Assembly: GCA_038844785.1 (NCBI GenBank)
Contig: JAWBRA010000031.1
Coordinates: forward strand, 1-16,749
Direction: 5' to 3'
DNA from: Candidatus Caldarchaeum sp.
Lineage (GTDB): Archaea; Thermoproteota; Nitrososphaeria_A; Caldarchaeales; Caldarchaeaceae
DNA: 16,749 nucleotides
Part shown: piece after piece, positions 1-16,749 of the stretch
How positions within the stretch are numbered: the stretch's first letter is position 1
Layout: the number at the start of each line of letters is the position of its first letter
The notes under the pieces: model-generated
What the model saw: the letters and a program-made list of their open reading frames with translations, nothing else
What the model was told of the DNA's origin: nothing
Database searches by the model: none
Made by a program: the position numbers and the translations under genes

Positions 1-139
1 TTGGCGAAAAACTTTCACAAAAGTATTTCTGATAAAAACATGCAGTGCCATTAACCTTTGTCTAACACGCCATCACGTTAACGGTTTATCATACATTCTA
101 CTTGTTTCCACGGGTTGGGGGAGATTATGTGTTAAGCGT

Positions 140-610
140 TCAACGCCTCTGTATCCTGCCCAGGATCAGCTTGACCCCGTTTTCTCCACATCATACCTCA
201 ACCTTTCCGCAGCTATTCTGGAGCAACATCCGCCGATACCATCGTCAAGAAGGGTTTTATACCGTATTTTGACGATAAGACCTCAACGCTGTCAAGCGGT
301 TTGGTTTTCCCCGCCTATGAAAATATTATCATCGCAGAACACGTCTATGTCCAATACCTCGCCGTCCTTCTTAGCCAATCCCTTTAGCACTGGGGGTATC
401 CAAGCTCTTCGAGGAGAACCTGTATTTAGGCTGCTGCGTGCATCTCGTAACTCCTAAAGCAGACCAGCTTCGGCAAAACCTTCGAAACCTTCTGTCAAAC
501 AGCTCACAGGACTTGAGTATGCCTTTTTTGCCGGCCAAAGCGTACCTGAACTCCTCTTCTTCCTCCAGAATCCTCAGAAACTATCGTTTAAGGTTGGCAG
601 CCAACCCCAT
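140..610 (-). pseudogene. Degraded archaeal DUF3782/paREP-like coiled-coil + PD-(D/E)XK nuclease gene
   Basis: Manual minus-strand reading from ATG 610 gives MGLAANLKR*FLRILEEEEEFRYALAGKKG, with an in-frame TAG at 583-581. This matches the typical 'LKEEFLRLLxEDEEFRYAVAG' N-terminus. Frameshifted downstream pieces read VLLEELGYP, DGEVLDIDVFCDDNIFIGGE (D..E nuclease-like) and KYGIKPFLTMVS, ending ..GVKLILGRIQRR* at ~140. Not present in the ORF track. Confidence 0.6.
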
Positions 611-653
611 CCAATAACCATGACTGGAAAGTCTGGCTTATGGCTCCCGTCTT

Positions 654-1058
654 TTATAACAGGTTTTTCGGCTCTCTTCTAGGCGTTTTCAACCCGTCCA
701 AGTGTTTGTCGAAGGAGACTATTGACTCCGCATTACTCGACAGCGCTGCTGAGTATTGTATTGCATTGTCCATGTCCAGCCCTTGTGTCAAAGCGATTTC
801 GACCGCTGTAAGCTCATCAGCAAGCGATGTGCGATGTATTTTGAGTCCTTTATAGGCGGTCAGGCTTGTCAGAAACGTCTTCAACGCGTCAAGCCTCTTA
901 AAACCATCCATCAAAACAATTATGGAGTGGATCGTGAAGTCGGTTACCAACGCCTCTATTTTTCCATCCCTTACAAGCCTGAGCAGCTGTTTACATTCTT
1001 CGCTTCCTCCCCTGCCCAGCAGTACTTCAAGAAATATGTTAGTGTCGATTAGATTCAT
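654..1058 (-). CDS. vapC: PIN-domain VapC toxin (possible active-site D->N)
   Basis: 134 aa; N-terminal LIDTNIFLE, LDMDNAIQY and IVSFD motifs; overlaps the upstream antitoxin by 20 nt. Confidence 0.9.
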   Translation of the reverse strand: MNLIDTNIFLEVLLGRGGSEECKQLLRLVRDGKIEALVTDFTIHSIIVLMDGFKRLDALKTFLTSLTAYKGLKIHRTSLADELTAVEIALTQGLDMDNAIQYSAALSSNAESIVSFDKHLDGLKTPRREPKNLL

Positions 1059-1326
1059 CCCTGAGCACCTTAAGCCTCCACATCTCCACCGCCCGGTGCT
1101 GCAGCTCTACAGCATCCACGTCAACATCTGATAGAAGCCCTGAAACCGCGTCGACCGGGTCGCCGACGAACTCTATTTCCATGGATGCGTGGGTTTGCTG
1201 GAGCCAATTAGTGATTGCTTCTGAAGCGGCTTTGCTGAGCGCGCCTTTGCCGTACCCAAACCTTCTCATGGCAAACTCCCGGAACCGTCTTTCCAGCCCC
1301 TCCCCAAGAATTATCCTTATAGACAT
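1039..1326 (-). CDS. vapB: Ribbon-helix-helix-type antitoxin (VapB) partner of 654-1058
   Basis: 95 aa; beta strand plus 'RRFREFAMRRFGYGKGALSKAASEAITNW' RHH-like motif common in archaea; GGTGA RBS just before the ATG; directly upstream of and overlapping vapC. Confidence 0.8.
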   Translation of the reverse strand: MSIRIILGEGLERRFREFAMRRFGYGKGALSKAASEAITNWLQQTHASMEIEFVGDPVDAVSGLLSDVDVDAVELQHRAVEMWRLKVLRDESNRH

Positions 1327-1340
1327 TTCACCACATATAA

Positions 1341-2120
1341 CTAATATAAAAGTTTTAGAACGTCCACCCGAGCGCTTTTGGCTATCTGAACCTCGCTTTC
1401 GGCTTCAAACCCCAGCCCATTACCTATCGCTACAAGCTTCTCGACAATCTCGTCATGGTCAAAATCATAGTCCTCTTCCTCCTCAACAGCAACCTCTCCC
1501 CCAGTCTTAGTAGCTACGTAGTACAGAAATAGGTCCACGTCGAGCAGATTTAGGTCAGCTCTATTTGGATAAACTAGTTTGAAGAGGGATTTCAATACTT
1601 CATTTAACTTCTCATACTCTGAACCGCTTATCTTGTACTTCCTAGTCGGCAAGACTCCTCTAAGACCCAATGTCTCAAGGGCCTTTCTACTCTTGTCGTT
1701 CCAAATGCTATAGCTTGAGGGGTTGACGAAGGCGAGGATCTCGGTAACACCGGCAGGCCCAACACCCTTCACTACTTTCTCAAAAAACATGTCGTAGCGC
1801 TTTGCTAGCGGTGCATCGCCATAGAGCAGGTTTTTAAGCTCAGACTTGAAAGCGTCTAGGCCTGGGTTTTCGATAACCTGTTCTGCAGCAGCCTCCTTAT
1901 TGTACCACCACCTGTATGCCCATAGTGAACCCATAATCCTCCTCACTTCAAGCTCGGAAAGCTGGTCTATAGTCTTCTCGTCGAGAAGCTTTCTAAACTC
2001 ATCCACCCTAACTTCCATCTCGCTAGAAAGAGTCTTAGCCTCGTCACTGTTCAACCACCGTCGGAAACCAGGTAGAAATCCATCGACCTTTGCCCTAACA
2101 TGTTCATCAAGTTCTAGCAT
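1341..2120 (-). pseudogene. C-terminally truncated restriction-endonuclease-like protein (HhH-like N-domain + start of PD-(D/E)XK domain)
   Basis: Likely start is ATG 2120 (MLELDE), with GAGGA RBS and TTTAAAA upstream, rather than TTG 2183. Contains 'KGVGPAGVTEILAFVNPSSYSIWN' and 'LLDVDLFLYY' (DNA-recognition domain seen in McrB/Mrr-like proteins), an acidic linker, then 'FDHDEIVEKLVAIGNGLGFEAESEVQIAKSARVDV'. It stops five residues later with no ExK/EVQ motif. Confidence 0.65.
1344..1355 (-). promoter_or_regulatory. TATA-like promoter element of the first vapBC
   Basis: Minus strand reads AAAACTTTTATAT, about 20 nt upstream of the antitoxin ATG at 1326. Confidence 0.5.
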
Positions 2121-2144
2121 TGCTATTCCTCTGTGGTTCAAATG

Positions 2145-2160
2145 TTTTAAATCTTTTTTA
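2145..2160 (-). promoter_or_regulatory. BRE/TATA-like promoter for the nuclease-like gene
   Basis: Minus strand reads TAAAAAAGATTTAAAA, about 25 nt upstream of ATG 2120. Confidence 0.45.
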
Positions 2161-2196
2161 AACGTCGCCTTTGATATTGTCAAGTTAAGGGCGAGC

Positions 2197-2230
2197 CTAC
2201 TCCCTCAAATATGAATTTGGATAGGAGTAG
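2197..2230. repeat. Imperfect inverted repeat / hairpin
   Basis: CTACTCC (2197-2203) pairs with GGAGTAG (2224-2230); inner CAAAT (2206-2210) pairs with ATTTG (2215-2219) around a 4-nt loop. Confidence 0.5.
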
Positions 2231-2656
2231 ACCCGTTTGATTAGTGATAGAGATGTCTTTCCCAGCTGTAGGTTTCTTGTCAAGGCTTTATTCTGAGGTT
2301 TTCTGAGCTGTGGTATGTCGGCCATCGGAGTACGCCGAACAGTTCATCATAATTAAGCGAATTCCCATAGAAGGGTGAAATTCTGTAAACGCCTGCTGCC
2401 CACAACAAACATGGTGTCCATGGCTTCCACCAAGACTGCTGTTTTCTGATGTCTGAAGGAAGTTTCGCTGATGCGCGGAGGTTTTGGAAAAGACAAAGGC
2501 AGTAGGTCGCCAATATGCTGCGGTCAATAAGCTTCCTTTTTTCTATACCTTATTACTGTCAACACAAACCTAGCAGTCTTTTCCGTCTTTTGATAATGTG
2601 GTTCTAGGTTAGATGCGTTTTTTAACGTGTAGAAAGGACTTAGTTATGGTTTAAGA

Positions 2657-3103
2657 TTAGTCGAATGTTGTTATCTCGGTTATGGACCCGCCCTTCTCTA
2701 TGATTTCTGTATCGACTGTTAATAACTTGCATCCGATTCTTTTGGCTAGGTACATGTATGCTGCATCATATATCGTTAGCTTCGTTGACTCGGCTATTCT
2801 TAGTATCTCGCTTAGATCGTCCCAGTCGATGTTATCTACGATTAGGCCGATGGCGCCCATGGCTTGAAGAGCTTTTTCACCATCCTCCAAGCTCATTTTC
2901 CCAGCCCTTATCGCCTTATTTATAACGGAGGCTAGCTCGTACAGGATTAATGATGGGCCATGTGCCTCGACCCGTCTATAAGCTATATCTTCGGCCAGGG
3001 CTCTCGCATTTTTCTCCCATTTTTCTCCTGGGATAATCCATTTGGCCGCGACACTCGCATCTACGACGATCTTCAGCTTCTCTCTCTGTCCTCCCTTATC
3101 CAT
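2657..3103 (-). CDS. vapC: PIN-domain VapC toxin
   Basis: IVVDASVAAKW, LILYEL, TIYDAAY and LLTVD: all four acidic PIN residues present. Overlaps the antitoxin; exact start uncertain. Confidence 0.92.
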   Translation of the reverse strand: MDKGGQREKLKIVVDASVAAKWIIPGEKWEKNARALAEDIAYRRVEAHGPSLILYELASVINKAIRAGKMSLEDGEKALQAMGAIGLIVDNIDWDDLSEILRIAESTKLTIYDAAYMYLAKRIGCKLLTVDTEIIEKGGSITEITTFD

Positions 3104-3303
3104 TTAACCAGCTCCTCCGTCGGTATCTCCTGAACTCTCATCCGTATCTCATCTAGACTGTTAAGCGCCCTCTTACCCAGCTCGGTACCCAACTTGATTT
3201 GTATGACCTCCCTTAGATACTCACTCCAGTTAACGTCAACCATCCTCATGAGATCCCTCAGCTCTTTTGGGACTTTTATGGAGACGTTCACAAGCCTACC
3301 CAT
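3073..3303 (-). CDS. vapB: Antitoxin (archaeal 'VNWSE' RHH-type VapB)
   Basis: Probable ATG at 3303: MGRLVNVSIKVPKELRDLMRMVDVNWSEYLREVI...VKWIREDRERS. Upstream of and overlapping vapC; TATAAATA at 3346-3339. Confidence 0.88.
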   Translation of the reverse strand: MGRLVNVSIKVPKELRDLMRMVDVNWSEYLREVIQIKLGTELGKRALNSLDEIRMRVQEIPTEELVKWIREDRERS

Positions 3304-3365
3304 AGGGACCACCAATAGGTAATCTATTATGAGACTACTATTTATACTTAGGGCTCTGAAACGTT

Positions 3366-3941
3366 GGTACTGTCAACTTTTACTTTTCGGATAGGCCTAT
3401 GGCTTGAGATGTTCTCATCTGGTTATGCGTGTCAGAGTCCTCGTGGGAAGGCTTACGCTTCTCTTTTATTCTTGGCTGGCCTTAGGCTTAGGGATGTGTC
3501 TGAGAGGTATGGCTTCACAGATGCTTCTGGGGATGGTGTTAGGGGGTGGGTTCGTAGGCTGGGGAGAGCCTTCAACCCTATACGTAAGGCTGGTCGCGGT
3601 GGATGAGGCTGTCGAGAAGAGGCTTGGCGAAAGGGTCTATCTATGGTCAGCGGTAGACGTATACGCCTCTAAAGGCAGGCCCATTCTTAATGCCCTGGCG
3701 TTGCTGAGGATGCATGTGAGGGCATAGTCGTGGATAGGGGTCCATGGCATCCACTGGCATAGAATACTTCCACGAGACCTCTGGGAATAGGAACAAGACA
3801 GGACCAGAAGACTCCACAACAACACAAACTCCAAGACAGTAAAGAGTATAGAGGAGATAGCAGCAGCAATAGCCCTAATACATAACCTACTCCTCAGAAC
3901 CCAAACAAGAGAAGGAGGCGTAATACCTAGCTGACAGTACC
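3366..3941 (+). mobile_element. Internally deleted IS6-family element with both terminal inverted repeats (576 bp)
   Basis: Left end GGTACTGTCAACT (3366-3378); right end AGCTGACAGTACC (3929-3941, reverse complement GGTACTGTCAGCT), 12/13 match. No target-site duplication (GAAACGTT vs ATTAAAAT). Confidence 0.85.
3398..3934 (+). pseudogene. tnp: Frameshifted IS6-family DDE transposase
   Basis: Pieces in different frames: HTH 'LFLAGLRLRDVSERYG...VRGWVRRL', 'LVAVDEA...VYLWSAVDV', 'IVVDRGPW', 'GIEYFHETSGNRNK' and 'RTRRLHNNTNSKTVKSIEEIAAAIALIHNLL...GGVIPS*'. The TGA (3932-3934) lies inside the TIR. The catalytic Glu segment appears deleted; start position approximate. Confidence 0.85.
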
Positions 3942-4060
3942 ATTAAAATTGAGGCACCACGCCTTCAAATGATTATTCCTCAACATATCTACGGTATCAG
4001 TAGCCCCAAAAGAGATAACTTACCGCTACCCTACTATGGTTTTCGCTGTGCTTTGCCAGG

Positions 4061-4083
4061 AAGGAAAAGGGTAGCTTTAAAAA
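4061..4083 (+). promoter_or_regulatory. BRE + TATA box for the aldehyde dehydrogenase-DUF1185 unit (probably leaderless)
   Basis: Purine-rich AAGGAAAAGG followed by TTTAAAAA (4076-4083), about 22 nt before ATG 4105; no SD sequence. Confidence 0.6.
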
Positions 4084-4104
4084 CCCCCATCTGAGATTAA
4101 AAAC

Positions 4105-5547
4105 ATGAACGTTCTGCAAAACTTCATCGGCAACGAATTTGTCGCCTCAAAGTCTGTTGAGACGATTCCAGTGTATAATCCTGCTTTCGACTCGGTAATT
4201 TCAAAAGTACCCATAAGCATGGAGGATGAGGTGGACAGCGCTGTGGAGGCAGGTGTCAGGGCTTTTGAAAAATTCCGCAAAACAACACCGTCGGAAAGAG
4301 TTGAATATTTGCTGAAGATCAGGACTTTGATCGAACGGGATACAGATCTGATTGCACGTGTTCTCGTCGACAACCACGGCAGGACATACTCAGAAGCCGT
4401 AGGCGAAGTTAGACGAAGTCTAGAAAACGTGGAGGCTGCCGCTGCTCTGGCTTACACACTGGCGAAAGGCGAAAACATGACCAACGTTTCGCCTGATATA
4501 GATCAAGAACTTATCCGAGAGCCTCTAGGCTGTTTCGCCATCATCACGCCTTTCAACATCCCGCTACACGCATGGTCATCATACGTGCCTTACGCAATTG
4601 CTTTAGGTGCTACGGTGGTTCTGAAACCGAGCGAGGTAACGCCGATGGTGGTCAACGAGATAGCTAGGATTGTGAAGGAGGCAGGCGTTCCGCCCGGTGT
4701 TATGAATGTTGTTCACGGCGACGGCCGTGTAGCTGAGAAGCTAGTGCAACACCCAGACATTCAAGGGGTTGGGTTCATAGGGTCTACGAGGACAGGAAAA
4801 CTACTGTATGAAGCCGCCGCCAAGATGGGGAAACGTGCTTCGATCAACGCGGGGGCGAAGAACCACCTCGTCGTACTGCCTGACGCCAATATGGAGAAAA
4901 CGGCCGAAGCCGTTGTTTCGTCGTTCTTCGGAATGTCGGGGCAGAGATGCTTAGCCGGCTCCAACCTTGTTGTCGTCAAAAACGGGGAGAAGATCGTTGA
5001 GCTGGTCAAGTCAAGGTCTTGGCTCCGCCTAGGCTACGGCATGGACAAGGAAACCGAAATGGGCCCCATGGCTTCGAAAACAGGTTTGGAAAGAGTTATG
5101 AAATTCATTGAAAGCAGTGAAACGGTTGGGAAGCTTCTGGTGGACGGTAGGTTGAACAAGCCCGTCAAACCGTTGAAAGGCTATTTCGTCGGGCCCACGG
5201 TTTTCGAAAACGTTTTGCCGAACAGCACGTTGGCGAAGGAGGAGATTTTCGGCCCCGTAGCCTCAATAATTTATGCAGAAAACCTTGACGAGGCAATAGA
5301 TTTGATAAATAAAAACACGCCTTACGGCAACGCCGCAGCGATCTTCACATCAAACCCACGGAAGGCCCGTGAATTTGTTCTGAATGTTAACGTCGGTAAC
5401 GTCGGCGTCAACATAGGTGTACCACAGCCCATGGCTTATTTCCCGCTCGGCGGGAGAAGAATGTCTTTCTTCGGAGTAGCTCATAGCAGGGTTGATACCT
5501 TAAGATTCTTTACCGACCATAAGATCGTGACAACGAGGTGGTGGTGA
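4105..5547 (+). CDS. CoA-acylating (methyl)malonate-semialdehyde dehydrogenase family aldehyde dehydrogenase (ALDH6/MmsA-like)
   Basis: 480 aa. ITPFNIP, LKPSE, GFIGST, 'NAGAKNH' (lacks the ELGG glutamate, typical of CoA-acylating MMSDH), catalytic 'GQRCLAG', EEIFGPV, YGNAAAIFT, 'VGVNIGVPQPMAYFPLGG..SFFG'. Confidence 0.92.
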   Translation: MNVLQNFIGNEFVASKSVETIPVYNPAFDSVISKVPISMEDEVDSAVEAGVRAFEKFRKTTPSERVEYLLKIRTLIERDTDLIARVLVDNHGRTYSEAVGEVRRSLENVEAAAALAYTLAKGENMTNVSPDIDQELIREPLGCFAIITPFNIPLHAWSSYVPYAIALGATVVLKPSEVTPMVVNEIARIVKEAGVPPGVMNVVHGDGRVAEKLVQHPDIQGVGFIGSTRTGKLLYEAAAKMGKRASINAGAKNHLVVLPDANMEKTAEAVVSSFFGMSGQRCLAGSNLVVVKNGEKIVELVKSRSWLRLGYGMDKETEMGPMASKTGLERVMKFIESSETVGKLLVDGRLNKPVKPLKGYFVGPTVFENVLPNSTLAKEEIFGPVASIIYAENLDEAIDLINKNTPYGNAAAIFTSNPRKAREFVLNVNVGNVGVNIGVPQPMAYFPLGGRRMSFFGVAHSRVDTLRFFTDHKIVTTRWW

Positions 5548-6155
5548 AGTTGGAGGCGGCGCCTGGAGTTGTTATCCGTAAAGTCGTGGTCTTCGCCGAC
5601 GAAACGCTTATTGAAAACGGTAGACGTCTTGACAAACCTGTCAGGAAAAGCGTCGCAGCCGCCGTAATCAAGAATCCATACGCTGGAAGATATGTTGAAG
5701 ATCTTCAACTGTTGATTGACGCAGGAGATTTTCTCGGTGGTTTCCTAGGCAGGAAAGCTCGTGAAACACTCGGCATCCCGCCTGCAGCTGTTGAAAGCTA
5801 TGGAAAAGCAGCCATAGTAGGCGTAGCCGGCGAGCTTGAACACGGCCATGCAATTCTTCATCCAAAGTTCGGCAGAGGATTGCGTGAAGAATGCGGTGGC
5901 CAAGATGTATGCAAAGCCATAATTCCCTCGGCTGCGAAAGTCGGCGGGCCTGGAACACCGATAGACGTCCCGCTCCACTACAAGCGGGCGGCGTTTGTAA
6001 GAAGCCATTACGACGCGGTAGAAATAAGGGTTTCCGACGCCCCAATGGCAGATGAGATCGTGGTCATAGCGGCGGTGACCGATTCTGGAAGACCTTTGCC
6101 GAGAATCGGCGGCTTGAAGAAAGAGGAGGTCAGGGGGGAAGATGGGCTACGTTAA
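5538..6155 (+). CDS. DUF1185 / AA_synth ('amino acid synthesis') family protein
   Basis: 'IRK..V..DE...E.G', 'AAAVIKNPYAGRYVEDL', 'ESYGKAAIVG..GELEHGHA..HP', 'AIIPS..KVG..G..IDVPLHYK...FVRSHYD', 'DAP.ADEIVV.......GRP..RIGG'. Start overlaps the ALDH stop (GTG at 5538, 5541 or 5544). Confidence 0.9.
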   Translation: MVVKLEAAPGVVIRKVVVFADETLIENGRRLDKPVRKSVAAAVIKNPYAGRYVEDLQLLIDAGDFLGGFLGRKARETLGIPPAAVESYGKAAIVGVAGELEHGHAILHPKFGRGLREECGGQDVCKAIIPSAAKVGGPGTPIDVPLHYKRAAFVRSHYDAVEIRVSDAPMADEIVVIAAVTDSGRPLPRIGGLKKEEVRGEDGLR

Positions 6156-7111
6156 AATAACCATTTGACCAGTCTTCTTTTTACGAAATCGACTATTCCG
6201 TTTCGGAAAAACGCAAGAAGGAACAGAAGTGTCAAACCATAAAGGATCTGCGTTAGAGGTCCGAGAAATTTCAAGGTCTCGTTTACGATAGAGATTATGG
6301 CTGAGCCTATGTAAGGACCGAGTAGGGTGGTTCTTCCGCCGAGGATGACGATAAGCTGGACAGGAATATCGATTGATGAAAAAGCAAAATATGAGGGCGC
6401 GATGAGCTGGGAAAACAGCCCGTAAAGAGCGCCTGCCAACCCAAGAAGCGCTGATGAAAACAGGGCTGTTAGACTTTTTACCCTAGAAACGTTTATGCCG
6501 ACGAGTTCGGCGCTGTTTTCATCATCTATGATACAACGGTAAGCGTATCCTGTTTTTGTGTGGAAAAGCAGGTAGTAGGAAGCCATGGTAACTGTCAGCA
6601 CTAAGGCCGCGGCAAGATAGTAGAAACGGAGGTTGTATGGTAGCGCGTCAAGAGGGCCGAGGCTTATCCCACGTATTCTAAAACCTGTCTCACCGCCGGT
6701 TATGCCTGAAAGACCTATGACAAGGTTGTTGAAGACAAGCGTAATGGCTAGAGTGAATATTCCTGTGAAGATAACGACAAGCCTGCGGCGGATAGATAAG
6801 ACGCTGACAACCCATCCGACGAAGGCAACCGCCAGCATGGAAACCAGCATGGCTTCAACAGGCCCCATCAAACCTTCTCTGAGAGATATTCCCGTAATAT
6901 ACGCACCCATCCCTATGAAAGCTCCTATACACAGGAAAAGCTGCCGCGTAAACCCGAAAAGAAAGTTAAACCCATAGGCGAAAACCGTGAAGAAAACCAT
7001 CTGCACCAATATGAAAATGACGTAAGGTGTGTTGATGAATAGAAGCGGTAACACTGTGTAAATGAGTATTAGCACTATGACAGCATTAAGCCTTGTTCTT
7101 TCTCTCACCAT
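6152..7111 (-). CDS. livM: Branched-chain amino acid-type ABC transporter permease (LivM-like)
   Basis: Hydrophobic; 'ITGGETG', 'TGYAYRCIIDDENSAELVGIN', 'ILGGRTTLLGPYIG'. Confidence 0.9.
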   Translation of the reverse strand: MVRERTRLNAVIVLILIYTVLPLLFINTPYVIFILVQMVFFTVFAYGFNFLFGFTRQLFLCIGAFIGMGAYITGISLREGLMGPVEAMLVSMLAVAFVGWVVSVLSIRRRLVVIFTGIFTLAITLVFNNLVIGLSGITGGETGFRIRGISLGPLDALPYNLRFYYLAAALVLTVTMASYYLLFHTKTGYAYRCIIDDENSAELVGINVSRVKSLTALFSSALLGLAGALYGLFSQLIAPSYFAFSSIDIPVQLIVILGGRTTLLGPYIGSAIISIVNETLKFLGPLTQILYGLTLLFLLAFFRNGIVDFVKRRLVKWLF

Positions 7112-7977
7112 TTCTCACCCACGATGCCATAGGGACGAAACAGTATGATAGCCATGATAAGAATTAGAAGAGCTACGTAGGCGAGGTAAGTACCTATGAA
7201 GAGGACGAGAAAAGTATAGGCTATTCCTATGACGAGGCCGGCTATTATTGTTCCATACACGCTGCGAATCCCGCCCACTACGCAGACAAGTAATCCGAGG
7301 ATTGTGAACTCTATTCCGCTTTCCGGCGCAACCGTGGCTATGATGCTACGGATTATCCCAGCAAGGCCGACGAGAAGTGCTCCCAGCATGAAAACCAGCA
7401 GACGATACTTCTTGACGCCTACTCCAACCATCAACGCACCTGTTTCGTTCTGGGTGAGGGAACGTATCGCCATACCGCTCCATGTTTTTCTGAGGAAAAA
7501 GTAAACTGCAACTAGGATGGTTGCTGAACCTATGCCGGTTACCAGCTGAGCTAGCCGAACCGTCAACCCCATGAAGTTTATGGATGTTATGGGCAGGTTG
7601 ATTGTAAGGAATGCGAGGGGGAAAGTTGTTATGATAGAGCTGTGGAGGAAAATTGAGAACGCGAGCGTCATGTAAAGGCCTAGAAGAACTCTTTCCTCAC
7701 CTTCAAGCTTGTAAACAGGCTGCAGAACGATTTTGTCGAGAAAGGCAGCTGCAGCAACTGCAACAGCTAGACCAGCTACTAAAGCTAAAGGCAGTGGAAA
7801 ACCCAACGTCTGCATCAAGACAGCCGAGGTTACTGTGCATACAACCAACAACTCGCCGTGAGCAAGGTTAAGCACACCAGCCAGACCATATATCAAAGTC
7901 AAGCCAGAAGCGATAAGCGAAAGAATCAAGCCGAAAACCACTCCATCTAGAAGAAACAACAGCAAACCAGAATCCAT
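7105..7977 (-). CDS. livH: Branched-chain amino acid-type ABC transporter permease (LivH-like)
   Basis: 'LIASGLTLIYG..GVLNLAHGE', 'GMAIRS..QN..GALMVGV', 'VVGGI.S..GT', 'FRPYGI.GE'. Confidence 0.92.
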   Translation of the reverse strand: MDSGLLLFLLDGVVFGLILSLIASGLTLIYGLAGVLNLAHGELLVVCTVTSAVLMQTLGFPLPLALVAGLAVAVAAAAFLDKIVLQPVYKLEGEERVLLGLYMTLAFSIFLHSSIITTFPLAFLTINLPITSINFMGLTVRLAQLVTGIGSATILVAVYFFLRKTWSGMAIRSLTQNETGALMVGVGVKKYRLLVFMLGALLVGLAGIIRSIIATVAPESGIEFTILGLLVCVVGGIRSVYGTIIAGLVIGIAYTFLVLFIGTYLAYVALLILIMAIILFRPYGIVGEKW

Positions 7978-7979
7978 CG

Positions 7980-8699
7980 TTACATCCCCAAATATTTTCT
8001 TACGAAAGCCTGTTTCGACAACCCTTCACGTATATCGCCGTCAAACACTATACGGCCGTTCGTAATTATGTACCCTCTGTCGCAGAGTTCAGCCGCTTGA
8101 GCAGTCCGTTGCTCGACTAGAAGTATAGACAGATCTTTCTTGTTTTCCATTATTTTCCGCAAGCCTGTAAAAATGCTTTTGACAAGTAGCGGAGCCAGCC
8201 CTGTGGAAGGCTCGTCGAGAAGCAGAAGCTTTGCATCTGTCATCAAAGCTCTTCCGATGGCCAGCATTTGCTGTTCGCCACCGCTCATCGTCCCAGCTTT
8301 TTGAAACTCTCTTTCCCTGAGTTTGGGGAAGATGCTGTAGACAAGTTCGAGGTTTTCCAAGGCTTTCTTCCTCGCCCTTGCGTTGAAGGCCCCTAGCAGC
8401 AGGTTTTCCTTTACAGTCATCTGTGGGAAAAGTTCTTTTTCAGCGAGTGCGAGGGCCACGCCCTCTCCGACAACTTTCTCAGGAGGCATGCCGTCGATTC
8501 GTTTCCCATCGAAGACTATTGAACCTTTTTTAGGTTTTACCAAGCCCGCGATAGTTTTAAGAAGGGTTGTTTTGCCAGCACCGTTGGGACCTAAAACGGC
8601 GACCACTTCTCCACGGTCTATGTTTATTGAAACATCCCAGAGAATTTGAATGTCGCCGTATCCAGCTGCAAGGTTATCCACTTTTAGAAGGCTGGACAA
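7980..8699 (-). CDS. livF: ABC transporter ATP-binding subunit (LivF-like)
   Basis: Walker A GPNGAGKT, signature MSGGEQQMLAIGRAL, LLLLDEPSTGLAP, VEQ switch. Likely start is TTG 8699 (MSSLLKVDNL) with GGTGAG upstream; the ORF track starts at 8723. Confidence 0.93.
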   Translation of the reverse strand: MSSLLKVDNLAAGYGDIQILWDVSINIDRGEVVAVLGPNGAGKTTLLKTIAGLVKPKKGSIVFDGKRIDGMPPEKVVGEGVALALAEKELFPQMTVKENLLLGAFNARARKKALENLELVYSIFPKLREREFQKAGTMSGGEQQMLAIGRALMTDAKLLLLDEPSTGLAPLLVKSIFTGLRKIMENKKDLSILLVEQRTAQAAELCDRGYIITNGRIVFDGDIREGLSKQAFVRKYLGM

Positions 8700-9438
8700 T
8701 TCTCTCACCCAAGTATGCTTCAATTACTTCTTCGTCGGCGACTATTTCTTCAGGCTTTCCCTCAGCTATCTTCACGCCTTGGTTTAGGACCGATACCTTG
8801 TCGGCTAGTGATGATACTGCGCTGATCACGTGCTCAACCCAAACGATTGTAAGGTTGTAGGTTTTTCTCAGTTCTTTGAAGAGCTCTATGGCGTCTTCTA
8901 TTTCGGCGGTGTTGAGGCCGCTCATGTACTCATCCACCATCAAAACCTTTGGTTTAGATGCTAGGGCTCTTGCGAGCTCCACTTTTTTCCTCTCCTGAAG
9001 GTTCAAAACAGCTGCTTTAAGGTTAGCTTTACTTGACAATCCAAACCTGTCCAAGAGTGTTGAAACATGTTTTTCCAGCTCTTCCATCGACATACGGCCG
9101 CTAAACAGCCCACCAGCCAAGACATTTTCCCAAACCGTCAAATCCTTAAACGGTCTAGGGATCTGAAGAGTTCTTCCAATACCGAGCCTAAAAACCTCGT
9201 AGGCAGGTTTTCCAGTTATGTCAACACCGTCGAGCAGAATCTTGCCTGATGAAGGCTTGTAGACGCCGTTTATCACGTTAAACAGCGTTGTTTTACCTGC
9301 TCCGTTAGGGCCGATGACGGCTCTGATCTCACCATCCTCAACCTCGATGTTAACGTTTCTCAGAGCCGGTAATCCGCCGAAAAACTTCGTCACATCAATG
9401 CACTTTAATATTATCTTTCCCAAACCATTCTCAACCAT
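8674..9438 (-). CDS. livG: ABC transporter ATP-binding subunit (LivG-like)
   Basis: 'KFFGGL.AL', GPNGAGKTT, 'GIGRTLQ..RPF', 'KKVELARALA..PKVLMVDE..SGL', VEH, C-terminal 'VIEAYLG'. Confidence 0.93.
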   Translation of the reverse strand: MVENGLGKIILKCIDVTKFFGGLPALRNVNIEVEDGEIRAVIGPNGAGKTTLFNVINGVYKPSSGKILLDGVDITGKPAYEVFRLGIGRTLQIPRPFKDLTVWENVLAGGLFSGRMSMEELEKHVSTLLDRFGLSSKANLKAAVLNLQERKKVELARALASKPKVLMVDEYMSGLNTAEIEDAIELFKELRKTYNLTIVWVEHVISAVSSLADKVSVLNQGVKIAEGKPEEIVADEEVIEAYLGERIVQPSKSG

Positions 9439-9449
9439 CTTCTCGTCGG

Positions 9450-9468
9450 AAAAAAGAAAGATAAAAAG
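9450..9468 (-). terminator. Oligo-T tract downstream of the binding-protein gene (candidate partial intrinsic terminator)
   Basis: Minus strand after the TAA reads CATCTTTTTATCTTTCTTTTTTCC in the 33-nt livK-livG gap; archaeal intrinsic termination uses oligo-U. Confidence 0.5.
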
Positions 9469-9471
9469 ATG

Positions 9472-10686
9472 TTATTTAGGTGGAACGTATGGTTCAACCG
9501 GCGGCGATGTGTAAAGGGTTTCAAGCACCCAGTTTGCTCCCGGGTTAACTTGACCCGGGTCTCCTCTTTTAATCACAGCAAGCCGCATCGCCGGCTTCTT
9601 GATCTCGCCCCACTCGGTGTAGGACAACGGCCATGCGAATATGGGATGGTTGAATTCATGTGTGCGGATATGGTTGGCAACAACAGCGGGGTCTGTTGAC
9701 CTTGTTTTTTCGACGGCGTCCGCGATCAACATCACGGTGACGTATCCAGATACCGCGTTATGGTCGAAGTATTTACCGTATTTCTGGTAAAATTTCACCG
9801 CTAGGTCACGGTATTGAGGCGTTTCTATGTTCACGCATGTGGTTGTAACAAGCTTGTTGAGGCCTATATCTCCGACCCCTCTAAGCATGAGCTCAGGCGG
9901 CTGGACTGACGCTATGTAATAGGCTGATTGGAAACCGAGTTCTATGGCTTGCTTGGTGATGACGGGGAACCCAGGCGGATGGCCGGTCAGTATCATGATC
10001 TCTGGCTGGAGGGATTGAAGCTTCCGAAGAACAGTTGTGAAGTCGGTTTCACCCAGAGGTGCTTCCTCAATCTGGAACTGCACTCCCGGAATTTCCCTCA
10101 GCCTTTTCTCCAAAACCTCCTTGATGGCAAAACCCCATTCATAGCTGGCTATAACCACGCCGACTTTTTTATAGCCCTTGTCGCGGACAAAGTTGGCGAG
10201 AAGCTCGCCGTTAGTAGGAGCGGGCGGCAAACAGGTTCTAAACGTGTAGCGGGAATCCTTGGTTAAGATTGTGTGTGAGCCGGCTGCTATGAGGAAAAGC
10301 GGAACCTTCGCCTGCTCCGCTTCAGCCGTCAAAACGGCGCCTATTCCGCTCGAAATAGTCCCCACCACAGCGGTTACATGGTCAATCTCCGCCATCCTTT
10401 TAAATATCGCCACAGCCTCCTTCGCGTCGTTTTTTTCGTCAGCCTCGATGAGAACGAGCTTCGCCCCCAGAATGCCTCCTTTGGCGTTTATTTCGTCGAC
10501 AGCAAACCGCATACCATTAAGTGTGTAGTCACCGTAGATAGCGAAAGGGCCTGTCAAAGGAACAAGGGCCCCTATCTTCACTTCAGATACTTCAAGTCTT
10601 TGCTGTGAAAGAAACAGGAAGACACCAGATGCCGCGACAGCTACTATGACTACGGAAATAATAGCAACAAATACTGATTTTTTCAT
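9472..10686 (-). CDS. ABC transporter substrate-binding protein (LivK/LivJ-like, type 1 PBP), N-terminally anchored
   Basis: N-terminal hydrophobic helix; 'VKIGALVPLTGPFAIYG', 'AVDEINAKGGILG', 'AVVGTISS', 'YTFRT', 'TDFTT.L.KL'. Confidence 0.92.
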   Translation of the reverse strand: MKKSVFVAIISVVIVAVAASGVFLFLSQQRLEVSEVKIGALVPLTGPFAIYGDYTLNGMRFAVDEINAKGGILGAKLVLIEADEKNDAKEAVAIFKRMAEIDHVTAVVGTISSGIGAVLTAEAEQAKVPLFLIAAGSHTILTKDSRYTFRTCLPPAPTNGELLANFVRDKGYKKVGVVIASYEWGFAIKEVLEKRLREIPGVQFQIEEAPLGETDFTTVLRKLQSLQPEIMILTGHPPGFPVITKQAIELGFQSAYYIASVQPPELMLRGVGDIGLNKLVTTTCVNIETPQYRDLAVKFYQKYGKYFDHNAVSGYVTVMLIADAVEKTRSTDPAVVANHIRTHEFNHPIFAWPLSYTEWGEIKKPAMRLAVIKRGDPGQVNPGANWVLETLYTSPPVEPYVPPK

Positions 10687-10710
10687 GGTTTTTCTACCAT
10701 TAGTGGTTGC

Positions 10711-10724
10711 TTTTAAATTTTTGC
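10711..10724 (-). promoter_or_regulatory. Candidate internal TATA/BRE promoter for the transporter genes
   Basis: Minus strand GCAAAAATTTAAAA overlaps the LLM stop codon, about 25 nt upstream of the SBP ATG (10686); no SD sequence. Confidence 0.45.
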
Positions 10725-11705
10725 GTTGTAAATACGTGAATAAAGATCTTGCGTGATTCTAAGAAGCTGTGTCTTTTCAAACGTCACTGGGTTAAGAACT
10801 ATCCAGTCAACACCCTCAAGAGACATGATGCGTTTCTTAATTTTTTCCGCAACCTCGTCAACGGTGCCGTAGAGGTAATAGTTTTTCCAATACTCAAGAT
10901 TCATACCTGAGTATAGAGAGAAGCGTTTTACGGCTTCGTTGTCATCCTCCCCAGGACTACGGATGTAGACAAAGTTTGAATATATCTTTGTTATTCTATA
11001 GGGGTCGCGCCCCAGCTCCGCTGCATATTTCTTCAGTTTCTCCCAATCCTGCGCCGCCATCTCTGGCGTTACGCTTGAATGCGGAATCCATCCATCCGCA
11101 AACTTGGCTATGCGTAAAAGAACCTTGTCAACTCCCTTTGCAGCAGTGCCGTAAAGAATTTCGTGCGGCTGGCTTCCGCCGCCAATCCAGACGGGAGGAT
11201 GTGGTTTCTGGACTGGTTTAGGCTCAAGAACAAGATCTTTCACGTTAAAATATCTGCCCTCAAAAGTTGTTCTATATTCTGTCCAAAGCTTTTTGAGAAG
11301 AGCAAGGTATTCATCCATTATCGCGCCCCGTTTTTCCAGCGGGGTGTTGAGCAGTTTGAATTCGTCGACGTTCCAGCCCACACCCGCTCCAAGAACAAAT
11401 CTCCCGCCAGAATAAACGTCCAGAGACGCTGTCTGTTTTGCGACGAGATAGGGATTCCTAAGAGGTAGCACCATCACCATAGGGCCTACAACGGCGTTCT
11501 TTGTCGCTGCCGCGACGAAAGAGAGGGCAATTAACGGGTCGTGCCAGCTCGTTGAATACGCGGGCCGCGATGTAAGCAGATGGTCGATGACGAAGAATCC
11601 CTGAACACCGAGTTGTTCGGCCTCAGCGACGTAGTTTCTTAAGACCTCTCCCGATGAAAAATCACCAGGCCGTGTATATGTTGGAAGACGGAGACCGAGC
11701 TTCAT
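10713..11705 (-). CDS. Luciferase-like (LLM) oxidoreductase, probably F420-dependent (Rv2161c-like)
   Basis: 330 aa TIM-barrel motifs: 'FVIDHL', 'DPLIALSFVAAAT', 'LPLRNP..VAKQ.ASLD..SGGR..LGAGVGW...EF', 'PKPVQKPHPPVWIGG', 'ADGW'. 1-nt gap after the enamidase stop. Confidence 0.88.
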   Translation of the reverse strand: MKLGLRLPTYTRPGDFSSGEVLRNYVAEAEQLGVQGFFVIDHLLTSRPAYSTSWHDPLIALSFVAAATKNAVVGPMVMVLPLRNPYLVAKQTASLDVYSGGRFVLGAGVGWNVDEFKLLNTPLEKRGAIMDEYLALLKKLWTEYRTTFEGRYFNVKDLVLEPKPVQKPHPPVWIGGGSQPHEILYGTAAKGVDKVLLRIAKFADGWIPHSSVTPEMAAQDWEKLKKYAAELGRDPYRITKIYSNFVYIRSPGEDDNEAVKRFSLYSGMNLEYWKNYYLYGTVDEVAEKIKKRIMSLEGVDWIVLNPVTFEKTQLLRITQDLYSRIYNAKI

Positions 11706-11706
11706 T

Positions 11707-12891
11707 CTAATGACCTCCCTCGGGAATCCGAGCCGCTCCTTCGGTCTTTATCTGCCTCGTTGGAGGAGGTGTCATTCGACTGCGGCCTACACGTGGAATA
11801 CCGTCAACCATCACCATCGCGATGCCAGGAATGTCGCCGACTGAAAACGCTTCGAGAGCATCCTTGCCGACCGAGCCGTAGGGCGCATCAACGACTAAAA
11901 GGTCTGCAGGTCTCTCAGGTTCGAGAATGCCTTCATTCAGTCCAAAGGCTTTGGCTGTGTTGCCTGTCGCGGCGCAAACGACTTTCTCAGCCTCGACGCT
12001 GGTGTTGGATGCGATAAAGGAAATAGTCCTTATTATTCCTAAGGGAATAACACCGGTTCCTGAGGGGGCATCGTTTCCAATTATCAATCTGTTCAGCTGG
12101 TTACGTGACTGGAGTATTCTGACTGTTTCTATCATGGATTTGAAGTTACCACATTGGACAACTTCGATGGCTGAATCTGTGTCTTCGATTATTTTCCGGA
12201 TGTCTGTTAGGGATGGTGATGTGGGTCCTCCATTAATGTGTGACACGACGTTTGGCTTTACCTTCATGACTACTTCGGCGTTGATTATTGTACTGCCTGG
12301 TATTGAAGCTCCGCCTGTGTGGATTACTACTTTCATACCGTGTTTCTGGGCTATTCTCACTAAAGCAGCGGCTTCATCTGGGTCTTGAACGCTTCCAAGA
12401 CCAACTTCACCAACCAGCCAGACACCGGCCTTCACCACCTCTTCAAAATCAGCTTCAACCAACCCCTTCTCAAGTAACAAAGCACCGGCGTGAATCTTCG
12501 CCCCAAGAGGCCGGAGGTTTTTAAAGGTTTTGTGGGCTAAGATTGCAAGGGCCTTCGCTGCTTCCTTATCACCACGTGGCCTACCCGGCAGATGCACTTC
12601 ACCCGCTGAGATGAATGTCGTCACACCTCCGTTGACCGAAGATTCTATAAAGCCGAGAGTGTTTTGCCTTGGTGTGAAATCTCCGAAAACCGGGTGAACA
12701 TGGGAATCAAACAGTCCGGGAATCACCGTCATGTTGTTGACGTCAAAGACCCCGTCGGCTTGGCGTGAAATGTTCCAACCGATTTCCTCTATGACTCCAT
12801 TGCTGATGTATATGCTGTCGCCGCTGACTACAGGCTTGTCGATGTTTCCCGAAACTATTTTTCCAATGTTTTTAATCAGAATGGTTTTCAT
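11707..12891 (-). CDS. ena: Enamidase (amidohydrolase superfamily), homolog of Eubacterium barkeri Ena
   Basis: Colinear with Ena as recalled: 'IKNIGKIVSG', 'PGL.D.HVH...GD..PRQ', 'GGVTT.ISAG..H.PGRP', 'GVW.VGEVGLG', 'HTGG.SIPGS', 'VVSHINGGPT', 'E.VQCGN', 'GNDAPSGTG.IPLG', 'GDIPGI', 'SR.TPP'. The HxH, E, H, H, D binuclear metal ligands are all present. Confidence 0.88.
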   Translation of the reverse strand: MKTILIKNIGKIVSGNIDKPVVSGDSIYISNGVIEEIGWNISRQADGVFDVNNMTVIPGLFDSHVHPVFGDFTPRQNTLGFIESSVNGGVTTFISAGEVHLPGRPRGDKEAAKALAILAHKTFKNLRPLGAKIHAGALLLEKGLVEADFEEVVKAGVWLVGEVGLGSVQDPDEAAALVRIAQKHGMKVVIHTGGASIPGSTIINAEVVMKVKPNVVSHINGGPTSPSLTDIRKIIEDTDSAIEVVQCGNFKSMIETVRILQSRNQLNRLIIGNDAPSGTGVIPLGIIRTISFIASNTSVEAEKVVCAATGNTAKAFGLNEGILEPERPADLLVVDAPYGSVGKDALEAFSVGDIPGIAMVMVDGIPRVGRSRMTPPPTRQIKTEGAARIPEGGH

Positions 12892-12894
12892 TCG

Positions 12895-15234
12895 TCATCC
12901 ATTTGTTCTCAACTTATTTTTATTGTTTTTCATGCTTTCCCAAAGTTGTTGAGATGAGATGTGCGACCGGTTTATTCGGATTTTTAAAGCATCCTCAACA
13001 GCATTGGCTATTGCAGCTGCAACAGGTATCAACGGACCTTCACCCATACCTTTAGACCCAAGTTCAGAAAACAAAGACGGAGTCTCCAGATGGTCGACTA
13101 AAATCTCCGGGGTCTCAACAGATGTGGGCAAAAGATAATCGACGAAAGACGATGTCAAAATCTGTCCATTCACATCGTAAACAATTCTTTCATAAAGGGT
13201 TGCGCCAATCCCCTGCACTATCCCGCCCACTATTTGGCCGTCGACGATTTGTTTGTTCAAGATTTTGCCGCAGTCATGGACTGCGACGTACCGTAGTATT
13301 GTCGGTTTGAATGTTTCGGGATCAATTTGCACTATTGCGATATGCGTGGAGATACCGTAAGTGGCTGACATGTTGATTTCGCCTGCAACACCTGTGTTGA
13401 ATGTTGGGAAGTCAAAGAAATGTTCAGCCTGAAGTGAGGTGTGGTTACGTGTTTTGACGTTGTCGCGGTATGCTTTTGCGGCAAGCTGTTCTAACGAGAT
13501 GGAGGAGTCCGACCCTTTTACATAAATTGTTCCGCCGCGGATTTCCAGATCGTTTGCAGAGGTTTCGAGAAGTTCGGAAGCTATTGATAGGATACTGCGT
13601 TTTAGTTTCTCGGCGGCTTTTTTCACAGCAGCCGTCGTCATCACGCTGAACCTACTTGCCCAAGTTCCTCCGTAGGGGCTTGGGTAAACTACGTCGGAAT
13701 CGCCGAAAACAATTTTAACATGCTCAGGCTTTACGTTCAGGGTTTCGCAGACTATTTGTGTGAGGACGGTTTCATGGCCTTGACCCTGTGGAATCGATGC
13801 CGCGTAAACAGTTATGGTTCCCGATTCTTCGAGGCGAACTATCGCTCCTTCCCCTGAGCCAGACGTTTCAAGATGGGGGAAGAGAAGTTTGTTCCGTGCA
13901 AGGTTCGTTACCGCAGGTTCTACAACACACGCTATTCCTATCCCCACGTTTTGTTTACCCGCGAATTTTTCGGGCTCGGCAAGTTTCCACGCTCTTTCTA
14001 ACACTGCTTTATAGTCACCGCCATCATACAAACTGCCGAAAACTGTTCGGTACGGCTGTTGACTTTTGTCGACCATGTTTCGGAAACGGATTTCAAGAGG
14101 AGATAATCCGACCTGCTTCGCCACAATATCCATCATTCTTTCCAAGACAAAGTATGCCTGCTGACATCCATAGCCACGGACAGGGCCCGTAGGACATTTG
14201 TTAGTAAATACCACTTTCAACTCGACGTCAACATTACGAATGTCGTAGCAGCCGAGATAAGTCATCAACGAACGCACCACCCCTCCTGGGTCTGGAAGAC
14301 GAGCGTAGGCCCCCACATCCTCAATGAACCTCGTCCTGTACGCAGTAATTTTCCCATCACGTTTAACCGCCATTTCAGCATGAGCTATTCGGTTAGAGTT
14401 ATGAGCCATGGCTGCAATATGTTCTGAACGTGTTTCGAACCATTTCACGGGTAGTCCAGTATGCATGGCTGCGAAAGCTACAAGAAAGACAATCGGATAG
14501 AGCATTATTTTGACGCCGAAACCTCCACCGATGTCTCGTTGAATCAGCCTGATTCGCTCCGGCTTAATTCCGAGAGAGCGTGCGACAATACTACGAAACA
14601 GAAGAGGAGTTTGCTGATTATCGTATATGTTCAGCTTCCCATCCTTCTCCGGTTTTACTACTACCCCACATGTTTCAATTGGACATGCTGCATACCGTTC
14701 GAAAATGAATTTTTCAGAAACAATTTCATCAGCTTCGTCAAACATCTTTTCAACATCGCCAAACTTGAAACGTTGGCTTACGGCGATGTTTGTCCCAAGG
14801 TTTTCATGTATAAATGTGGACGAGCTAAGCGATTCTTCTGGGTCTACAACAGGGGGGAGAGGCTCGTAATCGACGTATACTTTTTCGGCAGCGTCCAAGG
14901 CATCTTCCAACGATTTAGCGAGCACCATGGCTACGGGCTCGCCGTAGAACCTAACTTTATCAACCGCTATCCCATAGTAAGCAACATCTTTGATGAGTGT
15001 ATAGAGAGGCTTTGTCTTAAAAGCTATAGTTTTTCCGTCAAAAACAGCGTCGGCGGTTTTTAAGGCTTCGGAAAAATCGGTTGAGAGAATTCGTGCGTGA
15101 GGGTAGGGACTTCTTACAAAAACCAAGTGAAGCATCTTTGGGAAAGAAATGTCGTCGACATATACCGCCTGACCGCGTAGAAATCTTGGATCCTCGACTC
15201 TTCTGCTTAATTTCAACCTTTTTAAGGTTTCCAA
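12895..15234 (-). CDS. Xanthine dehydrogenase/CoxL-family molybdopterin-binding large subunit (heteroaromatic hydroxylase; HmfA-like motifs)
   Basis: 779 aa, TTG start. 'RRVEDPRFL.G...YVDD', 'VRSPYPHARI', 'IGGGFGVK', active-site loop 'GPVRGYG', 'QGQGHET', 'ASR', 'DCG..LN...VDGQI.GG..QG.G', and 'KGMGEG' with the catalytic Glu. Confidence 0.93.
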   Translation of the reverse strand: METLKRLKLSRRVEDPRFLRGQAVYVDDISFPKMLHLVFVRSPYPHARILSTDFSEALKTADAVFDGKTIAFKTKPLYTLIKDVAYYGIAVDKVRFYGEPVAMVLAKSLEDALDAAEKVYVDYEPLPPVVDPEESLSSSTFIHENLGTNIAVSQRFKFGDVEKMFDEADEIVSEKFIFERYAACPIETCGVVVKPEKDGKLNIYDNQQTPLLFRSIVARSLGIKPERIRLIQRDIGGGFGVKIMLYPIVFLVAFAAMHTGLPVKWFETRSEHIAAMAHNSNRIAHAEMAVKRDGKITAYRTRFIEDVGAYARLPDPGGVVRSLMTYLGCYDIRNVDVELKVVFTNKCPTGPVRGYGCQQAYFVLERMMDIVAKQVGLSPLEIRFRNMVDKSQQPYRTVFGSLYDGGDYKAVLERAWKLAEPEKFAGKQNVGIGIACVVEPAVTNLARNKLLFPHLETSGSGEGAIVRLEESGTITVYAASIPQGQGHETVLTQIVCETLNVKPEHVKIVFGDSDVVYPSPYGGTWASRFSVMTTAAVKKAAEKLKRSILSIASELLETSANDLEIRGGTIYVKGSDSSISLEQLAAKAYRDNVKTRNHTSLQAEHFFDFPTFNTGVAGEINMSATYGISTHIAIVQIDPETFKPTILRYVAVHDCGKILNKQIVDGQIVGGIVQGIGATLYERIVYDVNGQILTSSFVDYLLPTSVETPEILVDHLETPSLFSELGSKGMGEGPLIPVAAAIANAVEDALKIRINRSHISSQQLWESMKNNKNKLRTNG

Positions 15235-15243
15235 GCGAATTTT

Positions 15244-15492
15244 TTACCCTTTCCAACACGAGTCGTGGGAGACGTTGTTACCTGTTATCATAGCCTGTGT
15301 CACCTCAACCATTGTGGCAGCCAACACACGAAGACCTGTAGCATTCTCATCAACCTGTAGCGTCTAGCCCAGTCAAGCACACATTCAATAGCAGAGCCTG
15401 AAGCGGGAGCTCTCCCCCTCAACGCAGTGGATAACACCACAATCCACAAAAACAACCTCAACAACCCTCGACTCACCCACATAGCTCTTCAT
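15244..15492 (-). pseudogene. Probable degraded PIN/VapC gene remnant
   Basis: ATG 15492 overlaps the preceding TGA (ATGA coupling) and reads MKSYVGESRVVEVVFVDCGVIHCVEG. Later frames give 'WARRYRL' and 'VLAATM...ITGN', reminiscent of PIN N- and C-terminal motifs with the middle deleted. Confidence 0.4.
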
Positions 15493-15916
15493 AACTCAGA
15501 CATCTGAGACAAGACCACCTCCTCGAGGTTGGAAAGGGTGAGCCGGCGATCGGACGGCCAATAAGGTTTGGGGTTGAATTTACGAAGCCGCTCAAACTTC
15601 TCTTGCTCTGAGCCCAGCTCTTGCCACAGCCTGAGCTTGGCGAACGATGCAATGCATACAGACCTTGGGTTTACTCCAAGCCTTTTGAGCTCATATGAAA
15701 GCTGTTCCAATCTTTCTACCTCAGCAACCAGCTTCTCACCTTTGTAAGCTCGATATGTTTGAGATGAGGGGGATGCTCTAAACGGTCCAAAAGCTACTTA
15801 AGATCTTCCTCAACAGGTCTTGAAAGAGCACCTCTTCTAGACCCATAACGCTCCTTGACCACCCGACGAAGCCTCTTGAGCGTCTCCTAGGAGAGGGAGA
15901 CGGTCAGCTTAACCAC
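15489..15916 (-). pseudogene. Degraded RHH-type antitoxin-like gene(s)
   Basis: From GTG 15916: MVKLTVSLS*ETLKRLRRVVKERYGSRRGALSRPVEEDLK*LLDRLE, with TAG at 15889-15887 and 15796-15794. A frameshift near the run at 15768-15772 leads into 'TYRAYKGEKLVAEVERLEQLSYELKRLGVNPRSV', which runs on to TGA 15489. Shares the 'R(F/Y)G..(K/R)GALS' motif with 1039-1326. Confidence 0.65.
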
Positions 15917-15983
15917 GGTGTGCTAATACGTAAACAAATTCATCCCTAGTTGTTGATGCTTTTCCCTCACACTGCCGGCTGTA

Positions 15984-16340
15984 TTATCCGTTTTCCAACC
16001 TTATTTCCAAGCCAAGGCCATCCAATTTTTTGAACTCCTTGTCTGAAGTAGCCAGCGTCAGGTTTTTTGCTTTAGCGGATGCTGCTATAAGCAGGTCGGC
16101 TTCTGGAACTTTCAAACCCCGGCCCCTTAAAGCATCGTATATGTCGCAGTACTCCATTATGACCTCGTTGTCCAACGGTATGATTTCGTATACCTTTTCT
16201 AGACTTGTTTTCACTTGATTACGTTTCTCCGCCGCTACTCCTCTCAAAACCTCTACCAACGTAATGACGCTGATACATCCTTCTATAAGCTTGCCTTTCT
16301 GCAGCGATTTTATCAGAATGCTCGTATCTAACAACATCAT
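15984..16340 (-). CDS. vapC: PIN-domain VapC toxin
   Basis: MLLDTSILI, SVITLVEV, PEADLLIAASA, LATSDKEF; ATGA overlap with the antitoxin. Confidence 0.93.
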   Translation of the reverse strand: MMLLDTSILIKSLQKGKLIEGCISVITLVEVLRGVAAEKRNQVKTSLEKVYEIIPLDNEVIMEYCDIYDALRGRGLKVPEADLLIAASAKAKNLTLATSDKEFKKLDGLGLEIRLENG

Positions 16341-16564
16341 CGCAACGTGAACTCCTTTCTGAAAGCCTTAGACTCCTCGAGTATTCTTTCAAGCTCTTCT
16401 TTAGACAAGGTTTTCCTGAGCCTTTCGAACGCCTCCAGCTTTCGCCTTCTTCTAGCTTCCGAATACAGCTGTAGCAGGTATTCTCCCCAATCGCTGTCTC
16501 CCTTGTTTCTTTTAAGGATTTCCTTTACTCGCTTCGGAACAGAAATAGTTGAATAATTATTCAA
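16337..16564 (-). CDS. vapB: Antitoxin (archaeal VapB, 'YSTISVP..VK..L..KGD..W' type)
   Basis: 75 aa, TTG start with GGTGA RBS; TTATAT at 16603-16598; translationally coupled to vapC. Confidence 0.88.
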   Translation of the reverse strand: MNNYSTISVPKRVKEILKRNKGDSDWGEYLLQLYSEARRRRKLEAFERLRKTLSKEELERILEESKAFRKEFTLR

Positions 16565-16623
16565 TTATGTCACCAATAACTACATTGCACTGGCTTGATA
16601 TAAGCGTTATGCTTACCCACAAG

Positions 16624-16749
16624 GGCTCTGTTAACTTAAGCCATCTTCATCACCCCTTTTATGCTGTTTATCAGGTGTAGCGTCTCTGGCTGGGTGATTA
16701 TGTGGATTAGGTTCAGCCATTTCCATACATGCTCTAGAATGCATGGTTT
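16624..16749 (-). mobile_element. Right end of a second IS6-family element (continues beyond window)
   Basis: Terminus GGCTCTGTTAACTT (16624-16637) matches the 3366 end GGTACTGTCAACTT at 11/14 and resembles IS6 GGC(A/T)CTGTT ends. A minus-strand ORF stops inside it. Confidence 0.7.
16636..16749 (-). CDS. tnp: C-terminal 37 aa of a probable IS6 transposase (partial)
   Basis: Open frame KPCILEHVWKWLNLIHIITQPETLHLINSIKGVMKMA* with TAA at 16638-16636 inside the TIR; 'C.LEHV..WLNL' resembles archaeal IS6 transposase C-termini. Confidence 0.6.
   Translation of the reverse strand, partial: KPCILEHVWKWLNLIHIITQPETLHLINSIKGVMKMA

What the first reader, a model, noticed from the sequence alone, without database searches (positions are those of the whole stretch)
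4105..15234. Candidate archaeal nicotinate/pyridine-ring catabolic pathway with a non-canonical gene set
Seen: Mo-hydroxylase large subunit, enamidase, LLM oxidoreductase and Liv-type ABC importer are tightly packed (gaps of 3, 1 and 26 nt), converging on an MmsA-type ALDH + DUF1185 pair. Established: in E. barkeri a Mo-dependent dehydrogenase converts nicotinate to 6-hydroxynicotinate, Hnr reduces it to 1,4,5,6-tetrahydro-6-oxonicotinate (THON), and enamidase yields 2-formylglutarate + NH3; Azorhizobium caulinodans channels THON to glutarate/glutaryl-CoA. Inference: the cluster encodes uptake, ring hydroxylation, ring reduction, ring opening and oxidative decarboxylation to glutaryl-CoA for nicotinate or a related N-heterocycle. 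I know of no characterised archaeal version of this route.
Basis: partly seen in the sequence, partly recalled or inferred. Interest (0 to 1): 0.9.

Follow-up and report, generated by a model that had tools for sequence, protein, structure and literature searches.

The report
Archaeal nicotinate-breakdown cluster with swapped enzymes
A hot-spring archaeon carries a conserved gene cluster that most likely imports and breaks down the vitamin nicotinate by the known ring-reduction route, but with different enzymes for three of the steps, including a likely new kind of ring reductase.

Summary
Ten genes lie at 4105-15234 with the stated gaps of 3, 1 and 26 nt. The "enamidase" is a true full-length ortholog of E. 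barkeri enamidase (PDB 2VUN, E=2e-124). The host is a Ca. Caldarchaeum-like archaeon.

The set is conserved in Caldarchaeales: CoxL-Ena adjacent in 14 of 14 kin loci, all ten genes in 8.

Across 80 enamidase loci from all prokaryotes:
- The luciferase-like (LLM) gene and the canonical 6-hydroxynicotinate reductase Hnr never co-occur (9 LLM only, 59 Hnr only, 0 both).
- The MmsA-like ALDH and the E. barkeri downstream genes Hmd/mutase never co-occur (32, 16, 0).

In a reverse scan of 80 LLM loci, 11 of the 15 with at least 44% identity have enamidase or DUF1185 adjacent. None of the 65 more distant ones do.

I read it as a THON-type nicotinate pathway in which:
- a CoxL-type hydroxylase stands in for NdhFSLM;
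- a probably F420-dependent LLM reductase stands in for Hnr;
- an MmsA-type ALDH leads to glutaryl-CoA.

Open points: CoxS/CoxM are encoded elsewhere, no FO synthase or clear glutaryl-CoA dehydrogenase was found, the binding-protein ligand is unknown, and nothing is biochemically tested. Verdict: new variant of a known pathway.

The parts
12895..15234 (-). CoxL-like molybdenum hydroxylase large subunit (779 aa, unsplit). Proposed nicotinate (or related pyridine) ring hydroxylase working with CoxS/CoxM encoded elsewhere.
   Evidence: Pfam Ald_Xan_dh_C + MoCoBD_1 + MoCoBD_2. Best PDB hits are CoxL 8UEM, CutL, 6-hydroxypseudooxynicotine dehydrogenase 7DQX and quinoline 2-oxidoreductase 1T3Q (369-415 bits); E. 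barkeri NDH 3HRD scores only 166+119 bits. The active-site loop reads 'PVRGYG' where the CODHs read 'AYxCSFR'; the catalytic Glu is kept. It forms its own clade in a CoxL-like subfamily, apart from the bacterial NdhLM. It is adjacent to Ena in 14 of 14 kin loci.
11707..12891 (-). Enamidase ortholog (394 aa). Proposed hydrolysis of 1,4,5,6-tetrahydro-6-oxonicotinate (THON) to 2-formylglutarate + NH3.
   Evidence: 2VUN E=2.2e-124 over the full length. 105 invariant columns among 13 archaeal and bacterial homologs. 54-58% identical to enamidases inside canonical nic clusters.
10713..11705 (-). Luciferase-like (LLM) oxidoreductase, TIGR03619 F420-dependent class (330 aa). Proposed 6-hydroxynicotinate to THON reductase replacing Hnr.
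   Evidence: TIGR03619 201 bits, over the 166.9 cut-off. Mutually exclusive with Hnr in 80 loci. In the reverse scan, 11 of 15 homologs at >=44% identity sit beside Ena/DUF1185, against 0 of 65 at <=42%. CofD and CofE are present in the host. CofE is present in all 4 bacterial LLM-type hosts.
9472..10686 (-). Liv-type (Peripla_BP_6) substrate-binding protein. Proposed binding of nicotinate or a related acid; ligand unknown.
   Evidence: Pfam PF13458. Nearest PDB entries are branched-chain amino-acid binders (at most 89 bits) and, more weakly, entries such as 4EY3/4EVS (about 50 bits). 81-92% conserved in kin clusters. Only 22-27% identical to binding proteins in bacterial nic loci.
8674..9438 (-). 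LivG-like ABC ATPase
   Evidence: Homologs at 35-48% identity accompany many bacterial nic loci.
7980..8723 (-). LivF-like ABC ATPase
7105..7977 (-). LivH-like ABC permease
   Evidence: PF02653.
6152..7111 (-). LivM-like ABC permease
   Evidence: PF02653.
5538..6155 (+). DUF1185 / Pfam 'AA_synth' protein (205 aa). Conserved, uncharacterised companion of enamidase.
   Evidence: PF06684 235 bits. PDB 2QTP E=6e-65. Next to Ena in 62 of 80 sampled loci, and in 35 of 38 non-Caldarchaeales loci with >=5 kb on both sides. Within the order it occurs in exactly the 16 genomes that have Ena.
4105..5547 (+). MmsA-type (CoA-acylating, decarboxylating) aldehyde dehydrogenase (480 aa). Proposed 2-formylglutarate + CoA + NAD(P)+ to glutaryl-CoA + CO2.
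   Evidence: TIGR01722 430.6 bits (cut-off 448.5). The ten best PDB hits are all methylmalonate-semialdehyde dehydrogenases, 317-350 bits, against at most 249 for other ALDHs; 'GAKNH' and 'QRC' motifs are shared with them. Homologs at 39-46% identity lie in 29 non-Caldarchaeales nic loci and never together with Hmd/mutase.

Best explanation
The cluster is a variant of the THON (ring-reduction) pathway of nicotinate catabolism, carried by Ca. Caldarchaeum-like archaea.

Proposed flow:
1. A Liv-type ABC system imports nicotinate or a very close pyridine carboxylate.
2. A CoxL-type molybdenum hydroxylase, using [2Fe-2S] and FAD subunits encoded elsewhere in the genome, makes 6-hydroxynicotinate.
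3. A luciferase-like oxidoreductase, probably using F420H2, reduces it to THON. This replaces the iron-sulfur flavoprotein Hnr.
4. Enamidase opens the ring to 2-formylglutarate + NH3. The conserved DUF1185 protein assists at or near this step in an unknown way.
5. An MmsA-type aldehyde dehydrogenase converts 2-formylglutarate to glutaryl-CoA + CO2, instead of the E. barkeri route through 2-(hydroxymethyl)glutarate and the B12 mutase.

Shown here: gene content, orthology of enamidase, conservation of the set, and the two mutual-exclusion patterns.
Inferred: every substrate, the cofactor of the LLM, the partner subunits of CoxL, and the fate of glutaryl-CoA.
For: Enamidase
- Full-length match to 2VUN, E=2.2e-124.

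Conservation
- Ena ortholog in 17 of 401 sampled genomes of the phylum: 14 of 16 in the own family, 1 of 15 in a sister family, 1 distant.
- CoxL-Ena adjacent in 14 of 14 kin loci, LLM adjacent in 13 of 14 (the remaining contig ends inside Ena), and all ten genes present in 8 of 14.

Reference cluster
- Neomoorella locus L097 is a canonical nic cluster.
- Its NdhL hits only 3HRD nicotinate dehydrogenase at E<=1e-60.
- Its Hgd hits 3CKY 2-hydroxymethylglutarate dehydrogenase best.

Swap 1, the reductase
- In 80 enamidase loci: LLM only 9, Hnr only 59, both 0, neither 12.
- No Hnr, ApbE-like, Hmd or Mii homolog in the host genome by tblastn.
- Hnr not found in 4 bacterial LLM-type genomes or in a single-contig kin genome.
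- Reverse scan from the LLM: 11 of the 15 loci with at least 44% identity have Ena and/or DUF1185 adjacent. 3 of the other 4 have the LLM at a contig edge followed by Ndh genes. 0 of 65 loci at 42% identity or less have either gene. No Hnr appears in any of the 80.
- In L160, L164 and L166 this LLM sits beside canonical-type NdhF/S/L(/M) genes (43-50% identical to Neomoorella). This ties the LLM module to nicotinate dehydrogenase itself.

Cofactor
- TIGR03619 scores over its cut-off.
- CofE and CofD score over their cut-offs in the host.
- CofE is present in 5 of 5 LLM-type hosts tested, against 3 of 14 control genomes.

Swap 2, the downstream branch
- ALDH (>=38% identity) only 32, Hmd/mutase only 16, both 0.
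- The ALDH groups with MSDH structures and shares their 'GAKNH'/'QRC' motifs.

Hydroxylase
- CoxL lacks the CODH 'CSFR' loop, aligns with the Kdh/Qor loop, and keeps the catalytic Glu.
- In bacterial LLM-type loci the gene after the LLM is either a CoxL of the same subfamily or an NdhFSLM set, so the two are positionally equivalent.

Transporter

Pathway chemistry
- THON, bifunctional enamidase and (S)-2-formylglutarate are described for E. barkeri and A. caulinodans in PMC9304392 (passages read).
Against: - No biochemical or expression data exist.
- CoxL is not orthologous to the canonical nicotinate dehydrogenase. Bacterial NdhLM form a separate clade (support 99-100). The archaeal cluster CoxL is sister to a resident paralog (C1:83733) and not to the bacterial LLM-type CoxL clade. 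Its best NCBIfam hit is glyceraldehyde dehydrogenase alpha, under the cut-off.
- No CoxS or CoxM lies on the contig or in any of the 17 kin loci. The genome has 12 CoxL but only 4 CoxS and 5 CoxM, so the partner subunits are undefined.
- FO synthase was not found. CofH gave 0 matches in the host; in the single-contig kin genome G026 its only match was a chance-level 19.8 bits, E=2e-4, far under the 374-bit cut-off. CofG gave 0 of 5 in the host plus 4 kin, including that single-contig genome. The source of the F420 headgroup is therefore unexplained.
- The LLM's best PDB matches are weak and are mostly FMN-dependent monooxygenases (at most 66 bits).
- The ALDH scores just under the TIGR01722 cut-off. 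Its identity to the bacterial nic-cluster ALDHs is only 39-46%. I did not test whether they form one clade apart from genuine MmsA.
- There are six acyl-CoA dehydrogenases, and none reaches the glutaryl-CoA dehydrogenase cut-off (best 258.5 against 470).
- The binding protein is only 22-27% identical to those of bacterial nic loci, and its nearest solved relatives bind amino acids.
- In the enamidase tree the LLM-type loci form one clade (SH-aLRT 89). The LLM/Hnr exclusion therefore reflects about one ancient swap plus inheritance or transfer, not many independent events.
- Many of the 80 loci are truncated contigs.
Confidence: 0.63

Rival explanations
1. The ring-opening core is the same (LLM, enamidase, DUF1185, ALDH), but the physiological substrate is not nicotinate. 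The CoxL-type enzyme would hydroxylate another N-heterocycle, or the cluster would start from an already hydroxylated or partly reduced pyridone or lactam taken up by the ABC system. Alternatively, CoxL would act as an aldehyde oxidoreductase.
For: CoxL is not an ortholog of NdhLM and is nearest to a resident paralog. Its best NCBIfam hit is glyceraldehyde dehydrogenase alpha, and it has close PDB relatives acting on quinoline and on 6-hydroxypseudooxynicotine. The binding protein is not orthologous to those in bacterial nic loci. Sibling genomes carry a second cluster with an Ena paralog (41%) and a CoxL paralog (34%), which shows that this module type diversifies.
Against: The enamidase is 54-58% identical to enzymes inside canonical nic clusters, and lies inside that family with the 41-46% paralogs placed as the outgroup. 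DUF1185 is 48-69% identical to the nic-cluster copies. The same LLM subfamily sits beside canonical-type NdhFSLM in L160, L164 and L166. An aldehyde-oxidising role would duplicate the ALDH.
Confidence: 0.2
2. The LLM is an FMN-dependent monooxygenase or another non-F420 enzyme, acting on a different step (for example oxygenation of a ring intermediate). The reduction to THON would then be done by an unidentified enzyme encoded elsewhere.
For: The LLM's best PDB hits are FMN-dependent luciferase-like monooxygenases, though weak. CofH gave no match in the host and only a chance-level 19.8-bit match in kin genome G026; CofG was not found in the host or 4 kin.
Against: The TIGR03619 F420-class model scores over its cut-off. 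CofD and CofE are present in the host and CofE in every LLM-type host tested. No flavin reductase gene is in the cluster. There is complete anti-correlation with Hnr, and tight linkage of the >=44% LLM subfamily to Ena/DUF1185. Enamidase needs a reduced ring, and no Hnr was found genome-wide.
Confidence: 0.12
3. The genes are an ordinary amino-acid module: Liv importer, MmsA for valine breakdown and DUF1185 'amino-acid synthesis'. It would merely lie beside unrelated amidohydrolase and CoxL genes.
For: The family names alone: LivFGHM-like and MMSDH-like hits, and the Pfam name AA_synth. The nearest solved relatives of the binding protein are Leu/Ile/Val binders.
Against: The whole set is syntenic across the order. 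ALDH and DUF1185 homologs recur inside bacterial nic clusters. DUF1185 follows enamidase exactly within the order. The 'amino-acid' reading of DUF1185 in PMC2954203 rests on neighbouring Liv-type ABC genes (passages read), and such transporters are reported as putative nicotinate transporters in nic clusters.
Confidence: 0.04

Closest known systems
Eubacterium barkeri nicotinate fermentation cluster (NdhFSLM, Hnr, Ena, Hgd, Hmd, 2-methyleneglutarate mutase, ...). Alhapel et al. 2006 is recalled, not held. The cluster type was seen here in Neomoorella locus L097.
   Same: Enamidase ortholog (2VUN). A Mo-hydroxylase gene directly upstream of Ena. A DUF1185 gene, which is present in L097 and in most such clusters. 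The same logic of hydroxylate, reduce, then open hydrolytically.
   Different: There is no Hnr, ApbE-like, Hmd or Mii homolog in the genome, and no mutase ortholog: only two weak, partial (about 28-29% identity over about 150 of 617 residues) B12-domain-like matches elsewhere. The hydroxylase is an unsplit CoxL-type paralog without adjacent S/M/F subunits. An LLM stands in for Hnr. An MmsA-type ALDH stands in for the reductive/B12 branch. An ABC importer replaces the MFS transporter.
Azorhizobium caulinodans / Bradyrhizobiaceae aerobic THON pathway to glutarate (Kitts 1992 recalled; PMC3511419 passages read).
   Same: THON route in a non-fermenting organism. An ABC transporter and conserved unknown proteins in the cluster. 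A glutarate/glutaryl-level product.
   Different: Those clusters keep an Hnr homolog (42% to E. barkeri). I could not inspect their genes directly. The enzyme taking 2-formylglutarate to glutarate there is not named in what I could read.
ALDH-type nic clusters of Desulfobacterota, Bacillota and others (uncharacterised; seen here in 29 of the 75 non-Caldarchaeales loci).
   Same: An MmsA-like ALDH (39-46% identity) in the cluster, no Hmd/mutase, and often Liv-type ABC ATPases.
   Different: They use Ndh-type hydroxylase and Hnr.
LLM-type clusters of Methylomirabilota/Rokubacteria and related metagenome contigs (uncharacterised; L129, L130, L134, L141, L153-L167).
   Same: Ena-DUF1185-LLM core. 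Often a Liv ABC system and a CoxL of the same subfamily. Their enamidases are sister to the archaeal ones (SH-aLRT 89).
   Different: 44-55% identity only. DUF1185 sits between Ena and LLM. Some use canonical-type NdhFSLM instead of CoxL (L160, L164, L166). No ALDH was seen within the available flanks. L130 has a family III CoA-transferase and an enoyl-CoA hydratase instead.
Methylmalonate-semialdehyde dehydrogenase (MmsA/IolA/ALDH6A1).
   Same: The best PDB matches. The 'GAKNH' and 'QRC' motifs. A substrate that is a 2-substituted 3-oxopropanoate; 2-formylglutarate fits this description (chemical reasoning).
   Different: Scores just under the TIGR01722 cut-off. The genomic context is a nic cluster and not valine or inositol catabolism.

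Membership tests
Enamidase (EC 3.5.2.18, amidohydrolase superfamily) | Full-length sequence similarity to the characterised E. barkeri enzyme, well above other amidohydrolases | tested here: met
   2VUN E=2.2e-124, 418.7 bits, residues 3-382 against 3-384; next hit dihydroorotase at 1.9e-07.
Enamidase (EC 3.5.2.18, amidohydrolase superfamily) | Conserved metal-binding HxH and other invariant core residues shared with enamidases of canonical nic clusters | tested here: met
   H64 and H66, plus H191, H218, D274 and about 100 further invariant columns, among 13 archaeal and bacterial sequences. Which of these are metal ligands is recalled, not tested.
Enamidase (EC 3.5.2.18, amidohydrolase superfamily) | Hydrolysis of THON to 2-formylglutarate + NH3 | not testable with these tools
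   Needs an enzyme assay.
E. barkeri-type nic cluster | NdhFSLM-type nicotinate dehydrogenase | tested here: not met
   The CoxL is outside the NdhLM clade. 3HRD scores only 166+119 bits, against 369-415 for the CoxL/Qor/Kdh group. No S/M/F genes are nearby.
E. barkeri-type nic cluster | Hnr (6-hydroxynicotinate reductase) present | tested here: not met
   No tblastn hit in the host genome and none in kin genome G026. The same query found Hnr in 59 of 80 loci.
E. barkeri-type nic cluster | Hgd/Hmd/2-methyleneglutarate mutase/Mii downstream genes | tested here: not met
   No Hmd or Mii homologs. Only weak B12-domain hits, and generic HIBADH-family hits elsewhere in the genome.
CoA-acylating methylmalonate-semialdehyde dehydrogenase (TIGR01722) | Score at or above the curated cut-off | tested here: not met
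   430.6 bits against a cut-off of 448.5. It is still by far the best family; the next is at 308 bits.
CoA-acylating methylmalonate-semialdehyde dehydrogenase (TIGR01722) | Catalytic Cys preceded by Arg, and Asn in place of the general-base Glu of hydrolytic ALDHs | tested here: met
   'GQRCLA' and 'GAKNH' align with 'GQRCMA' and 'GAKNH' of ALDH6A1. The meaning of these motifs is recalled from the MSDH literature.
TIGR03619 F420-dependent LLM oxidoreductases | Score over the curated cut-off | tested here: met
   201 bits against 166.9.
TIGR03619 F420-dependent LLM oxidoreductases | Host able to make F420 | tested here: inconclusive
   CofE (283 bits) and CofD (337.8 bits) score over their cut-offs. 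CofH gave 0 matches in the host and only a 19.8-bit sub-cut-off match in kin G026. CofG gave 0 of 5 genomes, host plus 4 kin.
Aerobic CO dehydrogenase (form I CoxL) | Active-site loop AY(R/A)CSFR with the Cu-binding Cys | tested here: not met
   The query reads 'PTGPVRGYGCQQ' where 8UEM and 1FFU read 'AYacSFR'/'AYrcSFR'. TIGR02416 scores 450.6, far below its 991 cut-off.
HAAT/Liv-type ABC importer | Binding protein + two permeases + two ATPases | tested here: met
   PF13458, 2x PF02653, 2x PF00005 (+PF12399).
HAAT/Liv-type ABC importer | Branched-chain amino-acid specificity | not testable with these tools
   All NCBIfam Liv/Urt equivalogs score far below their cut-offs. The nearest PDB relatives reach at most 89 bits.

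The most novel reading that the evidence does not exclude
The >=44%-identity LLM subfamily is a new F420H2-dependent 6-hydroxynicotinate reductase. It would have displaced the ferredoxin-dependent iron-sulfur flavoprotein Hnr once and then moved between Methylomirabilota-like bacteria and Caldarchaeales.

The MmsA-like ALDH would be a dedicated 2-formylglutarate dehydrogenase (CoA-acylating, decarboxylating). That would supply the missing genetic basis of the glutarate/glutaryl-CoA branch of nicotinate catabolism, a branch also common in Desulfobacterota.

DUF1185, misnamed 'amino acid synthesis', would be a near-universal but overlooked component of the THON pathway.

Together these would define the first archaeal N-heterocycle (vitamin B3) catabolic pathway.
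Probability: 0.4. Interest if true: 0.75.

Novelty: new variant of a known kind. Interest (0 to 1): 0.62.

Why it matters
Nicotinate catabolism through THON has been characterised biochemically only in bacteria. To my knowledge the genes for the glutarate/glutaryl-CoA branch have not been assigned, and my library searches found none.

This cluster and its bacterial relatives offer testable candidates for three open slots:
- a cofactor-different ring reductase (LLM, probably F420);
- the aldehyde-to-glutaryl-CoA step;
- the function of DUF1185.

It would also be the first pyridine-ring degradation pathway assigned to Archaea. That suggests hot-spring Caldarchaeales scavenge B-vitamin-derived heterocycles for carbon and nitrogen. 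The F420-LLM enzyme would add to the short list of F420H2-dependent C=C reductions in the LLM fold, and could be of use in biocatalysis.

Tried and rejected
- CO dehydrogenase reading of the CoxL: rejected on the active-site loop and the NCBIfam cut-offs.
- Orthology of the CoxL to canonical nicotinate dehydrogenase: rejected by two trees.
- Orthology between the archaeal cluster CoxL and the bacterial LLM-type CoxL: not supported. Each is sister to a different resident paralog.
- tRNA and Rfam scans of the window: nothing found.
- Glutaryl-CoA dehydrogenase: 6 ACADs, none diagnostic.
- Ligand of the binding protein from PDB relatives: undecidable.
- General function of DUF1185 from the 8 genomes of family f12 that have it without enamidase: the neighbours were uninformative (MFS, DJ-1/PfpI, methyltransferase, B12-binding protein, aminotransferase).
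- ORF calling in the high-GC loci L129, L134 and L141 by longest ORF gave spurious antisense frames. Four L129 ORFs had no Pfam hit, so I did not annotate those flanks further.
- Expression: no RNA holder is listed for window:5300-15234.
- Literature:
  - 'enamidase'+'archaea': 3 papers, listing only, none relevant.
  - 'enamidase'+'nicotinate': 5 papers.
  - 'DUF1185'/'PF06684': 3 papers.
  - 'Eubacterium barkeri'+'6-hydroxynicotinate reductase': 1 paper.
  - 'Aigarchaeota'+'nicotinate': 3 papers, listing only.
  - '2-formylglutarate': 6 papers.
  - A 3-of-5 term search including 'glutaryl-CoA': 4 papers.
  - '6-hydroxynicotinate'+'F420': 0 papers.
  - None describes an archaeal, F420-linked or ALDH-type version.
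  - Alhapel 2006 and Kitts 1992 are not held, so what I say of them is recalled or taken from passages of PMC9304392 and PMC3511419.
  - Aigarchaeota genome papers were not opened, and supplementary tables (closed) might list this cluster.
- Not done: structure prediction, complex prediction, the protein atlas, the representative-protein search, and a tree of the ALDH with genuine MmsA references (no reference sequences were available as stored proteins).

Full report
**What is in the window**

The window is one whole 16,749-bp contig (C31) of a 1.74-Mb, 57-contig genome that is 95% complete. ORF listing and Pfam/NCBIfam scans give ten genes.

Minus strand, tightly packed:
- CoxL-like Mo-hydroxylase large subunit, 12895-15234
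- amidohydrolase, 11707-12891
- luciferase-like oxidoreductase (LLM), 10713-11705
- Peripla_BP_6 binding protein, 9472-10686
- LivG-like, 8674-9438
- LivF-like, 7980-8723
- LivH-like, 7105-7977
- LivM-like, 6152-7111

Plus strand, converging on these:
- MmsA-like ALDH, 4105-5547
- DUF1185/'AA_synth' protein, 5538-6155

The flanks hold three PIN (VapC) genes and a VapB, with no tRNA or Rfam hit.

**The key call, enamidase, is right**

Pfam and NCBIfam see only a generic amidohydrolase. Against solved structures, the protein matches E. barkeri enamidase 2VUN over its full length (E=2.2e-124), and the next hit is at 1.9e-07. The closest database proteins (75-85% identical) are from Ca. Caldarchaeum and related archaea, which identifies the host lineage. 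Below about 60% identity come thousands of bacterial homologs, some named enamidase by their sources.

**Conservation among relatives**

In an even sample of 401 genomes of the phylum, 17 have the ortholog: 14 of 16 in the own family, 1 of 15 in a sister family, and 1 distant.

I fetched 14 kin ortholog loci and mapped the ten window proteins onto them.
- CoxL-Ena is adjacent in 14 of 14.
- The LLM follows in 13 of 14; the remaining contig ends inside Ena.
- All ten genes are present in 8 of 14.
- One genome lacks the ABC genes between the LLM and DUF1185-ALDH.
- In Ca. Pelearchaeum (the two g2 genomes), CoxL-Ena-LLM stand alone. In G106 the ALDH-DUF1185 pair is kept together on another contig.
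- No CoxS/CoxM homolog lies in any of the 17 kin loci.

**Comparison across prokaryotes**

An alignment of 13 enamidases retrieved 80 loci from a one-genome-per-species collection. Five were Caldarchaeales, one was an Archaeoglobi MAG, and the rest were Bacillota, Desulfobacterota and relatives, Methylomirabilota/Rokubacteria, Armatimonadota and Actinomycetota.

The Neomoorella locus L097 is a canonical nic cluster: MFS, NdhF, NdhS, split NdhL/NdhM, Ena, a 503-aa 4Fe-4S protein in the Hnr position, an ApbE-like protein, DUF1185, Hgd, Hmd, a B12 mutase, a PrpF-family isomerase and a GlmL-like protein. Its NdhL matches only 3HRD nicotinate dehydrogenase at E<=1e-60. Its Hgd matches 3CKY best. 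The label 'Hnr' rests on position, recall and PMC3511419.

I used these genes together with the window genes as queries. Counts of loci out of the 80:

| Gene | Loci |
|---|---|
| DUF1185 | 62 |
| Hnr | 59 |
| NdhL / NdhM | 52 / 54 |
| ApbE-like | 51 |
| ALDH (>=38% identity) | 32 |
| Hmd or mutase | 16 |
| LLM | 9 |
| CoxL-type | 6 |

Two exclusions are complete in this sample.

| Pair | First only | Second only | Both | Neither |
|---|---|---|---|---|
| LLM / Hnr | 9 | 59 | 0 | 12 |
| ALDH / Hmd-mutase | 32 | 16 | 0 | 32 |

Among the 38 non-Caldarchaeales loci with at least 5 kb on both sides of Ena, DUF1185 is present in 35, Hnr in 34, ALDH in 15 and Hmd/mutase in 15.

The host genome has no Hnr, ApbE-like, Hmd or Mii homolog. 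Four bacterial LLM-type genomes and a single-contig kin genome also gave no Hnr hit. That call had no positive control of its own.

**The LLM-type module**

The bacterial locus L130 reads: CoA-transferase III, enoyl-CoA hydratase, binding protein, fused LivHM, LivG, LivF, Ena, DUF1185, LLM, then the start of a CoxL-like gene at the contig end. L134 has Ena, DUF1185, LLM, CoxL and a second LLM.

In an enamidase tree of 85 rows, the LLM-type enamidases form one clade with SH-aLRT 89. It contains 8 Caldarchaeales rows (support 100), 4 bacterial rows and one truncated contig (support 99). The swap is thus probably one old event, followed by vertical descent and a transfer across the domain boundary. 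The 9:59:0 table should be read in that light.

The reverse test is independent of how loci were chosen. An LLM alignment pulled 80 metagenome loci.
- Of the 15 with at least 44% identity, 11 have Ena and/or DUF1185 adjacent.
- Three of the remaining four have the LLM at a contig edge followed by Ndh genes.
- None of the 65 at 42% identity or less has either gene.
- None of the 80 has Hnr.

L160 reads DUF1185-Ena-LLM-NdhF-NdhS-NdhL-NdhM, with NdhL and NdhM 44% and 49% identical to the Neomoorella enzyme. That links this LLM directly to canonical-type nicotinate dehydrogenase.

**Cofactor of the LLM**

The LLM passes the TIGR03619 (F420-dependent LLM) cut-off. CofE and CofD are present over their cut-offs in the host. 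CofE is present in all five LLM-type hosts tested, whereas the model hits only 3 of 14 control genomes. CofH is over its cut-off in 2 of those 5 hosts.

Against this, FO synthase was not found in the archaea. CofH gave 0 matches in the host, and in the single-contig kin genome G026 its only match was a chance-level 19.8 bits, far under the 374-bit cut-off. CofG gave 0 of 5 in the host plus 4 kin, including that genome. PDB relatives of the LLM are weak (at most 66 bits) and are mostly FMN enzymes. F420 use is therefore likely but not secure.

**The hydroxylase**

The host has 12 CoxL-family genes but only 4 CoxS and 5 CoxM. One CoxM-CoxS pair, on C15, has no CoxL beside it.

The window CoxL is closest to CoxL/CutL, to 6-hydroxypseudooxynicotine dehydrogenase and to quinoline 2-oxidoreductase. 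It lacks the CODH 'CSFR' loop and keeps the catalytic Glu.

In trees of 27 and 35 rows:
- The bacterial NdhLM form their own clade.
- The cluster CoxL of Caldarchaeales forms a clade (support 100) sister to a resident paralog.
- The CoxLs of bacterial LLM-type loci form another clade (support 100) sister to a different resident paralog.
- All of these lie inside one strongly supported CoxL-like subfamily.

Its role as the ring hydroxylase thus rests on constant adjacency to Ena, and on positional equivalence with NdhFSLM in LLM-type loci. It does not rest on orthology.

**The ALDH**

The ten best PDB hits are all methylmalonate-semialdehyde dehydrogenases (317-350 bits), against at most 249 bits for other classes. 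The protein shares their 'GAKNH' and 'QRC' motifs. It scores 430.6 on TIGR01722, just under the 448.5 cut-off.

2-Formylglutarate is a 2-substituted 3-oxopropanoate like methylmalonate semialdehyde. An MSDH-type reaction on it would therefore give glutaryl-CoA + CO2.

The complete exclusion from Hmd/mutase loci supports a role as the alternative exit from 2-formylglutarate. I did not show that the archaeal and bacterial nic-cluster ALDHs form a clade distinct from genuine MmsA.

**Downstream and uptake**

Six acyl-CoA dehydrogenases exist in the host, and none reaches the glutaryl-CoA dehydrogenase cut-off. The binding protein's ligand cannot be inferred. [quoted passage not shown]

**DUF1185**

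Within the order it occurs in exactly the 16 genomes that have Ena. It also occurs in 8 genomes of another family without Ena, in an uninformative context.

The structure paper PMC2954203 (passages read) inferred 'amino-acid metabolism' from neighbouring Liv-type ABC genes and a chorismate-mutase-like fold, and it does not mention nicotinate. In the light of the counts above, that name is probably a context artefact. Its actual role is unknown. It acts upstream of the ALDH versus Hgd branch point, because it accompanies both branches.

**Verdict**

The cluster is a variant of a known pathway with three non-orthologous parts:
- a CoxL-type hydroxylase;
- an LLM reductase, the most interesting part;
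- an MmsA-type ALDH.

It appears to be the first such cluster assigned to Archaea. No paper in the searchable library describes one. An Archaeoglobi MAG carries the canonical Ena-Hnr-ApbE-like trio, so Archaea as a whole are not limited to the LLM variant.

Noticed in passing
window 654-1058 (-), 2657-3103 (-), 15984-16340 (-), 16337-16564 (-): Three PIN-domain (VapC-like) genes and one VapB-like antitoxin flank the catabolic cluster on this short contig. ORFs 2-457, 1181-1510, 1341-2183 and 3404-3727 have no Pfam hit.
   Followed up: no
host genome G000: contigs C1, C3, C6, C7, C15, C17, C19, C30, C31, C52: There are 12 CoxL-family genes but only 4 CoxS and 5 CoxM. Seven CoxL genes, including the window's, have no S/M beside them. 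One CoxM-CoxS pair (C15: about 20.9-22.2 kb) has no CoxL beside it, so it is a candidate shared partner.
   Followed up: partly
L060 (G026:C1:357152-376833) and L061 (G058:C4): Six same-genus sibling genomes, but not G000, carry a second enamidase paralog at 41-42% identity. In the two loci I fetched, it lies near a CoxL paralog (33-34%) and ABC ATPases; a weak LLM-like hit (27%) appears in L060 only. This may be a module for a different heterocycle.
   Followed up: partly
L069-L140 (many Desulfobacterota, some Bacillota, Armatimonadota and Actinomycetota loci): A widespread, apparently undescribed bacterial nic-cluster type: MmsA-like ALDH + Ndh + Ena + Hnr + ApbE-like + DUF1185, often with Liv-type ABC genes, and never with Hmd/mutase (29 of 75 non-Caldarchaeales loci have the ALDH). 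In several of these the Ndh large subunit is one fused gene (716-808 aa) instead of split L/M.
   Followed up: partly
L077 (Archaeoglobi archaeon JdFR-42 contig): A second archaeal lineage has an enamidase (56%) with canonical Hnr (49%) and ApbE-like (40%) genes. No DUF1185, Ndh or ALDH lies within 10 kb on either side.
   Followed up: no
PF06684 in general; L150, L151 (family f12 genomes G024, G096): The Pfam name 'Amino acid synthesis' for DUF1185 seems to derive from neighbouring Liv-type ABC genes (PMC2954203). Here it is mainly an enamidase companion. Eight Thermoproteota genomes of one family have it without enamidase, among unrelated neighbours.
   Followed up: partly
host genome and kin (G000, G026, G010, G309, G130): CofD and CofE are present in the host, and CofE in kin genome G026. 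CofG (host plus 4 kin) and CofH (host; only a chance-level match in G026) were not found, even though G026 is a single-contig genome. Either the FO headgroup is scavenged or it is made by an unrecognised route.
   Followed up: partly
L152 (G106:C10:31500-51400): In Ca. Pelearchaeum the detached ALDH-DUF1185 pair lies next to an ETF-QO-like FAD oxidoreductase (562 aa) and a 501-aa protein with no Pfam hit. This may be relevant to electron transfer from an acyl-CoA dehydrogenase.
   Followed up: no
L130:2443-5303: The bacterial LLM-type locus carries a family III CoA-transferase (683 aa) and an enoyl-CoA hydratase upstream of the transporter genes, and no ALDH on the 13-kb stretch held. This hints at a different handling of the C5-dicarboxylate product.
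   Followed up: no

What the first reader, a model, noticed from the sequence alone, without database searches (positions are those of the whole stretch)
4105..5547. MmsA-like ALDH could be a 2-formylglutarate dehydrogenase (decarboxylating, glutaryl-CoA forming)
Seen: CoA-acylating MMSDH signatures, including the arginines in 'GEVRR' and 'GQRC' associated with carboxylate binding, but a divergent segment 'PFNIPLHAWSSYVPY' instead of the usual PFNFPAM(I/V)PxWMFP. Chemistry: 2-formylglutarate is a 2-substituted malonate semialdehyde, so the MMSDH reaction would give glutaryl-CoA + CO2. No 2-hydroxymethylglutarate dehydrogenase (the E. barkeri next step) is in the window.
Basis: partly seen in the sequence, partly recalled or inferred. 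Interest (0 to 1): 0.75.

Follow-up and report, generated by a model that had tools for sequence, protein, structure and literature searches.

The report
Nicotinate-cluster aldehyde dehydrogenase in archaea
This gene encodes a distinct offshoot of methylmalonate-semialdehyde dehydrogenase that, in hot-spring archaea, always accompanies the ring-opening enzyme of vitamin B3 (nicotinate) breakdown and probably turns that enzyme's product into glutaryl-CoA, a step for which I found no assigned enzyme.

Summary
ORF 4105-5547 (+) is a 480-aa ALDH whose best family is CoA-acylating MMSDH, just under NCBI's cut-off (430.6 vs 448.5 bits). It keeps both carboxylate-binding arginines, the catalytic Cys and the missing Glu base, but has a rewritten substrate-channel segment.

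The window is a whole contig of a Candidatus Caldarchaeum MAG. It carries a conserved module: Mo-hydroxylase large subunit, enamidase homologue (2vun, E 2e-124), F420-type LLM, Liv-type ABC importer, DUF1185 and this ALDH.

The 33 motif-bearing proteins form one clade (SH-aLRT 100) inside the MMSDH family, apart from the housekeeping paralogues of the same lineage. In 76 Caldarchaeales genomes, enamidase and the clade ALDH occur in the same 16.

Best reading: a dedicated CoA-acylating enzyme feeding the enamidase product into glutaryl-CoA, most likely from 2-formylglutarate with on-enzyme decarboxylation (about 0.45). The main rival is glutarate semialdehyde after a separate decarboxylation, perhaps by DUF1185.

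Earlier notes of this scan proposed the same idea on bacterial DNA (e1-4683905 and others). I found no paper describing it. Untested biochemically.

The parts
4076..4083 (+). TTTAAAAA, TATA-box-like element 22 nt upstream of the ALDH start codon
   Evidence: Read directly. A TTTAAAA(A/T) element stands at a similar distance before the ALDH start in 6 of the 11 loci printed (window, L006, L012, L013, L034; TATATAT in L008/L009). Promoter function is inferred.
4105..5547 (+). MMSDH-derived, CoA-acylating-type aldehyde dehydrogenase (the finding), 480 aa
4402..4416 (+). GEVRR; R104 is the equivalent of the MSDH carboxylate-binding Arg-124
   Evidence: Invariant in 72 of 72 MMSDH-type sequences. 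It aligns to the R of GEVGRG in 1t90. Its role is recalled from the literature.
4549..4593 (+). Rewritten substrate-channel segment PFNIPLHAWSSYVPY (N151 is the oxyanion-hole Asn; I152, H155, W157, S158 and S159 are clade-specific)
4939..4950 (+). GQRC: R281 (Arg-301 equivalent) and catalytic C282
   Evidence: Invariant in 72 of 72; aligned to 1t90 and 8xxq.
5538..6155 (+). DUF1185 / 'amino acid synthesis' family protein (PF06684). GTG start overlaps the ALDH 3' end by 10 nt.
   Evidence: Pfam E 3.4e-70; PDB 2qtp E 6.3e-65; overlap read. Adjacent to the ALDH in every Caldarchaeales locus that covers the place.
6152..10686 (-). Liv-type ABC importer: two permeases (6152-7111, 7105-7977), two ATPases (7980-8723, 8674-9438) and a binding protein (9472-10686)
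   Evidence: The proteobacterial nicotinate cluster carries a 'putative nicotinate ABC transporter' (PMC3511419, passages).
10713..11705 (-). Luciferase-like, F420-type oxidoreductase (TIGR03619, 201 bits against a cut-off of 166.9). Candidate 6-hydroxynicotinate reductase.
   Evidence: CofE is present in the genome. No Hnr homologue was found with one bacterial query. The role is inferred.
11707..12891 (-). Enamidase homologue, 394 aa
   Evidence: PDB 2vun (E. barkeri enamidase) E 2.2e-124, residues 3-382 aligned to 3-384.
12895..15234 (-). Molybdenum hydroxylase large subunit (candidate nicotinate hydroxylase), with no small or FAD subunit beside it
   Evidence: Pfam MoCoBD_1/2 and Ald_Xan_dh_C. 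A small-plus-FAD subunit pair with no large subunit beside it lies at C15:20881-22249.

Best explanation
The gene encodes a dedicated paralogue of CoA-acylating methylmalonate-semialdehyde dehydrogenase. It works in an archaeal version of the reductive (THON/enamidase) nicotinate pathway.

Proposed route: nicotinate is imported by the Liv-type ABC system. It is hydroxylated by the Mo enzyme and reduced by the F420-type LLM in place of Hnr. Enamidase then opens the ring to 2-formylglutarate plus ammonia.

The ALDH then binds 2-formylglutarate as a 2-substituted malonate semialdehyde. R104 and R281 hold the C1 carboxylate. A widened channel lacks F152, W159 and F448, and has gained H155 and R462; it takes the carboxyethyl arm. 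The enzyme oxidises the aldehyde on C282 with NAD(P)+, loses the C1 carboxylate as CO2 from the thioacyl-enzyme, and hands the glutaryl group to CoA.

Shown here: family, conserved catalytic set, clade identity, gene linkage and co-occurrence with enamidase. Inferred: substrate, on-enzyme decarboxylation, product, and the roles of the LLM, the Mo enzyme and DUF1185.
For: (1) Catalytic make-up of MMSDH. R104, N151, R281 and C282 are invariant in 72 of 72 sequences. There is no Glu at the general-base position: N248 in 33 of 33 clade members (alignments).

(2) Eleven positions separate the clade from other MMSDHs almost completely. Examples: I152 against F, H155 against M/L, S159 against W, L/I448 against F, R462 against Q, each 33/33 against 0/39. 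The deepest branch, at 44-45% identity, keeps them. Three aromatic side chains are lost and His and Arg are gained while both arginines stay. That fits a bulkier substrate with a second acidic group (inference).

(3) The 33 motif-bearing rows are one clade with SH-aLRT 100 and branch length 0.32, nested in the MMSDH family. The housekeeping paralogues of relatives (L045-L047, with a C. subterraneum MMSDH) lie in another clade.

(4) The enamidase homologue is strong (2vun, E 2.2e-124).

(5) Linkage. The full module is syntenic in 7 of the 9 genome loci (the other 2 are cut short) and in 7 of the 15 metagenome loci, while the flanking genes differ.

(6) Co-occurrence. In 76 Caldarchaeales genomes, enamidase (at least 71% identity) and the clade ALDH (at least 66%) are found in the same 16, with 0 discordant. 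This includes the single positive among 19 genomes of family f2. Canonical MMSDH (40-49%) is in 17 genomes, 8 with the module and 9 without.

(7) Distant clade members (57-60% identity) lie beside Mo hydroxylase genes and DUF1185. One lies beside a PncA-like nicotinamidase (168.5 bits against a cut-off of 174). Others lie beside CoA-transferases whose best model is succinate-glutarate CoA-transferase.

(8) Chemistry. 2-formylglutarate is a 2-substituted 3-oxopropanoate, so the MMSDH reaction gives glutaryl-CoA plus CO2 (established mechanism, recalled).
Against: No experiment bears on this.

No glutaryl-CoA dehydrogenase was recognised. None of the six acyl-CoA dehydrogenases reaches the NF045552 cut-off (best 258.5 against 470). 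The two I checked resemble short-chain enzymes most.

DUF1185 is translationally coupled to the ALDH and accompanies enamidase in bacteria (7 of 10 plasmid loci). Two of those loci carry an SSADH-like hydrolytic ALDH instead. That fits the Azorhizobium order of decarboxylation first and oxidation second, and would make glutarate semialdehyde the substrate.

None of the 10 plasmid enamidase loci carries an annotated MMSDH. Five whole plasmid records have nothing above 35% identity to this protein.

No enamidase is seen beside the four distant clade members, though their contigs are short at 3.5-8.9 kb.

A glutarate-type CoA-transferase beside the ALDH in L038 and L040 hints at free glutarate there.

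A beta-formyl acid should be labile at hot-spring temperatures (inference).

This genome has no canonical MMSDH, so the enzyme might also serve ordinary substrates. However, the near-identical genome G011 has one.
Confidence: 0.45

Rival explanations
1. The ALDH is a CoA-acylating glutarate-semialdehyde dehydrogenase. 2-formylglutarate is first decarboxylated, either spontaneously at high temperature or by the co-translated DUF1185 protein. The ALDH then oxidises glutarate semialdehyde to glutaryl-CoA without any decarboxylation. It would have been recruited from MMSDH because that is the CoA-dependent branch of the ALDH superfamily.
For: The ALDH and DUF1185 overlap by 10 nt. They stay together even where the module is split, as in G020 (L049 against L050).

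DUF1185 lies beside enamidase homologues in 7 of 10 bacterial plasmid loci. In Mesorhizobium and Mariluticola an SSADH-like ALDH is nearby.

The Azorhizobium pathway places decarboxylation before oxidation (Kitts et al. 1992, recalled; not readable).

The widened channel also suits a linear C5 substrate.
Against: R104 and R281 hold the carboxylate that is beta to the aldehyde in MSDH (recalled). They are invariant in 33 of 33 clade members down to 44% identity, which is unexpected if that carboxylate is already gone.

The clade gained further cationic or polar residues (H155, R462) instead of swapping one anchor for another.

The function of DUF1185 is unknown. Its fold resembles chorismate mutase (PMC2954203, passages), which suggests an isomerase or deaminase-type helper as readily as a decarboxylase.
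Confidence: 0.25
2. It is an ordinary malonate/methylmalonate-semialdehyde dehydrogenase (valine, beta-alanine or propionate metabolism) that merely lies next to the nicotinate-type genes.
For: The best family is TIGR01722 and the full catalytic set is kept. It is the only MMSDH-type gene found in this assembly; the next ALDH is 34% identical.
Against: It scores below the curated cut-off. It forms a separate clade with SH-aLRT 100. It is strictly co-distributed with enamidase, 16 against 16 of 76 genomes. Canonical MMSDH is distributed independently and coexists with it in 8 of the 16. Five channel positions are replaced in all members. The module keeps the gene while the flanks change.
Confidence: 0.1
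3. The module degrades a different N-heterocycle, such as another pyridine carboxylate or a pyridone. The enamidase homologue then yields a different 2-substituted malonate semialdehyde, and the ALDH makes the corresponding acyl-CoA instead of glutaryl-CoA.
For: The Mo large subunit matches no nicotinate-specific model; its best models are glyceraldehyde and CO dehydrogenases, both below cut-off. Enamidase homologues also occur with FAD monooxygenases in place of Mo enzymes, as in Mariluticola and A. vitis. Six relatives carry a second enamidase paralogue at 41-42% identity.
Against: The enamidase match to the E. barkeri enzyme is very strong and full-length. The Liv-type importer and DUF1185 are the same accessories as in the proteobacterial nicotinate cluster. 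A PncA-like nicotinamidase follows a deep-branch clade ALDH.
Confidence: 0.12

Closest known systems
CoA-acylating methylmalonate-semialdehyde dehydrogenase (B. subtilis MSDH/IolA, PDB 1t90; human ALDH6A1, PDB 8xxq)
   Same: Same fold and length, aligned end to end (E about 1e-103). Same catalytic Cys, oxyanion Asn and both carboxylate-binding Arg, and no Glu general base. Expected to share the same chemistry: oxidation, beta-decarboxylation on the thioacyl-enzyme, and transfer to CoA.
   Different: Below the TIGR01722 cut-off. Forms a separate clade. The channel segment NFPxM(I/V)PxW is replaced by NIP(L/M)H(A/G)WSS. F448 becomes L/I and Q462 becomes R. It is linked to enamidase, not to valine or inositol genes.
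Eubacterium barkeri nicotinate fermentation (Alhapel et al. 2006; recalled, not readable here)
   Same: Mo hydroxylase, ring reduction, and enamidase giving 2-formylglutarate. The enamidase homologue is very close.
   Different: There, 2-formylglutarate is reduced by Hgd and enters a B12-dependent branch. Here there is no Hgd in the module, an ALDH stands after enamidase, an F420-type LLM stands where Hnr would be, and only the large Mo subunit is present.
Azorhizobium caulinodans / proteobacterial nicotinate cluster (Kitts et al. 1992, recalled; PMC3511419, passages)
   Same: The route goes through THON to a glutaryl unit. It has a Liv-type ABC importer and conserved proteins of unknown function (DUF1185) beside the first three enzymes.
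   Different: The described route uses three separate steps: decarboxylation, oxidation to glutarate, then CoA transfer. The archaeal module has one MMSDH-type enzyme that could do all three. The bacterial plasmid loci inspected here carry no MMSDH-type ALDH.

Membership tests
CoA-acylating MMSDH (NCBIfam TIGR01722 / ALDH6) | Score at or above the curated family cut-off | tested here: not met
   430.6 bits against a cut-off of 448.5. It is still by far the best model; the next scores 308 bits. NCBI names close relatives only 'aldehyde dehydrogenase family protein'.
CoA-acylating MMSDH (NCBIfam TIGR01722 / ALDH6) | Catalytic Cys preceded by Arg (Arg-301/Cys-302), plus a second carboxylate-binding Arg (Arg-124) | tested here: met
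   R281-C282 and R104 are invariant in 72 of 72 aligned sequences and align to 1t90 and 8xxq. The residue roles are recalled from the literature.
CoA-acylating MMSDH (NCBIfam TIGR01722 / ALDH6) | No glutamate general base at the ELGGK position (deacylation by CoA, not water); oxyanion-hole Asn present | tested here: met
   N248 in INAGAKN in 33 of 33 clade members; N151 invariant.
CoA-acylating MMSDH (NCBIfam TIGR01722 / ALDH6) | Canonical substrate-channel segment PFNFPxM(I/V)PxW and Phe at position 448 | tested here: not met
   I152, H155, A156, W157, S158, S159 and L/I448 in the clade, against F, M/L, I/V, P, F, W and F in 39 other MMSDHs.
CoA-acylating MMSDH (NCBIfam TIGR01722 / ALDH6) | Phylogenetic placement within the family | tested here: met
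   The clade is nested among archaeal and bacterial MMSDHs when rooted on a 34%-identical ALDH of the same genome (quick tree, SH-aLRT only).
CoA-acylating MMSDH (NCBIfam TIGR01722 / ALDH6) | NAD- and CoA-dependent oxidative decarboxylation of malonate or methylmalonate semialdehyde | not testable with these tools
   Needs an enzyme assay.
Reductive (THON) nicotinate catabolic cluster | Enamidase orthologue | tested here: met
   2vun E 2.2e-124, full length.
Reductive (THON) nicotinate catabolic cluster | Nicotinate dehydrogenase (Mo hydroxylase with FeS and FAD subunits) | tested here: inconclusive
   Only the large subunit is in the module, and it matches no nicotinate-specific model. Small/FAD subunit pairs lie elsewhere in the genome.
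Reductive (THON) nicotinate catabolic cluster | 6-hydroxynicotinate reductase (Hnr, Fe-S flavoprotein) | tested here: not met
   No match in the genome (95.5% complete) to a Comamonadaceae Hnr query (one query only). An F420-type LLM lies next to enamidase.
Reductive (THON) nicotinate catabolic cluster | Accessory genes of the proteobacterial form: Liv-type ABC importer and DUF1185 | tested here: met
Hydrolytic succinate/glutarate-semialdehyde dehydrogenase (TIGR01780 and relatives) | Family score above the cut-off and a Glu general base | tested here: not met
   262.4 bits against a cut-off of 646.35; no Glu at the base position.

The most novel reading that the evidence does not exclude
The clade is a 2-formylglutarate dehydrogenase (decarboxylating, CoA-acylating). 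This activity has no assigned enzyme. It would collapse the three post-enamidase steps of the Azorhizobium-type route (decarboxylation, oxidation, CoA activation) into one energy-conserving step. It would be part of the first nicotinate catabolic pathway recognised in Archaea, with an F420-dependent LLM as the 6-hydroxynicotinate reductase and DUF1185 as a dedicated helper.
Probability: 0.4. Interest if true: 0.7.

Novelty: new variant of a known kind. Interest (0 to 1): 0.55.

Why it matters
In the papers I could search, the genes for the steps after enamidase in the glutarate-type nicotinate route are not assigned. PMC3511419 lists only the first three enzymes, a transporter and two unknowns.

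A rare, sharply defined MMSDH offshoot that tracks enamidase gives a directly testable candidate for that gap. It is also a clean case of substrate-channel remodelling on a fixed catalytic scaffold. It points to nicotinate or nicotinamide as a carbon and nitrogen source for thermophilic Caldarchaeales; a search for Caldarchaeum plus nicotinate returned no paper.

The clade is small. Only 5 of the 150 best representatives, from a library of 1.84 billion, carry its motifs. Characterising one enzyme would therefore annotate the whole group.

Tried and rejected
(1) Expression. One RNA-library run (X13, kept as contigs) holds a 192-nt piece identical to 4134-4325 and a 196-nt piece identical to 10083-10278. 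Most of the ALDH has no cover, and DNA can be present in such libraries, so this is no evidence of transcription.

(2) Downstream enzyme. The six acyl-CoA dehydrogenases were scanned against NCBIfam and two of the six against PDB. None is recognisably glutaryl-CoA dehydrogenase. The genome's single family III CoA-transferase (C13) has uninformative neighbours.

(3) Bacterial ena-linked MMSDH. Of 25 plasmid hits I inspected 10, and searched 5 whole records with the ALDH. No MMSDH-type gene was found. I could therefore not test whether the bacterial cases noted earlier in this scan belong to the same clade.

(4) A 401-genome sample of the phylum added no clade member beyond the 16 Caldarchaeales genomes. 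The hosts of the 57-60% members remain unknown.

(5) I looked for a shared operator upstream of the two transcription units by eye. Only TATA-like boxes were seen.

(6) Papers. Kitts 1992, Alhapel 2006 and Talfournier 2011 are not held. One search was swamped by 'marathon' matches. The last search for an ALDH6A1 structure paper found nothing useful.

(7) No structure prediction, docking or complex prediction was run. The tools return no coordinates, so they could not place the clade-specific residues in the pocket. Their channel location rests on recalled ALDH structural knowledge.
Full report
**What is there**

The window is one whole contig (C31, 16,749 bp, 47.7% G+C) of a 1.74-Mb assembly that is 95% complete. 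Near-identical and related contigs are titled Candidatus Caldarchaeum sp. from hot springs.

ORF 4105-5547 (+) encodes a 480-aa aldehyde dehydrogenase. Its best family model is CoA-acylating methylmalonate-semialdehyde dehydrogenase, TIGR01722, at 430.6 bits. That is under the curated cut-off of 448.5, but far above the next model at 308 bits. The closest solved proteins are human ALDH6A1 and B. subtilis MSDH, at E about 1e-103 and aligned end to end.

**Surroundings**

The ALDH stop overlaps by 10 nt the GTG start of a DUF1185 / 'amino acid synthesis' protein (PF06684; PDB 2qtp, E 6e-65). An operon converges on this pair. It runs:
- Mo-hydroxylase large subunit
- enamidase homologue (PDB 2vun, E 2.2e-124 over the full length)
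- luciferase-like F420-type oxidoreductase (TIGR03619, above its cut-off)
- five-gene Liv-type ABC importer

Three PIN/VapC genes and unassigned ORFs fill the remainder of the contig. PF03446 proteins exist only on other contigs.

**The module is a unit**

Nine related genome loci were fetched. Seven carry the whole set, and the other two are cut by contig ends. Of 15 metagenome loci found with clade-specific peptide patterns, 7 carry the whole set and 4 more carry the part that fits on the contig.

Gene order varies. The ABC genes are missing between the two halves in L013. ALDH and enamidase are divergent neighbours in L030. The flanks differ completely between loci: ribosomal proteins, a subtilase, another transporter. 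In one genus (G020) the module is split in two, and the ALDH stays with DUF1185.

**The ALDH is a separate clade**

In an alignment of 31 homologues, and then in a 73-row set, the motif-bearing proteins differ from all other MMSDHs at a block of positions. They keep R104, N151, R281, C282 and the non-Glu residue at the general-base position.

Full partitions, 33 of 33 against 0 of 39:
- R93 (others K)
- I152 (F)
- H155 (M/L)
- W157 (P/S)
- S158 (F/L/M)
- S159 (W)
- S246
- L/I448 (F)
- S461
- R462 (Q)

A maximum-likelihood tree was built by the quick search with LG+C20 and SH-aLRT support only. I left out three identical duplicates, proteins under 440 aa, two thirds of the hits beyond P0030, and three unrelated ALDHs. 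The tree puts the 33 rows on one branch with support 100 and length 0.32, nested inside the MMSDH family. The second, canonical MMSDH paralogues of related genomes fall in a different clade, together with a Caldiarchaeum subterraneum MMSDH.

A deeper branch at 44-45% identity keeps H155, W157, S158, S159, R93, R462 and both arginines.

A profile search of 1.84 billion representatives shows the clade is rare. Only 5 of the best 150 carry its motifs.

**Co-occurrence**

Among 76 genomes of the order, enamidase (at least 71% identity) is found in 16 and the clade ALDH (at least 66%) in the same 16. Neither occurs without the other.

In 12 of the 16 the two genes lie within 8 kb on one contig. In three they are on different contigs at assembly breaks or in a fragmented assembly. 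In one the split is real.

The set includes the only positive among 19 genomes of a second family. That genome's ALDH nests within the first family's sequences, so the whole module probably moved; a binning error would also explain it.

Canonical MMSDH (40-49% identity, E at most 1e-90) is in 17 genomes, 8 with the module and 9 without. The genomes are related, so these counts are descriptive and not a statistical test. This assembly itself lacks a canonical copy. The near-identical G011 has one, so the lack may be an assembly gap.

**How it most likely works**

By the MSDH mechanism as I recall it (Talfournier et al. 2011; not readable here), Arg-124 and Arg-301 hold the substrate's carboxylate. 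The aldehyde is oxidised on Cys-302, the beta-carboxylate leaves from the thioacyl-enzyme, and CoA takes the acyl group. P0001 numbering plus 20 gives that numbering at both arginines and the cysteine.

The clade keeps this machinery. It replaces positions that correspond to 170, 173, 174, 177 and 459 in ALDH2 numbering. Those positions line the substrate channel in ALDHs; this is recalled and was not tested on coordinates. The replacements are smaller or polar residues, and a His and an Arg are added.

That is what one would expect for a 2-substituted malonate semialdehyde with a longer, acidic substituent. 2-formylglutarate, the enamidase product, is exactly such a compound, and the product would be glutaryl-CoA plus CO2.

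Distant clade members lie next to Mo hydroxylases, DUF1185, a PncA-like nicotinamidase, and CoA-transferases whose best model is succinate-glutarate CoA-transferase. The last two matches are below their cut-offs. This context is consistent with nicotinate or nicotinamide at the top of the route and a glutaryl unit at the bottom.

**What speaks against it, and the rivals**

The main rival is that decarboxylation comes first and the ALDH takes glutarate semialdehyde.
- For the rival: DUF1185 is coupled to the ALDH here. In bacteria it sits beside enamidase in 7 of the 10 plasmid loci I inspected, out of 25 hits. Two of those loci carry an SSADH-like hydrolytic ALDH, matching the order of steps reported for Azorhizobium (Kitts 1992, recalled).
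- Against the rival: both arginines are strictly retained across the clade.

None of these 10 loci has an MMSDH-type ALDH, and five whole plasmid records have nothing above 35% identity. The MMSDH solution is therefore lineage-specific and not general.

I could not identify a glutaryl-CoA dehydrogenase. I also could not show enamidase beside the distant clade members, whose contigs are short.

An ordinary housekeeping role is unlikely given the clade, the channel changes and the co-distribution. A different heterocyclic substrate remains possible. Either way the product of both leading readings is glutaryl-CoA; they differ in where the CO2 leaves.

**Comparison and novelty**

The protein works like an MMSDH and descends from that family. 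It fails two membership criteria: the curated score and the canonical channel segment. I therefore file it as a new variant.

The pathway resembles the E. barkeri and proteobacterial reductive nicotinate route. It differs in three ways:
- An F420-type LLM stands where Hnr would be. No Hnr was found with one query, and the F420 ligase CofE is present.
- The Mo large subunit is orphaned from its partners. Small/FAD subunit pairs lie elsewhere in the genome.
- This ALDH stands in place of Hgd.

In the searchable library I found no paper linking an MMSDH-type enzyme to 2-formylglutarate, or nicotinate catabolism to Caldarchaeales. Subscription papers and supplements were not visible.

Earlier notes of this scan made the same proposal for bacterial operons (e1-4683905, e1-2450110, e1-4328196, e1-4700626) and noted the LLM-for-Hnr swap (e1-4968530, e1-5086191). 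Those are unchecked AI notes on other DNA, and I could not compare their sequences with this clade.

**Verdict**

My confidence is about 0.8 that this is a dedicated enzyme of the enamidase pathway yielding a glutaryl thioester. It is about 0.45 for 2-formylglutarate as the direct substrate. Interest is 0.55.

Noticed in passing
window 5538-6155 (+); L014, L015, L016, L019, L051, L052, L054: DUF1185 ('amino acid synthesis family') lies beside or near enamidase homologues in 7 of 10 bacterial plasmid loci, and its end overlaps the enamidase start in A. vitis. Its name rests on Liv-type ABC neighbours (PMC2954203), which a nicotinate paper calls a putative nicotinate transporter (PMC3511419). 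It is probably a nicotinate-pathway helper of unknown chemistry, not an amino-acid synthesis protein.
   Followed up: partly
window 10713-11705 (-): An F420-type luciferase-like oxidoreductase sits directly after enamidase where 6-hydroxynicotinate reductase would be expected. No Hnr homologue was found in the genome with one bacterial query, and CofE is present. Earlier scan notes report the same swap in Chloroflexota and Rokubacteria.
   Followed up: partly
window 12895-15234 (-); G000 C15:20881-22249: The module carries only the large Mo-hydroxylase subunit. The genome has about ten large subunits. A small-plus-FAD subunit pair with no large subunit beside it lies on C15 and could serve in trans.
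   Followed up: partly
G040 (= L011), contig C21: The whole module occurs in 1 of 19 genomes of a second Caldarchaeales family, and its ALDH nests within the first family's sequences. This suggests lateral transfer of the module, or a binning error.
   Followed up: partly
G007, G009, G013, G015, G016, G017: Six relatives carry a second enamidase paralogue, 41-42% identical, elsewhere in the genome. Its context was not examined.
   Followed up: no
L041 3969-4625 (+); L038 1951-3171 (-); L040 5036-6310 (+): Beside distant clade ALDHs lie a PncA-like nicotinamidase (168.5 bits against a cut-off of 174) and family III CoA-transferases whose best model is succinate-glutarate CoA-transferase (361-374 bits against a cut-off of 750).
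   Followed up: partly
window 654-1058 (-), 2657-3103 (-), 15984-16340 (-): Three PIN-domain (VapC-like) toxin genes flank the catabolic module. ORFs 2-457, 1341-2183 and 3404-3727 match no Pfam family.
   Followed up: no
L049 2261-8579 (+) (G020 contig C10): Where the module is split, the ALDH-DUF1185 pair follows genes for ETF beta, ETF alpha, a FixC-like flavoprotein, a methyltransferase and a 501-aa protein with no family.
   Followed up: no
G058 C33:301-1749: A canonical MMSDH paralogue in a relative is interrupted by one in-frame TAG.
   Followed up: no

Follow-up and report, generated by a model that had tools for sequence, protein, structure and literature searches.

A luciferase-like oxidoreductase encoded beside enamidase in Caldarchaeales is a candidate F420H2-dependent replacement for 6-hydroxynicotinate reductase

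The 6-hydroxynicotinate reductase Hnr (EC 1.3.7.1) is a ferredoxin-dependent Fe-S flavoprotein. The type of nicotinate catabolic cluster to which it belongs, which proceeds through 1,4,5,6-tetrahydro-6-oxonicotinate (THON), was reportedly treated by Alhapel et al. (2006) and Kitts et al. (1992). Such clusters, with Ndh, Hnr, and enamidase (Ena), are described for Eubacterium barkeri, Azorhizobium, and other proteobacteria (PMC3511419, PMC9304392). The window analyzed here, the whole 16,749-nucleotide stretch of Candidatus Caldarchaeum sp. DNA, encodes an enamidase homologue, and enamidase requires a substrate with a reduced ring. Which enzyme, then, could reduce the ring at this locus? A first-pass annotation had pointed to the luciferase-like oxidoreductase gene (LLM) next to ena and proposed that it is a non-orthologous displacement of Hnr. 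The enamidase and LLM genes are part of a 10-gene module that also contains a lone Mo large subunit, a Liv-type ABC importer, and a divergently oriented pair encoding a PF06684 protein and an aldehyde dehydrogenase (ALDH):

12895..15234, minus strand: Mo-hydroxylase large subunit, xanthine dehydrogenase / CoxL family (PF02738, PF20256, PF01315)
11707..12891, minus strand: enamidase homologue (Ena), 394 aa (2vun, E 2.2e-124)
10713..11705, minus strand: LLM oxidoreductase (PF00296, TIGR03619)
9472..10686, minus strand: LivK-type periplasmic substrate-binding protein of an ABC importer (PF13458; syntenic)
8674..9438, minus strand: ABC ATPase, LivG-like (PF00005, PF12399; syntenic)
7980..8723, minus strand: ABC ATPase, LivF-like (PF00005; best NCBIfam match NF008626; syntenic)
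7105..7977, minus strand: ABC permease (PF02653; syntenic)
6152..7111, minus strand: ABC permease (PF02653; syntenic)
5538..6155, plus strand: PF06684 / DUF1185 ("amino acid synthesis") protein (PF06684, E 3.4e-70)
4105..5547, plus strand: aldehyde dehydrogenase, methylmalonate-semialdehyde-dehydrogenase type (PF00171; syntenic)

Ena matches the solved structure 2vun, the characterised E. barkeri enamidase, across residues 3-382. Its residues H64, H66, E98, H100, H191, H218, and D274, which include the HxH motif, are invariant in nine diverse homologues and are assumed to be the metal ligands; by homology, the enzyme would open the THON ring by hydrolysis. The PF06684 protein matches PDB 2qtp (E 6.3e-65) and shares 60.6% identity with the product of the second PF06684 gene in a Comamonadaceae plasmid nicotinate cluster. 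The ALDH scores 430.6 bits against TIGR01722, slightly below the cut-off of 448.5, and presumably oxidises 2-formylglutarate. The Mo large subunit, presumed to be the nicotinate 6-hydroxylase, is not orthologous to known nicotinate dehydrogenases: the solved chains closest to it are CoxL (8uem), 6-hydroxypseudooxynicotine dehydrogenase (7dqx), and quinoline 2-oxidoreductase (1t3q), and it reaches only 166 bits against E. barkeri Ndh (3hrd) and 27% identity to the enzyme of a Sulfitobacter plasmid. No gene for a 2Fe-2S or FAD subunit adjoins it. Pfam and NCBIfam searches of all window ORFs of at least 80 aa found no Fe-S, flavoprotein, or flavin-reductase domain, in agreement with the initial observation that the window encodes neither an Fe-S flavoprotein of the Hnr type nor a flavin reductase. 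Apart from the Mo enzyme and the ALDH, this gene content leaves LLM as the only oxidoreductase of the module. Promoter and terminator scans returned sites in numbers not above those of shuffled sequence.

The LLM gene is an intact ORF encoding 330 aa, with an ATG start, that lies, as initially read, 1 nt after the ena stop (junction TAG-A-ATG). A GGGAGGT stretch stands immediately 5' of this ATG, and the alignment with 31 homologues begins at residue 1. The protein matches PF00296 (Bac_luciferase) with an E value of 9.5e-48, and its AlphaFold2 (AF2) model is a TIM barrel (pLDDT 88.8, pTM 0.90) that Foldseek aligns to solved LLMs with TM-scores of 0.71-0.80. Its first 182 residues contain no cysteine. 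Classification by HMM, which the first-pass annotation had framed as a choice between a TIGR03619-type and a RutA-type protein, came out on the TIGR03619 side: the protein passes this F420-type LLM family (201 bits; cut-off 166.9) and stays far below the cut-offs for RutA (35.9 versus 498.3), SsuD (52.9 versus 518.2), and SfnG (70.6 versus 383). Four of its five best NCBIfam matches are annotated as F420-dependent, and TIGR03619 is also passed by the Ena-linked LLMs of metagenome loci L055 (193.8 bits), L131 (193.8 bits), and L093 (201.3 bits). A RutA-type monooxygenase was considered as an identity for the protein and set aside on the HMM scores together with the absence of a flavin reductase. 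Whether the PDB was searched by sequence, by profile, or by Foldseek with the AF2 model, FMN- and F420-dependent LLMs ranked together, with the FMN enzymes luciferase, SfnG, and RutA among the top neighbours, and the ESM Atlas returned generic LLM clusters only. Because these comparisons mix the cofactor classes, the assignment of F420 rests on TIGR03619, a family that we take to have itself been defined by phylogenetic profiling.

An F420H2-dependent enzyme presupposes a host that has the cofactor, and on this point the expectation of F420 genes held in part. CofC, CofD, CofE, and Fno of the source genome all score above their HMM cut-offs, but the Fo synthase subunits CofG and CofH were not found there. 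Of 31 relatives, only one has CofG, and those without it include 99%-complete genomes. With no Fo synthase in the genus, the host would have to import the deazaflavin head group. CofD occurs in 15 of the 16 ena-bearing Caldarchaeales genomes, versus 44 of 76 Caldarchaeales overall, and by hand count PF00296 matches number on average about 8.9 per CofD-positive genome (44 genomes) and roughly 1.6 per CofD-negative genome (32 genomes); four CofD-negative relatives nonetheless have three to six LLMs. At locus L055, the gene directly downstream of Ena-LLM encodes Fno.

A displacement of Hnr implies that Hnr itself is missing. In the source genome (95.5% complete), tblastn and HMM searches built from two Hnr homologues found none, on the window's contig or on any other (best E 0.089), so that no canonical hnr, the finding that the first-pass annotation had named as decisive against its proposal, turned up elsewhere in the genome. 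The same was true of four relatives, making 0 of 5 genomes, two of them 99% complete. The same query does detect Hnr homologues at 30 metagenome loci.

These loci belong to a census of the 80 best metagenomic ena loci, in which 30 have Hnr, 21 have an LLM of this clade (counted at at least 40% identity), the two never occur together, and 29 loci lack both; 25 of these 29 have less than 3 kb downstream of ena and are too short to judge. The suggested mutual exclusion of Hnr and LLM beside ena is thus borne out. Accompanying genes follow the same division. UPF0280 occurs with Hnr at 25 of 30 loci and with LLM at 0 of 21, and a homologue of the window Mo subunit (33-36% identity) follows LLM at 13 of 21 loci, that is, at 13 of the 14 long enough to show it, and at none of the 30 Hnr-type loci. 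ALDH is found at 0 of 21 LLM-type versus 10 of 30 Hnr-type loci (39-45% identity). Since the kind of reductase goes along with the kind of Mo enzyme, and with the presence or absence of ALDH, the swap is not strictly one-for-one. The PF06684 gene, present at 55 of the 80 loci (24 of 30 Hnr-type and 19 of 21 LLM-type), is a near-constant partner of enamidase, and a LivK-type gene is found at 7 of the 21 LLM-type loci.

In the hybrid locus L131, PF06684-Ena-LLM precedes genes for an FAD subunit and for a 2Fe-2S/Mo fusion, the latter sharing 52% identity with the enzyme of the Sulfitobacter plasmid; this is an Hnr-type cluster with only its reductase exchanged. LLM-type enamidases are 51-58% and Hnr-type enamidases 52-57% identical to the window Ena, and two proteobacterial plasmid Hnr-type enamidases nest inside the LLM-type enamidase clade. 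The enamidase tree requires only two switches between Hnr and LLM; independent events are therefore few, and a Fisher p of 5e-9 greatly overstates their independence. Of the 29 metagenome loci without either reductase, four have 3 kb or more of sequence downstream of ena. The plasmid ena loci examined are either Hnr-type (Comamonadaceae, Sulfitobacter) or have neither reductase (the ena/PF06684 loci on plasmids of Thermomicrobium, Mariluticola, Mesorhizobium, Prescottella, and Haloarcula); in the plasmid collection we found no close LLM orthologue, the best matches being 30-35% identical.

Within Caldarchaeales, ena was found in 16 of 76 genomes, and the order Mo large subunit-Ena-LLM is contiguous at all 15 assessable loci from these genomes, as well as at 9 of 9 related loci. 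The genes that flank this core vary among genomes; the ALDH side is present in all seven of the nine related loci that are long enough to reveal it. Thirty Ena-linked LLMs, together with the LLM of ena locus L110, which is more distant (33% identical), are separated by a 97* branch from eight paralogues that are not beside ena, and 107 of the best 120 database homologues share 70% identity or more with an Ena-linked LLM. Hosts of the clade are Caldarchaeales and uncultured bacteria labelled Methylomirabilota, Acidobacteria, Rokubacteria, Chloroflexi, and Alphaproteobacteria. Clade-specific conserved residues are R6, Y50, W54, H169, Q179, Y185, R198, H209-S211, D220, W221, Y242-F245, S266-M268, Y272, W273, and Y277.

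Other arrangements of these gene families also occur in the order. Six relatives have a second enamidase paralogue (40-42% identity) with no LLM within 1.5 kb; in genome G009, genes for two LLMs, a Mo subunit, two further amidohydrolases, and UbiD all lie no more than 7 kb from this paralogue. Comparable sets of LLM, amidohydrolase, and Mo-hydroxylase, with other amidohydrolases, are found elsewhere in Caldarchaeales genomes.

On balance, we lean towards the view that LLM is an F420H2-dependent 6-hydroxynicotinate reductase that has displaced Hnr, as the first-pass annotation suggested; HMM class, exclusion, and the absence of Hnr all support this proposal at the level of sequence. From its place beside ena and its exclusion of Hnr, we infer that LLM converts 6-hydroxynicotinate to THON. 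With the substrate, cofactor, and direction that we infer, the pathway could run as follows. The Liv-type ABC system would import nicotinate or 6-hydroxynicotinate, and the Mo large subunit, together with Fe-S and FAD subunits from genes at other sites, would produce 6-hydroxynicotinate. LLM would then use F420H2 to place a hydride on C4 of the 6-pyridone, an alpha,beta-unsaturated lactam, with a proton added at C5, giving 1,4,5,6-tetrahydro-6-oxonicotinate, and Fno would regenerate F420H2 from NADPH. Enamidase would hydrolyse THON to 2-formylglutarate and ammonia, and the ALDH, perhaps with the PF06684 protein, would carry the carbon towards glutarate or glutaryl-CoA. The cluster is a THON-type nicotinate catabolic member only if LLM provides the reductase step.

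We also considered whether the same hydride chemistry might act on a pyridine or pyridone carboxylate other than nicotinate. The Mo subunit belongs to the group of CoxL, quinoline oxidoreductase, and 6-hydroxypseudooxynicotine dehydrogenase rather than to the Ndh type and is unlike the Mo enzyme of Hnr-type clusters, the Liv-type importer gives no specific hint of its ligand, and these genomes hold LLM and Mo-hydroxylase sets with other amidohydrolases. However, Ena matches a characterised THON hydrolase, enamidases of the LLM type resemble it about as closely as those of the Hnr type do, plasmid Hnr-type enamidases nest within the LLM-type clade, and L131 combines LLM with a Mo enzyme of the proteobacterial type, so we regard a different substrate as unlikely. 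It appears improbable that LLM instead performs another redox step, such as an F420-linked oxidation or reduction of 2-formylglutarate in the manner of Hgd or ALDH, while an unlinked enzyme reduces the ring. Alcohol and sugar-phosphate dehydrogenases are among the characterised F420-dependent LLMs described in PMC8518648 and PMC8498797, and ALDH is missing from all 21 LLM-type metagenome loci while present at 10 of 30 Hnr-type ones; yet the Caldarchaeales modules contain both LLM and ALDH at every locus long enough to show it (seven of nine), so that the exclusion of ALDH by LLM has exceptions whereas that of Hnr (0 of 80 with both) has none, and LLM-type clusters would be left with no ring reductase for an enamidase that requires one.

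Could the cofactor be FMN? LLM might then be a two-component monooxygenase resembling RutA or SsuD that attacks the pyridone with O2 and supplies enamidase with a different substrate. Luciferases, SfnG, and RutA among the top PDB sequence and structure neighbours would fit this idea, as would the missing Fo synthase and a third class of ena/PF06684 loci with FAD-dependent monooxygenases or oxidoreductases. We nevertheless think it quite improbable, given that RutA and SfnG scores fall far below cut-off while TIGR03619 passes, that F420 dependence is annotated for four of the top five NCBIfam matches, that no flavin reductase is encoded in the window or at the annotated LLM-type loci L093, L107, L088, and L131, and that an Fno gene adjoins LLM in L055. 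A more speculative variant keeps F420 and makes the lone Mo subunit and LLM a closed redox pair, in which the Mo enzyme would hand the two electrons of nicotinate hydroxylation straight to F420 and LLM would return them as hydride onto 6-hydroxynicotinate. Nicotinate and water would thereby yield THON with zero net electron input and no need for Fe-S or FAD subunits. Such a pair would explain why a partnerless Mo subunit follows LLM at 13 of 14 loci and at none of the 30 Hnr-type ones, but we hold it to be very improbable.

If LLM is indeed the reductase, it would represent a new activity, namely the dearomatisation of a pyridone by a deazaflavin-dependent luciferase-like enzyme, and a second, unrelated answer to the key reductive step in nicotinate breakdown. 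We found no report of an LLM replacing Hnr in nicotinate breakdown in the literature searched. Clusters of this kind are not rare, making up 21 of the best 80 metagenomic enamidase loci. They would also give F420 a concrete physiological role where none is established: according to PMC8498797, what F420 does in bacteria other than Actinobacteria has not been studied experimentally, and its presence in the Nitrososphaera lineage of TACK archaea lacks biochemical confirmation.

In comparison with the THON-type cluster, the module shares a Mo hydroxylase and an enamidase and, with the proteobacterial form, a Liv-type ABC importer and the conserved PF06684 protein; the expected order of chemistry (hydroxylation, reduction, hydrolysis) is identical. 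The THON-type cluster has Hnr, its companion UPF0280, and a ferredoxin-NADP reductase, whereas the module has LLM in their stead, and the Mo enzyme here is a lone large subunit of a different clade. Hnr and LLM occupy the same place beside ena and are proposed to carry out the same reaction, from 6-hydroxynicotinate to THON, but they have no sequence relationship; LLM, modeled as a TIM barrel, would transfer hydride rather than single electrons via Fe-S clusters.

The chemistry proposed for LLM has closer parallels elsewhere. Known F420H2-dependent luciferase-like hydride transferases include Mer, the picrate reductase Npd/Fht, LxmJ, and LmbY-type enzymes (PMC8498797, PMC8518648), and the reduction of picrate and of 2,3-didehydroalanine (by LxmJ) is described among their reactions (PMC8498797). 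LLM shares their PF00296 fold, an F420-annotated NCBIfam family, and the proposed addition of hydride to an electron-poor C=C bond or ring, but those characterised neither use a pyridone as substrate nor belong to nicotinate catabolism, whereas the LLM clade is tied to enamidase. A functional likeness is offered by HxnT of the Aspergillus nidulans nicotinate pathway, described in PMC9304392 as an Old-Yellow-Enzyme (OYE) alkene reductase. HxnT is a flavin-type hydride transferase that partially saturates a hydroxylated pyridine before hydrolytic ring opening, as we propose for LLM, although, by the same account, it is eukaryotic, has the OYE fold, uses FMN and NAD(P)H, and acts on 2,3,6-trihydroxypyridine.

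Two adjacent minus-strand genes, together with their neighbors, form the basis of the proposal that a luciferase-like protein replaces 6-hydroxynicotinate reductase (Hnr).

10713..11705, minus strand: luciferase-like protein (LLM), intact ORF of 330 aa, PF00296 (Bac_luciferase) E 9.5e-48
11707..12891, minus strand: enamidase (Ena), residues 3-382 match Eubacterium barkeri enamidase 2vun, E 2.2e-124
12895-15234, minus strand: Mo-hydroxylase large subunit (MoL), first gene of the module's minus-strand series
5538-6155, plus strand: PF06684/DUF1185 protein ("amino acid synthesis"), divergent from the minus-strand genes
plus strand, divergent: aldehyde dehydrogenase (ALDH), methylmalonate-semialdehyde type, 430.6 bits to TIGR01722 (cut-off, 448.5)

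The match to the solved enamidase 2vun justifies the name ena. A single nucleotide separates the ena TAG from the LLM ATG, directly upstream of which lies GGGAGGT, and no Fe-S, flavoprotein, or flavin-reductase domain was found in window ORFs of at least 80 aa; the first-pass annotation had described both this junction and the absence of an Fe-S flavoprotein or flavin-reductase gene correctly. On the minus strand the order is MoL, enamidase, LLM, a LivK-type binding protein, two ABC ATPases, and two permeases. MoL-Ena-LLM is contiguous in all nine related loci. Across the order, ena occurs in 16 of 76 genomes (E <= 1e-40), with MoL-Ena-LLM contiguous in 15/15 loci uncut by a contig end and the 16th locus broken inside ena. 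The flanks of the ten-gene set vary by genome (e.g., ribosomal proteins, primase, Suf genes, P-type ATPase); because the ten genes stay constant amid variable flanks, we regard them as a unit, in which the LLM is the sole oxidoreductase apart from the Mo enzyme and ALDH. On either side of the module lie PIN/VapC-type toxin genes, three in all (654-1058, 2657-3315, and 15984-16564); two of these are preceded by a small ORF placed as an antitoxin gene would be.

Neither Pfam nor NCBIfam offers a model of Hnr, so we searched for it at the protein level. In the Caldarchaeum genome (1.74 Mb, 95.5% complete), tblastn with two plasmid-encoded Hnr proteins gave no match at E <= 1e-3, an HMM built from them reached a best E of 0.089, and UPF0280 was not found. 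All five genomes searched, two of them 99% complete (1 and 4 contigs), were likewise negative for Hnr. As a positive control, the same queries recover Hnr homologues of 40-46% identity in 30 metagenome loci. Thus, the proposed displacement is not contradicted by a canonical hnr elsewhere in the genome.

The first-pass annotation also proposed testing whether hnr and this LLM clade exclude one another beside ena. We fetched the best 80 metagenome loci (49-83% identity) with an alignment of nine diverse enamidases and scored each by tblastn against window and plasmid proteins, calling an LLM at >= 40% identity to that of the window. Such exclusion was observed: 30 loci carry Hnr, 21 LLM, none both, and 29 neither, 25 of the latter having less than 3 kb of sequence downstream of ena. 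Restricting the count to the 45 loci whose downstream sequence is 3 kb or longer gives 24, 17, 0, and 4, respectively (Fisher's test, p = 5e-9). The two types also differ in their accompanying genes.

Genes accompanying ena in Hnr-type and LLM-type metagenome loci
UPF0280: Hnr-type 25/30; LLM-type 0/21
PF06684: Hnr-type 24/30; LLM-type 19/21
ALDH: Hnr-type 10/30; LLM-type 0/21
Three-component-type Mo enzyme (Sulfitobacter-like): Hnr-type 19/30; LLM-type 1/21 (locus L131)
Lone Mo subunit, window-like: Hnr-type 0/30; LLM-type 13/21

In the seven LLM-type loci without a Mo gene, sequence stops <= 1.7 kb past the LLM. By Pfam, three LLM-type loci (L093, L107, and L088) are arranged alike: binding protein, permease, ATPases, Ena, PF06684, LLM, and MoL, after which come unrelated genes; neither a flavin reductase nor a small or medium subunit of the Mo enzyme is present. 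L131 is a hybrid in which PF06684, Ena, and LLM precede an FAD subunit and a 2Fe-2S/Mo fusion, the fusion being 52% identical to the Sulfitobacter enzyme. Across the census, the reductase swap co-varies with Mo-enzyme type and ALDH presence, which counts against a simple exchange of reductases.

The census also bears on two accessory proteins. UPF0280 (NF003322; e.g., L026:7701-8630) accompanies Hnr in 25/30 loci and the LLM in none of 21, which suggests an auxiliary protein of Hnr or a factor in its maturation. The PF06684 protein is a near-constant enamidase partner, present in 55 of the 80 loci and in both types (further examples, L026:6424-7688 and L093:11176-11745). According to PMC2954203, proximity to genes of Liv-type ABC systems is the sole basis of the family name, and the fold is similar to that of Bacillus chorismate mutase. 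A role for the protein in the pathway through 1,4,5,6-tetrahydro-6-oxonicotinate (THON) is probable; as a guess, its substrate is perhaps the enamine or 2-formylglutarate.

How independent these loci are can be judged from the trees. On a 95-row enamidase tree, the Hnr/LLM label is explained by only two changes: the known-reductase loci are all LLM-type in an archaeal group and all Hnr-type in a 44-row clade, and a bacterial LLM-type clade has two proteobacterial plasmid Hnr-type enamidases nested inside it. The pattern thus reflects a few swaps, stably inherited afterwards, and so small a number of independent events weighs against the displacement reading. In the LLM tree, a branch marked 97* places 30 Ena-linked LLMs and the distant LLM of ena locus L110 on one side, and on the other eight paralogues from the Caldarchaeum genome and a relative, none beside ena. 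A search of 5.8 billion proteins gave, among the 120 best LLM homologues, 107 that share 70% identity or more with an Ena-linked LLM. Together these results define a dedicated enamidase-associated subfamily.

Whether such a protein uses F420 or FMN was approached from several sides. The predicted TIGR03619-type classification held (201 bits; cut-off, 166.9), and three of the next four NCBIfam matches (TIGR03560, TIGR03571, TIGR03854, and TIGR03621) are annotated F420-dependent. A RutA/PyrA-type FMN monooxygenase had been named as the alternative; the RutA family scored 35.9 bits against a cut-off of 498.3. Structure is evenly divided: Foldseek with the AF2 model (pLDDT 88.8, pTM 0.90) returned FMN luciferases, SfnG, and RutA at TM-scores equal to those of Mer, FGD, and Adf (0.71-0.80), PDB sequence and profile searches mixed FMN and F420 enzymes likewise, and the available portions of PMC8518648 and PMC6279831 yielded no diagnostic cofactor motif. 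The expectation of F420 genes in the host held in part. CofC, CofD (337.8 bits), CofE, and Fno (167.9 versus 149.8) exceed their cut-offs, but of the Fo synthase genes CofG had no match and CofH only noise. Of 31 genomes (Caldarchaeum and relatives, some of them 99% complete), a single one yielded CofG; the 12 other genomes of the genus gave none. With Fo synthase missing from the genus, Fo import would be needed; cells lose Fo by diffusion (PMC8498797). We infer that Caldarchaeum takes up Fo, and the lineage seems dependent on outside Fo or on some other route to it.

CofD occurs in 44/76 genomes of the order and in 15 of the 16 that bear ena. By hand count, CofD-positive genomes have ~8.9 PF00296 matches versus ~1.6 in CofD-negative ones, four of which still have 3-6 LLMs; as these genomes are kin, the figures are descriptive only. 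In a distinct lineage (L055), an Fno gene lies convergent and directly downstream of Ena-LLM (2871-3513, minus strand). It is broken into two ORFs that overlap in different frames (90.6 and 64.7 bits to TIGR01915), through a frameshift or a misassembly. In two related genomes, CofC and CofD (L019:2409-3853 and L020:2436-3880, minus strand) sit upstream of the Mo gene of the module at a distance of ~3.8 kb, which may be coincidence.

The pyridone form of 6-hydroxynicotinate is an alpha,beta-unsaturated lactam, in which hydride at C4 and a proton at C5 give THON, the enamide hydrolysed by enamidase. In the proposed reaction, the LLM would deliver hydride to C4, C5 would be protonated, and enamidase would then hydrolyse the THON formed. 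Precedents are F420H2-using luciferase-like enzymes that reduce picrate and 2,3-didehydroalanine (PMC8498797) and an OYE-type reductase that saturates a trihydroxypyridine in Aspergillus nicotinate breakdown (PMC9304392); F420 has a potential of -340 mV, comparable to NAD(P)H (PMC6279831). Both plasmid Hnr clusters include ferredoxin-NADP reductase (FNR), which weakly suggests that NADPH-level donors suffice there, weakly because FNR was found in 0/30 metagenome Hnr-type loci. Displacement of Hnr agrees with all comparative tests run except that of the F420 pathway, which is incomplete for want of Fo synthase. On these comparisons, we lean slightly towards the LLM being an F420H2-dependent 6-hydroxynicotinate reductase. 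Full-text searches of a library with few subscription journals returned nothing joining enamidase with F420, or nicotinate with F420 and luciferase-like proteins, and titles and abstracts on THON showed nothing on such an enzyme; "6-hydroxynicotin-" and F420 occur together in one broad review, once each.

Other ena loci argue against this reading. Neither reductase occurs in the ena/PF06684 loci of Thermomicrobium (MoL-PF06684-Ena with hydratases), Prescottella, or Haloarcula, or in four metagenome loci whose flanks are long enough to judge, and Mariluticola and Mesorhizobium have an FAD-dependent monooxygenase or oxidoreductase instead. Three plasmid records (L025, L139, and L024) form a third kind of PF06684-enamidase locus, with enamidases on long branches that may act on other substrates; the Thermomicrobium plasmid locus has dioxygenase and enoyl-CoA hydratase genes.

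Related gene sets occur elsewhere in these genomes. By tblastn, the Caldarchaeum genome has ~12 Mo large-subunit genes versus only ~4 each for 2Fe-2S and FAD subunits (contigs C1, C3, C6, C7, C15, C17, C19, C30, and C52). The module's Mo enzyme is a large subunit alone, and the bacterial LLM-type loci also lack a nearby small or medium subunit; such partners may be shared or dispensable. A second operon of the Caldarchaeum genome (L135, G000:C7:12000-26000; 6607-12608, plus strand) reads LLM, amidohydrolase, FAD subunit, 2Fe-2S subunit, Mo subunit and adjoins adenine deaminase, a Bmp-type ABC importer, and carbamoyltransferase (3332-6514 and 12639-13658); this is a possible cluster for purine-type breakdown with the same hydroxylate-reduce-hydrolyse logic. 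A second enamidase paralogue (40-42% identity) occurs in six relatives. In one of them (L052, G009:C1:360000-379900) its neighbors are ECF/ABC transporter genes, a UbiD-type decarboxylase, and an LLM, and a Mo subunit-amidohydrolase-LLM-amidohydrolase set lies 1.5 kb away.

Among known enzymes, those most similar to the module's Mo subunit are CoxL, 6-hydroxypseudooxynicotine dehydrogenase, and quinoline 2-oxidoreductase, not E. barkeri Ndh, a similarity pattern that counts against the proposed substrate. A proteobacterial THON-type nicotinate cluster is described in PMC3511419. The Comamonadaceae plasmid cluster comprises a Mo enzyme, a 2Fe-2S protein, a Liv-type ABC system, two PF06684 genes, UPF0280, an annotated "6-hydroxynicotinate reductase," FNR, and enamidase, and the Sulfitobacter plasmid has an equal gene set. 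Although the window lacks the Hnr, UPF0280, and FNR of this cluster type, it shares the enamidase, an importer of the same type, a Mo hydroxylase, and the PF06684 protein, whose identity to one of the two betaproteobacterial (Comamonadaceae) copies is 60.6%.
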